From a virus (lineage: Duplodnaviria > Caudoviricetes): 61,093 nucleotides of DNA. How positions within the stretch are numbered: position 1 is the stretch's first letter; the number at the start of each line of letters is the position of its first letter. A model generated the notes under the pieces. That model did no database searches, had not been told where the DNA came from, and saw only the letters and a list, made by a program, of their open reading frames with translations. Location: IMG/VR virus record IMGVR_UViG_3300044716_000219, positions 1-61,093 of that record, one strand, 5' to 3'. The position numbers were made by a program, and so were the translations under genes. This document shows, one piece after another, positions 1 to 61,093 of the stretch.

Positions 1-127
1 TCAATAACACAATGTCGTTCAGCATCTTCGTGTACGCCTGATCGATGGGGGCCATCGACTTGATTGGCTGGGTGACGAACGTCACCGAATACAGAAGCGC
101 CACGACAATGAAGCACAGGATGCAGGT
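1..127. repeat. Terminal overlap, copy 1 (circular assembly)
   Basis: Bases 1-127 are identical to 60967-61093. Confidence 0.97.
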
Positions 128-223
128 GACTGCAACCACCACAAAGCCCCAGATGCGGACTTCGATATCTTCAGCGGTTAGGACTGGCTTCTGGAGCTGG
201 TTGGGCTGGTTGGTTTGTTGCAT
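1..223 (-). CDS. 5' part of a two-TM holin-like membrane protein that continues across the junction into 60659-60966
   Basis: ATG at 223 with GGAG upstream; reads MQQTNQ...VRIWGFVVVAVTCILCFIVVALLYSV, in frame with ORF 60659..61069. Confidence 0.75.
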   Translation of the reverse strand, partial: MQQTNQPNQLQKPVLTAEDIEVRIWGFVVVAVTCILCFIVVALLYSVTFVTQPIKSMAPIDQAYTKMLNDIVLL

Positions 224-398
224 TGATTTGCTTCTCCAAGATGGGGGCTACAAGGTATTCGGGGCACTGCTGGGTAAACAAGCACTTTGGCTTTTGGCAT
301 TGTGCAGCATGGAAGTTTTCAGGGTTCTGGCAGAAATACCTGTACCGGTCTTCACATCCGGTCAGCATCAACGCCGCAAAAATAAAAATATACTTCAT
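171..398 (-). CDS. Small Cys-rich lipoprotein
   Basis: Signal peptide and lipobox MLTG-C; 4 further Cys. Confidence 0.75.
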   Translation of the reverse strand: MKYIFIFAALMLTGCEDRYRYFCQNPENFHAAQCQKPKCLFTQQCPEYLVAPILEKQINATNQPAQPAPEASPNR

Positions 399-571
399 AC
401 CATGACGTCCACAGAGTTGGGTCTAGCCCATTGGTTGCGCACTTGTTGCAGTTTGTGATTCTGCTCGTTTTGATGGTTCAGGCGGTGCAGCTCCTGCAGA
501 TTCTTCTGCTGAATTATGCGGTATGTTTCCAACAAAATCTTGGCGTTGGCTTGGTAAGGAGTGACTCTCAT
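395..571 (-). CDS. Hypothetical protein, 58 aa (MRVTPYQANAK...); not in ORF track
   Basis: Manual translation; ATGA overlaps with both neighbours. Confidence 0.65.
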   Translation of the reverse strand: MRVTPYQANAKILLETYRIIQQKNLQELHRLNHQNEQNHKLQQVRNQWARPNSVDVMV

Positions 572-717
572 AACCCAATCTTCCCCAATAGAAGGTTAAC
601 AATCTTGTCTGACAGGTCATCTGGCAAAAAGCGTAGGAAGCCAAGGAACCACCACGCTGCGCAGCCGTAGCAGAACACCTTGCAGAACATGTCGAACTGC
701 TTTTGGTACTCGTTCAT
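568..717 (-). CDS. Small membrane protein, 49 aa (MNEYQKQFDMFCKVF...); not in ORF track
   Basis: Manual translation; hydrophobic core; fills the gap between genes. Confidence 0.65.
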   Translation of the reverse strand: MNEYQKQFDMFCKVFCYGCAAWWFLGFLRFLPDDLSDKIVNLLLGKIGL

Positions 718-720
718 AGC

Positions 721-1218
721 TCATCTGCCGCAGCGCTTAGTGGTGTTGCAAAACTCCACCATCTCGTAAATGCCAATGCCAAGCAAAAATAACAGGAACG
801 CAATCGCACCAATCGCAACGGCCCACTCTTGCATCTCAGCGTCTTTTTCTTTTTGCTTCTTTTCCTCGGCTCTTAACGCTGCCATTTCTTTGGCGTCATC
901 TCTGTCCATCTCGGCTTGACGGGCTTTGATTTTGTTCCACACGTCGATCTTGCCGGTTTGCATGAACAGCATTTTGAGCTCCTCCTCGAAGGCGCGAGCT
1001 TGCTCAAGCGCCATTTCGATTTGCAGGGCGGTGCCCATGTTGGAGCCTTTTTTGTCGCGCTTAGCCTGCAGCATTGCCTTGGTCGCAGTGGACTTGGCAT
1101 CGAACATCTTGCCGATCATCGGCGCGAGTGAACCTAGGTCATTGGCTACTTTCGCAGCCTTCTTGACCATACTAATAGCCGACTGTATGCCAGCTAGGGC
1201 TGTTACGGGATCAATCAT
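721..1218 (-). CDS. Coiled-coil protein with C-terminal TM helix
   Basis: Helical protein; WAVAIGAIAFLLFLLGIGIY segment. Confidence 0.8.
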   Translation of the reverse strand: MIDPVTALAGIQSAISMVKKAAKVANDLGSLAPMIGKMFDAKSTATKAMLQAKRDKKGSNMGTALQIEMALEQARAFEEELKMLFMQTGKIDVWNKIKARQAEMDRDDAKEMAALRAEEKKQKEKDAEMQEWAVAIGAIAFLLFLLGIGIYEMVEFCNTTKRCGR

Positions 1219-1349
1219 TTTTTCTCAACTTTTTTCCATTCAAGGCATATTACCTTGCGGTTGTACACGTCCCCAGACCATGTCCACCGGACACAGCGGT
1301 ATTCCGTGTTTAAGCTGAAAACCAAGAGAGTCGCCGCTAGCCAATTCAT
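1215..1349 (-). CDS. Small exported/membrane peptide, 44 aa (MNWLAATLLVFSLNTEYRC...)
   Basis: Manual translation; GGAGG SD; stop overlaps next ATG. Confidence 0.65.
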   Translation of the reverse strand: MNWLAATLLVFSLNTEYRCVRWTWSGDVYNRKVICLEWKKVEKK

Positions 1350-1363
1350 GGCGGCCTCCGTAT

Positions 1364-1543
1364 TTAGGTTCGGCTAAACAGGCGGGAAAGGGCAGTTTTA
1401 ATGGAGTTGAAAAAGCTACCGCGAGTGGGTTCTGCGTTTTTCACTTCGGGTTCTGGGGTCACAGGAAGCTCAACGGGCAGCGTAACAGATTCGGGTTGTA
1501 CAACCGTTACTGTTTTTTGCTTGGGTTTATTTGTTGTAGCCAT
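1364..1543 (-). CDS. Hypothetical Pro/Glu-rich protein, 59 aa (MATTNKPKQK...)
   Basis: Manual translation; AGGA SD. Confidence 0.6.
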   Translation of the reverse strand: MATTNKPKQKTVTVVQPESVTLPVELPVTPEPEVKNAEPTRGSFFNSIKTALSRLFSRT

Positions 1544-1555
1544 ACAACAATCCTA

Positions 1556-1789
1556 TTACTTATCTTGCTTGGAGTCAAGCTTGTCGAAGATTTGGCGAAG
1601 GATGTCTTTGATCTCTTTGATGTCGGCCTTGTAGTCATCCTTTTGGACATAATCCTTCAAAATTTGTTCGCGCATGGCAGCCACATCGTCTTCCAGTTTC
1701 TGGATTTTGCGAGTGACCTGATTGAACACAAACACGGCCAAGAACGCGGCAATGGCCACGACGAAGTTAAAGATTTGTTGATTGTCCAT
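1556..1789 (-). CDS. N-terminal TM plus coiled-coil protein (holin/antiholin-like)
   Basis: FNFVVAIAAFLAVFVF followed by heptad repeats. Confidence 0.65.
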   Translation of the reverse strand: MDNQQIFNFVVAIAAFLAVFVFNQVTRKIQKLEDDVAAMREQILKDYVQKDDYKADIKEIKDILRQIFDKLDSKQDK

Positions 1790-1796
1790 GATGGTC

Positions 1797-2372
1797 TTAG
1801 AAAATTATTTCAGGGTAAAGTTCAATGCCGGTCTTAGTTGCCACAATGTTAGAACCAGCGCTATTAGAGGAAATTTCAACAGTGTATGTCCGGTAACCTC
1901 CGCCATTTGCTGTTCTTGATACACCAAAATACAAAGTACTTGAGATTTGGTGCCAAACTCCTCTTGCGCTACCGTATACGGTCTGACCGGCACCAGAACT
2001 AGCAGTTTCAGTGAATCTTACCCAATAGCTTGATCCAATTCCAGTGGTGGTAGGCGATGCCCAGTTACCCGCACTTTGAGTACCGTCATTGCTGGTGCCC
2101 GCTTGGATGGTTCCATTACTGTTAAAAATTAGTTCAGCGAAAGCGGTATTACCCGGATATGCAGTGCCGAAAACACCCGCCAACGATGCCAAAGAAATAG
2201 TGATGGCAGATTTGCCCCAGCCATCGCTCATGCTAATTTGCCCGCTGGACGCAACCCCAAAAAGGGCTCGAACTGCTGAATCGCCAAGTCCAAGAGTGGC
2301 CGTAGCTGACCGCCCCAGCTCAGTGTTTACCTGAGACATGGATATCGTATTACCGGAGGCGGGCAGCGTCAC
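1797..2372 (-). CDS. Tail fibre-associated (adhesin-like) protein
   Basis: TLPASG..ISMSQVNTELG N-terminus; G/S/T-rich; downstream of fibre gene. Confidence 0.6.
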   Translation of the reverse strand: MTLPASGNTISMSQVNTELGRSATATLGLGDSAVRALFGVASSGQISMSDGWGKSAITISLASLAGVFGTAYPGNTAFAELIFNSNGTIQAGTSNDGTQSAGNWASPTTTGIGSSYWVRFTETASSGAGQTVYGSARGVWHQISSTLYFGVSRTANGGGYRTYTVEISSNSAGSNIVATKTGIELYPEIIF

Positions 2373-2375
2373 GGC

Positions 2376-2744
2376 TTAAGGGGCGGCTGTTGGCGCAGGG
2401 GTTTCAACCACTGGAGCCCAAGGCATTGGAGTCTCAGTAATCGGAGTTGCTTTTTCAGCAATCTGCTTTGCAATCATGCCGTTGACGTGCTCTTCGTAGC
2501 TACCAATTACGACGGCTTGAATCCAGCCTAAAACCATTGCTTCGGTCAGTTCAGCAAGGGGCACAAAGGTGGAACCCTCTGGCATTGTGGTCGTCGTGAA
2601 AGGCGTTGCACCAGAGAATTCACCGGTGTTGCCGTTTTCGTCCGTACCGGTCTTTTTCCAGTAGGTCTGCACAACTGCGTTTTCGTTGCTGCCTTCAGTG
2701 CGGGTTTTGAGGCTTGTAACAGCCCATGTGTATGTAATGGCCAT
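2376..2744 (-). CDS. Tail fibre accessory/chaperone protein
   Basis: Directly after the long fibre; FVPLAELTEAMVLGW...PMPW pattern. Confidence 0.6.
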   Translation of the reverse strand: MAITYTWAVTSLKTRTEGSNENAVVQTYWKKTGTDENGNTGEFSGATPFTTTTMPEGSTFVPLAELTEAMVLGWIQAVVIGSYEEHVNGMIAKQIAEKATPITETPMPWAPVVETPAPTAAP

Positions 2745-2746
2745 GG

Positions 2747-5700
2747 TTAATCTCCAATGAGTTTGTTGATGAGGGATTCTAACTGTGCTACGCGGTTTCG
2801 TAAATCAACGACTTCTTTTGCCAGTTCTACAGCAGAAACCATAGCGGCATTGCCATATGCGACTGCAAGATGTGGCCCTTCGTCCAAAACAGTTTCCGGC
2901 AAAACAGTCTGGAGGCTTTGAGCGCTAACACCTGCCTGCCTTGCACCCGTATCAGTTCTAGTATAAGTGCCGCTCTTGACTTTGGCTAGGGCTTCAACAA
3001 ACCCTGTGCATACATCTGACCAGTCTGTTTTTAAGCGTTCATCAGAATATGCTGTAACATTTCCTTTGGCAATAAAATCTGAACTACCTCGGAAAATAAA
3101 ATTGCAGTCGGCAACAGGCGAACCAAAGTGAATACCAATACTGTCTGATCCACCATACCCACCGCCACCTTGGAAATACGAAATCCCATAACCATCAGAA
3201 TTTCCAAAACTCCAAATGCGATTTCGGCCTGATTGATACCCTGCATTTTGAAAGCCGCCTCCGGTACCAGATGAAACAATCCCGTTACTTGAAAGAGATA
3301 GTCCTGAACTGCTTGGGTCTAAATAATAGGCTGTGCTGTTGGCGTCATAGAAAATAGTGCCGTCTACACGAGCGCCAAAGTAAGCGCCTTTGTTGCAGTA
3401 CACCCCGTACGCCGAATTGGTCGACGAAGTGCCAATACCCATGCAGTCGTTTGAAACTAGGTAATAAAAATACCATTTGCCATTGGCTTCGCGGTAAACA
3501 CCACCGTTACCAGCGCTGTCGTACATCATCCCATTAACAGCGCTGTGGGAAATATACATACCGCTGTACGAATTTTTACTACCGTCTATTTGCAACTGGG
3601 TGTACGTGGAGCCACCATTTGGGTAAAAATGCGCACCATAGTGGTTTGGCCAATAGATTCCTGCGGAATTGTCACATTGAATCCAAGTGTTCGGACGGAA
3701 ATATTGATTTCCAGACAAAACAAGGCCATACAAAAATGAACTACTACTGGGGTCACAGTAGTAAGCAGTATTTTCGTAATCATAAAAAACTGGTGCTCGA
3801 ACTGAGCCTGTAACAAGGAAATCTGCATTGTGGTTTAACTGCATCTTCCAAGTAGACCAGTTGGCGCTACCTGCTTTACTTGTATACCAATAGTGCTGGT
3901 GGTCTTCAGTTGCTCCGGTTCCCGCAGTTCTCCAGTGCCCTGAGTAATAATGAAGGTCGTTTCCGTAGGTTCTTAAAAATCCGGAGTAGTTTGATTGAAT
4001 GCCAAGTTCCAGAGAATCGTAATTTGAAAGGCCAGCGATCTTAATTGCAACCACACCATTGGCGTTAGAGCCGCCAGTTGCGGCTTGGTAGTTTGCGTAA
4101 TTAAGAACACTGTTGCTGGTTGGGTCTAAGTAGTAGTTTGTGTTGTTACTGTCGTAAAAGATTGGTGATCTAATAGATTCGCCATTTAGCAAGTAACCGC
4201 CGTTATCCATTAAAACGTTCGCGCCGCTAAACCTCATCTGCCACGTGTTGTTACCGCCAACATACAACTCATCGCCAGAGCCCGCTTTTATCATAGAAGC
4301 GTTTGTGCCAGCTGACGTAAGCGTTATATCAGAAGACCCGTTTACATAAAATATTGCAGTGGTTAATACACTGTTGCCATTTGGGTCTACGTAATAACCT
4401 GTGTTGTTGCTGTCGTAGAAGATTGGCGCGCGGGATGACACGCTTGTCTGGGATACACCCTGACTACTTACCCAAAAATCAGAGCCGCCTTGTGTAGCGG
4501 TTCCGCTTACATGAAGCCCAATATAATCAGGGCCGCCTTGGAAATACGAAATTCCGTAACTATCAGCATTGCCAAAACTCCAAATGCGGTTTCTGCCGCT
4601 TGTAAAAGTTCTATTTTGGAAACCCCCGTTTGTTCCAGTACCAGATGAAACAATGCCGTTAGTTGCTAACGCAAGGCCCGTGCTGTTTGGGTCTAAGTAA
4701 TAGCCTGTGTCGTTGCTGTCGTAGAAGATTGGTGCGCGTGAAGAACTATATGATGTTGTGTCCCCGCTGTTGTTAATGATAAACGCGTTTATAGTGTCAG
4801 CGCTATTGTTAAAGCGATAACCATAAGTTGGCGTACCCCTAGCGTATGATCCATCACCCGCCCAACTTTGAACACCTTGCCAGTTAGCAGCGTTTAAAAC
4901 AGATGTACCCGCCGGGTCTAAGTAACGGTTCGTGTCGTTGCTGTCGTAGAAAATTGGTGCATAAACTGCACTTGTGTTGTTTCCTGATTGCGTTGGTGGG
5001 TTAACAGTATGTGTTGCATTAATATTGTTATATGTAGATGAATTAAAACCTATTGACCAATTGTCATCCCAATTGGGGTAACCAGTATCTACATAACCAA
5101 CTTGAACATCAGTTATAAAAACTTGCGGGTATGACCAAGAACTTCCAAGTTCTCCAATATAAACATAAAGAGCACCACCGCCATAAGTAAACCGCACATT
5201 AAGGGCAGACCTATTTGCTGTACCCATGTAAGCAAATGTGTTGTACCAAGTTCCACCAGAAGTGTGACCACCGCAATAAATATCAAATGAAAGCCCATCG
5301 TATGTGTAAACACTAACCCTAAATCTCAGCATTGGGGAAAGTGATACTGGCAATGTAATAACAATCGCACCATTTACAGTGCCTGTTGTTGTGGTGTACG
5401 CGCCACCCGCAGGCATTACATTTCGCAATCCACCACTGTTATTGCTAACAGCAGAATTCACTAAGATACTGTTTAAATAAGAAAGATTTGAAGGGTCGGC
5501 ATAATACCCAGTATTGTTGCTGTCGTAGAAAATTGGTGATCTCAAAGACCCATTGTAAACATAACCCCCATCATTTGCCCCTTGAGCCATAAGCGTAAGG
5601 GGATGATTAGAGTATGTGCCAATCTTACCCACACCTTGCCCCGTATGGGAAAGCATTGTAGTAATAATCCCGTCACTATTACTTACAACGTCTAGCCTCG

Positions 5701-8413
5701 CATGGCTAGAACCGACAAGGTTCATTCGGGCGTTCCAATTACCATCGTTAGAAGACGCTACATTGCCCGCGAAAATGTGCGTTAGCCTAGAACCGCTGTT
5801 TGGGTCTACGTAATAGTTCGTGTCGTTGCTGTCGTAAAAGATTGGTGCACGCCAATCATCAGTTGCGAGTCCAGTACCACCTAAATGTAAATTGTAAGCA
5901 GGAGAACTTCCATAGTTAAGACCTGTGAAGCTACCGAAAAAAACAAGCCTGTGGATTGCTGCAACGTTGTCATATGCAGCGTAAAAGCGTCCATCGCCTA
6001 CACCCATTGAATAGTGAGTAGCTGTTGTGGCATCACCGCGGATATTAACTACGCCGTAGGCTGATCCATAAACTGTTATCTGTTTAGTACTACTAGCAGT
6101 CCCCCAAGCGGAATTAACTGGGCTGGTAGTACCAACACCTATACTACCTGCAAGAAGTGCAGCAGTAGTTGAATTTGGGTCTAAATAGTAAGTTGTGTCG
6201 TTGCTGTCGTAGAAAATTGGTGCGCGGTAGTCGCCGCTGGTTGTGTATGTGCCTGTACCGCCAGCTTTGTTTGTTAGATTGTTGTAGTCAACCGAGCCAG
6301 CAGAACCAGCAGACCCTGTGATATTAATAGCCCAAGTACCAGAAGCGCCTGTGCCGGTCAGAGTTGGGCTATAGCTGTTGTAGTTGGCTGCGTGAAGAAT
6401 GTTGTTGCCATTAATAAAAGCAAAAGAACCATCGGCAGCAATTCGTGTTGACAAAGTGCCATCGGCTTTACGCAACAACAGTTCACCAACATTTGTAGAA
6501 AACCAAATACCTGAATAATTTGCACCATTGGTGTTTGAGTAAACCCCCCAAGAACTGGCAGCTGTAGTTGTAAGCACAGAGCCAGTTATCGCTAATGGCC
6601 CTGTCAAAGTTCCGCCAGCCAAAGGCAAATAAGTACTAGCCGCAGACGCAGAAGTCAAATAGCCTGACAGCGCAGAACTTGTGATATACCCGCTTGGATT
6701 GCTATTGTTGTATGGTGTGAAGCCCAGAGCTGTGGTCACCATGCCGGATGTGATGCCGGTGATGTAGCCTGATGGGTTGCTGCTGTTGTAAGGCGTATAG
6801 CCCAAAGCCGTTGTGACCTGTATCGACGTGATGCCTGTCAGGTAGCCGTTAGGGTTTGTGCTGTTATAGGGTGTGAAGCCCAACGCAGTTGTAACATCAG
6901 CAGACGACAAAGTAATCGCGCCTGTGCGGGTGTTGAAACTGGTCACACCGCCGACGATGTTAATGACACCAGTGGCTGAGTCGTATGAGCCTGCACCAGT
7001 AACAGAGATCGCGCCGCGAGCGCCTGCCGCAGTAACAAACCCACTAGGATTCGTTGCGTTATATGGGGTAAACCCTAACGCTGTAGTGACGTCACTGGAT
7101 GTAATACCAGTGATATAGCCAGCTGGGTTGGTAGCGTTATATGGGGTAAACCCTAATGCTGTTGTAATATTACCACTAGTCAGCGAAGCCCATGAGGTGG
7201 ACGTGGCGTCAGTTGTCAGGAACTTACCTGCGTTACCTGCCTGAGATGGCAAAAAGCTGGCTTTAACAGCAGCAGTCAAAGTGCCACGAACAGTGTCAAC
7301 GCTCAAATACTGAGGGTGATCGTCGTCAGACAAACCAGACAAGTTACCGTGGTCAGTTATCAGTGAAGCTGCAACACCTGCCGCAGCGATCGAACGGATG
7401 TCGGTGATCGAAACCAGACTGGCTTTAACAGCGTTACTGAAACTGTCAGCGCATTGAAAAACGAGTCTATACAGTGGGCGGAATTCCACTGAAGGGAAAC
7501 CGGGAAGTTGCAACGATGTAAAGTCAACAGCTTCGGCAGCGCTCTGCAAATCACTTTCGGCTTGGCCGATGATTGCAATGACTGGGTATGTCAGGTTGTT
7601 CGTCGCCAGAATCCATGATGTGGCGTACTTGTTGTTTGCTACGTCGGCTGTTGACCAGACACCACCAGACAGTGCGTTGTATTGAGGACGAGCAGTACCT
7701 TGCTTGAGCGGGTAGTCAGTCGGTGCGTCGATGACCCAGCCTGTGCCGGACAAATACAACACTGGAATGCGAGCAGGGCTCAGAAGGTCTTGTTCCCACG
7801 TACCGGCTGTTGGTGTGTTGGTCGCAGTGACGATGATCTTCATGTCCTCGTCAAAGAACGTACCGCCTTCAAGCGTCAGTTGTGCGTGAGCATTTGAACT
7901 ACCATTACCTCCAAGGGTGTAGCCGCTTGCACCGAAGCCACTAGCTAGAGCAGCGCCGCGTGTGCGGTGTAGGTATTCGTGAGTCTGCCAATCAAGGACA
8001 ACGCCGTGACGCTCGTCACCAAAGTATGGGCAAGCACCGGTGGCAGCGTTCCAGTAAATGTACGCAGTTGGAGCTTCCTCAGAAAATGTGAAGTAACCAG
8101 CTTTAGCAGCTAGAGCGCCGTTCGCGTCGAAGTAAATCGAGTACATCCCCGATGTGTTGGGGATCGTAACGGTCTGCGCAGAGCTGACAACAACCTTCTT
8201 GCCTTTGCACCAAACTGTAAAGCTGGTGCTTACAGGTGCAATCGTGAACGTACGGGTCGATGCGTTGAAGCTAATCGTGGAGGTTGTACGGTCTTCATGA
8301 CCCATGGGTTCACCGGTAATACCGGATACTTCCGCTAGATTGGTGAAGTTTGCGTCGACTTCGTTATTTGTAAGAGGCGAGCCCTTACCCGCTCGGGTAA
8401 CAATATCAACCAT
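2747..8413 (-). CDS. Long modular tail fibre (1888 aa) with C-terminal peptidase S74 intramolecular chaperone
   Basis: G/S/T/N-rich; repeats; AYSDERLK cleavage motif followed by terminal coiled coil. Confidence 0.88.
3315..6230 (-). repeat. Nine dispersed R(A/S)PIFYDSN.T.YY.DP module-boundary repeats
   Basis: Nine copies in translation; DNA core gttgctgtcgta(g/a)aa(a/g)attgg conserved in most. Confidence 0.9.
6680..7180 (-). repeat. Tandem TS..(V/I)TTALG(F/Y)TPYN..NP.G(Y/F) repeats (5 copies)
   Basis: Visible in translation. Confidence 0.85.
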
Positions 8414-8431
8414 ACAACACTACTCCAAAAT

Positions 8432-8869
8432 TTAGCTAACTGTGATCGCCCATGTGATGCTCATGGCGTCATCTGCGCCTTTGTTAACAACAGCGAACAC
8501 GGTACGGCACAACATAGTACCGGAGGAAGAAGCGTTGAAAACGCCAGCCTCAACAACAGCACCAGTACCTGTACCAGCAGGGAAGCTAGCTACATAAGTA
8601 ACAACAGCGCCGGAGGATGTAGAAGATGACAACGCAACACGGCCCAATTCCGCGCCCAAGGCAGCGTCGTTAGTCGCAGCTGCTGTATTGTTAGAACCAA
8701 TAGCCATGTGAGACATAGCGGTCGGTGTGCCAACAATGCGTGATGCAATGAAGGTTTTACCTGTCGCAACGACGAGGTTTTTAATCTCGCGGCGATCTTT
8801 GATCTGGCCATCGGGGCCAGTGATTTCGACGACTACGTCGCCAGTAACTTTGAGTTGGTCGTTTAACAT
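8432..8869 (-). CDS. Virion structural protein (fibre-associated)
   Basis: NLVVATGK...EAGVFNA pattern; position in structural block. Confidence 0.65.
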   Translation of the reverse strand: MLNDQLKVTGDVVVEITGPDGQIKDRREIKNLVVATGKTFIASRIVGTPTAMSHMAIGSNNTAAATNDAALGAELGRVALSSSTSSGAVVTYVASFPAGTGTGAVVEAGVFNASSSGTMLCRTVFAVVNKGADDAMSITWAITVS

Positions 8870-8877
8870 GGGGGCTC

Positions 8878-10062
8878 CTATGAAAATGTTCGGGATTCAC
8901 CGACGTAGTCTTCTGCGAAGTATGACAGATCGCAGTAGTTTTGGGAAGACAAAATACCACTGCTGGCCAAAGATACCGAGTCGGCTTTGTTCGCATTCCA
9001 AGCCCTCGTGCTGGTGTCAGCAACAAAAACCAAGTTGGTTACGTATTTTACAGCTTGGTAAGTAATATTGTCTGCAAGATCGGCGCTATCATTCATCGCA
9101 ACGCCGTCGTTGATTACTCGCCCGATGATGCGGCTAGAGAAATCAGAAAGCACAAGGCTATCAAACACGCCTTTGTCGACAACTCTAGCCAAAGAATCGG
9201 AGTGACTAAAGGCGTCTGAGAAAACTTTAAACGTGTTTCTGACCGCAAAATCAGATAGCGGGAACGAATCCACCAGTGACTTACCAGCGTCTTTGGCTAC
9301 CAAATCAGTGTGTGTAAAGCTATCAAAAAGCGCCTTAGAAGTGTCCCGAGATATGCTGTCCGGCACATAGAACACATCCGCGGAGTGTTTTCCCAGATTA
9401 AATTGAGTCACATCCACCGTGCCAGCGCTGTCAACTAGTGCTTTACTAAATACGGTACGGAAGGTTTCTTGAAGGCTAACCGAGTGTGTGTACGCCAGTT
9501 GGTACAGAAATGTTGGAGCGGTGTCAGACAGAGAGAACGAGCTGGACAGAGGTTTGATAAACCCCTTAGCTGCAGAATCACTCAGTGCAAAATTATCTGC
9601 AAGAGGGCGGCTAAAGGTAAACGAAACTTGGTGGGCGAAATCGATCGTGTCTGTAAAATTACGAATGTACTCAAGCGTGCGGATGATAAAGTCCGGCAAA
9701 GACACACTGTCAGTGTAGGCAAGCTGCGTGTCAATGCTTGTAATATAGTCTGTCTGCCCGAACGTATCAGTAAGCGCTTTCTGCGTCGATCTAAACGATG
9801 CGTCAGCTACAAAAACTTCTTCAGGGAAAAACTGGAACCGCCCAGACGTATCAAGGTACGCGGCAGACGCTAGCAGTATGTAGTTCAGGTTAGCCGCAGG
9901 TACTATCACCGTCACCGATGCACCAGCAACGACAACAGAAGTAGCAGCAGCTAAAAGCGCAGCCGAAGTCTCGGCTACAGGCGCTACGATGACGACGCTT
10001 GCCCTTGCTCTGGTAACAGCCGTTGAAGCCGTTAGAGCAGTTCTGACAACCGTCACGCCCAT
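8878..10062 (-). CDS. Virion protein with degenerate ~19-aa D.F..SD repeats
   Basis: Repeats visible; structural block. Confidence 0.6.
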   Translation of the reverse strand: MGVTVVRTALTASTAVTRARASVVIVAPVAETSAALLAAATSVVVAGASVTVIVPAANLNYILLASAAYLDTSGRFQFFPEEVFVADASFRSTQKALTDTFGQTDYITSIDTQLAYTDSVSLPDFIIRTLEYIRNFTDTIDFAHQVSFTFSRPLADNFALSDSAAKGFIKPLSSSFSLSDTAPTFLYQLAYTHSVSLQETFRTVFSKALVDSAGTVDVTQFNLGKHSADVFYVPDSISRDTSKALFDSFTHTDLVAKDAGKSLVDSFPLSDFAVRNTFKVFSDAFSHSDSLARVVDKGVFDSLVLSDFSSRIIGRVINDGVAMNDSADLADNITYQAVKYVTNLVFVADTSTRAWNANKADSVSLASSGILSSQNYCDLSYFAEDYVGESRTFS

Positions 10063-10394
10063 TAGAAGTCCTCGCGCAGCTTAAACTTCAACAAGTCGTA
10101 AACAGTTTGGATGGTTCCGTCGGAAAACGTGATCTGGATTTCGCCTTCGTAGTCACCGGCTTCACCCAACAACATAGCTGGAGCAGAGGCAGGGTAGAAC
10201 GCAACTTGGCCGTTAACGCCATCAGTTACAGAGCCAGTCACAGTAGCAGTCAGGTCGGCAGAACCTACAGCGCGGAACTTCAGCAGAACCGTGGCACCAG
10301 TCACCACAATGGGCAGACCGGTGATTTCATCGGTGATGTTGCAGACTAGCGCAGGTTTGGTGTCGCCCTGTACGAGTTTAATTTTCTCGGCCAT
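10062..10394 (-). CDS. BppU N-terminal-like structural protein
   Basis: LVQGDT...GDYEGEIQITFSDGTIQT pattern. Confidence 0.6.
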   Translation of the reverse strand: MAEKIKLVQGDTKPALVCNITDEITGLPIVVTGATVLLKFRAVGSADLTATVTGSVTDGVNGQVAFYPASAPAMLLGEAGDYEGEIQITFSDGTIQTVYDLLKFKLREDF

Positions 10395-10402
10395 GTGTCA
10401 CC

Positions 10403-11062
10403 TCAGATTTTAGGCGCTACGCCTGTTGTACCGGCCATCTCAGTTGTCAACGCAGCTTGGAAAGCTCCATAGTGAGCCTGTGCGCGTTGAGCGTTACCAG
10501 CGTATTCGCTGTCCTTGGTGTAGGCGCGATACAAGATGTAATCGGCCAAGACGTTGCCGTAGATGTCAGGCAAACTGATATTACCGGCCACAGCGCTGTA
10601 TACAGCCCCATCAGCGGGTTCTGTGATATCAGTTGGATAGGCAGAGTACACAATCTCAACAGAAGCGCCTGAAGAGGCTGCTGGTGGGTATACGTAGAAC
10701 ACCTTGGGGTCACGAGGGTCGTACATGTAGTGCAGGACTTCGGTTACACCTGTCAGGTTGTACCAGTTAGGGCTCTGTGTGTCCAAGATGTTGCGCACGG
10801 TCATGCGAACAGAACGCTTTGTGCCAGAGGTATTACGGATCACGTCGATCAGTTTAGAACCGTTGGAGGGCAAGGCTTGCTTAGCGCCGCCTGCAAGAGC
10901 CACTGTGGCGTTAGTCACCATTGAGTCAGGGCGGTACAAGACCACTTCACGCTGACCATCATTGAGGTAACGAACAAGTTCAGCCACTGGCCAACGCACA
11001 GACGTGTTGTCCTGCATTGTCTCAACGACACGACGGATGATTGATTGTGCTGCAATGGTCAT
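10403..11062 (-). CDS. Head-tail adaptor-like protein
   Basis: VRWPVAELVRYLNDGQ and YRAYTKDSE motifs; position. Confidence 0.7.
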   Translation of the reverse strand: MTIAAQSIIRRVVETMQDNTSVRWPVAELVRYLNDGQREVVLYRPDSMVTNATVALAGGAKQALPSNGSKLIDVIRNTSGTKRSVRMTVRNILDTQSPNWYNLTGVTEVLHYMYDPRDPKVFYVYPPAASSGASVEIVYSAYPTDITEPADGAVYSAVAGNISLPDIYGNVLADYILYRAYTKDSEYAGNAQRAQAHYGAFQAALTTEMAGTTGVAPKI

Positions 11063-11070
11063 GATTTACC

Positions 11071-11703
11071 TCAAGCGAAAGGACGATAGCGAACACGCAT
11101 CGAACCACGGATTGACCCGTAGTTACCATCGATGCGAGCGGAATTGATTTGTCGTGCTACGGAGTCCATCAGTTGCTGGGCTCGAGCAAAGTTTGTAAAA
11201 GGTTGATCTGGAATCTGCATCGCACGGGCGATAGCGCCAGAGGCAACTGCATCACTCCATGTGTTAAACAGGTCGTCGTCCAGCTGAGTCGCAGTGATCG
11301 CAGGACGTAAAGTGACGGCCACCACAACGGTGTACTTGCCATCAGGTGGAGGGGACAGCTTCAGCGTAAAGACGTTGTCAGTGCGGTCAGTGTAAAAACC
11401 GCGTGGCTTCGCTTGTGCTGTGGGTAGGTCGTTGCGAATGGCTTCGAACAGACCAGCAGAGAGTTCTCTACCGTCAACCGCAACACTCATTACACGATCG
11501 ATCTCGTGGTTTGCTGTAGGCGGGTCTAGGTCATACTGGGTTACACCAGCGACAGTTTTGAATGAATCGAGGTTCTGGCGCAGAACTAACGAAGACTCAG
11601 CAAAGTCAATCGCAGAACTGACCAAAACCTGATTCACCAAAGGCTCCGAGCAGCCGGGTAAATACGGCAAGATTCTGGAATAAAAAACGCTCAGAGGTTG
11701 CAT
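11071..11703 (-). CDS. Head-tail adaptor / tail tubular-like protein
   Basis: Position after capsid; size. Confidence 0.6.
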   Translation of the reverse strand: MQPLSVFYSRILPYLPGCSEPLVNQVLVSSAIDFAESSLVLRQNLDSFKTVAGVTQYDLDPPTANHEIDRVMSVAVDGRELSAGLFEAIRNDLPTAQAKPRGFYTDRTDNVFTLKLSPPPDGKYTVVVAVTLRPAITATQLDDDLFNTWSDAVASGAIARAMQIPDQPFTNFARAQQLMDSVARQINSARIDGNYGSIRGSMRVRYRPFA

Positions 11704-11711
11704 GATGTACC

Positions 11712-11984
11712 TTATTCGGTAGCTTGTGTGAGGCCAACTTCTGGCTCACCGGTAACTTCAACAGATTCTAACAGTTGTGTTTTACTTTTGCGAGTTTTTG
11801 TTGTAGCAGCTTCGGCCACAGCCAAATTGGAATGCTCGTTAGTCAACAAGACGCCGCGATCGGTCAAAACCCAGTCTTGGTCTTCAAGACGGGCAACAAT
11901 GACGATTTCACCTTCAATGTAAACACGGATTTTATTGTTCAGGATTTCGCCACCGAGGCGTTCCATCAGTTCAAGAGCGGTCAT
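11712..11984 (-). CDS. Hypothetical protein
   Basis: GGAG SD; fits the operon. Confidence 0.7.
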   Translation of the reverse strand: MTALELMERLGGEILNNKIRVYIEGEIVIVARLEDQDWVLTDRGVLLTNEHSNLAVAEAATTKTRKSKTQLLESVEVTGEPEVGLTQATE

Positions 11985-12001
11985 ATTATCTCCAAGGTTA
12001 A

Positions 12002-12032
12002 AACAAAAAAGGGGCCCGAAGGCCCCCTCTTT
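12002..12032 (-). terminator. Rho-independent terminator after capsid gene
   Basis: GGGGCC-TTCG-GGCCCC followed by TTTTTTGTTT on minus strand. Confidence 0.85.
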
Positions 12033-12041
12033 ATACCACTA

Positions 12042-13049
12042 TCAGGTGGCTGAGCCAACAACAGCAGTTACCATGGCTTCAGGCTTAACAACCTTGCGGC
12101 CATAAACAGCCAAACCGCGGACGATGTCGCCGAAGTCAGTCTGGTTACGCAGGGGTTCTGTCTTGTTAATAGTCATCGCGAAGGAAGTGGCATGCTTAGT
12201 ACCAGCAACCATCAAACGACGGGCCTTAGCGTTGGTGACAGCGCCACCAGTAGAAGTAGCGGACAAGCCAGCGACCAATGCCTTACCTGCTTCGCCGCGT
12301 GGCAACAAGTTAGACACATAGACGCTGAAGCGATCCAACATACCGATCTTGCCGGTACGGATGGTGCTTGACTGGTCGCCAGTGAAGTACGCCTGAGCAA
12401 TGTTAGATTGCATCAAGAGGTGACGGTCAAATGGGCTGATAACCAAGAAACGGCCATCTTCAGGAACGTTCTGCTCGTCCAAAACTGTAGACATGCGAAG
12501 AATACACTTCAACACGTTTTCAGGAGTGGCTTGGTCGATAGGAGCAACGTCTGTACCCAAGTTGTAGGCAGCAGAAATTCTACCGGCAGTAGCGCCTTCG
12601 TTGGCAGCAGCAGGGCCTTCGGTCACGAAGCTGTTGAAGAACACTTCGTTTTCGATGGAGATTTTCAACTGCTTGGCAGCGTCTTCTGTGAACATGTTCA
12701 TCAAGTTCATGTCGGACTGATAGGCCAACACGTCATTGACTTGCACGCCGAAGTACTTGCCCTTGTTCACTTGCATATCTTGGAAGATAGGAGTGGGGAC
12801 TTCGTACGACAAAGACTGACCAACAGTGTAGTCAGAGATGCTGATGGAAGGAGCCAAACGAATACGGACGGTATCGCCTTGGTTCTTCAATTCGCCTTCG
12901 TAGTCAGTGTTAGTGACTTCAGACAACATGGTGTTCTGGTAGAACTTAGCCAAGAGTTTGCCTGACCACAGTGTGGGGATAAAGGCACCAGAGTAAGAAG
13001 GGTTGGTATCAAATGCACCAGAGCCCGTGACGGGGAAAACAGCAGCCAT
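12042..13049 (-). CDS. Major capsid protein
   Basis: FIPTLWSGKLL...NTDYEGE..GDTVRI pattern; AGGAGG SD; follows scaffold; terminator after. Confidence 0.9.
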   Translation of the reverse strand: MAAVFPVTGSGAFDTNPSYSGAFIPTLWSGKLLAKFYQNTMLSEVTNTDYEGELKNQGDTVRIRLAPSISISDYTVGQSLSYEVPTPIFQDMQVNKGKYFGVQVNDVLAYQSDMNLMNMFTEDAAKQLKISIENEVFFNSFVTEGPAAANEGATAGRISAAYNLGTDVAPIDQATPENVLKCILRMSTVLDEQNVPEDGRFLVISPFDRHLLMQSNIAQAYFTGDQSSTIRTGKIGMLDRFSVYVSNLLPRGEAGKALVAGLSATSTGGAVTNAKARRLMVAGTKHATSFAMTINKTEPLRNQTDFGDIVRGLAVYGRKVVKPEAMVTAVVGSAT

Positions 13050-13098
13050 TTTGGCCTCCTAAATAAAAAACAGGTTGGGTAAACGCTGCCTTCAGAAA

Positions 13099-14067
13099 TT
13101 ACGCTCGAACGCGACCTTCTCTGTAAGCGGCATCAATTTCAGCTTCAAGTTTCATTGCTTCATCGCGCTGACCTCTAGAGCTCAGTTCAACAGACTTCTG
13201 GAACATCTTCTGGACTTGTGCGTCCGTGTATGTTTTAGCCTGCGGGGAAACTGGTGCATTAGATGCAGAACGTTTCGGCTGGATTTGTTTTTCAAGTTCA
13301 GCGGCTTTATCGCTTGGTTGCTCTGCAGGGGCAATGCTCGCTTTGAACATCCCAATGTAGTGTGCAACGGCTTCGGCATCGCCATGGTTAAACGCTTCTT
13401 GTGCGACAGATTTTCGTGGTGCTCGGAGCAGAGGGTCAACCTCGTTCAGCCAGCCAATCCAACGTTCGTCGGCGTTAACTTTCTGAAAGTCTGGTACCAA
13501 ACGGTACAGACGTTGCTCGAAGGATGCCTCTGATACTTGAGAGCCGGTTGTATTAAGCTGCTCGCGCAACTTCTCATTCTCAGCCTTCATAGCGTCGAGT
13601 TCACCTCGAAACTCTGCTGCCACTTCGCGGGCAACCTTGCGTTGGACTTCAATCAAGTCCTCACCAAATGCTTGAACATCAGCATCCGTAACCAACTTCT
13701 CTACTTTCGCGGTCTTTACAGGCTCGGCTGGCTTGGTCTCTGCGGCTTTGCGGAGGTTATCCACTTGGCCTTTAAGATCACGCAAATCGGCGTGCAATCG
13801 AGGCACTTCAGCGTCGTACATGCCCTTGAGGGTCTTGTATTTCTGCTGCCATGTCTCTTCCGGTACTTCCGGTTCAGTTGGCTTTTCTGGCTTCGCTTCG
13901 GGCTGTTGTGCAACCGGTTCAGGGTTCTGGGTAGGTTCTGCGGGCTCTGCGGGCTGTGGTGCAGGTTCTTCAGGGGTTGCCTGTGGATTCTGCTGTGCAG
14001 CTAGCTGCTTTTCGATCTCTTCCAGTTCTTTTAACTGGGCTTCAACTTGCCTTGGTAACGCCATCAA
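13099..14067 (-). CDS. Capsid scaffolding protein
   Basis: Acidic P/E-rich N-terminus; coiled coil; ends AYREGRV; upstream of capsid. Confidence 0.8.
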   Translation of the reverse strand: MMALPRQVEAQLKELEEIEKQLAAQQNPQATPEEPAPQPAEPAEPTQNPEPVAQQPEAKPEKPTEPEVPEETWQQKYKTLKGMYDAEVPRLHADLRDLKGQVDNLRKAAETKPAEPVKTAKVEKLVTDADVQAFGEDLIEVQRKVAREVAAEFRGELDAMKAENEKLREQLNTTGSQVSEASFEQRLYRLVPDFQKVNADERWIGWLNEVDPLLRAPRKSVAQEAFNHGDAEAVAHYIGMFKASIAPAEQPSDKAAELEKQIQPKRSASNAPVSPQAKTYTDAQVQKMFQKSVELSSRGQRDEAMKLEAEIDAAYREGRVRA

Positions 14068-14153
14068 TATCTCCTAAAAGCTCCAACTCTGCTTAGGGCT
14101 CCTACTTCGGTCTGCCGTCCACATAATGGTTTGCTAGGACTACAAAATTCGGG

Positions 14154-14396
14154 TCATTTGACCCGGTCGAGAATCCCGGTCGATTTTTCAACCGACTCGA
14201 GAAAATCTGCTAAGACCTCTGCGCGACCTTGTAAACGGTGGATCAAAACTGAGTCTTCGGCTAGGACAAGGGCGTCTTTCGTCTGCTCAAGTTTCTTGCG
14301 GAACAAGTCCAGCAAGGCTCCGTTTTCGTCCAGCTTGCAGCGCTGTAGCGCAAACATGTGCTGGCGGTCAGGCTTTTGGCCTATAAAAATCTTCAT
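14154..14396 (-). CDS. Small head-associated protein
   Basis: Between portal and scaffold; HRLQGRA motif. Confidence 0.7.
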   Translation of the reverse strand: MKIFIGQKPDRQHMFALQRCKLDENGALLDLFRKKLEQTKDALVLAEDSVLIHRLQGRAEVLADFLESVEKSTGILDRVK

Positions 14397-14404
14397 ATGT
14401 CGTA

Positions 14405-14433
14405 TTTATACCACTGACTTTTTTAACAGTCAA
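14405..14433 (-). promoter_or_regulatory. Sigma70-like promoter for head genes
   Basis: TTGACT-17 bp-TATAAA with extended -10 TG. Confidence 0.6.
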
Positions 14434-14439
14434 CAATAT

Positions 14440-16542
14440 TTAAATTCCGTTAGGGCGTGGCGACATCATATTGCCTTCACGTCCACCTACTTGGCTACCA
14501 TCTGGGAGCATGTTCTTTGGCGCTGGGCCTGAAGTCATACCGCCACCGGGCATTCCGGGAGCCATGCCTGCATTCTGCAACTCGCCCATGATCGCTGCCA
14601 ACTGTTCTTGCAACTGAGCGATGGTCTGCTGTTGCTGCTGTACAACACTTAGCTGCTGACGATCAGGAACGATGCGGTCAATGTTGCCGCTCAGGTGTTT
14701 AGCTTGGTCGCGCAGCAACTCTGCAGTGCCATCCATACCAACGATCTGTTGTGCAACAGGGCTATTCAAAACAACCTGCAAGAACTCGTTACGGCGAACC
14801 GCTTCGGCTTCTTTAATCACGAGGCTAGATGCACCAGTCGCAACAACGTTCACGTCGCCGATCAGGTCAGGGTCTTTGCTGTAGCGCAAGTTGTCTTGGT
14901 ACAAGCGCTCGATGGCTGGCGTGATGACGTTCTTGTCGATGTTGCTGATAACCTGCTTGATACCCTTGCCAGCGTTGGAGATCAACATGGACAAGCCAGA
15001 TGATGTGCGTCCTGCGCCGGGTGTGTTCTCGCCAGTCATGTAGCGAGGGATCATTGTGTCTTCGTCAGCGCGTGCAGAGAATTTCTCAAACACGGCCATC
15101 AACTCGTTGGCATTGCTCTGGGGTTGGAAAAACGTGATTGGGGGTGAATTGTCACCGTAGTCAGAAGATGAGAACTGCCAAATCTTCCAAGGGTGCATGT
15201 CTGTGATGTCTTCGCCTGATGGCAAGCGAGAGATGTTGATACCAACCTGTGGGCCAGAGCTGATACCCATGTTGTTCGCAAGTGCGCGGCCTGATGCGTT
15301 CACCATCGCTTGTGCGTCACGGCACAAGTCAGTCACGCCTTTACCGTCTACTGAACCGGGCAGGTTCTCATAGCTTGTGAGGTAATAAGGCTTACGACCA
15401 AGCGGGTCGTAGTTAAGAACAGCACGAATGACGGTGCTACCGATGAGCCACACTTCGCATGGGTAGTTCAGTGCTGGGTCAGGAATCTCTTTAGGAGTCA
15501 GGCCCCACTCGAGCAGCAAGCTACCTTTGACAGAGTCCCACAGCTGCAGCGCGTCAATCAAGTCACCGGAAATAATTGCCTCAGTGACATACTTACCTTC
15601 AGCTTGTGCTTTCGATGCGTCAGACCACAGCCACTCTTTCATGCCCGATGTCGAGAAGTCGTTGAGCACTGTACGAATAGCGTCGTTGTTGTAACCGGGC
15701 ACATCAATCAGTGCTTGCAAGTCATCCGCTGTCATGCGGTGACGCTCGATCACATAACCATCGCCCAAGTTCCATGACCATGGAGCCCAGTACAACATGA
15801 ACGGATCAACACGCTCCCACTCGTTGCGAATCTCTTCGACGGGAACCAACTCGTTGTTCTGCCACTTCAGGGTCTTGCGTTTGCGCTTGATCGGGCCCTT
15901 CAGTACAGCGTATGGGAATGTAACGATGTCATCCAAGAATTCGTTGAACGCTTTATGCCAGCCGCCTTCTTGCAACTGGTCTTCCATCTTACGTTCCATG
16001 CGGGCTACGCGGTCTGCGGACATCTCGCGCATCTCACGCTCAGCTTCATCTTTCATCTGCACGGCCATCGTGCGCAGCTCTGAGGGACTAGGCTGCATGC
16101 CGCCTTGCTGCAAGTGAATTGCCAACTCATTCGCCAGTCGTGCCTGCAACTCCTGCATGATCTCGGGAGGCATATCTGGGTTTGGAGTCGCTGCAATTGC
16201 CCATGGCTTGTCAGAGCCAGAACCTAACAACGTGTCCCGCAACCAGCTTGTCGCTGCACGGCACTTAACTGAGGTTAGATTTATGTAGATATCTGAGCCG
16301 CCCTGCTCCTTGATCTCTTGCAATTTGTCTGGGTCATACTCACCGTTGCGCTGGCGCAGACACTGGAGCATGCGGTCTTCAAGAGTACGTTTCGCCGTAC
16401 GTGAGCTGTCCCAACGAGTGCGGACGTGCGCAGCCAAACCCTGAATAACGGGTTGATTCTGCATAGCGTCGCTACGCTTTCTTGACTCCGCCTCAAGGTC
16501 ACTTGCGCGGGCAACTGGAATGAGAGCAATACCTGTAGCCAT
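14440..16542 (-). CDS. Portal protein
   Basis: 700 aa after TerL; GRTSSGLSML...IKQVISNID pattern; Q-rich C-terminal barrel. Confidence 0.88.
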   Translation of the reverse strand: MATGIALIPVARASDLEAESRKRSDAMQNQPVIQGLAAHVRTRWDSSRTAKRTLEDRMLQCLRQRNGEYDPDKLQEIKEQGGSDIYINLTSVKCRAATSWLRDTLLGSGSDKPWAIAATPNPDMPPEIMQELQARLANELAIHLQQGGMQPSPSELRTMAVQMKDEAEREMREMSADRVARMERKMEDQLQEGGWHKAFNEFLDDIVTFPYAVLKGPIKRKRKTLKWQNNELVPVEEIRNEWERVDPFMLYWAPWSWNLGDGYVIERHRMTADDLQALIDVPGYNNDAIRTVLNDFSTSGMKEWLWSDASKAQAEGKYVTEAIISGDLIDALQLWDSVKGSLLLEWGLTPKEIPDPALNYPCEVWLIGSTVIRAVLNYDPLGRKPYYLTSYENLPGSVDGKGVTDLCRDAQAMVNASGRALANNMGISSGPQVGINISRLPSGEDITDMHPWKIWQFSSSDYGDNSPPITFFQPQSNANELMAVFEKFSARADEDTMIPRYMTGENTPGAGRTSSGLSMLISNAGKGIKQVISNIDKNVITPAIERLYQDNLRYSKDPDLIGDVNVVATGASSLVIKEAEAVRRNEFLQVVLNSPVAQQIVGMDGTAELLRDQAKHLSGNIDRIVPDRQQLSVVQQQQQTIAQLQEQLAAIMGELQNAGMAPGMPGGGMTSGPAPKNMLPDGSQVGGREGNMMSPRPNGI

Positions 16543-16566
16543 CAGTCGTCCTTAAATAGTTACCGC

Positions 16567-16594
16567 ATTGTACGCCGTCATGTCAAGCGGTCAA
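16567..16594 (-). promoter_or_regulatory. Possible sigma70 promoter for portal
   Basis: TTGACC-16 bp-TACAAT. Confidence 0.45.
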
Positions 16595-18063
16595 GTGTAT
16601 GCGTACTTAACTTTCTTCACTTCTTTCCTGCCCGAGCTGAGCGCCGCACCCCGCAAATTCATATCCATCACGGAGTCTGCGTACTGGTTCGCGTCGTGGA
16701 CGTGGGAGAACTCGTTCTTGTCCGGACGATCTTCCATCTCGCCATTCTTCTTGATCTTGTACCTATACCCGTACCGGAATCCCTTGATGAGCGAGGTGCA
16801 CGACGGATCGATCAGATACAGCGCCTTACCTTCCAGCTGCTGCATGAGCAGACGCTCCACCGCCTGAATCCTAAGCTCCGGCTTATTCGTCGGGGGCCGA
16901 ACGCACTTAAACCCTGCTTCTTTCAGAACATCAACCAGCGACATCTCGTTTTGCTGCTGTTTGGCGTAGCCGGCTGGATCAGGCGCAACTAAAAACGTAC
17001 AACCCTGCAAGTGATTCGCGATGTGCGGATTCAGTCTCGTCCGAATAAAAGTCTCGATACCCATGTTCTCCGAGACCAACTCTCCCAGTGTCACGACACG
17101 TCCGCGAGGGTCACGCTGCTTAAACACAGCTGCTGGAGTACGCCCAAAGTCAAGACCGATGATGATCGGATAGTCCGAACCACGAACCGGCTTGATGGAA
17201 TCCTTGGCCACATGGAAATCAAACGTGAAGGTCTTTTCGTACACCGGGGTACCTGAGAGCGACCTACCGTACTCCGATCTCAGATACACACGTAGCCAGT
17301 CCTCAGTCTTGCCGGGGATCAAGTTGGGATAGTACTGTTTGGGCAGGTGGTTGTAGTTGTCCGCCTCTGGATTGACACACCATTCTTGAGCGTCCTTATC
17401 CAGCAGGACTTCTTCAGGTTCTTCACCGAAGCGTTCTGTGTAGACGTCGGGTTTAAGAATCGCAGCCGGCTGTTTGTAGATCGACCAGTTGCTAGGTGGT
17501 TCTTCCATTTTGTTATGCCACCACGTATCTTCGTCCGGCATGTTGGTATCAAACAGTGCGCATGACCGTGTAGGCCCACCGTCTTTCATTGACGGATAAC
17601 GGTTCAGACGACCGAGCAGGCCATCCACAACGTCTTGGTGTAATTCTCGGGATTCGTTTCCCCAGATGAACGTCGTCTCTAGTGACAGCGCTTTTCGCAC
17701 GTCGTCTGGTGTATCCAGAGCAATGAATAGCCACTCCGATTCGACCGTGGTGCCGTCGGCTAATTTAGCCATCAGTATAAACGTCTTTTCAACGGCTTTC
17801 CATATCCCAGCCTCACCGGGGGGCAACCAATCGAACACCGTTTTCCTTGTCGTCAGCGCCAGCTGGTCAGCCGTGTTACGCACAATAACCGCTCTGGTTT
17901 TTCGAATTTTTTTCGAATTTGGCGCTTGACCCATGGCAAGACGTACGAGTTCATGTACGCAAGTCACAGATTTACCACCACCAACTGGCCCTGCCAAAAC
18001 TCGGACGTAGTTTTCGTCCAACATGAATTCACGCTGCGTTGCCGTCGGTTTGTAAACGCTCAT
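16591..18063 (-). CDS. terL: Terminase large subunit
   Basis: Walker A GPVGGGKS; nuclease GLDFG, DPAG and SHVHDANQY motifs. Confidence 0.93.
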   Translation of the reverse strand: MSVYKPTATQREFMLDENYVRVLAGPVGGGKSVTCVHELVRLAMGQAPNSKKIRKTRAVIVRNTADQLALTTRKTVFDWLPPGEAGIWKAVEKTFILMAKLADGTTVESEWLFIALDTPDDVRKALSLETTFIWGNESRELHQDVVDGLLGRLNRYPSMKDGGPTRSCALFDTNMPDEDTWWHNKMEEPPSNWSIYKQPAAILKPDVYTERFGEEPEEVLLDKDAQEWCVNPEADNYNHLPKQYYPNLIPGKTEDWLRVYLRSEYGRSLSGTPVYEKTFTFDFHVAKDSIKPVRGSDYPIIIGLDFGRTPAAVFKQRDPRGRVVTLGELVSENMGIETFIRTRLNPHIANHLQGCTFLVAPDPAGYAKQQQNEMSLVDVLKEAGFKCVRPPTNKPELRIQAVERLLMQQLEGKALYLIDPSCTSLIKGFRYGYRYKIKKNGEMEDRPDKNEFSHVHDANQYADSVMDMNLRGAALSSGRKEVKKVKYAYT

Positions 18064-18572
18064 TTAATTTCCTTAGTTTCCACATCCAATGTAACAGGCT
18101 GCATTACCGGCTGGTTTCCAAGACTGATTGTCTGCCCGCCACCAAGATCGATCGAAAGTGTAAAGCTCGGCCCCGTATTCTGCACTTTTTCTTCTTTTGG
18201 CTCCAGACCGCCGGCCTTGATGAGCGTTTTAAGAACTTCGTGCTTCTGACTGAGCGATGCATCTTTGCTTGCTGCACTGACATACACCTGATCGAGCAAG
18301 TCTGCCGCCATCCAAACTGCTTTTGCCTTGAATGTGATGCCGTTCTTCTCAAATTCCGAGCGTTTCATGGCAATTTGGAGCTGAAACCACTTCTGTTTCT
18401 CCAAAACTTGGTACTGCTCAACACTTAAACCGTGCCGAGCTGCCACGATCAGCTCATCTTCCATGCCTAGTGCTATGGATGCAACCATTTCATCGCTGAT
18501 TTGGGGGAATGAGACCGTTTTTTCGCCGTATTCCAATGGTTCGTCACCAATTTCGGGGTCAAGCTGTGACAT
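18060..18572 (-). CDS. terS: Terminase small subunit (putative)
   Basis: Directly upstream of and overlapping TerL; helical, 170 aa. Confidence 0.65.
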   Translation of the reverse strand: MSQLDPEIGDEPLEYGEKTVSFPQISDEMVASIALGMEDELIVAARHGLSVEQYQVLEKQKWFQLQIAMKRSEFEKNGITFKAKAVWMAADLLDQVYVSAASKDASLSQKHEVLKTLIKAGGLEPKEEKVQNTGPSFTLSIDLGGGQTISLGNQPVMQPVTLDVETKEIK

Positions 18573-18744
18573 TTTCGGCCTCCGCCAGTGCTTTTTCGTG
18601 CTTTTCTACGGCTACAAGGTACTTTTCTAGGGCAATTCTGACCACATCAGCGGACGAAACACCCCGTTTTTTAGCCAAATTTTGGGTTTTTTCTAGCAAA
18701 TTTACGGGGATAAACAGGTTCCAACGCTTCATTTCCGAGATCAT
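18559..18744 (-). CDS. Ribbon-helix-helix (CopG-like) DNA-binding protein
   Basis: RWNLFIP strand, then LAKKRGVSSADVVRIALEKYL; AGGAG SD before ATG 18744. Confidence 0.8.
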   Translation of the reverse strand: MISEMKRWNLFIPVNLLEKTQNLAKKRGVSSADVVRIALEKYLVAVEKHEKALAEAENVTA

Positions 18745-18760
18745 TTTGGGCTCCTTTGAG

Positions 18761-18780
18761 GTGTGTATACACACATTATA
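18761..18780 (-). promoter_or_regulatory. -10 box TATAAT with adjacent palindromic operator GTGTGTATACACAC
   Basis: Perfect 14-bp palindrome at 18761-18774; TATAAT at 18775-18780 on minus strand. Confidence 0.65.
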
Positions 18781-18914
18781 CGGCTTTTTTTAATTTTTTA
18801 CGTGCGTATACATACAAAAGGTGTGTATGTACTTTATTTTTTAGCCTGCTGTAAGACTGAGACGTAAGCATACACGCGGGGTGGGGGCGGGTCGGGGGGC
18901 CTCTGGGGGGTGCC

Positions 18915-18971
18915 GATTATCAAGCCAGCCTACCTTGTAGGGGCCTCGGATTATCAAGGTTGCCTACCTTG
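18915..18971 (+). repeat. Two 23-bp direct repeats GATTATCAAGnnnGCCTACCTTG
   Basis: 18915-18937 and 18949-18971; 20/23 identical. Confidence 0.9.
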
Positions 18972-18972
18972 A

Positions 18973-19490
18973 GGCGGTGATCGTACCGCTTGCATGACAA
19001 GTTCTTTTGAGTAGCACTACGGGGCTACTCCGACACTACGGGGTCGTGAACTCTAATGCATTTCTCATGTGATCTTTAAAAATTTAAGACTGTAATCCGC
19101 TAGGGTAGCGCCTAGTGTGTCGTTGGTATCAAGCTAGAACGACTGAAAGTTACGATTGTTACCCAGTCGTGCAATCCGAATATCGGGGCTAACAGGGACA
19201 AGTACAGCCATCTAATGCGTGACCATGTGTCGTGGGCGTGTGGGTGTGTCGAGGCTTGGTGCATGGAATCCTTATATTCAATGGAACACGAATGACGGGA
19301 CATAGTAGACAGTTTAGGCGGTAAGAATCCGACTTAGGCTGAGGTCACACGGAAAAGTCTATCTGTGTGCAGTACCGCCGACTAACGGGCGTGTGAGGCA
19401 CTATCAATAAGAAACCCGAGCCGAGAACAGAAATCGGGTGCTAAGCCCTGCGAGGGCTTCATTATGTATTCACTCCGAGTACATAACCAA
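18973..19490 (+). ncRNA. Candidate structured early leader/ncRNA
   Basis: About 500 nt without a credible ORF; many hairpins; boxA-like site. Confidence 0.45.
19070..19085 (+). promoter_or_regulatory. rrn-type boxA-like antitermination site
   Basis: TGATCTTTAAAAATTT vs E. coli rrn TGCTCTTTAACAATTT (14/16). Confidence 0.6.
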
Positions 19491-19514
19491 GCTCAACCAA
19501 CCAAGGAAAAAATC

Positions 19515-20027
19515 ATGGAACTCGCAAAATACACTCCCGCCATCATCAATGTAACTGGCAAAACCAAGACAGATCGTCAATTATCTGTCGTCAATCAAGC
19601 CTCTGGTTATACCAAGATGGCACTCGCCAACGCCAAGGGTAAGGTCGGTCAAGCCGCCCGCAATGGTATCGCCAATGGTGGTATCCAAGCCATTGCCAAG
19701 CAAGCCGCTTTCCCAACTTGCAACTACAAGCCTGTCGGTGAATACTTCGCGGCTCAACTCGGTGAGCCTATGGTGATCTCTAATCGTGCCGCCTTCGAGT
19801 CACTCGCAGATCAATTCGAGGCTCGCATCATGAAAATCAAAATGTCCAAGACTGGTGGCTATGTCACCGATAAAAAGACTGGTGCCGAAAAAGCTGGTGC
19901 GACATTGGCTAAGGCTATGGAATTGAAAGCCATCGCCATCGAAATGGTTGCCGCCGCCGAGTACTACACCAACGAAGCCAAGGCTGAGCAAGCCAAGCAA
20001 GCTGACGCCAAAGCCCTGACTGCCTAA
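19515..20027 (+). CDS. First early protein (Ala/Lys-rich)
   Basis: AAGGA SD before ATG 19515. Confidence 0.8.
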   Translation: MELAKYTPAIINVTGKTKTDRQLSVVNQASGYTKMALANAKGKVGQAARNGIANGGIQAIAKQAAFPTCNYKPVGEYFAAQLGEPMVISNRAAFESLADQFEARIMKIKMSKTGGYVTDKKTGAEKAGATLAKAMELKAIAIEMVAAAEYYTNEAKAEQAKQADAKALTA

Positions 20028-20367
20028 TTATCCAAGGGTATGAGGCTGGATAATTCAATGGATAATTCGATTTGCCAATGAAATCAAGTAGTTAGCTCTT
20101 CGAATTATCCAATTATCCAATTATCCAAAGAAAACACACTCGTGTGTAATATGAGAAATCTTGTGACGCATAGTGTGTCGCGAGCGCATTACGCACGATC
20201 TCTAAAAACCCACACCCCCTTTCCAGCCCTTGGATAATTCGCCAAGGGTTTACCCTATGCACCTTGCAAGCCCAGTATTCATGCGGGTTTCAAGCCACAT
20301 ACACACCAATTCTAATTATCCAGAGCCTATTTATTTGGATAATTCAACACATCCACTTTGGATAATT
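20026..20367. repeat. Ten AATTATCCA/TGGATAATT iterons; putative replication origin
   Basis: Copies start at 20026, 20047, 20059, 20103, 20111, 20119, 20231, 20314, 20336 and 20359, in both orientations. Confidence 0.8.
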
Positions 20368-20575
20368 CAACATACGCATACACACAATGTATGTATACAC
20401 ACCATGCCGTCAGGTGATTAGTTGACGAGCGGGGCTACGCATACACACATAGTGTGTGCATCAGCTTGGGGGGTGGCGCTCCCTTAACCCATCAGTTCGC
20501 CTCAAGCACCATCATGTCCTGAGCATGACATTAAACGGCTCATCCCATACACATACACACCTTGGAGATACACAC

Positions 20576-20734
20576 ATGAACTCAGTCAACTTTGCCATAG
20601 GGTTTACCCTAATGTTCTGTGCCTCGCTGTTCTTTGGTATTAACGATACATCCCTATTCACACAACAAGTAGCCTTGGTGTTCTCGGGCTTCTGTCTTGC
20701 AGGTGTCGTGATCTTAATCTTGGAGGAAATGTAA
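20576..20734 (+). CDS. Small two-TM membrane protein
   Basis: GGAG SD; two hydrophobic segments. Confidence 0.65.
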   Translation: MNSVNFAIGFTLMFCASLFFGINDTSLFTQQVALVFSGFCLAGVVILILEEM

Positions 20735-21027
20735 TGCGCATACACACATTGGCTAAGGGTATACACCTAGCACCCTTATATCTACGCAAGCCCCGCAACC
20801 CTGCCCCTCATCATTGCGATGTTGTTGGGCCCTACACCTTACTGCCTTGGGTTCGCCCGATGAGTGGTGAGGCGGCTAGGGGTAGGCTGTGACTGACGAG
20901 GTCGTTACCTCCCCAAGTTTGCTTCAAGATGAAGCCGAGGGCTATGAATGTCAACGGCTCAGTAAATGGTTTGCGAGCAGGTTAGATGCTCGTGAAGTTG
21001 TTCGTAAATATCACACAAGGAATCAAA

Positions 21028-21216
21028 ATGACACGCTTTCCACACAGCAAGTACACACACTCAATCACAAACTTCAGCCTGACAGTCACATGGAATGACG
21101 GCATGGTTGAGGACTTGACGGAGTCACTACCCGAGTCGTTGCTCAACGAGATCGAACAGCATCTTGTCGACATGGATGACTTGCGTACACAAAACCCCTT
21201 GGGGTATGGGGTATGA
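21028..21216 (+). CDS. Hypothetical protein
   Basis: AAGGA SD. Confidence 0.7.
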   Translation: MTRFPHSKYTHSITNFSLTVTWNDGMVEDLTESLPESLLNEIEQHLVDMDDLRTQNPLGYGV

Positions 21217-21464
21217 GATCGAAGATCAAAGTAGACGGCAAGTTCTACAAAGTCGTGCCGTGGCTGAAACACGAGGACTGTGACGGCTGTTACTTTTGGG
21301 AACAAACGCACATAGCGGCTGAATGTCCCAACCAACAAACCAAGGAGCAGTTCTGCGATACAGGCGGAGAGTTCTACGGCAAGGTGTTCATCGCACATGG
21401 CAAGGAAGGTCTTGCTAGATATATAGCAGTCAAACTGGAGGGTTCAAATGACCAACATGGATAA
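21213..21464 (+). CDS. Hypothetical Cys-containing protein
   Basis: CDGC..C..C; ATGA overlap. Confidence 0.7.
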   Translation: MRSKIKVDGKFYKVVPWLKHEDCDGCYFWEQTHIAAECPNQQTKEQFCDTGGEFYGKVFIAHGKEGLARYIAVKLEGSNDQHG

Positions 21465-21615
21465 CTTAACGCAGGAAGAGTACGAAGACATTATCGTTGC
21501 TCTACTCAAAGACATATCAGCTAACCCTGATGCACGACGATTCATGGCATCCAAGATGTCAATGGTTGCGGCTTGCCTTGCTGTACACAAACGACTACTG
21601 GAGGAATCCAAATGA
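21448..21615 (+). CDS. Hypothetical protein, 55 aa; not in ORF track
   Basis: GGAGG SD; manual translation MTNMDNLTQEEY... Confidence 0.6.
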   Translation: MTNMDNLTQEEYEDIIVALLKDISANPDARRFMASKMSMVAACLAVHKRLLEESK

Positions 21616-21842
21616 AGGTGCGTAAGAACAAACACAAGATACTCGATCGCATGGCTCATCCATCATTGATAGCAGACAGCAACACGATGTGGTTTATCAG
21701 GGATGCTAGACCATGCCCAAGCTACGACAAAGATTGTCCCGAATGTAACGCTGTCTTGTTCCCCAAAGAGCATGGCAGATTCCCATACACACAACAGGAA
21801 TGGTTTGACTACCTACACAAGAAATCAACGGAGGAATTATGA
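21612..21842 (+). CDS. Hypothetical protein
   Basis: GGAGG SD; ATGA coupling. Confidence 0.65.
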   Translation: MKVRKNKHKILDRMAHPSLIADSNTMWFIRDARPCPSYDKDCPECNAVLFPKEHGRFPYTQQEWFDYLHKKSTEEL

Positions 21843-22084
21843 GAAGCATATGGATAGCAATGGGGCGTGATGACGCCTTTGGTGATGCACACACAGTCGA
21901 GGATGTGTATGTGTTCGAGTCATCGTTCGATGCATACAAGTTCATTGCGGGTATCAAACACTACAAGGATATCCCCGAGAGGATTCGCAACCAAAAGTGG
22001 TCGGTTGATGAATACCCTATCAACCCTAACAAGATGGAGGCGATCATCGACTTTCACAAAACCCACAAACTGGAGGAATCATGA
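21839..22084 (+). CDS. Hypothetical protein
   Basis: GGAGG SD; ATGA coupling. Confidence 0.7.
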   Translation: MRSIWIAMGRDDAFGDAHTVEDVYVFESSFDAYKFIAGIKHYKDIPERIRNQKWSVDEYPINPNKMEAIIDFHKTHKLEES

Positions 22085-22163
22085 CCAAGATGGAAAAGAT
22101 CGAGCGAGTTGTGTTCCTTGTAGGAATCATCGTGGTACTGTTAGACCTTTATATATGGAGACC

Positions 22164-22349
22164 ATGATGACAGACCTAGAGATTGTGCTATTGATTGCAT
22201 TCGTATTCATGTACTGGATGTATCGCAAGGCACATCGTGCTATGTGCAAATACAAATCAGCGCTTGTTGCTGTGGGCTTAGGTCATGCGACTGTCCATGT
22301 CAATGAGCAGAGTAAACGATTCAAAGTGGAGATGCATACCAATGACTAA
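22164..22349 (+). CDS. Small membrane protein
   Basis: GGAG SD; N-terminal TM segment. Confidence 0.55.
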   Translation: MMTDLEIVLLIAFVFMYWMYRKAHRAMCKYKSALVAVGLGHATVHVNEQSKRFKVEMHTND

Positions 22350-22460
22350 ACATACATACTGTGGCACGCATTACTCGATGTGGGTAGACGATGGCTTCGG
22401 ACACCTGACACGCATCGATCATGGGCAACTCATCAGCCGCATCGTGACAGGGTGGATGCG

Positions 22461-22748
22461 ATGAAGATCAAATGGCACCCAAAGGCTAATAACTATTGGC
22501 TTGCGAGACTGGAAGAGCCTGCAAAGGTTCTACTCAAGAGCTTCGATGGTAACTATCACGACAGTAACATTGGAGACCTTGCATATGTATACCGAAACAA
22601 GCAACAGTTTGCTATCAGATTCTATGGTTCTTTGTACAGCGGTACACACCCAGTCGAGCGCATGGAATTCGCAACAAAAGAAAAAGCGATGGCAATCGCA
22701 GAAGAATATGCAACGGCAATCTTAGCCGCCAAGATACTGTCACGCTAG
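22461..22748 (+). CDS. Hypothetical protein
   Basis: Likely start at MKIKWHP. Confidence 0.6.
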   Translation: MKIKWHPKANNYWLARLEEPAKVLLKSFDGNYHDSNIGDLAYVYRNKQQFAIRFYGSLYSGTHPVERMEFATKEKAMAIAEEYATAILAAKILSR

Positions 22749-22869
22749 TGACAGGGCAATACATACACACATAAGACAATCCAATCATTCGGCTACCCGA
22801 TCGTTCATGCGTACACGCATCGGGGCATGCATCCAGTACGCGCCAACCTTTTCAACCACAAGGAAAATC

Positions 22870-23868
22870 ATGCGTTATTCAAATATCAAGACATCTATTG
22901 TCGAGCAGTTTCGTGCAACCAACGGACACAAGGTCGTGCCGTTCATCCTCGGTGCGCCTGGCGGTGGTAAGTCAGCCTGTGCCCGTGACATTGTTCGTGA
23001 GCTTGGCATCGAGAATGTCGTAGAGTTCACGGCTTCGCTTCGTGATCCAGTCGATGTGCTTGGCACACCTAACAACACAGGCGAGTACACACGCTGGGTT
23101 CCGCCCGAGGAGTTCTATCGCTTACGCGCTGGTGTCGGTCGTGCGGCACTCATTCTAGAGGAGTTGTCTGACGCTCAGATTCCCATGCAGAACGCCTTGT
23201 GCGGTGTTGCCTACGATCGTCGTGCGGGTCAACTACAACTGTCTGACCAACTGTTCATCATCGCGACTGGCAATCGTACCGAGGACAAGTCAGGTGCTAA
23301 TCGCATCACATCCAAGCTAGCCAATCGTACCCGTCGCTTTGACTTCCAAGAGAATGTCGATGACTGGACTGACTGGGCGTTAGACAATGACATTGATCCT
23401 GTATTGATTCAGTTCTTGCGCTTCCGCCCTGCGTTGCTGTCTGACTTCGATCCTAACCGCTTCGCCAATCCTACGCCTCGTTCGTGGGAGCGTGTCAACA
23501 TGATACCCGCATCCTTGGACAGTGGACTCTTCTTCGACAATTGTGCAGGTGAGGTCGGTGAGGGTGCCGCCGCTGAGTACACAGGCTTCCGCCGTATCTA
23601 CTTAGCGTTGCCTAACATCGAGAGCATCTTGCTTGACCCTGCTGGTGCTGATGTACCTGCTGACCCTGCGACTCTGTATGCCTTGACTGGTGCGTTGGCT
23701 CGTAAGTCTACCAAGGACAACTTCGATCGTGTATCCAAGTACTTGTCACGCATGAGCCCTGAGTTCAATGTGATGGCAACCAAGGATGCGATCAAGCTGT
23801 GTCCTCAGATCAAGTCGACTCGTGCATTCGTCGAGTGGGCTAGCAAAAATGCCGAGGTGTTAATGTGA
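22870..23868 (+). CDS. MoxR-like AAA+ ATPase
   Basis: Walker A GAPGGGKS; Walker B LILEE; ATGNR; TPRSW. Confidence 0.88.
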   Translation: MRYSNIKTSIVEQFRATNGHKVVPFILGAPGGGKSACARDIVRELGIENVVEFTASLRDPVDVLGTPNNTGEYTRWVPPEEFYRLRAGVGRAALILEELSDAQIPMQNALCGVAYDRRAGQLQLSDQLFIIATGNRTEDKSGANRITSKLANRTRRFDFQENVDDWTDWALDNDIDPVLIQFLRFRPALLSDFDPNRFANPTPRSWERVNMIPASLDSGLFFDNCAGEVGEGAAAEYTGFRRIYLALPNIESILLDPAGADVPADPATLYALTGALARKSTKDNFDRVSKYLSRMSPEFNVMATKDAIKLCPQIKSTRAFVEWASKNAEVLM

Positions 23869-24095
23869 CATACAGTTGGGCTTACAACCCCGGCATGGGC
23901 ACGCACTTCCTGATGGGGCCTTGGGTGGCTCCTGACGGGAGGGTTGACCACAAAGAGCAGAGGCAGTACGCACACATCCTAGACCCGGGAGGCACGGTGT
24001 ACTGGGCATGTCTTAACCCAAACGAGAAGCCAACAAAGTTCTTCGATCTTGAGGAAGCTAAGGCGTTCTTACTGGCATCGGTAGTACTGCGATGA
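23865..24095 (+). CDS. Hypothetical protein
   Basis: Coupled; C-terminus F.(D/S)L.EAK shared with next gene. Confidence 0.65.
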   Translation: MTYSWAYNPGMGTHFLMGPWVAPDGRVDHKEQRQYAHILDPGGTVYWACLNPNEKPTKFFDLEEAKAFLLASVVLR

Positions 24096-24319
24096 AGTTA
24101 GTGTGGAGGGCTGACAGCGACTACACGCACACACTACTCAAGCAAGACACACCTACCAAAATTCCTCAAAGGATGGCGTGGATTGCTAGGGTGTTTGCTT
24201 CCAACACACCACCACATATGTGGCGAGCGCAAATCATCTCTTCACAAGAGAGAGGCGTGTTTACCTCATTAGACGAAGCCAAAGACTGGGCTAAAGCAGT
24301 CGTTCTTCTCAACCAATGA
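24092..24319 (+). CDS. Hypothetical protein
   Basis: Coupled; FTSLDEAKDWA. Confidence 0.65.
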   Translation: MKLVWRADSDYTHTLLKQDTPTKIPQRMAWIARVFASNTPPHMWRAQIISSQERGVFTSLDEAKDWAKAVVLLNQ

Positions 24320-24329
24320 AAGGCACTAT

Positions 24330-25205
24330 ATGCAACCAACTAAACTGGCAGATAAGGTAATCCTTGTCAAGCTGACACAACGCAAAGTCGCATTGACTAA
24401 ACGCGATGCATTCCTATCAGACAAGATACAACGGCAGGAGGGTGACGCATCATTGACGGTGCTTACTAAGTTGTTCAGGTCTAAGGGCAATGCCATTGCA
24501 CAGATCATGACCAAGTTCAACGAGGTGTATGCGTATCACAAGAAGCACACGCTACCCTATGTGGATGCAGGCCCTCGCATCTTGCCTAACGATCTGTACT
24601 TCGAGTACACACAAGAGACTAAGCATCTCATCGCACAGGTGGACAATCTCAAGCGCACTTACATGCCACAGTATGACCAGCTAGTGTTAGAGGATGTGAT
24701 GTATCGCAACAGTGGACACGCGGCAGGTAGGGCTAGTGTGGATGACTACCCGACAGCAGAGCAGTTCGATAGTGCCATGTCGATTGACATTCGCTTCCAA
24801 CCCATGCCTGACTCAAGACACTTCCTATTCGATCTTAGTGACGAGGACTTGCAATCGTTCCAAGCATCAGAGAGCGAGGCATCAGCGGCAATGAACGCAG
24901 ACATTCTTTCGAGGATGCTCAAGCCATTGTCAGCACTCACTCAGCGCTTGCAGGAATATCAGGGTCAGAAGGGTGAACGCTTCCACAACAGTCTTGTCGA
25001 GAATGTGATCGAAGGTTGTGACCTAGCTATGAAGTTGGCAATCAACCCATCGCACGAGTTCATCGACGAGATCAACAAGCTCAAAGCAATGGCGACTGGC
25101 TGTCTCAACACAGTCGAAGTCATCAAAGGATCAGCGAACGCTAGGCATGACGCCAAAGCCAAGCTCGAAGCAGTAGCCGCTCGTATGGCGGATTTCAATT
25201 TCTAA
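24330..25205 (+). CDS. Helical protein of the AAA/vWA cluster (DUF3150-like)
   Basis: HTLPY...GPRILP and DDYPT motifs; position. Confidence 0.6.
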   Translation: MQPTKLADKVILVKLTQRKVALTKRDAFLSDKIQRQEGDASLTVLTKLFRSKGNAIAQIMTKFNEVYAYHKKHTLPYVDAGPRILPNDLYFEYTQETKHLIAQVDNLKRTYMPQYDQLVLEDVMYRNSGHAAGRASVDDYPTAEQFDSAMSIDIRFQPMPDSRHFLFDLSDEDLQSFQASESEASAAMNADILSRMLKPLSALTQRLQEYQGQKGERFHNSLVENVIEGCDLAMKLAINPSHEFIDEINKLKAMATGCLNTVEVIKGSANARHDAKAKLEAVAARMADFNF

Positions 25206-25214
25206 GGAGGATAT

Positions 25215-25760
25215 ATGATGAGACCAACGCTTTATCAAGCATCTAGGATGCTAACAACTGCAGGTGTATCAGCGCACATTCAGTTCGACCCAACCAAGAT
25301 CACCAACCGACTCAAGAAGTCTATTCAACGGCAGGTGGCGAATGGGGTTCTCACTGGAGGCTATTCATCACACGCCACACGCATCGCCAAGTATCTGTGC
25401 AAGCAGTTTAGTGTCAAATACACAGACAACAGTTGGTATGGTATTCGTGTACCGGCTATGCCAGTAGATCATCGCGAGAAGTTTGTTGAGTTAGTTCAGG
25501 CAGACCTTGCGGCTTACCTATTAGACAACGATACATATAACCCACAATGGGATAAAGACATGGCTAACAAAGCAATCAGTTCAATTAGAGCGGGCTCTGA
25601 TACTGATGTACGAACGCACAGTAAAGAATACAGAGAGAAGCTAGCAATGCTTATTGCAAAGACTCGCACACCTGAAGAGATTAAGAAAGCGGCAGACATT
25701 GCCGCAATGCTTGACGCAGGACTTCCAATCACCATCAACCAATACAACGCAGAGGAGTAA
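25215..25760 (+). CDS. Hypothetical protein
   Basis: AAGGAGG SD. Confidence 0.75.
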   Translation: MMRPTLYQASRMLTTAGVSAHIQFDPTKITNRLKKSIQRQVANGVLTGGYSSHATRIAKYLCKQFSVKYTDNSWYGIRVPAMPVDHREKFVELVQADLAAYLLDNDTYNPQWDKDMANKAISSIRAGSDTDVRTHSKEYREKLAMLIAKTRTPEEIKKAADIAAMLDAGLPITINQYNAEE

Positions 25761-25762
25761 TC

Positions 25763-26869
25763 ATGGCAGTAACTACACTAGACAAAGCTAAAGTGTCCAT
25801 CGTGACACAGCATCCATTCTTCGCATCCATCCTTATGAAGCGACAGCTTATCGAGGATGAGACTATACCAACAGCCGCAGTAGATCAGCGCAACCAGATA
25901 TACATCAACCCAGTCTGGTTCAACACATTGTCTGTTGACGAGATCGTGTTCGTGCTAGCCCACGAGATCGGTCATGTCATCGGTCAGCATGCAACGCGCC
26001 GTGGCACTCGCAACGCTAAGAAGTGGAACATTGCAGGCGATGCTTGGATCAACGACATGCTCAAGGCATCAGGCATTGGTCAGCCAATTAATGGCTGTGT
26101 CGACATGCCCGGCTCCAAGGATGAGACAGTCGATGAGATTTACAACAAGCTCCCCGATGGTGACGGTGAAGGCCCCGGCGGTACAGGCGATGACATCATC
26201 GAGCGCGGCTCACCATTGACACCAGAAGAAGCTACACGCATTGATGCCGAAACTCGTGTTGAGATTGCACAGGCGGCTCAAGCGGCTAAGGCTCAGGGCA
26301 AGATGCCAGCGGCATTGGCTAAGATCATTGCAGACTTGATCGACCCCGGCACACCATGGCATGAGATTCTCGAGCGGTACATGACTTCGTACACTCGTGG
26401 TGACTACACATGGTCACGCCCTAACCGTCGCTTCGCTGACATTGCTTACTTACCAAGCACAGGCAAGGTTGCCGAGATGGGCGAGATCGTCGTGCAGGTC
26501 GATGTGTCTGGCTCTATCAGTCAGCGTGAGTTGGCTCATTACAACGGTCATCTGTCTCGCATCATCGAGCAGTGCAACCCCGAGCGTGTGCATGTCTTGT
26601 ATGTTGACACTGCAGTATGCAAGCATCAGGTGTTCGAGCAGGGCGAGGAAGTAACACTAGAGTTCTACTCTGGCGGCGGTACTGACATGGAGGCAGGCTT
26701 CGACTTCATCGCCAAGGAGGGTATTGACCCCGAGGTATTCGTCTGCTTGACCGATGGTTATACCGACTTCAATGTCGCCAACGCGCCAAGTTATCCAGTT
26801 TTATGGTGTATCTCTAGTGACATTGTGGCTCCTTACGGCGAGAATATCCACTTTTCACTGGAGGAATAA
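25763..26869 (+). CDS. Zincin metallopeptidase-vWA protein (DUF2201-like)
   Basis: HEIGH; MIDAS DVSGS; GGGTD; LTDG. Confidence 0.88.
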   Translation: MAVTTLDKAKVSIVTQHPFFASILMKRQLIEDETIPTAAVDQRNQIYINPVWFNTLSVDEIVFVLAHEIGHVIGQHATRRGTRNAKKWNIAGDAWINDMLKASGIGQPINGCVDMPGSKDETVDEIYNKLPDGDGEGPGGTGDDIIERGSPLTPEEATRIDAETRVEIAQAAQAAKAQGKMPAALAKIIADLIDPGTPWHEILERYMTSYTRGDYTWSRPNRRFADIAYLPSTGKVAEMGEIVVQVDVSGSISQRELAHYNGHLSRIIEQCNPERVHVLYVDTAVCKHQVFEQGEEVTLEFYSGGGTDMEAGFDFIAKEGIDPEVFVCLTDGYTDFNVANAPSYPVLWCISSDIVAPYGENIHFSLEE

Positions 26870-27019
26870 ATGGCTGACAACATCGACGACGCAATCACCG
26901 AACTGACCGAACAGTACGATGAGGTATTACAGGCATGCTACGACGCACTAGCGGAGGGCGTGTCACAAGAGCAACGCAATGCTATCAGGGAATCGATAGC
27001 AAAGCATTTAGGCAAGTAA
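26870..27019 (+). CDS. Hypothetical acidic protein, 49 aa; not in ORF track
   Basis: GGAGG SD; manual translation MADNIDDAI... Confidence 0.6.
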   Translation: MADNIDDAITELTEQYDEVLQACYDALAEGVSQEQRNAIRESIAKHLGK

Positions 27020-27065
27020 CCACGGGGCTTCGGCCCCATTCTTTTCAACCACAAAGGAAGTTATC

Positions 27066-27734
27066 ATGGCGACAGTAAACATTACAAAAGAGTTCAAAGA
27101 ACGAGTAGAGCAACGTATTCGCGGCATGCACCGCAAGGAGTTAGAGGCTGAGTTACCTAACCTTAACAAAGCCCATTCAATCGACGCCCATTACTTGTAT
27201 CACTATGGCTGTTGGGGTAAGGATTACATGCACTTAGTGCATGAGATTCCCGGAGAATGGTTAGCCAAGGTAAGCGACTCCCATGTCGAAATACACGGTA
27301 AGAATGACGACGGCAAAGATGTGTCTTGCAGTGTTCGTTTCGTTGGCATGAGCGCGTTTCAACGCCCCAAGGATAGCTACTATGGACACACTCGCTCTGT
27401 TGTGCAGTATGAACAGTTGTTAGCTATGCCCGACGTCGTAGCCGGTAGAGCCGAGGCACTTGCGGCATGGGAAGAGAACAAGCAAGTAGTATTTCTAAAG
27501 GCTAAGTGGGACAAGGTTGAGAAAGATATTCTCGAATTCCTTGGTAAGTGCAAGACACTTAATGAAGCAGTTAGATTGTTTCCCGGTGTTCGTATGTATG
27601 TACAACGCGATGACCTCGAGCGCTTAGATCGTAAGGTCGAACGCTTTAGTGAGCGTAAGAAGATTGTGGAAGAGATGGCAACCGATGAACTAACAGCAGC
27701 CGCCATCGCTGCGAGACTTGCAGGAGCAGTATGA
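27066..27734 (+). CDS. Hypothetical protein (Nmad5-like C-terminus)
   Basis: AAGGA SD; CKTLNEAVRLFP motif. Confidence 0.6.
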   Translation: MATVNITKEFKERVEQRIRGMHRKELEAELPNLNKAHSIDAHYLYHYGCWGKDYMHLVHEIPGEWLAKVSDSHVEIHGKNDDGKDVSCSVRFVGMSAFQRPKDSYYGHTRSVVQYEQLLAMPDVVAGRAEALAAWEENKQVVFLKAKWDKVEKDILEFLGKCKTLNEAVRLFPGVRMYVQRDDLERLDRKVERFSERKKIVEEMATDELTAAAIAARLAGAV

Positions 27735-27919
27735 AATACATGTCTAAAGCACTACCGTCAACTCCAGTCGGCCATCCCAATTACCGATGGACACCACATG
27801 GAGATGTACAAGCCATATGGCGTAAGTTCGGGTGGGTTCCCCCATCTGAAAACATGGCTCCGCCTCCTCCCGAAAAACAAACCGATTTCACCACTCATCA
27901 AAGGAACTATCGTGCCTGA
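27731..27919 (+). CDS. Hypothetical protein
   Basis: DVQAIWRKFGWVPPSE; coupled. Confidence 0.6.
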   Translation: MKYMSKALPSTPVGHPNYRWTPHGDVQAIWRKFGWVPPSENMAPPPPEKQTDFTTHQRNYRA

Positions 27920-28409
27920 CCTACAGACAGAACTCAAGAAATTAGAAACCCTTGCCTTCGACGATGAAGGCTCAATAACCACGGAGAAAACTATGACCTT
28001 ACCTCACGCATTCAAAACATCTAACAACGTCAGCCGCGAGACATTCAACTACATCAAGAACAACCCCGGCCTACGTCGTGTGCAGATAGCACATGCTATG
28101 GCAGATCGTGGATTCAAGAAAAGCTCAGCAATGGCTTTGTCTAGTCAGTTCGTTCGCAATGGTATGGCTCGTGTCGTCGATGGTGGCGTGTTCGTTGCAC
28201 AGTCGGAGTACACACCTATCAAATCATTACCGAAGAAAGCAAAGGGAGTCTCCAAAGTGACAGCCAAGAAAGTACAAAAGGCTATCATGGAGGCTCCTGT
28301 GCAACCGATAGTGAGCCACGACACCTTGGTGAAAGCCATGCTGTCAAGGATGTCTATCATTCAAGCGCGGGAAATGTACGACGAACTCAAGAAAATCTTT
28401 GCATCATGA
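27912..28409 (+). CDS. Putative winged-HTH DNA-binding protein
   Basis: AAGGA SD then GTG 27912; FNYIKNNPGL...IAH pattern; second SD-ATG at 27993. Confidence 0.55.
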   Translation: MPDLQTELKKLETLAFDDEGSITTEKTMTLPHAFKTSNNVSRETFNYIKNNPGLRRVQIAHAMADRGFKKSSAMALSSQFVRNGMARVVDGGVFVAQSEYTPIKSLPKKAKGVSKVTAKKVQKAIMEAPVQPIVSHDTLVKAMLSRMSIIQAREMYDELKKIFAS

Positions 28410-28732
28410 GCTTAAGAACACGATTCTTTAAATGGCTGACACACGGGCAGTTGCACGTTAATGAGCCAGTTGAGGCTAAGATGCCCAACCCTTACGCCAT
28501 GACGGTGCAACCGCAGATCGCCTTTGGAAAAGATACAGTGGCTGAAGAGCAATCAAGCATCACACTGAAATTTATCAAAGCAATGAACGGAAGAGTAGTT
28601 GAAGTCAGCACATTTGCTCCAAATAAGCACGGGCACTTTGATCGCACTATAGAAACATATGTTGTTACTGAAGACGAAAAGATCAGTGACACCATTATGC
28701 AAATCCTTGCAATAAAAGCATTGGAGAAGTAA
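28406..28732 (+). CDS. Hypothetical protein
   Basis: Coupled ORF. Confidence 0.7.
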   Translation: MSLRTRFFKWLTHGQLHVNEPVEAKMPNPYAMTVQPQIAFGKDTVAEEQSSITLKFIKAMNGRVVEVSTFAPNKHGHFDRTIETYVVTEDEKISDTIMQILAIKALEK

Positions 28733-28733
28733 C

Positions 28734-29207
28734 TTGCGTAAACGCAGTAAGTACCGCCCTCGTGCGGTACTGGCAAACCCCTTGGGCTATGTGCTTGAAA
28801 GTATCAAGCCAGTGGCACACCATGAGCAGTACCTTGTGGAACTTAAGATCAAGAACCACTTGGCAATGACAACCCTGACAAGGGGCGAAGCAACACGCAG
28901 TGATATCGATACGCTCATTGCATCAGTCAACATAGTAGAAGCACTATACCGACTTGGGTTTGGTAAAGAGTATGCTGACGTTGTGCGTGAAGGGCTTGAT
29001 GCGTTGCGTGATGTAGGTAAACGAGGCGTGGAGTCTGGTAGATTTATTTTGAAGTCAACTGAGATGAACGCGCTTAACTTGGTGATGGAACTGCACGATG
29101 CGCAGATGGACTTAATCACGATCAAGGACATGGACAAAGCCGTTGAACTTGTGAAGGAAGAGTTTCGTCAACGCAAGATGCGACCTATTGTGGAAAGTAA
29201 AACATGA
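28734..29207 (+). CDS. Hypothetical protein
   Basis: GGAG SD then TTG start. Confidence 0.7.
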   Translation: MRKRSKYRPRAVLANPLGYVLESIKPVAHHEQYLVELKIKNHLAMTTLTRGEATRSDIDTLIASVNIVEALYRLGFGKEYADVVREGLDALRDVGKRGVESGRFILKSTEMNALNLVMELHDAQMDLITIKDMDKAVELVKEEFRQRKMRPIVESKT

Positions 29208-29381
29208 GCAACAAGGAGATTTTCATATGGATAGCGATATGCCTAGCCACCTTTTGGGCGTTTGTGTACCTGACAATAACAAGCGCGATGCTGTGACATG
29301 GCCGTTCCCAAACAAACCGCCTGAGCATGAACCACTACACAAACTGCCATTCAACATAGATAACTATGAGGATGCACCCCT

Positions 29382-29624
29382 ATGACTAAAGACGAAGCAT
29401 TACGCCTTGCATTGGATGAAAAAGTAACCCTTGGTGAATATTTAAGAGGGCTACGGCTTTGCCAAACTGATATGTCGTTAGAAAAAATGGCCAAAAAAAT
29501 TGGCTGTGCAAAATCTTACTTGTCTGATGTAGAAAACAACAAGGTAATGCCCACGTTGGCAAAGTCAGCAATCATGGCTAAAGCCTACAAAACAAGTTTG
29601 AACCAGATGGGGCAATACTTATGA
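29382..29624 (+). CDS. XRE-family HTH protein
   Basis: LGEYLRGLR..SLEKMAKKIGCAKSYLSDVENNK..PT. Confidence 0.85.
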   Translation: MTKDEALRLALDEKVTLGEYLRGLRLCQTDMSLEKMAKKIGCAKSYLSDVENNKVMPTLAKSAIMAKAYKTSLNQMGQYL

Positions 29625-29965
29625 CACATACAGAAACATTACGCCTTGCATTGGAGGCGTTGGGATGGACTGATGAATGGCGTCCTCAAGGACTCAAAGA
29701 AGAAGCCATCACCGCCATTAAAGCCGCACTAGAAGCGAAGGATGAGCCTGTGGCGTGGATAAAACGAAGCGCCAAAGGAAACATCTATGACTTGCTAAGT
29801 GAGCCTGACGATGGCTATGAACCCGTCTACACCACCCCACCACAGCGCAAGCCGCTGACGGATGAGGAGATTTATCTTTGCACAAACCACATAGACCGAA
29901 ATGCACGGGGATGGGCAAATGAGTTTGCCCGAGCCATCGAAGCCAAACTTAAGGAGCAAAAATGA
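29621..29965 (+). CDS. Hypothetical protein
   Basis: EPVAW, PLTDEEI and FARAIEAKL motifs common in phage accessory genes. Confidence 0.75.
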   Translation: MTHTETLRLALEALGWTDEWRPQGLKEEAITAIKAALEAKDEPVAWIKRSAKGNIYDLLSEPDDGYEPVYTTPPQRKPLTDEEIYLCTNHIDRNARGWANEFARAIEAKLKEQK

Positions 29966-30165
29966 TTCACACCGATGAAGACGATGAGTTCGAACGCATT
30001 GCACGTGAGAACAACATGAAGGGGCAACCCTACCATTTTGATCCTGTGTATGTTTCTCCATCACAGCGCAACCAAGTATTAGAGGAAGCTGCAAAGGCAA
30101 TTGATGAACACCCAACTTGGACTGGGCGTATGTGCGCTCAAGAAATTAGGAATATGAAGACATGA
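29962..30165 (+). CDS. Hypothetical protein
   Basis: AAGGAG SD. Confidence 0.7.
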   Translation: MIHTDEDDEFERIARENNMKGQPYHFDPVYVSPSQRNQVLEEAAKAIDEHPTWTGRMCAQEIRNMKT

Positions 30166-30416
30166 GAATCATCGTATACACAAAAGACAACTGCCCCAAC
30201 TGCACATCGGCAAAGCAACTACTAGAGTCGAAAGGCTTGGAGTACATCGATGTAGATATAGAACGAGGTACTCGGTGGGAGAACATGCTGAAGGAATACC
30301 CCGATGCACGTCAGATGCCTCAGATATTCATTAACGATCAGCGCGTAGGTGGCCTTGCAGGACTACAGGCGGCGCTCAAGAAACTGGAGGAAATCAATGG
30401 ACACTACAAGTCTTGA
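30162..30416 (+). CDS. Glutaredoxin
   Basis: CPNC active site; MPQIFI; VGG. Confidence 0.9.
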   Translation: MRIIVYTKDNCPNCTSAKQLLESKGLEYIDVDIERGTRWENMLKEYPDARQMPQIFINDQRVGGLAGLQAALKKLEEINGHYKS

Positions 30417-30540
30417 AGAAGAACGAAAGCGTTGCGCTGCAATTGTTCGTCGAGCAATCGTTCGAAACAGAGACAACATCATGCATGTGCAGATACTGAA
30501 GCGTGTGCTTGAGAAGATAACCAACCCGAGAAATAAATGA
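30397..30540 (+). CDS. Hypothetical protein
   Basis: GGAGG SD. Confidence 0.55.
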   Translation: MDTTSLEEERKRCAAIVRRAIVRNRDNIMHVQILKRVLEKITNPRNK

Positions 30541-30716
30541 ACGGCTTCGCCAGACAACAAATGGACATTGGTAGTAAACAACCAATACACCAACTAAAAC
30601 TTTGCAACAAATGCGAAGAGAAAAGACCGCCCGAAGGCGGCATTCAAATGAACCCAAGCAAGTGGTATTGCGCTTCGTGCTGGGCCAAGCGAGTCACCGT
30701 TAGAAACCTTAAGTAA
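30537..30716 (+). CDS. Small zinc-finger protein, 59 aa; not in ORF track
   Basis: Manual translation: CNKC...WYCASC. Confidence 0.65.
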   Translation: MNGFARQQMDIGSKQPIHQLKLCNKCEEKRPPEGGIQMNPSKWYCASCWAKRVTVRNLK

Positions 30717-30730
30717 CCACAAGGAGCATC

Positions 30731-30952
30731 ATGGACAATCCAAACGAAATGCAAGTGGGCGGCAGTCATTACAAAGACATGCCAGTACAGCCATGGGAAG
30801 TCATGGAAGCCGTACTCACACCTGAAGAATTCAGAGGATTCCTCAAGGGCAATGTCATCAAGTACTCGATGCGAGCAGGCCGCAAGGAAGGTAGTGACGA
30901 TGCAGGCAAGGCGTACCACTACAGGATGAAACTCAAAGAGGTGCAGTCATGA
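30731..30952 (+). CDS. DUF3310 (SaV-like) protein
   Basis: QVGGSHY...GFLKGNVIKY..RAGRK. Confidence 0.85.
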   Translation: MDNPNEMQVGGSHYKDMPVQPWEVMEAVLTPEEFRGFLKGNVIKYSMRAGRKEGSDDAGKAYHYRMKLKEVQS

Positions 30953-31257
30953 GTCTGCTAGGCGCACTAATCGGCAGTACCACTGGTGGTTTGTTTGCGG
31001 CTTCTCAGGCACAACAGAATGTCGCCATAGGGCAGGCACAACTACACGGCTCATCAGTTCACTACTCCGACAAGCCACGCATGAAGAACAAAACACTTTT
31101 CAGCGGGCGTATTGAAGTACAGCAAGTGAGCAACGGCTACATCGTCAACATCGCAACGCGAGAAGGCTATGAGTTCGACACGCACATCGCGGCAACTGTC
31201 AAAGATGTTAACGACATCATCTCCACAGCAATCGTGGCATTCCAACTGGAGGCTTAA
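30949..31257 (+). CDS. Hypothetical protein
   Basis: Coupled ORF. Confidence 0.7.
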   Translation: MSLLGALIGSTTGGLFAASQAQQNVAIGQAQLHGSSVHYSDKPRMKNKTLFSGRIEVQQVSNGYIVNIATREGYEFDTHIAATVKDVNDIISTAIVAFQLEA

Positions 31258-33209
31258 TGAAGCCAATATACCTAGACTTTGAGACGTACTGGGATGCAAC
31301 CCACACGCTCTCTCGTATGTCACCAACTGAGTACATACAACACCCTGATACAGAAATCATCTCGGTGTCGATCAAGGAAGGCGACGAGCCAACCTATGTC
31401 CTGTTTGGTGAAGACAACATTCGCAAGCACATGCAGGCAATGGACTGGTCAGACGCAATGGCTATCGGTCATAACATGTCTGGCTTTGACGCAATGATCC
31501 TTGCATGGCGCTTGGGTATCAATCCTAAGATGTACGGGTGTACGGCTGCAATGGCACGTTCCAAGTACTCTAAGACCTCTGTGTTCTTTGGTGGCAAAAA
31601 CCTTACAGGCGTGTCACTCAAGAAGCTAGCCGCTGAGTTTGGTATCGGTGCAAAGCTAGACCTTGAAGCTACCAACACCAAAGGCAAACACCTCGTCAAC
31701 TTCAGCGAAGATGAGATCGCCGCAATGGAGGAGTACAACAAGGTCGATACTGATCTGTGTGCAAAGCTGTTCAAGCAATTGGCCAAGGGATTCCCGAAGC
31801 AGGAGCTGGTGTTGATAGACATGACTACACGCATGCTTGTCGAGCCGCAGTTTGAATTGGATAAGCCCAAGGTTAAGCTAGCTCTACAACAAGTCAAAGT
31901 AGACAAGCGCGAGTCTTTACTTGCGTTGGCTAAAGCCTTAGACATTGGCACGTTTGCAGCTAGCGCCCTTGAAGGTAATAGCATGGAAGAAACTGTGCGT
32001 AGCGAGTTGGCATCAGCCGCCAAGTTCGGTGCGTTACTGGAGAAGCTCGGTGTTGAAATACCCATGAAGGTATCGCCAACTAACCCAGCCAAGATGACAC
32101 AGGCACTGGCTAAGACAGACGAGGCGTTCATAGCCCTACAAACGCATAAAAACCCCCTTGTAGCCGCCGCAGCTATGGCTAGGCTAGAAGTTAAGTCTAC
32201 GCTGTTAGAAACGCGCCTAGAGGCTTTTATCAAGGCCGCTAATGTATGCGACGGCAAGATACCCGTGCCGCTCAAGTACGCTGGTGCAGACACTACAGGC
32301 AGATGGTCGGGTGAGCAGTACAACATGCAGAACTTACCTCGCATCGGCCCATCACCTAGACCATCAGATGCGTTGCGCATGTCGCTCCGGGCTCCCGAGG
32401 GCTACAAGATCATCGTGTCCGATCTGTCGGGTATCGAGTTGCGTGTCAACATGTTCTTATGGAAGGTTCCCTATGCTATCGAATTATTTAAGGCCAGCCC
32501 TGATAAAGCAGACTTGTACAAGTACTTTGCTGCGAACAATCTCTACCGAATTGAGGAGAGTCAAGTCACCAAAACCCAACGTCAAGTTGGCAAGGTCGCA
32601 CATCTTGGGCTGGGGTTCGGCGCAGGCGGCGCTACGTTCCAAAAGGTTGCGAAGCTAATGGGCGGTGTGGACATGGACTTGCAGGAAGCTACAAAGGTAG
32701 TAACCGCATATCGCGACGCACACTCCGAGATTGCCGATGGGTGGAAGGCGTTTCAAAGCAACCTCACCAATATCAAGCAAGGCATCGAGTCATCCATCGA
32801 TCCATGGGGCATGTGCGTTACAGAGAAGAACGCAGTTCGCTTGCCATCAGGTCGTTGCATCTACTACCCTGACTTGAAACAAGAACGTGATGACAACGGC
32901 AAGCTTGAATGGTGGTATGGCAACGGTCGCACTCGCGCTCGCATCTATGCAGGAAAGGGTGTAGAGAATTTAGTTCAAGCACTTGCACGAGATGTCATTG
33001 CCGAGCATGCAGTCAAGTTCTTTAAGGCTACCGGTATGCGGCCAGCACTCACGGTGCATGACGAGCTTGTGTATGTAGTTCCAGAAGATTCCGCAGAGTC
33101 TCACTTAGACACATTGCAGAGCATCATGCGTCAAGGCGTGTCATGGTGGCCCGAGTTGGTGACGTGGTCTGAAGGTGATATTGCAAGCTGTTATGGCGAA
33201 GCAAAATAG
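31257..33209 (+). CDS. Family A DNA polymerase with 3'-5' exonuclease
   Basis: Exo I DFET; TTGRWS; motif A DLSGIELR; motif B RQVGKVAHLGLGFG; motif C VHDE. Confidence 0.93.
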   Translation: MKPIYLDFETYWDATHTLSRMSPTEYIQHPDTEIISVSIKEGDEPTYVLFGEDNIRKHMQAMDWSDAMAIGHNMSGFDAMILAWRLGINPKMYGCTAAMARSKYSKTSVFFGGKNLTGVSLKKLAAEFGIGAKLDLEATNTKGKHLVNFSEDEIAAMEEYNKVDTDLCAKLFKQLAKGFPKQELVLIDMTTRMLVEPQFELDKPKVKLALQQVKVDKRESLLALAKALDIGTFAASALEGNSMEETVRSELASAAKFGALLEKLGVEIPMKVSPTNPAKMTQALAKTDEAFIALQTHKNPLVAAAAMARLEVKSTLLETRLEAFIKAANVCDGKIPVPLKYAGADTTGRWSGEQYNMQNLPRIGPSPRPSDALRMSLRAPEGYKIIVSDLSGIELRVNMFLWKVPYAIELFKASPDKADLYKYFAANNLYRIEESQVTKTQRQVGKVAHLGLGFGAGGATFQKVAKLMGGVDMDLQEATKVVTAYRDAHSEIADGWKAFQSNLTNIKQGIESSIDPWGMCVTEKNAVRLPSGRCIYYPDLKQERDDNGKLEWWYGNGRTRARIYAGKGVENLVQALARDVIAEHAVKFFKATGMRPALTVHDELVYVVPEDSAESHLDTLQSIMRQGVSWWPELVTWSEGDIASCYGEAK

Positions 33210-33211
33210 TG

Positions 33212-33239
33212 TTGACGAATCGCAGAAACCTGTTAAAGT
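33212..33239 (+). promoter_or_regulatory. Sigma70-like promoter
   Basis: TTGACG-16 bp-TAAAGT with extended -10 TG. Confidence 0.5.
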
Positions 33240-33307
33240 GGGGTCTAACAACCACGAGTCTCCAAGCAACGAATGTCGCTTTGGGGGCGAAACCCTATGG
33301 AGCAAGC

Positions 33308-33961
33308 ATGGCTAACCCAGCTTGGACTTATTCGCAACTAGACACGTTTGAAACGTGCCCGAAGAAGTTCTATCACCTTAAAGTAATCCGCGATATTGTG
33401 GAACCCCCAACGATTCACACCGAGTGGGGAACCAAAGTGCATACGGCATTTGAGAACTTCATCTTGCATGGAGAACTCTTGCCCGAAGGCATGACACAGT
33501 GGCAACCACTGGCTGACAAACTTGCAGCGCTCAAGGGTGCGAAGTTTCCTGAAAGGCAATACGCTGTTGACAGAGACTTCCAACCTTGCGACTGGAAGAA
33601 CGCATGGACACGAGGCATCGCAGACCTTGTTGTGATCTCAGGTAAGAACGCCGCCGTCATGGACTACAAGACTGGTAAGCGTAAGCCCACAGAACAACTT
33701 GATCTGTATGCCGCCTATGTGTTTCACCATCACCCCGAAGTACAGAAGGTAACGACTGGCTTCGTGTGGCTCAAGGAAAAGAAGATCGACTGGCAAGTGC
33801 GTGAGCGTGCAGACCTTGCAGGTATATGGCAGAACCTACTGCCGCGAGTACGCAAACTTGAATCAGCATACGAGCGTGATTCATGGCCAGCTAAAACATC
33901 AGGCTTGTGTAAGGCGTGGTGCCCTGTGACATCGTGTGACTTTAACGGGAGGAAGACATGA
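33308..33961 (+). CDS. PD-(D/E)XK Cas4/RecB-like exonuclease
   Basis: CPKKF; GTKVH; D..DYKTG; C..CP...C. Confidence 0.88.
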   Translation: MANPAWTYSQLDTFETCPKKFYHLKVIRDIVEPPTIHTEWGTKVHTAFENFILHGELLPEGMTQWQPLADKLAALKGAKFPERQYAVDRDFQPCDWKNAWTRGIADLVVISGKNAAVMDYKTGKRKPTEQLDLYAAYVFHHHPEVQKVTTGFVWLKEKKIDWQVRERADLAGIWQNLLPRVRKLESAYERDSWPAKTSGLCKAWCPVTSCDFNGRKT

Positions 33962-34245
33962 CATACGACGAACGAAAAAAGAAATGGTGGGCTTGGCATA
34001 AAGACAATCCCGATGTGTGGAATTACTTTCAACGCTTCAGCATGGAAGCTGTTGCCAAGAATCGAAAGAAGATTAGCCACTGGCTTGTTGTTAATCGCAT
34101 CCGCTGGGAAACAAACATCATCACTACTGGCGAAGACTTCAAGATCAGTAATGACTACATTGCGTTCTACGCTCGCCTGTGGAAAGTTAAGTATCCGCAG
34201 TACGCAGACTTGTTTACGACCAAGCGCATGAAGGGCGAACATTAA
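33958..34245 (+). CDS. Hypothetical protein
   Basis: Coupled; RIRWE...FKISNDYIAFYAR. Confidence 0.7.
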   Translation: MTYDERKKKWWAWHKDNPDVWNYFQRFSMEAVAKNRKKISHWLVVNRIRWETNIITTGEDFKISNDYIAFYARLWKVKYPQYADLFTTKRMKGEH

Positions 34246-34577
34246 TGACACCCGAAGGAAAAGTTAAGGAAGCTTGCAAGAAGTTCCTTAGAGAACGCAA
34301 AGCATTTTTCTTTATGCCTGTGTCCAACGGTATGGGTCAAGTCGGTATCCCTGACATCATCATTTGCTATCGAGGCGTCTTTGTCGCCATTGAGACAAAA
34401 GCTCCGGGCAAACGTAACAATGTAACTGACAATCAGAAAAGAATCATGGAGAATATACGAGACGCCGATGGCTTTGCATGGGTAGTAGATGACCCAGCAG
34501 ACCTTGGTGCTTTGTTTAACGCCATAGATGCATACTTAGTATTGGAGCCCCGAAATGCCAGCCTCAAGCAAACGTAA
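34245..34577 (+). CDS. VRR-NUC nuclease
   Basis: TPEGKVK; GIPD; AIETK; Q motif. Confidence 0.88.
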   Translation: MTPEGKVKEACKKFLRERKAFFFMPVSNGMGQVGIPDIIICYRGVFVAIETKAPGKRNNVTDNQKRIMENIRDADGFAWVVDDPADLGALFNAIDAYLVLEPRNASLKQT

Positions 34578-34821
34578 ACTGGAATATCAAAAAGCATACA
34601 ACGCACGGCCTGAAGAAGTAGCCAAGCGTGTGAAGAACAACGCCGCACGACGCGAAGCTATCAAAGATGGCAAGGCTCGTGTAGGTGATGGCAAAGACGT
34701 TGCACACAAGAAGTCACTGGAGAACGGTGGCGGTAATCACAAATCAAATGTGGCTGTGCAAGATAGATCAACCAACAGAGGATGGAGGAAAGGGAGCGGC
34801 TCCTATAACCCTGACAAGTAA
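34555..34821 (+). CDS. HNH-like small protein
   Basis: KDVAHKKSL..GG.N..SN......NR. Confidence 0.65.
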   Translation: MPASSKRKLEYQKAYNARPEEVAKRVKNNAARREAIKDGKARVGDGKDVAHKKSLENGGGNHKSNVAVQDRSTNRGWRKGSGSYNPDK

Positions 34822-36389
34822 TGCAGATTCACAAAGAAAAAAAGGCGGTCATCCTCCGCCTAAAAAATCCAAGTCGGGTGACAACAGTTATACCGACAGC
34901 TATCGAAGTAGACCACAAAGGACAACGGCTTGTAGCCGTTCCACACCGCCCCGACGAAACTCGGGTGTTAAGAAACTTAGGCTTTGAGATTCCTGATCCC
35001 ATGCCTATGCACTATGCGTTTCCTAAAGTCAGCGGCAAGCACGAACCGTTTGCTGCACAGAGGGAGACTGCATCGTTTTTGTCCATGCACAGTAGGGCGT
35101 TTTGCTTGAACGGTATGGGCACTGGCAAGACCAACAGCGCACTGTGGGCGTATGACTACATGCGTCGCACAAAGATCGTGAACAAGGTTTTGATTGTGTG
35201 CCCGCTCTCTACTATGGAACGCACATGGGCTGACTCTGTGTTCAACACCTTTCCGCATCTCGATGCGGTAGTATTACACGGAACACGCGACAAGCGCTTG
35301 AAGCTCTTGAAGGAGGATGTACACATCTACATCATCAACATCGATGGCTTGACCACGATCAAAGACGACCTTGCCAAGCGACCTGACATTGATCTGATTG
35401 TTGTGGATGAGCTAGCCCTTGCACGGAACTCAAGCACCGAGCGATGGAAGACACTGAACACAATCTGCAACAGACAATCTGTTCGTCGAGTCTGGGGTAT
35501 GACAGGATCACCAACACCCAATGCACCAACAGATGCGTGGGCACAGTGCAAATTGATTACACCCGACAACACAAGTGTGCCTAAATACTTCGGTGCGTTT
35601 CGTGATCGTGTAATGCGACAGTTGACACAGTTCAAGTGGGCAGCGCGACCCGAGGCTAACGACGTGATCTATCAGATGATGCAGCCAGCCATTCGGTTTT
35701 CGCTTGACGACTGTACTGACTTGCCTGAGCAGATGTTCATTACACGCGAAGTTGAGATGACACCCGAGCAGAAGAAGGCTTACAAGGACATGCTGTCTAA
35801 GCTAACAGCAGAGTACGCCGGCGGTCAAATCTTGGCTGTGAACGAAGCGATCAAAGCAAACAAGCTAATTCAAATAGCCTGCGGTGTCGCGTATGGGACA
35901 GATGGGGTGGAGGTAGTTATCCCATCTAAGCCTAGAATAGATGTACTCAAAGAAATCATTGAAGAGTCTGAAGGCAAAGTAATTGTGTTTGTGCCATTGA
36001 CTGGCGCTCTTGAACACGTAGCCGCAGAGCTACGCAAGGACTGGTCTGTGGAAATTGTCCATGGCGGCACTAGCAAGAACGAACGCGATCAGATTTTTTC
36101 AAACTTTCAACGAGGGTTTGACCCGAGAGTATTGGTGGCAAATGCAGCTACCATGTCACACGGGCTAACGCTAACAGCGGCAACTACCATCGTATGGTAC
36201 GCACCGGTGCATAGCAATGAGATTTACGAACAGGCTTGCGCTAGGGTTAGACGCCCCGGCCAGACCAAGACCACTGTGATTGTGCATATCGCAGGCACAG
36301 ACGTCGAAAGACGAGTTTACAAACGGCTGCAGGACAAACAGTCTATGCAGGGATTGCTACTTGAAATGATGAAAGACCAACCGGAATAG
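34821..36389 (+). CDS. SNF2-family helicase
   Basis: GTGKT; VVDE; TGSP; HGLTL; QACARVRRPGQ. Confidence 0.92.
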   Translation: MQIHKEKKAVILRLKNPSRVTTVIPTAIEVDHKGQRLVAVPHRPDETRVLRNLGFEIPDPMPMHYAFPKVSGKHEPFAAQRETASFLSMHSRAFCLNGMGTGKTNSALWAYDYMRRTKIVNKVLIVCPLSTMERTWADSVFNTFPHLDAVVLHGTRDKRLKLLKEDVHIYIINIDGLTTIKDDLAKRPDIDLIVVDELALARNSSTERWKTLNTICNRQSVRRVWGMTGSPTPNAPTDAWAQCKLITPDNTSVPKYFGAFRDRVMRQLTQFKWAARPEANDVIYQMMQPAIRFSLDDCTDLPEQMFITREVEMTPEQKKAYKDMLSKLTAEYAGGQILAVNEAIKANKLIQIACGVAYGTDGVEVVIPSKPRIDVLKEIIEESEGKVIVFVPLTGALEHVAAELRKDWSVEIVHGGTSKNERDQIFSNFQRGFDPRVLVANAATMSHGLTLTAATTIVWYAPVHSNEIYEQACARVRRPGQTKTTVIVHIAGTDVERRVYKRLQDKQSMQGLLLEMMKDQPE

Positions 36390-36446
36390 GAGGCTCTATC
36401 GAATACCGAACCCATACCCCATTCAACCACAAACAAAGGATACAAA

Positions 36447-36830
36447 ATGAAACTCTCAGATGCAGTCAGCCTGTACATAAAGATGCGGGACAAGAAAGCA
36501 CAGATGAAAGCAGAGTTTGATGCCAGTGTCGCTCCTCTAAACGAGAAGATGGAAAAGCTAGAAGCCAAGCTGCTAGACGTTTTCAACAAGACCGGCATGG
36601 ACTCAGTCAAGACCGAATTCGGAACAGCGTATACCACGACTCGCGTCACTGCAAGCGTGGCAGATCGAGATATTTTTATGACCCATGTCAGGGAAAACGA
36701 TGACTGGGCGCTGTTGGAAGTTCGTGCTTCTAAATCTGCTGTTGAACAGTACCGTGAAAACAACAATGACTTACCCCCGGGGATATCTATGCGTGAAGAA
36801 CGTGTAGTAAATGTCCGCCGTTCGTCGTAA
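36447..36830 (+). CDS. Conserved replication-module protein
   Basis: Coiled coil plus SVKTEFGTAY; LPPGI. Confidence 0.7.
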   Translation: MKLSDAVSLYIKMRDKKAQMKAEFDASVAPLNEKMEKLEAKLLDVFNKTGMDSVKTEFGTAYTTTRVTASVADRDIFMTHVRENDDWALLEVRASKSAVEQYRENNNDLPPGISMREERVVNVRRSS

Positions 36831-36858
36831 ACTCTTTCCCCCAACCACTGAAAAAACC

Positions 36859-37758
36859 ATGAATATCATTCCATTTGACTCCGGCTCCAACCTGCCTTCA
36901 TTCTTGAAAAACGTTGACCGTGCAAACCTAAACGCAGATTTAATTGCACACGCCAGTAGCGGCTTCCCCGTAATCTCCATCAAGGGCAAAGTGTTTGCAG
37001 TTGTCCGCGACGGTGAGCGTGAGTTGCAGATGAACCCGAAAGACCCTGACAGCGCAGCTACCAGCCTGAACGTGGTGTTGTTAAAAGTCAACAAGAGCGC
37101 CAGCAAGGTGTTCTACCTCAAGGGCTACGACAAAGATACAAGCGAAGGCCAAAAGCCTGACTGCTACTCCAACGACGGTATCGAGCCTGCAGCCGATGCT
37201 CAGAACAAGCAAGCCAAGAAGTGCGCAACCTGTGCTCACAATCAGTGGGGCTCTCGTATCAGCGAGCGAGGTGCTACTAAGGGTAAGGCATGTTCCGATG
37301 CAGTTCGTATGGCTGTAGCCCCCGCTGGCCAGCTTAACGACGCTATGCTGTTGCGCCTCCCTCCCGCGTCCATCAAGGCGATTGGTGAGTACGGTCAGAT
37401 GTTGGCCAAGCGCGGTGTTGAGGCTCACATGGTTGTTACCAAGGTAGGCTTTGACTTGCAAGCTGAGTCACCCAAGCTGACATTCAGCGCGGTTGGTTTG
37501 CTGGACGACGAAGGCTTTGCCGAAGTTCAAGAAATGCGCCGAGCTGACATTGTTGCTAGCATCCTCGGTAGTACACCCAATGCTGGTGAGTACACCCCCG
37601 CTCTCGAAGTCGAGGAAGCTCCCGCCCCTAAAGCTGCACCAAAGGAAGAAGCGCCTGCGCCCAAAGCCGAGGTGAAAGCCAAGCCCGCTAAAGCCAAGCC
37701 TGCTCCAGTTGAGGACGATCTCGACCTCGATCTCGACGGTATCAGCTTCGACGACTAA
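36859..37758 (+). CDS. Putative ssDNA-binding/annealing protein
   Basis: PDCYS, CATC and GKAC motifs; acidic tail DDLDLDLDGISFDD. Confidence 0.7.
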   Translation: MNIIPFDSGSNLPSFLKNVDRANLNADLIAHASSGFPVISIKGKVFAVVRDGERELQMNPKDPDSAATSLNVVLLKVNKSASKVFYLKGYDKDTSEGQKPDCYSNDGIEPAADAQNKQAKKCATCAHNQWGSRISERGATKGKACSDAVRMAVAPAGQLNDAMLLRLPPASIKAIGEYGQMLAKRGVEAHMVVTKVGFDLQAESPKLTFSAVGLLDDEGFAEVQEMRRADIVASILGSTPNAGEYTPALEVEEAPAPKAAPKEEAPAPKAEVKAKPAKAKPAPVEDDLDLDLDGISFDD

Positions 37759-37811
37759 GCAACTCAACGGGGCTTCGGCCCCAACTTCTCCCCCACTAAC
37801 TAGGAAATCAA

Positions 37812-38027
37812 ATGAACTACTCAATCAAATTGGAAATGAACCTCGACGCTAACGCTCTGCAAGTGTTGCTCCGTACTTTAGATGCTGGCCCTCACGGTCT
37901 GATGCGCGGCATGATCGACAACATCATTCAACAAGCTCAAGCTCAAGAGAACGAAGCACGAGCCAAGGCTGAAGCTGCACCCACAGACGTAGTTGACGGC
38001 ATGCCTGTCAGCCCACTACCCAACTAA
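37812..38027 (+). CDS. Hypothetical protein
   Basis: AGGA SD. Confidence 0.7.
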   Translation: MNYSIKLEMNLDANALQVLLRTLDAGPHGLMRGMIDNIIQQAQAQENEARAKAEAAPTDVVDGMPVSPLPN

Positions 38028-38049
38028 ACGACGATTAATTCAATCGGGG

Positions 38050-38072
38050 AGCCCGTGCGCGGGCTTTCTTTC
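38050..38072 (+). terminator. Possible terminator
   Basis: AGCCCG-TGCG-CGGGCT followed by TTCTTT. Confidence 0.5.
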
Positions 38073-38123
38073 GTTTAAATGGAGTAGTCATGAGTTGCAA
38101 AAATACAACAGCCGGAGGTTACG

Positions 38124-41100
38124 ATGGATGCTCTTGAGTTCCTCCGCACAATCCTGCCCGAATACGGCATCCACTACCTGACGCTTTTTACTAAAGACGT
38201 CAATCCAAAGACGAACAAGCCTTACACGTACCACAAGTTTTACCTAAGCTTGGAAGAGATGGCGGATGCCATCCCGCACTGGGAGAATGATCCTAAGTTC
38301 GTGGCGACGTACCATGCTTGCGCGTCCTACCTAAAGCCATACATTGAAGTTGAGAAAGACGGCGAGACTCGTAAGAAGTATCGCGTCGAAGAGAACTGGG
38401 ATCGTGCTAAATCCTTTTGGATTGACATTGACTGCGGTCAAAAGAAACATGACACCGGTCAAGGCTACCTGACACAGATGGATGGCGTCAAAGCCATTGC
38501 GGCATTTGCCAAAAAGGTGGGTTTACCCCGCCCTATGATCGTGGACTCCGGTAACGGTATCCATGCGTACTGGCCATTGACCAAAGACATCAGTCACACT
38601 AAGTGGGTCATGGTTGCTAAGTGGCTCAAGTCATGCCTAGCGCACGAGGGTGTCCTAGCAGATTCGTCACGCACTGCTGATTTTGCAAGCATCTTGCGCC
38701 CTGTTGGGTCAGCAAACCGTAAGGGTGATGCCAAGGATGTGAAGGTTCGCTCGACATGCCAGCCCATTGAGCCCGCAGAATTTGCCCAAGCCCTACAAAG
38801 TTTCGTGGCTGAGAACGATGTCAAACTCATCAAGGAGTCTGTCAAGAAGACTTACAACACCGATCTGAATTCAGACCTAACGGCTCACTTGCCTACATAT
38901 CCTGACGTACCTGTAGACGCCAACGAGATGGCCAATAAATGCCTCCAAGCGGCTGCTATGCGTGACTCTAAGGGTGACGTAGGGTACGAGCCTTGGCGTG
39001 GTGTTATCGGCTTGCTTAAGTACTGTGAGAACGGCGAGACGCTGGCCGAGGAATGGAGCTCTGACCGTGACGCTACCGGCCACGATCAAGTGGACTGGCA
39101 GAACAAATACAACACATGGGAAGCTGGCCCAACACGTTGCTCATTTTTTGAGCAGCACAACAGCCCGGGCTGTGTAGGCTGTGAGTTCAAAGGCAAGGTC
39201 AACACCCCATTGGTGTTAGGTAGGGTAATCCCTATAGTCGAAGAATCTACCGCTGAGATCGTTACAGACGAAGGCGTTGTAGAGGAAGCTGCCATACCTG
39301 CTCTACCATACGGCTATGTATGGGATGGTAAATTGCTTAGCCGTCTGCTCCCGGACAAGGAGGGCGTGTTACAACCCCTGCCATTCTGTGAGAACTTGTT
39401 CTACCCGACCAGCCGTATTCGCACCGAAGATGGTACGTTTCGGTATGGCATGCGATTCCACTTGCCCGACAAGCGCATCCGCGACTTTGACATCTTAGGG
39501 GAATCAGTTGCTTCGTCGACAGACTTACTACGGGCTTTGGCTCGGTATGAGTTGACAAAGAGTAACCACAAAAACGCAGGAGACCACATGTCTGCATACT
39601 TGCTTGACCAGTTGCAAGCATTGAAGCGACGCATCGCTGAGACCAACACCCTCACAACCTTTGGTTGGCGGGATCAACACAAAGCATTCTTGCTTGGTGA
39701 CAAGCTGTTTACTAAGGGAGCCGAGCCGATTGAAGTATTGATTGGCGGCAATGCCAAAGAGAAAGCCAACACGTTTACACCCAACAACGGATCGATTGAA
39801 GGCTACGCTGAAGCCCTGAACTTTCTTTACAACCGAGAAGGTGCGACACACTGGCAGTACACGATCTGCGCAGGCTGGGGTTCTTTGTTGGCGCATCATT
39901 GCGAGGACTTGTACAAGGGGCTCATTTTGGCGTTGCAGGGTGGAAACACCGCTCGCGGTAAGACGACTGTCTGCCATGCAGCACTTGCTGCGTTTGGCAA
40001 TCCTGAGAAGCTGACTTTAGGTTCCAAGGATGGTTTTACTACCAACGCTTTGTGGGCGACGCTTGGGGTGTTCAACAACATTCCGGTGCTTGCTGACGAG
40101 ATGACGAGCATTGACCCTGCAATTTTTAGTGATGTGGCTTATGGCGTGTCGAACGGCAAAGAAAAAGTTCGCATGACTTCTAAGAGCGGGAGTGTGGTGT
40201 TTGCGAAGTCTGCTGAATGGCGGCTTAACTTGTACGTCACTGGCAACAAAGATTTCCACGGCACACTGGCTGCTCACCAAGCCAACTCGCAAGCTGAAGC
40301 TGTTCGTCTAATCCAAGTCAACATCGATCGGTATCCTCCGCTGGTATTGGCTGACCGTTCTCTGTACCCTGAAGGCGAATCTGGCGACACCGCTTGGAAC
40401 GCTGCCTCTGCATTGGTTGCTGCCGAACACATTAAACGCATGACACAGAACAGTGGCCATGCCGGTGCTGCCATGATTAAGTACATCTTGGATAACGAGG
40501 CATCGGTTGCCAAGGCTATGACGGATATGATTACCCGCTTCACGCAGGTTCTCCCAAATCCCAAGTACCGGTTCTACCGCGCTCATAGTGCGTGTACGAT
40601 TGTTGCTGCTCAGATCGCCAAGAAGTTGGGCATCATTGATTTTGATGTCAAAGAGCTGTATGCATTTACAGTTAACTTGATTGTCGAACTGGCCGACTCG
40701 GTCATGGAAAGTAACTCCATCTCATCAGAGGATGCATTCTCTAGTGTGGTCAGCTACCTTGCCCCGCGCATCATTACAACCACAGAGTACCGTGACAAGC
40801 GCGACGGTAGAGGCCCTGAGTCTCCACGCACTCGTATCATGGGTGAAGTGGCAGGACGGTATGTGCTTGGTTCAGCAAACCATAAAGAGCACGCCGGTCA
40901 CTTGATCTTGTCACAGAAAGAAGTACGCGACTGGTGTATGAAACACCGAATGGATTATCCTGCGCTGATAAGTTCCTTGCAGAAGGAGGGCGCATTGGTG
41001 AAGCAGGGTGAGAAGTTTACGCTGACTCGAGGTACAGACTACCCGATGGTACAGCAGCGATGCATTATTGTGGACTTACTTAAGCTCGACAAAGACGCAG

Positions 41101-41162
41101 TAACTCCTGCATTAACCCTAGTCTCTAATCAATTTGACGGAGACGCAGTTGGGGATGTATGA
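38124..41162 (+). CDS. Primase-helicase (RepB/AEP-like primase, Zn finger, DUF927-type helicase)
   Basis: WIDID and SGNGIHAYW; CVGC; GGNTARGKTT; LADE. Confidence 0.85.
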   Translation: MDALEFLRTILPEYGIHYLTLFTKDVNPKTNKPYTYHKFYLSLEEMADAIPHWENDPKFVATYHACASYLKPYIEVEKDGETRKKYRVEENWDRAKSFWIDIDCGQKKHDTGQGYLTQMDGVKAIAAFAKKVGLPRPMIVDSGNGIHAYWPLTKDISHTKWVMVAKWLKSCLAHEGVLADSSRTADFASILRPVGSANRKGDAKDVKVRSTCQPIEPAEFAQALQSFVAENDVKLIKESVKKTYNTDLNSDLTAHLPTYPDVPVDANEMANKCLQAAAMRDSKGDVGYEPWRGVIGLLKYCENGETLAEEWSSDRDATGHDQVDWQNKYNTWEAGPTRCSFFEQHNSPGCVGCEFKGKVNTPLVLGRVIPIVEESTAEIVTDEGVVEEAAIPALPYGYVWDGKLLSRLLPDKEGVLQPLPFCENLFYPTSRIRTEDGTFRYGMRFHLPDKRIRDFDILGESVASSTDLLRALARYELTKSNHKNAGDHMSAYLLDQLQALKRRIAETNTLTTFGWRDQHKAFLLGDKLFTKGAEPIEVLIGGNAKEKANTFTPNNGSIEGYAEALNFLYNREGATHWQYTICAGWGSLLAHHCEDLYKGLILALQGGNTARGKTTVCHAALAAFGNPEKLTLGSKDGFTTNALWATLGVFNNIPVLADEMTSIDPAIFSDVAYGVSNGKEKVRMTSKSGSVVFAKSAEWRLNLYVTGNKDFHGTLAAHQANSQAEAVRLIQVNIDRYPPLVLADRSLYPEGESGDTAWNAASALVAAEHIKRMTQNSGHAGAAMIKYILDNEASVAKAMTDMITRFTQVLPNPKYRFYRAHSACTIVAAQIAKKLGIIDFDVKELYAFTVNLIVELADSVMESNSISSEDAFSSVVSYLAPRIITTTEYRDKRDGRGPESPRTRIMGEVAGRYVLGSANHKEHAGHLILSQKEVRDWCMKHRMDYPALISSLQKEGALVKQGEKFTLTRGTDYPMVQQRCIIVDLLKLDKDAVTPALTLVSNQFDGDAVGDV

Positions 41163-41163
41163 T
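41134..41163 (+). promoter_or_regulatory. Sigma70-like promoter of candidate sRNA
   Basis: TTGACG (41134-39)-18 bp-TATGAT (41158-63). Confidence 0.6.
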
Positions 41164-41169
41164 TGCCAC

Positions 41170-41242
41170 GCTAGTTGCCATGACTAGTTCCTTTTCGTGG
41201 TTGAAAAGACGAACCCCCGGCGTAACAACCGGGGGTTTTTTT
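41170..41242 (+). ncRNA. Candidate multi-target antisense sRNA against early-gene RBS regions
   Basis: Promoter, two hairpins, terminator; reverse complement resembles the leaders at 22848 and 27040. Confidence 0.7.
41212..41242 (+). terminator. Rho-independent terminator at the convergence of the two arms
   Basis: AACCCCCGG-8 nt-CCGGGGGTT with 7-T run. Confidence 0.9.
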
Positions 41243-41378
41243 ACTTCTTACCTTTGGCTAAGCACTTACCAACGGCTGCGCACTTACCGGGCATCTTGCA
41301 GCCAGCGCATGGTTTGAAAGGTGCAGCTTTTTTGCCTGCGGGTTTGGCGGGGGCCATCATCATTTTCTTGCCGTACAT
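41241..41378 (-). CDS. Small basic Cys-rich protein, 45 aa; not in ORF track
   Basis: GGAG SD; MYGKKMMMAPAKPAGKKAAPFKPCAGCKMPGKCAAVGKCLAKGKK. Confidence 0.7.
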   Translation of the reverse strand: MYGKKMMMAPAKPAGKKAAPFKPCAGCKMPGKCAAVGKCLAKGKK

Positions 41379-41397
41379 AATAATCTCCAATCAAGGG

Positions 41398-41631
41398 TTA
41401 ACGAAAGTTCGCGGTTTTTGCAGCAATCTTTTTGGGTTGAGCTACAAACTGTTTGCCTTGCGCTTTACCTGCACGCTTGGCCCGTGTCGTTGCTGCGTAC
41501 TCAGCAGGACTCAATGATTTTATAGCAGCTTCAGGCAAATAGCGCTCACCAGTTTTACTGGATGGCTTGCCTGACTTGGTACGCCACTTCTGGTCTGTCC
41601 AGTCTTTAAGTGATTTCTGAGAGGCTTTCAA
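41398..41631 (-). CDS. Small basic protein (DUF5872-like)
   Basis: SLKDWTDQKWRTKSGK...GERYLP. Confidence 0.7.
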   Translation of the reverse strand: MKASQKSLKDWTDQKWRTKSGKPSSKTGERYLPEAAIKSLSPAEYAATTRAKRAGKAQGKQFVAQPKKIAAKTANFR

Positions 41632-41816
41632 TCTCTATACCCCCCACCGGCTGCCTTGTACTTCTTGGCAACGAGTTGTGCTTTACGGGCAGACCATTGA
41701 CCTGCACCAGTGCCTTGCGTAGCAGCTGCTTTTACCTGAGACACAATCCGCTTGCGCAGTTCAGGTTTGGTGTAGTTGCCAGCCGCATTGACTGTGGATT
41801 TAGACTTGGTAGCCAT
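41628..41816 (-). CDS. Small basic protein (DUF5872-like)
   Basis: YTKPELR...GQWSARKAQ...GGGY. Confidence 0.75.
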   Translation of the reverse strand: MATKSKSTVNAAGNYTKPELRKRIVSQVKAAATQGTGAGQWSARKAQLVAKKYKAAGGGYRD

Positions 41817-41817
41817 G

Positions 41818-42072
41818 TCAGCAGTTCCATGCGCGCAATGATTTATTGATGCGGGAGTTCGGGTCTTTAGCCGTTTTCTCGCTTGTGAGCTTTTTCTTCA
41901 TGCCTTCCATGCGGGCACAGAACGAGTCACGTCGTGGGCCGCCCTCTGGTTGGGGAGCTTTGAGCCCCGGCTTGCCGGGATTTGCTTTGTTGTAAGAGGC
42001 ACGCCCCTTAGCGTTGAGCCCGCCCTTTTCGGACTTGCCCTCTTTACGTTGCCATGCTGGTGTCTTAGCCAT
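41818..42072 (-). CDS. Small basic protein (DUF6321-like)
   Basis: AAGGAG SD; AWQRKEGK..GGLN...SFCARM. Confidence 0.75.
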   Translation of the reverse strand: MAKTPAWQRKEGKSEKGGLNAKGRASYNKANPGKPGLKAPQPEGGPRRDSFCARMEGMKKKLTSEKTAKDPNSRINKSLRAWNC

Positions 42073-42082
42073 ACTAATCTCC

Positions 42083-45000
42083 TTAGTCAATCTGCTCTGC
42101 AATCTTAGTCTCACGCTTGCGCTGCTCTTGTGGTGCGCGCAACAAACTCGACAGTGGCTGAGGTTTTAAGTCATTACGCCTACGGGCTTCTTGCAGATTC
42201 TTCCACGATTCGCGTGCTTTGGCCATACCCTCGCTGTCTTGTTCGCGATATGCCTTGGCAAACTGATTTTTAATTTTAGTCGAACGCTCAGTAAAGTTCT
42301 TTTCCAAATCCAAAGCAGATTGGCGAGCTTGATAAGTCTCAGCAACCTTGGCAGATGGCAGACCCATGGCAGCAAACACTTGGCCTACTTGGGAAACATC
42401 ATCCGCACTTAGGATCACATCGCCGTTACGACGTGTCAAGCCTTCACCAGCAATGCGTCCTGCTTTGAGCATGTCGCTGATACCCTTTGGCATTGTCTGC
42501 TCGAGGCCGCGATATATATCTCCATTTGCCATAAGGCCAAGGCCGTCTACCATACGAGCGGTCATACCACCGGCTGCACCGCCAGCAATAGTACCGATAG
42601 CTTGAGCAACTCCAGCTTGGGTAGTCAAGTCAAGATCAGCAAATGGTGCAATTGAAAGCATGTTGCCAGCACCAATCTTGCCGGACAAATCTACACCGAT
42701 CAGTGTTGGCGTGCCGCGCATCACAAGCTGCGACCACTCTGGGCCAAGCTCTTTACGCATCCACTCAGTTAAATCAAACGGCTCGTCTTCGTCACCCAAG
42801 AAGAATCCTGCAAGCGCTGCAACGGCGGCGTAGCCGGGTAGACCCATCGCGCCAGCGAAGATTCCGGTGTGAGCAAGGGAGAAGCCCAGTGTACGCAATG
42901 CTGCCTTACGCTCTTTGGGATCGCGAATGTCGTTAAGTAATTTGACGTAGAAACCGATCTGTACCAACTGAAACTTGCGGAACTGCAAAGCAATCTTACC
43001 GAAATTGCTGTTGAAGATTCTCGGTGCATTCATCGACGTGTAGTCGCCGTGCGTATCTTGCAGAATGCCGGCAGCGTATTCGATGGCGGCTTGTTTGTTG
43101 CCTTTCGTTCTAGCCAGCTCAAGACGGTAGGCAGCCATGGCGGTAGACAAACGGTTAATCGCTTCAGTCTTTTGGATGGCAAGGCGCATAGCCTTATTGA
43201 CACGCTGTGCCGACTGGCTGAGCTTGCTATCTGCTTCGACCTTATATTCGTTGATCTCGGTTGCCAAACCAATGTCAATACTTCCACGCTTGACCAAAGT
43301 GTCAATCGCTTCACGCACGTCATCAGGCACTTGGGTAAAGTCAAACTGTTGACCGAACAGCTTAGTGTTTTTAAACAACGGGCCAAGTTCAGAGTACGCC
43401 GTCCACAATGCAGTGCCGACTTTGTTGTAGTCGTGACGACCTGCCATAGCAGGTACAGACATCATGAATGGCTGTGTCAAGTTCTGAATGTAATAGCCGG
43501 GGCTCGTTGCCAAGAAATACTTGGATGACAAGTTCGTCAGCTTTTCCACCCATGGGGTGACGTTGTAGTTTAGAGACTCAACGTAGCGTGTGCTTAGTTC
43601 GTCAAACAGTTCTGTCCGGCGAGTCACATCCCCCTTCTTGGACTCTTTGCGCATAGCTTGCAGAGACTCTTGAATCTCAGGACTAAACTCAATCGAAGCC
43701 AAGAAGTTGGCATCAGCGCGACCTTGTGTTGTGAAGGACTGAAGCATATCTACTTCACCGGAAATACCACGGCGACGCATCTCAGACTTACGGGCGCTGT
43801 CTTCTGCCAAAGTCTCAAGGTACAACTGACTAATCAAATTGTAGACCTTAGCGTTAGCAGTACCTTCGTTGGCGTCTACGGTTGCACGCAGTTTTGTCAA
43901 TGCAGGCAATAAAGCCTCACTGTTGAACTTGTCCATGGCTTCGGCGCGTTTGATAATGCCTGTCGACAAGCCGGGGAACTCTTCGCCAATTTTTGCTTCT
44001 AAGTTGCGGGCTTCCCACTTGGAGTCAACAAAGGACACTTGGTAGTGCTCTGGGTCTTTTTCCAGTTCTTTGATTCGCTTAGTATCTTTGGCGTTCACAG
44101 CAGCAACATATTCGTCAGATCGACTGACAACTGCCCAAGGGCCAGTACGCTTAATTGGCGCATAGGGTAAACCCTCGCGAATCTTGAACAGAGTTTTAAA
44201 GCGCTCTAGTGTGTTGGCTTTCTCGGTCTTCAGTTCGGTTTCCGTCTTTGTGTCACCAGCTTGTTTAGCAATTGCGATAAGCGCGTCGTACTCGGAGGTA
44301 GCAGAATTTAGAACAGTCTGCTTTTTCTCTGACAGCATAGTATTACCGTGCTGAAACACCGCTTTGACAAACGCCTGAGCTTTAGGCTTTAAAGCGTTAA
44401 ACATGGCAGCCATTGCAGGATCGGCTTTCAACGAGCCGCTGTCATAACCCCACTTGGCTTGGCGTGTAGATTCAAGCAAGAAATCATTAACAGTACCGGG
44501 GCCTCGGCCTTTGTGTTCGTCTTCGATCGTGGCATACATATCAGCGATCTTCTCGATGCGGCGCTCACGCTCGCTAGCAGCGGCTGTTCTGTTGGCTAAA
44601 GCTTTGGCAAAACGTTCAGCAGGAAGGCCCGCTTTGGTGGCACGAGCAACCAGATCACTGGTGAATACCACGTAGTCCAAACCTCGGCCCATGATGTCAC
44701 CAAGACCACCAACAATGTTAGTAGCCGGCTGTCTTAGCTGCTGGGGTAGCTTGTTAATGTTGCGATTGATTGCACCTTGATTTGGCGCGTTCTTCCCAAA
44801 CTGCATACGTTGACGGTCAGCCGCCGCTTGAGAGCCGACGCGGAAAATATTCTGGTCGTTAAACACAACGATGTTGCGGGTTGGGTTGCCTAACCGAATG
44901 ACTTTTCGTTTAAGGCGTTCGACATCTTGGCGAACTTGTTCTGCTTGAAACTCCGCAGCTGTCCTAGCATCTACCGCATTCAACCACGTCTTGCGAGCGT

Positions 45001-48000
45001 ATTCTTTCTGCTCTGGAGGAGCTTTATCTTGCAAAGACTCCCACTTATCGGCTTCTTTGGTAGCTTTCTCAACCGCAAGTTCTTTTTCCCGCAGAACTTC
45101 TTGCAGTTGCTGTAGTTTGATTTGCGTTTGGAATTGATTGCCGCGACTGTTTTGATCTAAGAACTTAAGAGCTGGAATGCCGAGCTTTTCATCCAAGTAC
45201 TTGGACACGATTTCCTTAAAGCCGGTGTTAGCCAATCGCTTGTTGTAGTCCTCAACGTCAAACTCTTCACTGACAGCACCAGTTCGCACTTCAACAAAAC
45301 CAAGCCCGCGATAAAACTCATCGCCGGTCATGTCAGCGAGATCAGCACCAACTTGGTCTTCAACGTCTTCGCGCAAAATATCTGATATGGACGCTTCAAT
45401 TTTTGCCAAGATGGCTGGTTGTTTAGACAACGGCTCATCCCAGTTAAGAACATCTTCATCAGCAATGGGAATGTCTACACGCATGAGGCTGCCTTTAGGG
45501 GCAACTGTAGTTTCTGGGGTAACAGAAAACTTTGCGGGATCAAGCGACTTTATGGCAGCAAGGTCTTCACTTGAAGTTTCAATGGTGCTTGTAAGGACAT
45601 CGACATAACCCTGCTCTGGGCCAGAGGGCTTTGAGCTTGACCGTTTTTCAGCTAAAGTTCTTTTTGCAGACTCTAAAACAGTCTTCTTCTTTGCAATATA
45701 ACGTTCTAGGTCGGCGCTTGCTTCTTTAATAGCTTCAGCAGCGGTTAGCCCACGCTCGAACATTAACTTGTACACTGGAACAGTTGCAGCGTTTTGTTCA
45801 GGGCTAGCACGTCCTATTGCGACGCCGTCGTAAAGGGCTTTTGCTTTAGTAGTTACTGTTTTGCGTTCCACGTCAGCTGACCAGTAGCCCTTGGCAATTC
45901 CAACACTTTGTGCAAAGTAAGAACCCCAGCCATAAGCCTGAGCGCCTTCGCCAGTGCCCATAAAGTCATGGTTAAATCTACGGAAAGCTGCTGCAGTTCC
46001 GTGCCACGTGCCATTAATTTCCAAACGAGCCGCACCAAACGCCAAGTTAACAACGTCTTGAGCGGTTAAAGATTCTGGTTTGAAACCGAGCTTACGAGCG
46101 GCAATCTTGAACGCAGCCCACAACGTACGGAACCAGTCCATTAGAGGGCCTGACTCTTTGGAAACTGCTGTAGGATCAATGCCAGCATCGATGGCTTCTT
46201 CGAGGAAGTAAGCTAAGAGTTCGTTGTTTTGCTGAGTTTCAGCTGTGCCAGCGCTTTCAAAACGTTTCGTTGCGCGTTGCGCTAATACAGATTCAATAGA
46301 ACCATCTTTCTTCTTAGCCCAGCTTTGTAACTGCTCGATTAATTTGTTGTAGGTTTGTTTTGTAAGTAGATTTTCCAAACCAAGGTGAGCCCCAACCTCG
46401 TGCATGAACTTGGCACGTCCAGAACCCCGATTAATTCGATCTGCGATCAAATACGCACGGCCATCTGTGGCAACGCCGTAGGCATTCTCTTTTTGAATTG
46501 CCTCACCAACCGCTCTAACTTTTGAATCGGGGTCGTTGAGTAGATCGTCTATGGTGTTAACCACCATGAGTTTGCGACCGGGTATGTCGGCACGGATGAA
46601 ATCTTTTAACTCTGCCAGCAGTTGTTTTGCCGTGTATGGTTTCTTGGCTTTGCCGTCTTTACCAAACAGCATGTTCTCTTCTTTGGCAACCACAGTGCGA
46701 TCAGCAGCAGCCTGTGTTGTAGCTGACTTGACAGGCGTAGAAACTGTCTTCGTCACTGGCTGTACACCCTCACGCACGAGGCGGTCATCAGGGACATTTC
46801 CGGTGATAAAGTCATTGACTGTATTCTGTGCATCAGGAACCACGAACAACTTAGAGCCATCCATGTTGTCGCCGTACTTGGTAATCAAGTCACGGTAAGT
46901 TTCTTTGTCAACGTTGATACAGCCAAATGAGTAACGAGAATCGCCAGCGGCTTCGCTTTTTAAAGCAGCAGCACGTTGGGGAGCGTCTTTTTCTTTTAGC
47001 CAGACAGAATGCATAAATGTCACAACTGCGTCCGGGTCTTCCAAAGCAAACACTTTGCCGAAGTCGTAGTCACCTGCAGTTACTGCTGCGCTACCGCCTT
47101 TAGCTGCATCAATTATTTTGATGCCGAACAAACCGGCTGGAGTCACGCGGTTTTGTGGCAGGTCGTTGTTACCGATATACAAGTCACCTTTAGCCAGACC
47201 AAACAAAGACTTCTTTTGCAGAACAAAAGAACCGTCGGCTTTAAAAACAAAGATACGACCGCTTGGTTTATCGGCAATCGTAATAAACTTGTTACCAATT
47301 TTGTCTTTCAAAGCAGGAACTAAACGGGCATAAGCCTGTTTGCCAGCGTCAGACATCATGGCAGCTTCGGCAGGAACCTCGGCCAACACTTGTTGCGTGG
47401 TTACTTTTGTCTCTTGTGGAATCACCATAAATGATTCAATTTGAGAGATTGCTCCGGGGTTAAAAATCATGGCCACCGAAAGCACACCTGCATGCAACGT
47501 TTTAATAATGTCGCGAATAGCACCTGCCACCGCTTCTGCACCCTTGGTAGCGTACAGAACAACATCTTCTTTAACCTTGGCTAAGAACTCAGCGCTATCT
47601 CGTTTAAGGTTGTAGTGTTTTTCAAGCCGGTTAACTTGCGGTGCAGGCAAAGCAGCAACACGCGGGCCAACGGTTTCCTCAATCACGCGAGCTTCAACAT
47701 CAATAGTCACTGGCTCTTTGGTCAGCAACTGCTGCAAGCCCATCTCTTTAGCAACTACGGGTTTACCATTGGTACGAACAGCCAAATCGGTCAGGTATTC
47801 CTGCTCAAGCTTAGTCAACTGCTCGTATGGAACCAAACCGGGTGTCTTATCAGAAAGGCTCTCCCACAGGGCTCTGCCTCTATCTACTTGGCCTTTGGCT
47901 TGGCCTTGGGTTTGACCTTTGCCGGCAGGCTTTTCGGTACGCCGTACTTGGCCGCCCACTCCTTGGCCAGCTTGGGTTTCTGGCTGAACAGGTACGACTG

Positions 48001-50866
48001 CTGCGCCTTGGACTTGAACGGCATTTGTTTTCTCCAGTTTAGCCATCTTGACAGACAGCTCTTTAGTTTGACCGCTTTGGAAATCAACGGTCACGATGGT
48101 TGCATCTCCGTCGCCGGAGAATCCTTTGACCACGCCGGTACCCAACTTAGGGTTTACTACGGTGTCGCCAACTTCAAGACCCTTACGGTCAGCAGCACGT
48201 TTAGCAGCGGCTTCGGCACGAAGTTTTTCAGCTTCAGCTGCTTTTGCGGCATCTTTTTCTTCGGCGGCTTTTTGAGCAGCTTCAGTTTTCTTTTCAGCTT
48301 TAGTTTGTTTGCGTTCAGCTTTAGGAGCAGTAATACTTTCTGTCAGCGCAGTGTAGTCAGCTGTTAAAGCGTTAATGCGTTCGGTAGCAGCAGCCTCGGC
48401 TTGAGCCAATCCAAGTTGTTTTAGTTCGGCGGCAGCGGCTTGCAATTCAGCAATTTTGTCTGCAATGTTTACCAACTTCACGGCCATCTGGCTTCCGGCG
48501 GTACTGGCTTTCTGCCATTCGCGAGAATCATCTAAGCTGGCAAACATTTCACCGGCTTCACCTTCAAGACCTAAGTTCTTCAAAGCAGACGTCAAATCAC
48601 CAGACTCAATGTTTCCTTTGACCTGATCGATTTTTTCACTGAGCTCCGACATCTTGGCAATGTCAGCTTTAGAGGGCGACGCTTTAGCTTCCAGTTTGGC
48701 AAGATCACTTTCCAATTTGCCGAGTTCTGTCGAGGCGGCTTTCTGTGCGGAGTCAATGCCCAAATGAGTAAACACTTGGTTGCGATCAAAGCCCATGTCC
48801 TCTGCAATATCTGCAAGGATTTCTGGGTTACCGATCTGACGAACGCGAGACGCATCAATACCAAAGGTGTCAGCAACTTCCTTAGCGACGTTACCTTTGT
48901 AGCCTTCAGGTACAGATTTACGGGCAAGAATATACGCCTGCAAGATTTTGCGGTCGCGCTCTTTATTCTTTGACTTGGCGAGGTGCTGGTCAATGACAGC
49001 TTCCATTTCGTTATTGCCAAAGTCGAGTTGATCTGCGCGACCGCCTTCTTGGTCTTGGCGCATGGCTTCAATCTCGGCAGCGTTGCCTGTGGCACGAGCA
49101 ATCTCTAACGCATCATCTGAAGTGTCGACCAGATTAGTAGTACCGGGTGCACTGCGAGTAGTTTGGCCTTGGTCTACAACGGTAGATGGTTGGCCACTGG
49201 TGCTTGGAAGAACTCCAGCTTGTTGAGGTGGGGCTCCAGCTGCGGTGGTATCTCCACCCACTGTTCCTTGGACAGCAACATCTGATCCTGCAGCTCCCAC
49301 AGTTCCCGGAACGACAGCGCCCCCGACTCCCAAGCCTCCTGCAGGCTGTTGTACAGTAGAAATTCCTGTGCCACTTGATGCCTCCTTGCGTGCTTGAATA
49401 ATAGCAGCATCGAGAAGTTGTTGCACTTTCTCCAAACGCTTAGGAGTCATTGGCTTTGGGTCTGAGGCGTAATTCCACACGTCCTGAAATACAGGGCTAG
49501 ACAACTCAAGGTTGTTTTCCTTAGCGAGTTTCTGTATCTCATCAAAAAACTGCAAAGACGAGGGCGTAGCGATAACACCGAATGTGTCGCGCAACTCGGT
49601 TCTGGGAGTAACTGTCAAGGGAGCTGGAGCGCTACCCAACAAATTTGCTCCGCTAAGAGGGTTGCCCATCAACGAAGACGCCGCTGTACCTGTAAGACTT
49701 TCGCCCAACGGTTGAGTCAGATCAGTTTCTTCACTAATTAAAGTTGGTGTTGTTAGTTTAGGGCCGCCTAAAGGATTAGCCATTAACGCAGCAGGATCAG
49801 TACCCGTGAGGCTTGCTCCAAGAGGTGCTTTTGTTTCAAGACCAACTTGTGGCTGCTCTGGAGCCAGCAAATTTAATTCTTGCTGAGGGGCTTGATACTG
49901 TTCACTACGACGCCAGCCGCCAGCTGCACCACCAATAGTGCCGCCAAGAAGCGCACCGCCAATAGCTGATTCTTTATAGCGAGCAAGCGCAGCATCAGAC
50001 AAGAACTGCTCGTTAGGGTCAACGGCCATACGGCCAAGCTGACTAGTCATTTCCTGAAGGGTCTCAGTGCCACCTTCTACCAAACCGGTAGTTAAGCCTG
50101 TGGCTGCTGTGCGAGCCACACCGCCTCTAAATCCAGAAAGGTCATCAAGCGCTCTAACACCCGATCGGAAACCCTGCTGCCTAGCCAACGCGCCTTCTAG
50201 ACCGAGAGCGTTCAGAGCTGAGTAGGGGACACCAAGAGCTGCTGCAGCACCTAAATTTGTTTGACCGTCAGCCTGTTCTCGTTGGGCTTGCAGAATATCG
50301 CCGACTGCGGATGGGTAGCCAGCAGTGACACCGCCAAGAGTCTGGCCTGTACGGAGCGCTCTAGTAGCCTGTGCGGCAGCGTTTACATCTCCGGCAGTTT
50401 GTGCAGCGCCGAGGGCTGCACGAGTACCAGTCATCAAACCACGAGCAACTAAACCACCACCAAGGGCCTCAGCCATGTATGGGGCGGAGCCAATAGCCAA
50501 ACCGCCAATGTAGCTTGGCAGATCAGAAACACCTCGAACATCTTCAAAGCTTTCAATGGCACCTTGTGCGCGAGCTCGTTCGGAGGCTACGTTAGCTTCA
50601 AACTCATTGGCCTCACGACCACGACGGAAGAAGTCTGCGCCTGTAACCGCTTCACCCAAACCATACAAACCTGCTTGATATCGGTCAAGAGCTGCACCAG
50701 TGCGAAGTCCAGAGATTCCAGACTGTGTAGGCTTGTAACCATATTCCGAAGCAATCCTACCGGGGGATACACCCGCCGCAGTAGAAGCTAATTGCAGAAG
50801 CTGCTCATCGCTTTTATCGTTAGCAAACGCCCCGAGGGCGGATCGCAGGTCTGCAATAGACGGCAT
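42083..50866 (-). CDS. Giant polyvalent internal virion/ejection protein (2927 aa)
   Basis: Last of three ejection genes; Tudor-like, LDT-like, HEVGAH, ART-like and PLxRFG-like (YAPIKRTG) segments. Confidence 0.85.
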   Translation of the reverse strand: MPSIADLRSALGAFANDKSDEQLLQLASTAAGVSPGRIASEYGYKPTQSGISGLRTGAALDRYQAGLYGLGEAVTGADFFRRGREANEFEANVASERARAQGAIESFEDVRGVSDLPSYIGGLAIGSAPYMAEALGGGLVARGLMTGTRAALGAAQTAGDVNAAAQATRALRTGQTLGGVTAGYPSAVGDILQAQREQADGQTNLGAAAALGVPYSALNALGLEGALARQQGFRSGVRALDDLSGFRGGVARTAATGLTTGLVEGGTETLQEMTSQLGRMAVDPNEQFLSDAALARYKESAIGGALLGGTIGGAAGGWRRSEQYQAPQQELNLLAPEQPQVGLETKAPLGASLTGTDPAALMANPLGGPKLTTPTLISEETDLTQPLGESLTGTAASSLMGNPLSGANLLGSAPAPLTVTPRTELRDTFGVIATPSSLQFFDEIQKLAKENNLELSSPVFQDVWNYASDPKPMTPKRLEKVQQLLDAAIIQARKEASSGTGISTVQQPAGGLGVGGAVVPGTVGAAGSDVAVQGTVGGDTTAAGAPPQQAGVLPSTSGQPSTVVDQGQTTRSAPGTTNLVDTSDDALEIARATGNAAEIEAMRQDQEGGRADQLDFGNNEMEAVIDQHLAKSKNKERDRKILQAYILARKSVPEGYKGNVAKEVADTFGIDASRVRQIGNPEILADIAEDMGFDRNQVFTHLGIDSAQKAASTELGKLESDLAKLEAKASPSKADIAKMSELSEKIDQVKGNIESGDLTSALKNLGLEGEAGEMFASLDDSREWQKASTAGSQMAVKLVNIADKIAELQAAAAELKQLGLAQAEAAATERINALTADYTALTESITAPKAERKQTKAEKKTEAAQKAAEEKDAAKAAEAEKLRAEAAAKRAADRKGLEVGDTVVNPKLGTGVVKGFSGDGDATIVTVDFQSGQTKELSVKMAKLEKTNAVQVQGAAVVPVQPETQAGQGVGGQVRRTEKPAGKGQTQGQAKGQVDRGRALWESLSDKTPGLVPYEQLTKLEQEYLTDLAVRTNGKPVVAKEMGLQQLLTKEPVTIDVEARVIEETVGPRVAALPAPQVNRLEKHYNLKRDSAEFLAKVKEDVVLYATKGAEAVAGAIRDIIKTLHAGVLSVAMIFNPGAISQIESFMVIPQETKVTTQQVLAEVPAEAAMMSDAGKQAYARLVPALKDKIGNKFITIADKPSGRIFVFKADGSFVLQKKSLFGLAKGDLYIGNNDLPQNRVTPAGLFGIKIIDAAKGGSAAVTAGDYDFGKVFALEDPDAVVTFMHSVWLKEKDAPQRAAALKSEAAGDSRYSFGCINVDKETYRDLITKYGDNMDGSKLFVVPDAQNTVNDFITGNVPDDRLVREGVQPVTKTVSTPVKSATTQAAADRTVVAKEENMLFGKDGKAKKPYTAKQLLAELKDFIRADIPGRKLMVVNTIDDLLNDPDSKVRAVGEAIQKENAYGVATDGRAYLIADRINRGSGRAKFMHEVGAHLGLENLLTKQTYNKLIEQLQSWAKKKDGSIESVLAQRATKRFESAGTAETQQNNELLAYFLEEAIDAGIDPTAVSKESGPLMDWFRTLWAAFKIAARKLGFKPESLTAQDVVNLAFGAARLEINGTWHGTAAAFRRFNHDFMGTGEGAQAYGWGSYFAQSVGIAKGYWSADVERKTVTTKAKALYDGVAIGRASPEQNAATVPVYKLMFERGLTAAEAIKEASADLERYIAKKKTVLESAKRTLAEKRSSSKPSGPEQGYVDVLTSTIETSSEDLAAIKSLDPAKFSVTPETTVAPKGSLMRVDIPIADEDVLNWDEPLSKQPAILAKIEASISDILREDVEDQVGADLADMTGDEFYRGLGFVEVRTGAVSEEFDVEDYNKRLANTGFKEIVSKYLDEKLGIPALKFLDQNSRGNQFQTQIKLQQLQEVLREKELAVEKATKEADKWESLQDKAPPEQKEYARKTWLNAVDARTAAEFQAEQVRQDVERLKRKVIRLGNPTRNIVVFNDQNIFRVGSQAAADRQRMQFGKNAPNQGAINRNINKLPQQLRQPATNIVGGLGDIMGRGLDYVVFTSDLVARATKAGLPAERFAKALANRTAAASERERRIEKIADMYATIEDEHKGRGPGTVNDFLLESTRQAKWGYDSGSLKADPAMAAMFNALKPKAQAFVKAVFQHGNTMLSEKKQTVLNSATSEYDALIAIAKQAGDTKTETELKTEKANTLERFKTLFKIREGLPYAPIKRTGPWAVVSRSDEYVAAVNAKDTKRIKELEKDPEHYQVSFVDSKWEARNLEAKIGEEFPGLSTGIIKRAEAMDKFNSEALLPALTKLRATVDANEGTANAKVYNLISQLYLETLAEDSARKSEMRRRGISGEVDMLQSFTTQGRADANFLASIEFSPEIQESLQAMRKESKKGDVTRRTELFDELSTRYVESLNYNVTPWVEKLTNLSSKYFLATSPGYYIQNLTQPFMMSVPAMAGRHDYNKVGTALWTAYSELGPLFKNTKLFGQQFDFTQVPDDVREAIDTLVKRGSIDIGLATEINEYKVEADSKLSQSAQRVNKAMRLAIQKTEAINRLSTAMAAYRLELARTKGNKQAAIEYAAGILQDTHGDYTSMNAPRIFNSNFGKIALQFRKFQLVQIGFYVKLLNDIRDPKERKAALRTLGFSLAHTGIFAGAMGLPGYAAVAALAGFFLGDEDEPFDLTEWMRKELGPEWSQLVMRGTPTLIGVDLSGKIGAGNMLSIAPFADLDLTTQAGVAQAIGTIAGGAAGGMTARMVDGLGLMANGDIYRGLEQTMPKGISDMLKAGRIAGEGLTRRNGDVILSADDVSQVGQVFAAMGLPSAKVAETYQARQSALDLEKNFTERSTKIKNQFAKAYREQDSEGMAKARESWKNLQEARRRNDLKPQPLSSLLRAPQEQRKRETKIAEQID
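47884..48024 (-). CDS. Nested out-of-frame basic protein, 46 aa (MPFKSKAQQ...)
   Basis: GGAG SD 8 nt before ATG; overlaps a low-complexity linker of the host frame. Confidence 0.6.
   Translation of the reverse strand: MPFKSKAQQSYLFSQKPKLAKEWAAKYGVPKSLPAKVKPKAKPKAK
49174..49374 (-). CDS. Nested out-of-frame acidic protein, 66 aa (MAQEFLLYNSLQEAW...)
   Basis: AAGGAGG SD 6 nt before GTG; overlaps a G/A/V/P-rich linker. Confidence 0.6.
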   Translation of the reverse strand: MAQEFLLYNSLQEAWESGALSFRELWELQDQMLLSKEQWVEIPPQLEPHLNKLEFFQAPVANHLPL

Positions 50867-50896
50867 AGAGGCACCTTTGTTCTAACTGCTAATAGT

Positions 50897-52546
50897 TTAC
50901 TTCAAACCAAACCTTTTCGCACGAATTTCCTCGTCGGCGGTTAGAGGTTGTTTGCTGGCTATTTTGGATTCTAAGTAAGCTTTATAGCGAGCCTGACCAG
51001 CATCAAGCCCCTGACCCACAGCAGCCACCAAGTTAGGAGCGGTTGGAGGTGTTTCACGAGCAACTCCTGTGACAGAACTAACATTTGTCTTTGGACGATT
51101 TGGGTCAAGTCCAAGATTAGTAGATGTCTTTGCCGGAGCCGACGCTGCAGCTGGAGCAGAAGCATTTGGTTTTTCGTTGGCCAGAATTTGTTTAGCCAAC
51201 GCCGCAGGATCAAGGCTTGCGTTAGCGCCGCCAGTGCCTAAATACTGATTAAAGATTTGGTCTGTAATAGCTTGTCTAGCTGACTGAAAAGTATGCTGGG
51301 GGCCTTTTTTGTTGGTCGGGTCTACGGGAGTACCCACCAATTGTTCAGCAGCCTTAGCGATTTTCTCAGGGTCAAGCGCGCCAATAGGAACCACATTTCG
51401 CTCTAAAGGAATTTGCACACTCTCAAGGTCACCGCTTTGTCTGTTAAAACGCAAAGCACTCATCACCTGAATAGGATTGCCTTTCTCGTCTCGAGAATAT
51501 CCCACCTGCACACCAGACAATTGGTTTGCAGCGCTTCCGCCCTCTTGGGAGGCTTTTTTTGCCATTGCGTTGTAGTAACCAACTTGGGCCTTTTTTGTGT
51601 CTTCGTCCAAGCGAAACTTAGCCAACTCAAACGCGCCGCCTTCTCTGATTCGAGAATCAACACTAAGAGCAAATTCATCAGCAGACTTCGCTTCGAGGAA
51701 AGGAACACGCGTGCCGTCCTTGTTAACTTGCGTTACTTTAAAGCCGTCAATTTCAAGTGTGAAACTATCGTTTAACTCGTCAATAGCTTTAAGCGCAGCG
51801 GCTGGGCCTTTTAGCCTAGCCTGCCTAATAGTCTGGTCAAACTTAGTACCATCAATCAAAAGTTTGTTGCGCTCATTAGTGCTGTAGTTTGCTTGCAGCG
51901 CAGCAGCAGCTTCAGGGCCTCTGAATTGGGCCACAGCAGCCAAAACGGCAGCATCTTTATCTTCTGGCTTATCGTATTTAGTGTCGTTAATCTTTGCAAA
52001 TGCTGCGTCAAAATTAGTAGTTTTTTCCTGTGCTGTTCGCGCTTGGCCAACTTGGATACCTCCCAATTCAACTTGCTGGCGCAAAGCTTGCGCTTGTAAA
52101 GGAGCCATCTCATCTTCGCGTTCTGCCCTGACAATGTCTCTTCGCATCTGGAGACCAGCTGTTGGATTCCGCTCGGCGACTACGTCAGCAATCGCGTACT
52201 GTCTAGCGCGCTCAATTTCTGCCTGATTAGGCATCTGATTAAAAGTCTGCTGGCCTACTTGGTAGCGGCTCAAACCAATCCGCTGACCCTCCACCGGCAT
52301 TTGAGGGGCGTAATTTACTTGTTCTTGGGGAGTTAGGCCAAACACCTCGGCGTCTTGGACTGCCATTGCTTGTGCTTCTGCACGAGCGCGGCCAATTTCT
52401 TCTGGTGTAGCTTGTCGCTGTTGAACTTCTTGAGGGGTCAGTGCTTTCGCTGCACGAATCCCTTCTTGCTCTTTAACTCGGTCGTAAACGTCTAGTGCTT
52501 GTCTAGCTACCTGCGAACCTGCCTGAAAACCTGATGCCCATCCCAT
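50897..52546 (-). CDS. Internal virion/ejection protein
   Basis: GGAGG SD then MGWASGFQAG; helical, Q/A-rich. Confidence 0.75.
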   Translation of the reverse strand: MGWASGFQAGSQVARQALDVYDRVKEQEGIRAAKALTPQEVQQRQATPEEIGRARAEAQAMAVQDAEVFGLTPQEQVNYAPQMPVEGQRIGLSRYQVGQQTFNQMPNQAEIERARQYAIADVVAERNPTAGLQMRRDIVRAEREDEMAPLQAQALRQQVELGGIQVGQARTAQEKTTNFDAAFAKINDTKYDKPEDKDAAVLAAVAQFRGPEAAAALQANYSTNERNKLLIDGTKFDQTIRQARLKGPAAALKAIDELNDSFTLEIDGFKVTQVNKDGTRVPFLEAKSADEFALSVDSRIREGGAFELAKFRLDEDTKKAQVGYYNAMAKKASQEGGSAANQLSGVQVGYSRDEKGNPIQVMSALRFNRQSGDLESVQIPLERNVVPIGALDPEKIAKAAEQLVGTPVDPTNKKGPQHTFQSARQAITDQIFNQYLGTGGANASLDPAALAKQILANEKPNASAPAAASAPAKTSTNLGLDPNRPKTNVSSVTGVARETPPTAPNLVAAVGQGLDAGQARYKAYLESKIASKQPLTADEEIRAKRFGLK

Positions 52547-52547
52547 A

Positions 52548-53573
52548 TCAAACCTCCAACATCTCAATGCCGAGACCGGCGTAATTAACTGCTTTGTAGC
52601 CGTCAGGCATTGTGAACACCATTTCAGGGTAACGTTTTTCAACGTCGTCGGCCATCACGCCCAAGAAGCGTTGGCCGGTACCGCCAATATATTCAAACTC
52701 ATAGAGTGGCAACATGGTACGCTTATCGTGGCCAACCACTTCAATATTTTCTTTGAGGCGGCGATCAGACTTGGCAAGACCGGCTGCGCCCAATGTGGCA
52801 CCAGCGCCGAGGATAGAACCCCACATTTCGCCTTGAGCGTTAAGACCTGTGTTGTACGCACTTGTTTGAGAGCCGAGAATTTGACCTTGACCTGTAATAC
52901 CCATCTGAGCGCCGCCCATCATATAACCAGCGCCTTGGCCAAATGCAGAGCTGTACTGATTACCCGGAGCCATGGCAGAACTAAGTCCAGTAGAACCTGA
53001 AGTGTTAGCGCCGCCATAAGCACCAAGAGAAGCACCTGCAAGACCACGACCCAAGCCAGTGACATCTAAACTACGAGCGAAACCTGTTTGTTCGGCTTGG
53101 CGACGAGCGTTAGTAGCTGCACCGGCAGTCATACCTGCAAGACCAAGGGCGTTCTGGTTTCTCATCATCAAAGCAGCGCCAGACGAGGCGTTAATACCGC
53201 GACGAGCCATCTCTCGATTGCTTACACCTTGAGCAGACTGGAATGCATTAGCTGCATCGGCTGCGGCTTGAGCGGCAAGTTGTTGTCTATTGCCTTCGGT
53301 GTTGTAGGCTTGGGCCTGTGCGACTAGACCTTGTTCCAACGGTCGGAACGTTTGCCTCTGGTAGTCGTAGTAATCGCGCCCCTGTCGCATCAGTTCTTCT
53401 TGAGCAGCCATTTGCTGGGCAGCAACTCGTTCAGCCAGAGGTTTCATTTCCTCATACTGACGTTGTGCAAAGTCCATTTGACGATTGCCTAGACGCTCTG
53501 CAGTAGCAATACCACGTTCCGTGGCAGCGGCCATCGCCGAATAGTCTGGTGGTGCTGCTGATTTTCCGCCCAT
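52548..53573 (-). CDS. Pilot/ejection protein with C-terminal S74-like domain
   Basis: AAGGAG SD then MGGKSAAPPDY; G/A-rich; KSDRRLKENI. Confidence 0.75.
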   Translation of the reverse strand: MGGKSAAPPDYSAMAAATERGIATAERLGNRQMDFAQRQYEEMKPLAERVAAQQMAAQEELMRQGRDYYDYQRQTFRPLEQGLVAQAQAYNTEGNRQQLAAQAAADAANAFQSAQGVSNREMARRGINASSGAALMMRNQNALGLAGMTAGAATNARRQAEQTGFARSLDVTGLGRGLAGASLGAYGGANTSGSTGLSSAMAPGNQYSSAFGQGAGYMMGGAQMGITGQGQILGSQTSAYNTGLNAQGEMWGSILGAGATLGAAGLAKSDRRLKENIEVVGHDKRTMLPLYEFEYIGGTGQRFLGVMADDVEKRYPEMVFTMPDGYKAVNYAGLGIEMLEV

Positions 53574-53575
53574 AT

Positions 53576-53992
53576 TTACTCCTTGCGCAGCCAACGACAG
53601 GTGTCAGGCCGCATTACCAAAATCTGCATATCAGCGCCGGGAGCGCCGTCTTTCATTACAAACTCTTCTTCAAACCCAAGATGCTTATCGAATTCTATGA
53701 TATGTGGTTCATTTGTGGGCACCATACCAGTGAGTCTTTTTAACTGGCAGTGGTTAAATGCATAGTTGCACACATGCTCGAAGAGGGGAATGATTTGCTT
53801 CGTCTGCCGTGCGATGGCTATATGACATGTAGCGTTTGATCCATTGTAGTTGTTTATGACTACTCCGGCTAGAACCTCGTCACCCTGCATGACACCGAGT
53901 GCGTAGAAACTTCCCCAGTCTGCGTTCTGACCGACACGCTCAGCAACCCAAGCGCCAATACGATCTTTCTGGTCAAAGACAAGTTCTGCCAT
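53576..53992 (-). CDS. GNAT-like acetyltransferase
   Basis: YAFNHCQLKRLTGMV..N......HLGFEEE (RimJ/RimL-like). Confidence 0.75.
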   Translation of the reverse strand: MAELVFDQKDRIGAWVAERVGQNADWGSFYALGVMQGDEVLAGVVINNYNGSNATCHIAIARQTKQIIPLFEHVCNYAFNHCQLKRLTGMVPTNEPHIIEFDKHLGFEEEFVMKDGAPGADMQILVMRPDTCRWLRKE

Positions 53993-54006
53993 GTGCGTAT
54001 TATGTC

Positions 54007-54513
54007 TTATTGCGGTGGAGTTGGCCAGATGATTTCTGTAGGATAGCCGGATTGTTCTGTGATGTCACGCAGCTCTTGTCGGTAGGTTGCCCATGCAGTT
54101 TTAGTAGCCAACAGTACATCAGGCATTTGAGTCCAATCAGAAGCAGCAAGAAAACGATTGCGTCGCTCTCTAGCTTTGGTTTCTAGTACCGGAATGTCGG
54201 GAATCCACTCTTTAGTGACATAGTCAAAGATGTAGTCGGCGGCAGGTGGAAAGCTACTTGTAATAGTCCCACCAACAACTTCAACCCATGGAGCTGTCCG
54301 TGCATCGTCGGGTTGGTCTGAGATTTCGTACTTTTTGGTGTCTGAGTTAAACCAAGTCGTACCGCGGTAGTCGGCAGTAAGTACCCATGTTAAGCCATTC
54401 CATTTGGGGCGCAACTTACCTTGAGCCTCGGGTGGGGCCTCAGATACTCCAGCAGGCGAATCCACATAGATTGTCCCGCTGTAGAAATTGTCATTGTCGT
54501 ATGTGTATTTCAT
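54007..54513 (-). CDS. Tail fibre assembly chaperone
   Basis: RNRFLAASDWTQMPD...WATYRQELRDI..Q.GYP. Confidence 0.85.
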   Translation of the reverse strand: MKYTYDNDNFYSGTIYVDSPAGVSEAPPEAQGKLRPKWNGLTWVLTADYRGTTWFNSDTKKYEISDQPDDARTAPWVEVVGGTITSSFPPAADYIFDYVTKEWIPDIPVLETKARERRNRFLAASDWTQMPDVLLATKTAWATYRQELRDITEQSGYPTEIIWPTPPQ

Positions 54514-57500
54514 GCTCGGTTAAGTATCCATCGTACTTGCGTGGGGACTGTGAGGTAGGTAAAAGTGCTTGATACGTTTGTAATGATGTAGTGCCGCAGA
54601 AAAATAAAAACCCGATTATCGTCTGTGGTCGTAGACCCGCCAACTGAGTAACGTCTGTTTACAACGACTTCAGCAACAACAGTGATATTAAACTGCCCAT
54701 CCCCGCCAGAATAGTTAGACTCGGACAAAGGCTGAGCACTACAAGAAAACGGCTGTCTGAGGATGACGGCTAGAGGGAACGCCGAAAAATAATCGTCAGT
54801 TATGTTTGTTGGGACTACACGATTAATATTGACAAGCTGAGATGTTCCGACTGGAAGGGGGGTGTCAATGTAGTAGCCGCCCTCACCGTCGTTCATATAA
54901 GTACTGGTATAACCCAATAATGTCTGAGATGGCAGGGTAAGAACTCCACTTTCCAGAACGTTACGACGGGCGACGTTCATGCTGTCAGCAGTCAGCGTAG
55001 ATGCTGTTACAGCTCCAGAAAAACTACCAGTCGCACCAGACAGAGCGCCACTAAAGGTGCCGGTAGCACCAGACAACGCACCACTGAACGTACCAGACGC
55101 ACCAGTCAAATCACCCTTGAACGTGGCGTTACCCGCATTGTCCAGAGCAAAAGTTGTTAGGCCGTTCTTAGTTCCAACGATACCAGTGCTGCCGATGTAG
55201 AAACCATTGAAGCCCGGTTGGCCGTTTAGCGCAGGGTTGCCCACAGTGATTGCGGATGCTGCGTTTAGCGTCACAGGGCCAGTCAGAACCTGAGCACCAG
55301 CCCTTGCAAGTTTAGCGTCAGCAGCGGATTGAGCTGCAGCAGCGGCAGAGGCAGCGGAGTTAGCAGTAGACTGAGCAGTTGAAGCTGCGGAGGCAGCGTT
55401 GTTGGCTGTGTTCTGTGCAGTAGAGGCCGCAGAAACGGCGGTATTCGCCGTACCTTGAGCCGTAGAAGCCGCTGCAACGGCAGAATTTGCCGTTGAGTTA
55501 GCCGTGTTGGCTGTTGAGTTAGCATTGTTAGCTGTATTGACAACAGTAGAAGCAGTAGTTCCAGCGATCGAACCTGTGACATCACCAGAAAAAGAACTGG
55601 CTCCAAGGCTAGAACCCGCAGACAGAATCACTGTGCCGTCAGCCGCACGGATTGACAGACCGTTTGAATTAATCTGAGACGCAACCAACTGGCCACGGAT
55701 GGAGGCAGCACCAAACTCAGCGGAGCCACTACCATCGATCTTCCAGCCAGCAGAACCATTGACATAGTTGGCAGATTGAATGTACTGACCAACGCTGATG
55801 GAACCAGCTCTGATTTTGTCAGCAGACAAAGAAGCAATCTTGGCATTGTCCACCGCGAGGTTGGCGATCTTAGCGTTAGTGATCGTGCCGTTCTGGATGT
55901 AGCCGTCAGTGATATACACACCAACAGGAACCTCTACACCGCCAATAGTTACGGGTGTTGTCCGGACAATAAACGGCATCGTGGGCGTGATGCCCGGGCC
56001 GCTAGGGCTTGCAATATAGAACGAGTCAGAACGAACAGCAAAGGTACTGGTTGCCCCCGCATCATTAGCCGTAGAAGCCAGACCGAAACCAGAGACATAA
56101 CCGTTTAGGTCAACCTTGACTGTGTACTTGCCTTCAAGCGCAGTACCGCTAGCCTTGGTGAAGTAGTTAGCCTGCAACGCCGCAGTCGTTGTGTAGTTGT
56201 TCAGTGTGCTGGTTGAGACAAGCGTAGACGTAGCAGAACTGATTGCCGAGTCCGTGGCTGTCTTGGTGTAATAGTTTGTTGTCAGTGTGGCGTTAGTAGG
56301 GTAATTACCTAGTGTTGTAGCTAAGCCACTGTTTGAAACCAAATTGGTTGTTGCGGAACTAATCGCACTGTCAGCCTGAGTCTTGGTGTAGTAGTTTGTT
56401 GTCAGGGACGCCGTGGTTGTATAACTACCAAGAGCTGTGTTCAGAGCGGTCGTCGATACCAAGTTAGACGTAGCCGCACTAATTGCAGAGTCCGCACCTG
56501 TCTTGGTGTAGTACAACGAGTTCAGGGTAGCCGTGTTGGTGTACGAACTTAGCGCAGTATTTAACGCAGTCGTGGAAACCAAGTTCTGAGTTGCTTGGCT
56601 AATGGCCGAGTCTGCGGCTGTCTTTGTGTAGTAGTTGGCAGTCAGTGTCGCCGTGTTGGTGTACGCGGTTAGAGCCGTGTTTAGCGCAGTCGTAGAAACT
56701 AAGAACTGCGTAGCCGAACTGATTGCAGAATCTGTCGCTGTCTTTGTGTAGTAGTCCGCCACCAAACCTGCGGTATTGGTGTAGTTGCCCAGAGCGGTGT
56801 TTAGCGCAGTTGTGGAAACCAACGTGCTTGTCGCAGAACTAATGGCTGAATCAGTTGCTGCCTTGGTGTAGTAGTTCGTCAGCAAAGTCGAGCGAGTCGC
56901 TGGCAGGCCAGTTGTAGCGTCATTGACTTGTGCACTAAGGGACTGGCGAAGCGTTGACTCAGCACTTAAATCGCTAACAACAGTTGCAATCTGTGTAGTG
57001 TGCGCAGCAACAACCTGACCAAGTGATGTGTAGTCACCGACCTTTGTCCAGTAAGTGGTGTTGGTTGGTAGATTGCCAGTCGTAGTTGACTTGGCTTGAT
57101 AAATAGCGCCGTTGTATGTGACTAGATCGTTTGTCGCATAGGTCGTTGTGTTTGAATACGCAGGAGTATTCTGAATATCATTGACCTGTGCTTGCACCGC
57201 ACCAACGCGAGCATTGACTGACCCGGGAACACTGGCTGCAGCGTCAATTAAATCAATGCGAGCGCCTAGGTCGGTATAAAGCTGTGCGGCTGTAAGTTCC
57301 CCAGTCAGGGCTTCAAGAAGCTTAGCTACATCTTGGCCTGTAGTAACAACAAGACCGTTAGTTCCGCCAGCAGGGGATGCGCTTAAAACGCCATCAATAG
57401 ATTCCCACTTAATCCACAAGTGCCACTCGGTGGCTGGGTTTGTAGAGTAAGACGTAACCGCGCCAGAAAACTGGGTAATCTCAACAGCATCTGCAAAGAC

Positions 57501-57875
57501 AGGCTGAGGCGCAGTGCCTGCACGAGTAGCGCCATAAATGCGAGAAAGCCTGTGACCGTGGCCTTGTGAGTAGACTGGGTCGTCGCACTCAATGATGATG
57601 TTTGAAATCGCAGCGGTAGCGGTAAACCCAGTAGGTGTAGGCGGCGGTGTTAAATCGGGAACGTAAGCGTTAGTAATGGATGGGCCAGCAAGAAGAGGAG
57701 CAGAGCCGCCGCCGAACTTAAAGTTGCTGAGAGACGCAAAGCCAGAGTCAACCAAGTCACGAATCGTGATACCACGGTCAAGCGGGTCGCCCTGCTTGCC
57801 TAAATAGGTCATCAAGGTTTCGCGAACGCGAGAGCCAAAGTTACTGGCGCTGTCGCTTGGGATGTCGTTTCTCAT
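54510..57875 (-). CDS. Second tail fibre / host-specificity protein (DUF1983-like)
   Basis: YTVKVDLNGYVSGFGL; coiled-coil repeats; chaperone gene follows. Confidence 0.8.
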   Translation of the reverse strand: MRNDIPSDSASNFGSRVRETLMTYLGKQGDPLDRGITIRDLVDSGFASLSNFKFGGGSAPLLAGPSITNAYVPDLTPPPTPTGFTATAAISNIIIECDDPVYSQGHGHRLSRIYGATRAGTAPQPVFADAVEITQFSGAVTSYSTNPATEWHLWIKWESIDGVLSASPAGGTNGLVVTTGQDVAKLLEALTGELTAAQLYTDLGARIDLIDAAASVPGSVNARVGAVQAQVNDIQNTPAYSNTTTYATNDLVTYNGAIYQAKSTTTGNLPTNTTYWTKVGDYTSLGQVVAAHTTQIATVVSDLSAESTLRQSLSAQVNDATTGLPATRSTLLTNYYTKAATDSAISSATSTLVSTTALNTALGNYTNTAGLVADYYTKTATDSAISSATQFLVSTTALNTALTAYTNTATLTANYYTKTAADSAISQATQNLVSTTALNTALSSYTNTATLNSLYYTKTGADSAISAATSNLVSTTALNTALGSYTTTASLTTNYYTKTQADSAISSATTNLVSNSGLATTLGNYPTNATLTTNYYTKTATDSAISSATSTLVSTSTLNNYTTTAALQANYFTKASGTALEGKYTVKVDLNGYVSGFGLASTANDAGATSTFAVRSDSFYIASPSGPGITPTMPFIVRTTPVTIGGVEVPVGVYITDGYIQNGTITNAKIANLAVDNAKIASLSADKIRAGSISVGQYIQSANYVNGSAGWKIDGSGSAEFGAASIRGQLVASQINSNGLSIRAADGTVILSAGSSLGASSFSGDVTGSIAGTTASTVVNTANNANSTANTANSTANSAVAAASTAQGTANTAVSAASTAQNTANNAASAASTAQSTANSAASAAAAAQSAADAKLARAGAQVLTGPVTLNAASAITVGNPALNGQPGFNGFYIGSTGIVGTKNGLTTFALDNAGNATFKGDLTGASGTFSGALSGATGTFSGALSGATGSFSGAVTASTLTADSMNVARRNVLESGVLTLPSQTLLGYTSTYMNDGEGGYYIDTPLPVGTSQLVNINRVVPTNITDDYFSAFPLAVILRQPFSCSAQPLSESNYSGGDGQFNITVVAEVVVNRRYSVGGSTTTDDNRVFIFLRHYIITNVSSTFTYLTVPTQVRWILNRA
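56150..56880 (-). repeat. 40-aa (120-bp) tandem repeats NYYTKT..DSAISSAT..LVSTTALNTAL..YT
   Basis: Six units plus a partial seventh. Confidence 0.9.
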
Positions 57876-59515
57876 AGCTGTTTGAGTTCCTCAACAGATG
57901 TCGCGATAGCCACGTCTTGCACTGGATTTGTACCCTCGAGCTCAATCTGGAATTCAAATGCGCGGTAACCGCTAGGCAATCTAAACGGATTGCGGTCTGC
58001 AACGGTCTGCGTGTGCTTAAGATCGCCGTCTGCGTACAAACGGAATGTGACGGGGTAAGCATTGGCTACCACCACGGCAGCAGCAAAGTTAATCGGTGAG
58101 CCCTGACGGAATGGCTTGCTACGTGAGCGATAGGTCAGCGATGTACCAGTGTCCCACTTGCCGATGTTTGTACCTGTTAAAACATACAGCTGATCTTTCA
58201 GACTGTCGAAGTACATGGCAGAGTAGCCAGTGTCAAGGAAATAAATACCGCCGCCATTGGGATCAATGAGGAAACCTTTGCGGCCAGAGCCGTCGTCGTA
58301 ACTACCTAAGTAGAAACCCTCATACATCTTACCGATGATGCTGCTTGGAACCAGAGCTTGCCAGTCTTCGCGGAGCATGACGCCATTAGTAATAACACGA
58401 GCGCCGCCATCGCCAAACCAGCACAAACCGTCTTCAGAGGCCCAAGCCACGCCATTACCCATGCTCACAACAGAACGTGCTGAAACGCAGGCTTGTTGTA
58501 TTTCTAAGGGACGTTGATCCATGCCATCAGGGGTTGAGCCTTGCACGAGTAGGGGGCGGCCAGTTGTCAGCACCAAGAGACTTTGCCCAAACACACCGAG
58601 GCCAACAGGTTTGCTGTCTGGTGGAATGATCTCGTAGTTTGCAGGCCAAGCGTATGGTGTGTAGGGCTCGCAGATGCGTACCGAGTTACCCGAGATACCA
58701 CTCATCATTCCATTCCACATTGCTGTGAGGTTTGACAGGGTTGGCTCAGTAATACTCGTCGCGCCACCAGTAGGAACACCGGGTGCTGGGAACCACAAGT
58801 TAGTCGCTAGGTTTTCACCAAGGGTTTGATTATCATCAGTAGTTGAGGACGTAGCAAGCGCAATCTCGCGCAGGAAGTAAAAGTCTGTACCAGTCGAGCT
58901 ACCCTGTGTGCGGTAGATGCGGATCGTGGCAATGTCGTAGTTGCCCGATGGCACAGAACTAAAGCCAGAAATAGCAGTCGAGCCTAGGTTGTCCCGGGTG
59001 ACTAGGGCGCTCACAGGTGACGGAGCAGATTCCCAGCCAAGGCTGTTAACGTATGTGTAGACGTAGTAGTAATACTCAATGACTGGCGATGTTGCACCAG
59101 AGTTTGTGCCCGCCACTGTAGGAGCGCCAGCTGGAGCTGGAATGCCCATAGGACGGTTAGCTGTAGGGTATGGTGCTGTGGCCAAACCGATCACATTGTT
59201 AGTGAACTTGGGAGCGCCGTCGCCAGTGTAGTACGTCTGTTCGGTTGTATCAGCAGCATCAAAGCCACGAACAACATTGACTGCGGTAGTCCAGCTTAGC
59301 CAGTACTGAGCGTCGGAGTCTACGTCACGACCCATGCGGTAAATGGTTTGACGGCCAGAAGGAACTGTAGCTACGGTTGCTGGGGATTTCCAAGCACGCA
59401 AGTCGCCACGCCCGGGCTTTTGGTTGCGGGAGACGACACCTACTGTGTCGGGCAACATAACGGGGTTGATCGCTCGGTTCTCACCGGCAAAGCCCCCATA
59501 GCGAATAACGGCCAT
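57872..59515 (-). CDS. Tail nozzle / stabilisation protein
   Basis: Beta-rich 547 aa; YVYTYV..GWESAPSP; position. Confidence 0.7.
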   Translation of the reverse strand: MAVIRYGGFAGENRAINPVMLPDTVGVVSRNQKPGRGDLRAWKSPATVATVPSGRQTIYRMGRDVDSDAQYWLSWTTAVNVVRGFDAADTTEQTYYTGDGAPKFTNNVIGLATAPYPTANRPMGIPAPAGAPTVAGTNSGATSPVIEYYYYVYTYVNSLGWESAPSPVSALVTRDNLGSTAISGFSSVPSGNYDIATIRIYRTQGSSTGTDFYFLREIALATSSTTDDNQTLGENLATNLWFPAPGVPTGGATSITEPTLSNLTAMWNGMMSGISGNSVRICEPYTPYAWPANYEIIPPDSKPVGLGVFGQSLLVLTTGRPLLVQGSTPDGMDQRPLEIQQACVSARSVVSMGNGVAWASEDGLCWFGDGGARVITNGVMLREDWQALVPSSIIGKMYEGFYLGSYDDGSGRKGFLIDPNGGGIYFLDTGYSAMYFDSLKDQLYVLTGTNIGKWDTGTSLTYRSRSKPFRQGSPINFAAAVVVANAYPVTFRLYADGDLKHTQTVADRNPFRLPSGYRAFEFQIELEGTNPVQDVAIATSVEELKQL

Positions 59516-59545
59516 AGCTCACTCCTATATGCCTAGATTGTAGTG

Positions 59546-60160
59546 TTAACCACCCAAAACAGCTAGGGCCTGATTGATGTGTTTGATGCGATCGTCAAGT
59601 CCGATTGTGCCGCCGTTGATGCGTTTCGTCATGGTCACAAAGTCGCGGCCATCAGCGTGCTGATTAATCTTGTGTGTCTGCCAGAACCAACCTGCTGTTT
59701 GAGCGGCGTACTTGGGAGTGCGCACGAGTTCAGGCTCCATCACGAAGTCCACACCGAGGGCTTTGCCTGCGTGGTAGAAGTTGCTATGACCGGTCAGCTG
59801 GAGAAATCCGGAGCCGCGGAACCGCCAGCCATCCCCAGAAGCCTCGTCACGGTTTCCCATACGATTGCCGTAAATGCGATTGGCGATACGTTTAGGCTGT
59901 TTCTCGTAGGCCGCAGCTTCCTCGGGTGTAAAGCCCCATGCACGTTTAGGCGTACGGGGGAACAGCTTCAAAAGCGTAGCAGCTCTGTAGTTCAGGTTCT
60001 CTTCCATGATCTTGAAGTTGCCGCACTCGTGCCCGCACTGACCAATCCAGCTTGCTTGCTGCAAAGGCGTGAGGATGCCAAACCGCTCGAAGGTTTCGTT
60101 GAACGCATCGGCCAATGTGGGGTCGATGTGCATTTGTTTGAGTTGGTCACTTGTTACCAT
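59546..60160 (-). CDS. Glycoside hydrolase family 19 endolysin
   Basis: QCGHECG; EENLNY; FRGSGFLQLTG; TKRINGG. Confidence 0.92.
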   Translation of the reverse strand: MVTSDQLKQMHIDPTLADAFNETFERFGILTPLQQASWIGQCGHECGNFKIMEENLNYRAATLLKLFPRTPKRAWGFTPEEAAAYEKQPKRIANRIYGNRMGNRDEASGDGWRFRGSGFLQLTGHSNFYHAGKALGVDFVMEPELVRTPKYAAQTAGWFWQTHKINQHADGRDFVTMTKRINGGTIGLDDRIKHINQALAVLGG

Positions 60161-60656
60161 TTAAGAGATTCCTTACGTCGTTGTATGCGTCTATGCACGC
60201 ATTCAGTTGTGCAGTGTTCTTGTCGCCTTGGGCCACTATTTCTGCGATGGCTTGGAGGGTTGCTCGCTCGGCATCAGAAGCTTGGTCAGTCTGTCGGTTA
60301 GGTTCACTTCTTGTTTCTGGGCTATTTGTGGGGGCAGGGGCGGGACTTGCGGGGGCTTGTACGCAACTTGGGGCGGGGAGGCGCACCCGACCAGCAGCAA
60401 TGAGGCGATTAAGATCAGTTTGCTTTTGATTAACGACATTGTTAGTCTCCTGAAGTTTAGCGGCAGTGGTGTTGATCTGTTCGTTTAGTTTCTGCTCAGT
60501 CTGACGAGCTTCCTCATTCTTCTTGGCAATTTCTGCCTGCATCTCTGCATCCCGTTTGTTCCAGCCTTTGTCATAGCCAAAAAAGTATGTGCCGACGAAC
60601 AACACTATGACAGCGATGACTGCGTACACCCAGCGGGGGAGAGATAGCAAAAACAT
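60147..60656 (-). CDS. Rz: Inner-membrane spanin
   Basis: N-terminal TM; coiled coil; LNACIDAY; next to endolysin. Confidence 0.8.
   Translation of the reverse strand: MFLLSLPRWVYAVIAVIVLFVGTYFFGYDKGWNKRDAEMQAEIAKKNEEARQTEQKLNEQINTTAAKLQETNNVVNQKQTDLNRLIAAGRVRLPAPSCVQAPASPAPAPTNSPETRSEPNRQTDQASDAERATLQAIAEIVAQGDKNTAQLNACIDAYNDVRNLLNGNK
60236..60439 (-). CDS. Rz1: Outer-membrane spanin lipoprotein embedded in Rz
   Basis: Lipobox LLVG-C; Pro-rich; nested in another frame. Confidence 0.8.
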   Translation of the reverse strand: MSLIKSKLILIASLLLVGCASPPQVAYKPPQVPPLPPQIAQKQEVNLTDRLTKLLMPSEQPSKPSQK

Positions 60657-60658
60657 AA

Positions 60659-60966
60659 TCAGGTCTCCTTACGAGCGGCTGCAATCTCTGCACGGTCATC
60701 ATCAGGCTCCATGTGCTCTGGAGGCGTTGTAGGTGGAGGCCCGGGAGTCCACGACTCATCAAGGTCTGGGTTCTTGTAGCCCATCCAGTTGAAGTTAGGC
60801 ATGATCGATGAAGCCGCTGGGGCGGTAGAAACCACCGTTGCCTGCACAGGTATTGGTGTGCTAGGGGTTGTCGTCGTAGCCGTCGTTGTAGGAGGATGAG
60901 GAGCCATGGCTTGAGCCGCAGCGCCCACAGCGCGTTTACTCATCACACCGCCAATACCACCTACTA
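60659..60966 (-). CDS. 3' part of the junction-spanning holin-like protein
   Basis: Continues the frame from 223; second TM IVLLIVGGIGG; P/T-rich tail. Confidence 0.75.
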
Positions 60967-61093
60967 TCAATAACACAATGTCGTTCAGCATCTTCGTGTA
61001 CGCCTGATCGATGGGGGCCATCGACTTGATTGGCTGGGTGACGAACGTCACCGAATACAGAAGCGCCACGACAATGAAGCACAGGATGCAGGT
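60967..61093. repeat. Terminal overlap, copy 2
   Basis: Identical to 1-127. Confidence 0.97.

What the first reader, a model, noticed from the sequence alone, without database searches (positions are those of the whole stretch)
41134..41242. Candidate trans-acting sRNA antisense to a shared RBS motif in many early genes
Seen: TTGACG-18-TATGAT promoter at the end of the primase gene, then GCUAGUUGCCAUGACUAGUUCCUUUUCGUGGUUGAAAAGAC, then a terminator. It folds into hairpin 1 (CUAGU/ACUAG, loop UGCCAUG, anti-start codon), an anti-SD stretch UUCCUUUU, and hairpin 2 (CUUUUC/GAAAAG, loop GUGGUU). Its reverse complement CTTTTCAACCACGAAAAGGAACTAGTCATGGCAAC aligns over ~33 nt with the leader of gene 27066 (CTTTTCAACCACAAAGGAAGTTATCATGGCGAC), including a 13-nt exact match from 27040. 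It also has a 12-nt exact match at 22848, the AAA ATPase leader. Established: phage antisense regulators exist (P1 C4, P4 CI, P22 sar). Inference: one RNA silences translation of a dispersed early/replication regulon, acting as an early-to-late switch or an immunity/dormancy repressor. I know of no description of this element.
Basis: partly seen in the sequence, partly recalled or inferred. Interest (0 to 1): 0.92.

Follow-up and report, generated by a model that had tools for sequence, protein, structure and literature searches.

The report
Conserved phage small RNA mirroring gene starts
Right after its primase gene this uncultured lake-water phage, like dozens of relatives, keeps a roughly 73-base RNA gene whose sequence mirrors the ribosome landing sites of several of the phage's own genes, so it probably turns their translation down, though nobody has yet seen the RNA.

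Summary
Promoter TTGACG-18-TATGAT (41134-41163), two hairpins and a strong terminator (to 41242) are there. The reverse complement matches the leader of gene 27066 (30 of 34 positions; 0 of 500 shuffles reach its score).

The element is a conserved plus-strand unit, found once per locus just after the primase gene in 48 of 79 sources, down to about 26% primase identity. Evidence for the plus strand:
- Hairpin 1 covaries, and G.U pairs make it fold better on the plus strand (93.5% against 72.2% of cells paired).
- The promoter is kept at nucleotide level across changing amino acids.
- The 18-codon minus-strand ORF is not conserved.

Across 10-12 clades the RNA core fits its own genome's leaders of four gene families better than those of other clades. 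Three control families show nothing.

Best reading (about 0.55): a trans-acting anti-ribosome-site sRNA, closest in kind to c4 of P1/P7 but not a member of that family. "Many early genes" shrinks to 3-5 leaders. Expression and repression are untested, and no RNA data exist. This scan found the same family before on other DNA (e1-6241703, e1-6281271). No paper describing it turned up in three full-text searches.

The parts
41134..41163 (+). Sigma-70-type promoter TTGACG-18-TATGAT inside the last primase codons. The -10 box spans the final Val codon, the stop TGA (41160-41162) and the next T.
   Evidence: 10 of 12 matches; 24 of 44 related loci score at least 10 of 12 at the same place, against 0.09% of control windows inside the primase genes; 27 of 52 distinct relatives end GTA-TGA-T, 3 end ATA-TGA-T and 1 ends TTA-TGA-T, although GTA is only 23% of Val codons.
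41168..41243 (+). Predicted small RNA of about 72-76 nt. The start is inferred 5-8 nt after the -10 box and the end lies in the U-tract.
   Evidence: Fold. Covariance model R1 matches 41166-41243 at 79.7 bits. The start and end are inferred, not observed.
41170..41188 (+). Hairpin 1. The stem is GCUAGUU/GACUAGU. The loop holds CAU, complementary to a start codon, within the conserved UUGCCAUG.
   Evidence: 5 of 6 pairs change on both sides across 44 sequences; 53 G.U cells; 93.5% paired on + against 72.2% if read on -.
41189..41208 (+). CU-rich anti-Shine-Dalgarno stretch UCCUUUU running into hairpin 2 (CUUUUCG-UGGU-UGAAAAG). GUGGUUGAAAAG is complementary to the leader 12-mer.
   Evidence: The motif CUC-CUU is kept in nearly all 44 aligned relatives. 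Hairpin 2 loses one base on both arms in L008/L011/L013.
41211..41242 (+). Intrinsic terminator: a 10-pair stem plus U7. It also reads as a weaker terminator for the converging minus-strand late genes.
   Evidence: Terminator helix is 99.7% paired, and 5 of its 7 pairs change on both sides.
27040..27073 (+). Strongest predicted target: leader, SD and start of gene 27066 (222 aa, no known family). On its own the leader folds into an SD-sequestering hairpin with loop CAACCAC.
   Evidence: score 41, 0 of 500 shuffles; interaction energy -31.4 kcal/mol against -6.2 +/- 2.8, 0 of 40 shuffles; no family at significant E-value.
22848..22872 (+). Predicted target: leader of the ATPase gene (start 22870).
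   Evidence: phrog_1297; 2 of 60 shuffles; -16.5 kcal/mol, 1 of 40 shuffles. The leader changes with the RNA in clades A, B and B2.
24300..24336 (+). Predicted target: leader of gene 24330 (291 aa, unknown function).
   Evidence: score 27, 9 of 60 shuffles.: -16.3 kcal/mol, 0 of 40 shuffles; clade permutation P = 0.0006.
25722..25768 (+). Weaker predicted target: leader of gene 25763 (DUF2201 VWA/metallopeptidase-like) with TCAACCA.
   Evidence: -19.6 kcal/mol, 2 of 40 shuffles. P = 0.075.
41118..41172 (-). 18-codon minus-strand ORF (MATSVAIIHPQLRLRQID). Listed only to record that it is rejected as a gene.
   Evidence: It has 6 codons in G015 and 4 in G020. The start is lost in L033 (ACG) and G017 (AAG), and there is none in G012, G013, G016 and G019.

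Best explanation
A small non-coding RNA gene sits at the 3' end of the primase gene. It is the last unit of the plus-strand (early/replication) arm of a complete 61-kb phage genome from lake water.

A host-type promoter buried in the last primase codons starts an RNA of about 73 nt that ends at a strong intrinsic terminator. Read-through primase mRNA ends with the same sequence.

The RNA carries the mirror image of a ribosome landing site:
- CAU in the loop of hairpin 1 (anti-start codon);
- the 3' arm of hairpin 1 (anti-spacer);
- a CU-rich anti-Shine-Dalgarno stretch;
- GUGGUUGA in and after the loop of hairpin 2, complementary to the UCAACCAC tag that several plus-arm leaders carry just upstream of their SD.

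Inferred mechanism: the RNA pairs in trans with these leaders and covers the SD and AUG so that 30S subunits cannot bind. Contact probably begins loop to loop, because the 27066 leader shows CAACCAC in a hairpin loop. The strongest target is gene 27066. The ATPase gene 22870, gene 24330 and gene 25763 are weaker targets. As the RNA accumulates, translation of that gene block would fall.

Shown here: the anatomy, conservation, covariation, strand, and complementarity that changes together with the leaders. Inferred only: transcription, pairing in the cell, and the direction and timing of the effect.
For: 1. Anatomy: promoter, three hairpins and terminator.
2. Conservation: model R1 finds one plus-strand hit with E < 0.05 in 48 of 79 sources (795 kb, both strands), always just after the primase gene. 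This includes loci with 26-27% primase identity. Of 80 unrelated viral loci that hold the same anti-ribosome-site string (702 kb), 1 gives a hit.
3. Structure: 96.9% of cells are paired against 81.9% in shuffles, 10 of 13 pairs change on both sides, and the covariation score is 0.447 against 0.190 (0 of 500 shuffles).
4. Strand: helix 1 is paired in 93.5% of cells on the plus strand and 72.2% if read on the minus strand. In L036/L040 the terminator has a U-tract only on the plus strand (read).
5. Promoter kept at nucleotide level.
6. No conserved ORF on either strand.
7. Targets in this genome.
8. Change in step with the leaders. In the record of L014 the element and both leaders read AACAC instead of AACCAC. 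In a clade-level permutation of RNA-leader pairings (one genome per clade), P = 0.0002 for g27066, 0.0006 for g24330, <0.0002 for g36447 and 0.03 for the ATPase. P is 0.2-0.65 for g30731, polA, snf2 and primase. The pattern is the same with the window's clade left out.
Against: - No RNA evidence of any kind: no listed run is on record as RNA.
- Outside this genome the best complement of each relative's element is only modestly above shuffles (0-39 of 60 shuffles reach the top hit). The 34-nt match to 27066 is not kept even in the 86% relatives.
- The co-variation may partly reflect a genome-wide 'dialect' of ribosome sites, which any sequence derived from a gene start would track. The control families with no signal mostly lack free-standing leaders.
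- In clades A and B the anti-SD stretch is partly paired inside hairpin 2.
- Clades were set by eye, gene starts by a heuristic, and duplexfold ignores accessibility.
- Alignment A4 was fitted to the model.
Confidence: 0.55

Rival explanations
1. A real, conserved plus-strand small RNA, but one whose job is not to pair with the phage's own leaders. It might act on host mRNAs through the CU-rich anti-SD stretch, or bind or titrate a protein such as Hfq, ProQ, S1 or a phage RNA-binding protein.
For: The most conserved parts (the UUGCCAU loop and CUC-CUU) are generic anti-ribosome-site strings that would fit many mRNAs. Own-genome matches in relatives are modest. There is a sub-threshold likeness to the beta-proteobacterial anti-hemB candidate RNA (21.8 bits, E 0.002-0.003).
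Against: The variable part of the RNA changes together with particular phage leaders. A host-directed or protein-binding RNA need not do that. The host is unknown, so host targets could not be scanned.
Confidence: 0.17
2. A passive 3'-end module of the primase mRNA (stabilising hairpins plus terminator). It would have arisen from an inverted copy of a gene-start cassette, and the complementarity would be a relic with no trans function.
For: The minus strand reads as terminator, leader, SD, ATG GCA AC, just like the start of gene 27066, which also follows a terminator hairpin. The long match is genome-specific, as a recent copy would be. The junction is a mosaic hot spot.
Against: A relic would decay. 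Instead the unit is kept down to 26% primase identity with covarying stems and an own promoter kept at nucleotide level through changing amino acids. Its core keeps tracking the leaders in 10-12 clades.
Confidence: 0.12
3. A promoter-proximal terminated leader (attenuator or antitermination site, as at lambda PR'-tR' with its short 6S transcript) that gates the plus-strand genes lying behind the terminator.
For: In G011, G012, G013, G014, G015, G017 and L073 a small plus-strand gene (76 aa in G014, begins MKL..) starts right after the terminator. In G002, L033, L035 and L075 a plus-strand insert follows.
Against: In this window and in clade B nothing on the plus strand follows: the next genes converge on the minus strand. 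In G014, G015 and G017 only one or two small genes lie before the giant minus-strand gene. Yet the element is equally conserved in both layouts.
Confidence: 0.06
4. The shared TCAACCAC/TCAACAC string is a DNA operator for a phage DNA-binding regulator. It would work in either orientation, and all sites would change together when the protein's specificity changes.
For: It explains the change in step at three dispersed sites, one of them inverted. In the element the string lies between inverted CTTTTC/GAAAAG arms.
Against: The sites sit 2-12 nt upstream of the SD, inside the mRNA leaders and not at promoters. Likeness to leaders runs on through SD, spacer and ATG. The family-wide constant is the anti-SD and hairpin 1, not this string. 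G.U pairs point to RNA.
Confidence: 0.05
5. The minus strand is the functional one: a ribosome site and an 18-codon gene (or a translated mini-ORF) read after the late-gene terminator, perhaps the toxin of a type I toxin-antitoxin pair.
For: There is a good SD (AAAGGAA) 5 nt before ATG at 41172-41170 on the minus strand. Two differences between the window and L004 are synonymous in that frame.
Against: ORF length varies (18, 6 and 4 codons). The start is lost in L033 (ACG) and G017 (AAG), and there is none in G012, G013, G016 and G019. Codons 5-6 vary freely (V/S/R/E, A/V/E). The peptide is not hydrophobic. It lies downstream of a terminator with no promoter. Helix 1 fits the minus strand worse.
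Confidence: 0.03

Closest known systems
c4 antisense RNA of phages P1 and P7, and the related CI RNA of P4 (Rfam family 'C4 antisense RNA'; family name recalled)
   Same: A phage-encoded RNA of about 75 nt acts in trans on the phage's own mRNA. Complementary stretches are thought to lie in loops, and it pairs around a ribosome binding site to block translation (review PMC12197685, passages seen).
   Different: No match to any Rfam family at gathering score, and C4 is not among the 22 matches with E up to 10. c4 is cut from a longer transcript and serves immunity of a temperate phage (recalled). This RNA has its own promoter inside a primase gene. No integrase or repressor domain was found in the 25 plus-arm ORFs that I ran against Pfam. 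Several dispersed leaders are predicted targets.
Start-associated sequences (SAS) of cluster K mycobacteriophages (Pope et al. 2011, PMC3203893; passages seen)
   Same: A short tag shared by the ribosome-site regions of many non-structural genes, nearly always in one orientation, with a single copy on the complementary strand in four genomes. The authors left open a phage- or host-encoded RNA or protein partner.
   Different: The sequence is different (13-mer including AGGAG) and so are the hosts. No partner RNA was described there. Here the inverted copy lies inside a promoter-to-terminator unit with covarying structure.
3'-end-derived sRNAs with a promoter inside the upstream coding region (DapZ, MicL of enterobacteria; recalled, no paper read here)
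   Same: Same gene layout: the promoter is embedded in the last part of a protein gene, the terminator is shared with that gene's mRNA, and the seed lies in the short unique body.
   Different: Those are chromosomal, Hfq-dependent and target host mRNAs. There is no sequence or model similarity, and Hfq dependence cannot be tested here.
anti-hemB motif (Rfam RF02837; Weinberg et al. 2007, PMC1950547, passages seen)
   Same: Same three-hairpin layout ending in a terminator, with a pyrimidine-rich stretch. It is the best Rfam match on the plus strand over the full model length (41168-41244).
   Different: 21.8 bits against a gathering score of 49.5, so this is not a member. In the model the CU-rich stretch is the loop of hairpin 1, whereas here it lies between hairpins. 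anti-hemB is itself only a candidate ncRNA.
Cis-antisense phage RNAs: OOP of lambda, sar of P22 (recalled)
   Same: Short phage RNAs that end at a terminator next to a convergent gene and act by pairing.
   Different: They overlap their target gene on the opposite strand. Here the opposite-strand ORF is not conserved and the matching leaders lie 14-18 kb away.

Membership tests
Rfam C4 antisense RNA (P1/P7 c4, P4 CI) | Match to the family covariance model at or above its gathering score | tested here: not met
   0 families at gathering score over the whole window. C4 is not among 22 matches with E up to 10 in 41100-41300.
Rfam RF02837 anti-hemB | Match at or above the gathering score of 49.5 bits | tested here: not met
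   21.8 bits, E 0.002-0.003, full-length on the plus strand.
Trans-acting base-pairing sRNA (generic kind) | Own promoter and intrinsic terminator bounding a short unit | tested here: met
   Promoter kept in relatives. Terminator helix 99.7% paired with double changes. These are sequence predictions only.
Trans-acting base-pairing sRNA (generic kind) | No conserved protein-coding frame | tested here: met
   The minus-strand ORF has 18, 6, 4 or 0 codons and its start is lost in several clades. The plus-strand AUG has no SD and its frame varies (read).
Trans-acting base-pairing sRNA (generic kind) | Conserved secondary structure supported by compensatory changes | tested here: met
   Caveat: A4 was fitted to the model. 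The MAFFT alignment A2 gave the same helix 1 with 3 pairs changed on both sides.
Trans-acting base-pairing sRNA (generic kind) | Complementarity to distant targets beyond chance, kept in relatives | tested here: met
   (0 of 500 shuffles). Weak for single relatives taken alone.
Trans-acting base-pairing sRNA (generic kind) | The RNA is made, and it changes target expression | not testable with these tools
   No RNA run holds the phage. The two runs labelled RNA-Seq are contigs, probably DNA, of relatives.
3'-end-derived sRNA with internal promoter (DapZ/MicL type) | Promoter inside the upstream coding region and terminator shared with that mRNA | tested here: met
   The -35 and -10 boxes lie in primase codons. 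The only terminator after the primase stop is the one that ends the unit.
Cis-antisense regulator (OOP, sar, type I antitoxin) | A conserved target gene overlapping on the opposite strand | tested here: not met
   The minus-strand ORF is not conserved. The overlap with the primase 3' end is on the same strand.

The most novel reading that the evidence does not exclude
This would be a core, family-wide 'anti-ribosome-site' riboregulator of a large group of uncultured freshwater and marine podophages. One promoter-to-terminator RNA co-evolves with the phage's own dialect of gene starts. As it accumulates, it would shut off translation of a middle-gene block (ATPase, VWA-like protein, gene 27066, gene 36447 homologues). 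The same logic, a shared start tag plus one inverted copy, may explain long-unexplained tags such as the SAS of cluster K mycobacteriophages.
Probability: 0.4. Interest if true: 0.75.

Novelty: new member of a known kind. Interest (0 to 1): 0.6.

Why it matters
Very few phage-encoded RNAs are known to control the phage's own translation, and the known ones come from temperate coliphages. This is a candidate that can be followed through dozens of uncultured lake and marine phages, with covarying structure, a promoter written into the end of a protein gene, and targets that change with it.

If it works as inferred:
- RNA-level timing of gene expression would be a conserved part of the programme of a widespread environmental phage group that has no RNA polymerase of its own.
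- It would give a concrete, testable partner for 'start-associated' sequence tags.
- The case shows that a ribosome-site-like string on the 'wrong' strand after a terminator can mark an sRNA gene.

Tried and rejected
- Minus-strand 18-codon gene or type I toxin: rejected.
- Phage RNA-polymerase promoter as the meaning of the leader tag: no RNAP match in the large proteins scanned, and the tag lies too close to the SD.
- 'Unidirectional relatives' making this a late promoter: G014, G015 and G017 have only one or two small plus-strand genes before the giant minus-strand gene.
- Pairing with the primase gene's own ribosome site (as in the icaR 3'UTR, recalled): no excess.
- Duplexfold scan of the whole genome: background is high (-30 to -38 kcal/mol). 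Only 27066 stands out. The next hits (18419-18478 and 59384-59443, both minus) lie inside genes.
- Rfam: nothing at gathering score.
- Expression: no RNA holder listed. The two runs labelled RNA-Seq (X19, X20) are contigs, probably DNA, of relatives and say nothing on expression.
- Cultured model: the only phage record with a related primase is Pseudomonas phage Rollin (25.5% identity). It has overlapping genes after the primase and no model hit.
- Collection scan for the anti-ribosome-site string: unspecific, because its complement is a common gene start. Used only as a negative control.
- Function of gene 27066: no family or solved relative at significant E-value.
- Lifestyle: no integrase or repressor domain in the 25 plus-arm ORFs run against Pfam.
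- Literature: searches found no description. Only listings were seen, apart from passages of PMC12197685, PMC1950547 and PMC3203893.

Sources left out:
- From: L005, L006, L011, L012 and L013 (same element sequences as L004 or L008), and L063 and L079 (contig ends inside the primase).
- From: L056, L058, L059 and L068 (same scores as L055 and L054).
Full report
**What the window is.** The window is a complete virus record of 61,093 bp with direct terminal repeats. Weak DNA matches point to marine HMO-2011- and CRP-type podophages. Eighteen lake-water metagenome runs from separate studies hold at least half of the sampled words of a 9.5-kb stretch.

Genes on the plus strand run from about 19.4 to 41.2 kb. 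They include an ATPase, a DUF2201 VWA-like protein, a family A DNA polymerase, an exonuclease, an SNF2 helicase and a 1012-aa DUF927 primase. The structural genes converge on the minus strand. No RNA polymerase turned up. The finding lies exactly at the convergent junction, between the primase stop (41160-41162) and the last minus-strand gene (41241-41390).

- TTGACG-18-TATGAT at 41134-41163 scores 10 of 12.
- RNA 41168-41243 folds into hairpin 1 (41170-41188), hairpin 2 (41191-41208) and a 10-pair terminator with U7, at -30.7 kcal/mol. None of 200 shuffles is as stable.
- CTTTTCAACCAC occurs exactly three times in the genome, at 22848+, 27041+ and 41197-.
- The reverse complement aligns with 27040-27073 at 30 of 34 positions plus a 2-nt gap. 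The score is 41, against 24.2 +/- 2.1 (maximum 35) in 500 shuffles.
- The ATPase leader (score 29) is reached by 2 of 60 shuffles, and the leader of gene 24330 (score 27) by 9 of 60.

**Which strand matters.** Read on the minus strand, the element looks like a gene start: terminator, leader, AAAGGAA, ATG GCA AC, and an 18-codon frame. It resembles the start of gene 27066, which also follows a terminator hairpin. Comparison decides against that reading.

I fetched 12 and then 80 loci around related primases and 20 whole related records. Four lines of evidence favour the plus strand:
- The minus-strand frame has 18 codons here, 6 in G015 and 4 in G020. Its start is ACG in L033 and AAG in G017. 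There is no start in G012, G013, G016 and G019. Its fifth and sixth codons vary freely.
- The plus-strand unit is conserved. A covariance model built from 17 sequences (A2, R1) gives one plus-strand hit with E < 0.05 in 48 of 79 sources, always just after the primase gene. These include loci whose primase is only 26-27% identical. As a control, 80 unrelated viral loci that contain the same anti-ribosome-site string gave 1 hit in 702 kb.
- On 44 aligned hits, 96.9% of cells are paired (81.9% in shuffles). Ten of 13 pairs change on both sides, and the covariation score is 0.447 against 0.190 (0 of 500 shuffles).
- Helix 1 holds 53 G.U cells. It is paired in 93.5% of cells on the plus strand but only 72.2% if read on the minus strand.

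That alignment was fitted to the model. The plain MAFFT alignment gave the same helix, with 3 pairs changed on both sides.

**An own promoter.** At the same place, 24 of 44 loci have a promoter-like site scoring at least 10 of 12, and 29 score at least 9. In control windows inside the primase genes the figures are 0.09% and 1.3%.

The -10 box is kept through changes of the encoded amino acid. The last codon is GTA in 27, ATA in 3 and TTA in 1 of 52 distinct relatives, each followed by TGA and T. Yet GTA is only 23% of valine codons in ten genes of this phage. More distant lineages have other promoter-like sites at the same position, such as TTGTGC-18-TATCAT (read). The sequences are related, so these counts are not independent events, but several lineages differ in the promoter's actual letters.

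**Targets.** In this genome the net interaction energy (cofold minus monomers) was compared with 40 shuffled cores for each leader:

| Leader | Energy (kcal/mol) | Shuffles reaching it |
|---|---|---|
| gene 27066 | -31.4 (shuffles -6.2 +/- 2.8) | 0 of 40 |
| gene 24330 | -16.3 | 0 of 40 |
| ATPase | -16.5 | 1 of 40 |
| gene 25763 | -19.6 | 2 of 40 |
| primase | -9.7 | 3 of 40 |
| genes 30731, 36447, polA, snf2, 25215, 37812 | not distinguishable | 5 to 36 of 40 |

The 27066 leader alone folds into a hairpin that sequesters its SD and shows CAACCAC in the loop, opposite GUGGUU in hairpin 2 of the RNA. TCAACCA lies in 5 of 38 candidate plus-arm leaders, where 0.35 are expected.

**Change in step with the leaders.**
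- In the record of L014 (primase 66% identical) the element and the leaders of the 27066 and ATPase homologues all read AACAC where this genome reads AACCAC.
- The ATPase leader follows the RNA through three states: UUUUCAACCAC, CCUCAACAC and UCUCAACAC. One genome (G009) is off by a base.
- I took one genome per clade (10-12 clades, set by eye) and permuted which RNA goes with which leader. Own-genome pairing is better than permuted pairing for g27066 (P 0.0002), g24330 (0.0006), g36447 (<0.0002) and the ATPase (0.03). It is marginal for g25763 (0.075) and absent for g30731, polA, snf2 and primase (0.2-0.65). Leaving out the window's own clade gives the same pattern (means).

**What speaks against the reading.**
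- Taken one genome at a time, relatives show only modest matches (0-39 of 60 shuffles reach the best hit).
- The 86% relatives keep a 14-nt seed to the 27066 leader, not the 34-nt match.
- The co-variation may partly be the element tracking a genome-wide dialect of gene starts (for example AGGAGCUAACAUG in several clades).
- The control families mostly lack free-standing leaders.
- No RNA data exist.

**Rivals.**
- A passive relic of an inverted gene-start cassette does not fit the depth of conservation, the covarying stems or the kept promoter.
- A terminated leader gating downstream plus-strand genes fits some relatives but not this genome or clade B, where nothing follows on that strand.
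- A DNA operator would explain the concerted change, but not the likeness running through SD, spacer and AUG, nor the G.U pairs.
- A host-directed or protein-binding role for the RNA cannot be excluded.

**Comparison with what is known.**
- The closest known kind is the c4 RNA of P1/P7 (passages of PMC12197685). This element is not a member of that family: no Rfam family reaches its gathering score.
- The best sub-threshold match is anti-hemB at 21.8 of 49.5 bits (motif described in PMC1950547).
- The gene layout is that of 3'-end-derived sRNAs with an internal promoter (recalled).
- A telling parallel is the start-associated sequence of cluster K mycobacteriophages. That tag sits at many non-structural gene starts and has a single copy on the other strand. 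Its authors left open an RNA or protein partner (PMC3203893).
- Three full-text searches found no description of this element.
- This scan met the same family before on other DNA (e1-6241703, followed up, and e1-6281271). Their reading agrees with mine.

**Verdict.** This is a new family of a known kind of regulator. I put about 0.85 on a functional plus-strand RNA element and about 0.55 on trans-acting repression of the phage's own leaders. Interest is 0.6.

Noticed in passing
window 27023-27062: Gene 27066 is preceded by a GGGGCTTCGGCCCC terminator hairpin whose U-tract (TTCTTTTC) runs into the shared leader tag. The leader then folds into an SD-sequestering hairpin with loop CAACCAC. The gene would therefore depend on terminator read-through and on hairpin opening.
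   Followed up: partly
window 37769-37782: The same GGGGCTTCGGCCCC hairpin recurs before gene 37812. It is a second copy of this terminator-like module inside the plus arm.
   Followed up: no
window 22870-27734: The leaders that carry TCAACCA head a contiguous block: ATPase (phrog_1297), gene 24330, the DUF2201 VWA/metallopeptidase-like gene 25763, and gene 27066. This looks like a MoxR/VWA-type module of unknown role.
   Followed up: partly
L010 (G002), L033, L035, L075, just after the terminator: Relatives carry plus-strand inserts directly behind the terminator, each with a promoter-like TTGTCA..TA box and a small gene. Others (G011, G012, G013, G014, G015, G017, L073) have a 76-aa MKL.. 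gene there. The junction is a mosaic hot spot.
   Followed up: partly
window 41390-41824: One contig of run X20 joins 41389 to 41825 with 14 other letters between. A relative therefore lacks the two small minus-strand genes 41398-41816 (phrog_14910, phrog_17747).
   Followed up: no
window 42083-50866 (-): The 2927-aa protein matches a DarB-like antirestriction family over its last 680 residues or so (phrog_10089, E 4.6e-62).
   Followed up: no
leaders of related genomes: Free-standing leaders in this phage group are G-poor and built of CA/CT units (tcaatcaatca, ctcactcactca, actaactaa) before the SD. Several clades share the start AGGAGCTAACATG across unrelated genes, a genome-specific 'dialect' of gene starts.
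   Followed up: partly
L168 (Pseudomonas phage Rollin): This is the only record in the phage collection with a related primase (25.5% identity over 97%). The primase is annotated as hypothetical, and overlapping small genes follow it, not the RNA unit.
   Followed up: yes

Follow-up and report, generated by a model that had tools for sequence, protein, structure and literature searches.

A UvrD-type Tudor domain inside a giant phage PLxRFG protein, a candidate docking adaptor for host RNA polymerase

We describe a PcrA/UvrD-type Tudor domain situated within P0001, a giant polyvalent protein encoded by a complete phage of 61 kb (IMG/VR record; the window is the whole stretch analysed, 61,093 nucleotides). 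What is directly supported is that the module is homologous and has the same fold, that it is strongly conserved, that it comes and goes as a unit, and where its gene lies; we give a probability of roughly 0.55 to the reading that this captured domain, in a protein likely delivered to the host, acts as a docking adaptor for the β subunit of host RNA polymerase (RNAP), possibly also for UvrB.

Identity of the Tudor module and its carrier

The peptide LEVGDTVVNPKLGTGVVKGFSGDGDATIVTVDFQSGQTKELSVKMAKLEK was read exactly in the translation of a minus-strand open reading frame (Table 1). The initial annotation had placed it at 48030-48180 and named no strand; the peptide was real, but these positions were 1-2 nt off, and frame 1 at that place contains stops on both strands. 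In a Pfam search with the 50-mer, the 48-position model PF21196 (PcrA_UvrD_tudor) was covered over its full length, from 1 to 48, with a score of 22.9 bits and E 7.7e-5, 1 bit short of the Pfam gathering cut-off of 23.9 bits, and the same copy scored 18-20 bits in longer pieces. The NCBIfam models uvrD, pcrA and PRK11773 matched the module at their extreme C-termini only (E 8.5e-7 to 5.3e-5). Searching the PDB with phmmer returned Deinococcus radiodurans UvrD (4c2t, E 6.2e-4); at E<=10, 7 of the 18 rows were UvrD/PcrA C-terminal domains, the remainder being antibody and cadherin noise with E>0.5. With a profile built from 18 clade members, every one of the nine PDB chains found at E<=1 was a UvrD/PcrA Tudor (best E 1.1e-8). 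All 18 members matched PF21196 at E<=0.01 (best 7.2e-8), and the copy of one relative, P0102, exceeded the cut-off with 26.0 bits.

The AF2 model showed a five-strand barrel (strands 33-36, 40-48, 55-60, 65-69 and 76-79, model numbering; core pLDDT about 86) preceded by a long helix, and pLDDT dropped to 42-57 after the barrel. Foldseek against the PDB ranked first 7egs_B, the UvrD-CTD chain in 7EGS, its complex with the E. coli RNAP lobe, at TMt 0.87 and rmsd 1.0 Å. Ranks 1-8 were all UvrD/PcrA Tudor domains, with the UvrD-CTD/UvrB complex 7EGT at rank 8, and ranks 9-19 were Mfd RID and CarD. A chance likeness, or a barrel that is SH3/KOW-like in a general way and not specifically akin to UvrD/PcrA, would fit the sub-threshold score of the P0001 copy and the weak Pfam co-hits CarD_TRCF_RID (PF02559, E 0.038) and CBM_35. 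This explanation is ruled out, its probability being negligible, by the C-terminal NCBIfam matches, the exclusive recovery of UvrD/PcrA chains by the clade profile, the PF21196 matches of all clade members, including one over the cut-off, and the eight best structural matches. The UvrD/PcrA pattern proposed in the initial annotation is thus borne out by PF21196, NCBIfam, the clade profile and Foldseek; the segment is genuinely homologous to the Tudor domain at the C-terminus of PcrA/UvrD, with a similarity far past chance.

Table 1. Positions of P0001 and its domains, linkers and motifs in the window
Feature	Positions	Strand	Residues	Basis
P0001, 2927-aa giant polyvalent PLxRFG-type virion-associated protein	42083..50866	minus		ORF translation; phrog_10089 DarB-like, E 4.6e-62
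Putative HTH resembling sigma-70 region 4 (weak)	48833..48961	minus	636-678	PF04545, E 5.1e-4, 88-aa piece
Ala/Lys/Glu-rich helical linker upstream of Tudor	48179..48769	minus	700-896	A 23%, K 12%, E 12%
PcrA/UvrD-type Tudor domain	48029..48178	minus	897-946	Sequence and fold matches
Gly/Gln/Val-rich low-complexity linker downstream of Tudor	47837..48028	minus	947-1010	G 17%, Q 16%
Possible YkuD-like (L,D-transpeptidase fold) region	46832..47449	minus	1140-1345	Protein atlas YkuD clusters 0.84-0.89, lead level
HEVGAH (HExxH) motif, possible metallopeptidase site	46385..46402	minus	1489-1494	Read from sequence; kept in A2 consensus
ART-PolyVal-like domain, N-terminal part	45878..46006	minus	1621-1663	Model positions 10-46 of 140; E 0.03-0.1, below cut-off
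C-terminal PLxRFG domain	42098..44062	minus	2269-2923	NCBIfam NF032893, E 8.1e-97, 325 bits vs cut-off 100

The carrier matched PLxRFG / DarB-like proteins in 43 phage records (tblastn), and its gene has as neighbours an internal virion protein gene, tail genes and one resembling a DNA-ejection protein. By its matches and the virion genes around it, P0001 belongs to the polyvalent proteins of PLxRFG / DarB-like type; NF032893, phrog_10089 and the gene neighbours are compatible with the ejected protein supposed in the initial annotation. Polyvalent proteins are predicted to enter the host with phage DNA, as described in PMC5512222, and family and gene context suggest that P0001 is most likely packaged and then delivered with the DNA.

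Of the parts of P0001, two are assigned firmly, the Tudor and the PLxRFG domain; the assignments as HTH, HExxH site, YkuD-like region and ART-like region are weaker. The HTH-like region scored 19.9 bits against the PF04545 cut-off of 24.1, with 5 of 8 clade members matching at E<=0.05. Most of its profile matches in the PDB were to sigma region 4, though with E values of 0.03-0.5, and Foldseek gave no match at E<=0.001 (best sigma domain 4, E 1.1). A sigma-70 region 4 identity was rejected on the sub-threshold score and the lack of a significant fold match, and the region amounts to no more than a generic HTH. The YkuD-like candidate region contains S-F-G-C-I-N at residues 1313-1318, and Pfam and PDB sequence searches of it returned nothing. 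In Pfam searches no family matched the HExxH region and no helicase domain was detected in P0001.

Partner-binding face and predicted docking on RNA polymerase β

Binding of the PcrA/UvrD Tudor domain to RNAP β and to UvrB is documented in PMC5397179, PMC8318588 and Kawale & Burmann, as the initial annotation had stated for RNAP. In PcrA, single mutation of H681, W684, K712 or L714 each severely cut RNAP pulldown (PMC5397179). Residues N905, L908, F929, K935 and L937 of the phage protein align with PcrA H681, W684, F705, K712 and L714, so that the Lys and Leu (K935 and L937) of the four residues needed for pulldown are retained. Across the clade L937 is invariant and position 935 is Lys or Arg, their counterparts being PcrA K712/L714 and UvrD K708; the PcrA 'aromatic cage' F705 is also retained, as F929. 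The H681/W684 face is not retained, its positions being taken by N905 and L908. Neither Asn nor Leu varies in the clade alignment, so the His-to-Asn and Trp-to-Leu swaps may reflect a specificity that has moved to another partner.

Complex prediction with the Tudor domain and residues 140-460 of RPOB_ECOLI gave ipSAE values of 0.74, 0.74 and 0.76, against 0.00 for the best of three controls. The ipSAE mark is reached by 58 of 80 solved complexes and by 2 of 110 mismatched pairs. The runs shared 100% of their contacts and partner pLDDT was 86. On the RpoB side the predicted interface comprised residues 300, 302, 304-309 and 312, that is, the IDESTGELI motif at 302-310, which PMC8318588 describes as the helicase-interaction motif of RpoB; on the Tudor side it included N905, K907, L908 and K935-S938. 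The modelling with RpoB that the initial annotation had proposed thus placed the domain on the helicase-interaction hairpin at an ipSAE of 0.74, a result that may reflect the model's memory of 7EGS and that shows likeness rather than binding by the phage copy. E. coli RpoB served as a stand-in for that of the phage's own host. By portal, the nearest isolates were Rhizobium phages at 37.5% identity, and one related locus was found in a Pseudomonadota MAG.

Proposed role and competing readings

That P0001 is packaged and ejected, which partner its Tudor binds and what follows from this are what we infer. According to the proposed mechanism, the phage would have captured a PcrA/UvrD Tudor and inserted it midway along P0001 as a bead with a flexible linker on either side, and P0001 would be packaged and delivered along with the phage DNA. 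The Tudor would then bind the exposed 'helicase interaction motif' β-hairpin (TGE triad) on the SI1/lobe region of RNAP β, and on UvrB, tethering the few delivered P0001 copies and their cargo domains to host RNAP at the start of infection. The cargo includes a complete ADP-ribosyltransferase (ART) in some relatives, and the outcome would be either local RNAP capture at the entering DNA or cargo enzymes aimed at RNAP.

Metagenomes yielded 121 relatives of P0001 (1.6-3.1 thousand aa), whose cargo comprises ART-PolyVal, LPD23 and ParB-like domains. In one of them, P0026, a complete ART-PolyVal domain (E 1.1e-28) lies 340 aa downstream of its Tudor, and the P0001 and P0026 sequences part after residue 1657. 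Since the ART-like region of P0001 matches about 40 model positions only, P0001 itself may carry no RNAP-modifying enzyme. Among 30 aligned relatives the Tudor block was the most conserved 50-residue window, with a majority fraction of 0.76, compared with 0.63 in the PLxRFG domain and 0.47 over the whole protein. The module was present in 106 of the 121 relatives and absent from 15; in the three Tudor-less proteins inspected (P0113, P0114 and P0119) there was a clean deletion of ~55 aa followed by closely similar sequence. That 15 relatives manage without the module counts against the adaptor reading, as does the binding of the UvrD C-terminal domain to UvrB and, non-specifically, to DNA.

Such strong conservation would equally suit a conserved phage partner, and the Tudor could act within the phage: while particles are assembled or DNA is packaged, it could bind the DNA, the portal, the capsid interior or some other internal protein. 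Phage proteins often contain Tudor/SH3-like barrels, many weak BFVD matches were obtained, and the UvrD C-terminal domain is described as having a non-specific affinity for nucleic acid (DNA) (Kawale & Burmann). However, because 15 of the relatives lack the module and the adjoining sequence is retained in the three inspected, particle assembly does not need it, and the pattern of presence and absence is more in keeping with an accessory module aimed at the host than with one that the structure requires. Moreover, the six-frame translation of the phage contained 0 strict helicase-interaction motifs, the charge of the module (6 Lys/Arg vs 7 Asp/Glu) suits DNA binding poorly, and its closest kin by sequence and fold are cellular RNAP-binding domains. 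We therefore regard an action within the phage as unlikely.

We hold it to be similarly improbable that the Tudor is directed not at RNAP but at UvrB, or at another host protein with a TGE hairpin, tying P0001 to nucleotide excision repair on the incoming DNA or disturbing it. [quoted passage not shown] The presence of 7EGT among the fold matches is in keeping with this, and the changes to Asn and Leu could retune partner choice. Against it stand the confident, on-motif RpoB interface, which comes from a single complex prediction with RpoB only, and the fact that no clear gain for the phage is established. In general, RNAP is also a more abundant carrier of the helicase-interaction motif than UvrB. 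The binding surface and predicted site common to the module and UvrD would also allow a decoy that ousts UvrD/PcrA, or Mfd, from RNAP cell-wide, with the loss of transcription-coupled repair or of R-loop control as the result, and R-loop levels are reported to rise when the PcrA-RNAP association is blocked (PMC8318588). Yet a virion would deliver few copies of a 2927-aa protein against thousands of RNAP per cell, with which the UvrD displacement suggested in the initial annotation is hard to square. Its suggestion of Mfd displacement is unlikely too, as Mfd binds β1 and is no competitor for the site that PcrA uses (PMC5397179, PMC8318588). We consider a decoy very improbable.

Under the favoured reading of a docking adaptor for RNAP β, the host enzyme could be caught by the β SI1 hairpin at the entry site, so that genome entry would be physically coupled to the first transcription in a T7-like manner. 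Such transcription-driven DNA entry, which the initial annotation had raised, is speculation and in our estimate a long shot. If true, it would represent T7-like transcription-assisted internalisation in a phage without its own RNAP, and relatives bearing an ART domain would modify the captured polymerase on the spot. That the phage encodes no RNAP, as had been noted, agrees with the lack of a match to T7-type RNAP (PF00940) in the record, a weak negative since the control genomes gave no match either.

Comparison with known systems

P0001 resembles the polyvalent proteins that Iyer et al. 2017 described from phages and conjugative elements (PMC5512222; P1 DarB-like, PLxRFG) in being giant, multi-domain and encoded among virion genes. 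In the text of PMC5512222, supplementary domain lists aside, neither 'Tudor' nor 'SH3' is mentioned, and the sole form of UvrD that it names is a full helicase within proteins of actinomycete plasmids. The same paper describes how the ADP-ribosyltransferase Alt of phage T4 is injected and modifies host RNAP as infection begins, and discusses the N4 virion RNA polymerase. Alt is similar in concept, as a virion-delivered protein acting on host RNAP, and P0026 joins a Tudor to a complete ART; the ART-like region of P0001 is partial, and the likeness is conceptual, not drawn from sequence comparison. T4 Alt is not known to have a UvrD-type targeting domain. The T7 genome is internalised by host RNAP. 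T7 and N4 thus serve as precedents for DNA entry coupled to transcription, or for delivery of a giant transcription-related protein, although, unlike for N4, an RNA polymerase domain was not found in the phage record (a weak negative).

The Mfd RID and the N-terminal Tudor-like domains of CarD/CdnL (PF02559) belong to the same fold class and likewise bind RNAP β, but they match the phage domain, which falls outside PF02559, much more weakly, and they bind the β1 region and not the SI1 hairpin (PMC5397179). With the PcrA/UvrD Tudor (PF21196; 5DMA, 6YI2, 7EGS, 7EGT, 9DQS, 4C2T) the phage copy has in common the sequence family, the five-strand barrel, three residues of the partner face (Phe, Lys and Leu), and the RpoB TGE hairpin as docking site, which for the phage copy is a prediction. 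It differs in being internal to a 2927-aa protein instead of at the C-terminus of an SF1 helicase, and in the invariant Asn and Leu that replace the His and aromatic residue of the face. PF21196 was unmatched in Rhizobium phage RHph_TM27A, the nearest cultured relative checked, and stand-alone and tandem copies of the Tudor were present in the library (P0126, P0133 and P0135).

The Tudor domain of a giant phage protein

The initial annotation had placed a UvrD/PcrA C-terminal Tudor-like peptide at 48030-48180 of the window, a complete phage record from IMG/VR that spans 61,093 bp, has terminal repeats and shows a GC content of 50%. The exact peptide is present in P0001, a 2927-aa protein encoded on the minus strand, while those coordinates were off by 1-2 nt and unstranded; read as given, frame 1 gives stops on either strand.

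Features of P0001 and of the record (window coordinates)
Feature	P0001 residues	Coordinates	Strand	Basis
ORF of P0001, 2927 aa		42083..50866	-	ORF holding the annotated peptide
Tudor peptide	897-946	48029-48178	-	letter-for-letter match to the annotated peptide
HTH with sigma-70 region-4-like signature (…FGIDASRVRQIG…)	636-678	48833-48961	-	PF04545, E 5.1e-4
Possible YkuD-like region, S-F-G-C-I-N at 1313-1318	1140-1345	46832-47449	-	atlas YkuD clusters, 0.84-0.89 (lead level)
HEVGAH (HExxH)	1489-1494	46385-46402	-	kept in 30-sequence consensus
Partial ART-PolyVal and variable cassette	about 1621-1990	44900-46006	-	match to first ~40 ART-PolyVal positions only
Acyl-CoA N-acyltransferase-like gene		53576-53992	-	phrog_4470, E 2.7e-25
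Exact direct repeat, 127 bp		1-127 and 60967-61093		common to both ends

The Pfam family PF21196 (PcrA_UvrD_tudor) aligned end to end with the domain (positions 1-48 of 48) at 22.9 bits (E 7.7e-5), the curated cut-off being one bit higher, and P0102, a large related protein, exceeded that cut-off with 26.0 bits. The NCBIfam helicase models uvrD, pcrA and PRK11773 matched by their last ~60 positions only (E 8.5e-7 to 5.3e-5). When the PDB was searched with phmmer, the best match was D. radiodurans UvrD (E 6.2e-4), followed by six further UvrD/PcrA C-terminal domains, the remaining 11 of the 18 rows being noise (E>0.5). A profile was built from A1, an alignment of 18 clade members around the domain: the nine PDB chains found with it at E<=1 are all UvrD/PcrA (best E 1.1e-8), and every A1 member matched PF21196 at E<=0.01 (best 7.2e-8). 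In the AF2 model of the Tudor piece, five strands come after a long helix, and the core pLDDT is about 86; the pLDDT of the whole model was low (68.8) because of the linkers, which by composition are Ala/Lys/Glu-rich upstream and Gly/Gln-rich downstream of the domain. The best eight Foldseek matches in the PDB were all UvrD/PcrA Tudor domains, led by the UvrD chain of 7EGS, a solved E. coli RNA polymerase lobe/UvrD-CTD complex (TMt 0.87, rmsd 1.0 A over 51 columns), and were followed by the Mfd RID and CarD. Independent sequence lines and the predicted structure thus agree in indicating that residues 897-946 are a UvrD/PcrA-type Tudor domain. The proposed identity is therefore borne out, going beyond a generic SH3/KOW match. 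As judged from sequence, the domain would be a member-like homologue of PF21196, full-length but below the cut-off in P0001, that departs from the family in two respects: it is not part of a helicase, and the paired His and aromatic residues are replaced.

We found no description in the literature of a phage virion protein that carries a Tudor domain of the UvrD type. The available text of PMC5512222 contains neither 'Tudor' nor 'SH3', and its supplementary domain tables might list one; the one paper joining polyvalent proteins, bacteriophages and Tudor concerns Tudor domains of BREX helicases. The combination of this domain with a PLxRFG polyvalent protein therefore appears undescribed.

The carrier protein and its gene context

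The C-terminal 655 residues of P0001 are a PLxRFG domain (NF032893, E 8.1e-97), and its C-terminal part also matches phrog_10089, 'DarB-like antirestriction'. The cargo of relatives comprises a full ART-PolyVal domain (P0026, E 1.1e-28), LPD23 (P0007 and P0102) and ParB-like domains, and the family is therefore that of the 'polyvalent proteins', which Iyer et al. (PMC5512222) predict to be injected with the DNA. Downstream of P0001 on the same strand are genes matching a virion structural/DNA-ejection protein, an acyltransferase, a tail protein and an internal virion protein (phrog_511, E 1.7e-130). From this family and gene context, we infer that P0001 is packaged and ejected. A simple hydropathy scan for transmembrane segments in P0001 gave weak peaks only (maximum 1.55), and insertion into a membrane is not proposed. 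The acyl-CoA N-acyltransferase-like gene lies within the virion gene block, flanked by tail and ejection-protein-like genes.

Other genes in the window encode a portal, terminase, major head protein, DNA polymerase, helicase and primase. The statement that no phage RNA polymerase is encoded agrees with the lack of a PF00940 match in the record, a weak negative since the controls gave no signal either. tRNA genes were not found in the window. The 127-bp repeat may be genuinely terminal; alternatively, it may reflect an overlap left by assembly of a genome that is circular or circularly permuted. Hints of the host are too slight to name one: the nearest isolates are Rhizobium phages (37.5% portal identity). 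Species-representative genomes contained a single related locus, on the 118.8-kb contig JBJOKE010000046.1 of a Pseudomonadota MAG, with 40% identity over residues 1401-2919 of P0001; it may represent a prophage, or else a phage contig assigned to the wrong bin.

Four further regions of P0001 (HTH-like, YkuD-like, HExxH and partial ART) are weakly supported. The HTH matched PF04545 at E<=0.05 in five of eight clade members, and its PDB profile matches were mostly sigma region 4, at E 0.03-0.5 only. A fold search with this piece returned nothing significant, and sigma-70 region 4 was not retained, the sequence hints standing without fold-search backing. If real, the HTH would be a second RNA polymerase-related module, preceding the Tudor domain by about 220 aa. 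The S-F-G-C-I-N motif is reminiscent of the catalytic motif that YkuD L,D-transpeptidases carry; for residues 1140-1345, however, neither Pfam nor PDB sequence searches gave a YkuD match, NHL-repeat matches looked spurious and the atlas scores were at lead level only, and this assignment was set aside. The HEVGAH region, for which no family match was obtained, may be a metallopeptidase such as polyvalent proteins often carry. When P0001 was aligned pairwise to the ART domain of P0026, the match was convincing for the first ~60 residues only, and ART activity was not assigned to P0001.

The partner-binding face and predicted docking on RNA polymerase

According to PMC8318588, the PcrA C-terminal domain maps to a beta-hairpin 'helicase interaction motif', [VIL]-D-x-x-T-G-E-[VIL]-[VILT] (IDESTGELI in E. 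coli), located in the SI1 insert of RpoB and also in UvrB; mutation of the motif Glu to Ala or Lys abolishes binding, and UvrB competes whereas Mfd does not. On the helicase side, PMC5397179 reports that H681A, W684A, K712A and L714A of G. stearothermophilus PcrA each severely lower RNA polymerase pulldown, and that UvrD K708A lowers RNA polymerase remodelling. According to the printed alignments, three of the five PcrA face residues compared are kept in the phage domain (F705 as F929, K712, which is UvrD K708, as K935, and L714 as L937), H681 and W684 being replaced by N905 and L908. Both replacements are invariant across the clade in A1. The Tudor face is thus under selection, yet not identical to the cellular one.

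A complex was predicted between the Tudor domain (first row of A1, residues 20-85) and RPOB_ECOLI 140-460, the E. coli protein serving as a stand-in for that of the true host. The ipSAE values were 0.74, 0.74 and 0.76, against 0.00 for the best of three controls, with 100% contact agreement between runs and a partner pLDDT of 86. Of 80 solved complexes 58 reach the ipSAE mark, as do 2 of 110 mismatched pairs; these counts are rough because our own alignment was used. The predicted interface comprised RpoB residues 300, 302, 304-309 and 312, plus 214, 216-218 and 357-360, IDESTGELI being residues 302-310; on the Tudor side it included N905, K907, L908, F916-G920, K935-S938 and M941-K943. The RNA polymerase hook of the initial annotation is thus placed on the motif by the model, which supports binding to the RpoB hairpin short of proof, as the result may be model memory of the like complex already solved (7EGS).

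We propose, with a probability of roughly 0.55, that the Tudor domain is an adaptor that docks on the TGE hairpin of the host's RNA polymerase beta, and perhaps on UvrB too. Carried on flexible linkers on both sides, it would tether P0001 locally to the polymerase, either for capture at the entering DNA or for guiding cargo enzymes such as the ART of relatives. We infer that a virion holds only few copies of so large a protein, so that local tethering fits better than cell-wide competition with UvrD, and a cell-wide decoy is very improbable. UvrB shares the motif, and a reading in which UvrB or another host TGE-hairpin protein is the actual target is unlikely. We consider a phage-internal or DNA-binding role similarly doubtful; a six-frame translation of the phage gave no strict match to the helicase-interaction motif. 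Chance resemblance is scarcely credible beside the concordant profile and fold matches. Transcription-coupled genome entry via the Tudor domain, as suggested by the initial annotation, is speculative and rather improbable.

If the domain does bind RNA polymerase, a phage protein for genome delivery would be directly and physically joined to the transcription machinery of the host, by way of a module acquired from a repair helicase of that host. Phages would then be exploiting the TGE 'helicase interaction' hairpin of RNA polymerase beta as a hub, target finding by low-copy injected polyvalent proteins would be explained, and the domain would offer a natural, compact RNA polymerase beta tag of about 55 aa.

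Distribution and conservation of the Tudor domain

A region-restricted search gave 121 large relatives of P0001, of which 106 have the Tudor domain and 15 (P0107-P0121), natural Tudor-minus variants, lack it. In three of the latter (P0113, P0114 and P0119) about 55 aa are cleanly deleted, and the sequence on either side is closely similar; Tudor-plus and Tudor-minus relatives provide a ready-made natural comparison. Across 30 relatives aligned over their full length, no 50-residue window was more conserved than the Tudor block (majority fraction 0.76; the overall value is 0.47 and that of the PLxRFG domain 0.63), and the stretch 1650-2000 of P0001 was a variable cassette (occupancy 0.34-0.68). 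A pattern search of IMG/VR confirmed 25 of 64 matches, all within long open frames, 17 of them complete (2,217-3,134 aa) and eight cut by contig or locus ends; in frames with an intact upstream end, 812-1,013 aa lie between the start of the frame and the domain.

Among GenBank phages, megablast of the P0001 gene found no match, and tblastn of the protein matched 43 records of about 55-63 kb, by its C-terminal part only and with 25-29% identity. RHph_TM27A, the closest cultured relative checked, had no PF21196 match. A search of the BFVD viral structures, in which giant proteins may be under-represented, gave no match at E<=0.001. With the 71-aa Tudor piece, tblastn against 50,697 phage records yielded one marginal match (E 0.03), at 36692-36835 of MT835525.1 ('Bacteriophage sp.', unannotated), with 47.9% identity over 48 aa.

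Searching 1.84 billion representatives with the A1 profile gave 875 matches at E<=0.001, an upper bound on true Tudor domains because false positives are present, among them P0130 and a BRCA2 protein (P0232). The top 14 were clade members, followed by UvrD-length proteins matched at the C-terminus and many short proteins. PF21196 was found in seven of ten sampled non-clade matches, namely two small proteins, two with tandem Tudors and three that are UvrD helicases or pieces of them; it was missing from three, among them the BRCA2 false positive. The short proteins P0126 (387 aa) and P0133 (221 aa) contain two or three tandem PcrA/UvrD Tudors (PF21196 E 4.6e-26 and 7.7e-25), and the representative library also holds small single-domain Tudor proteins that match DUF3553 as well.
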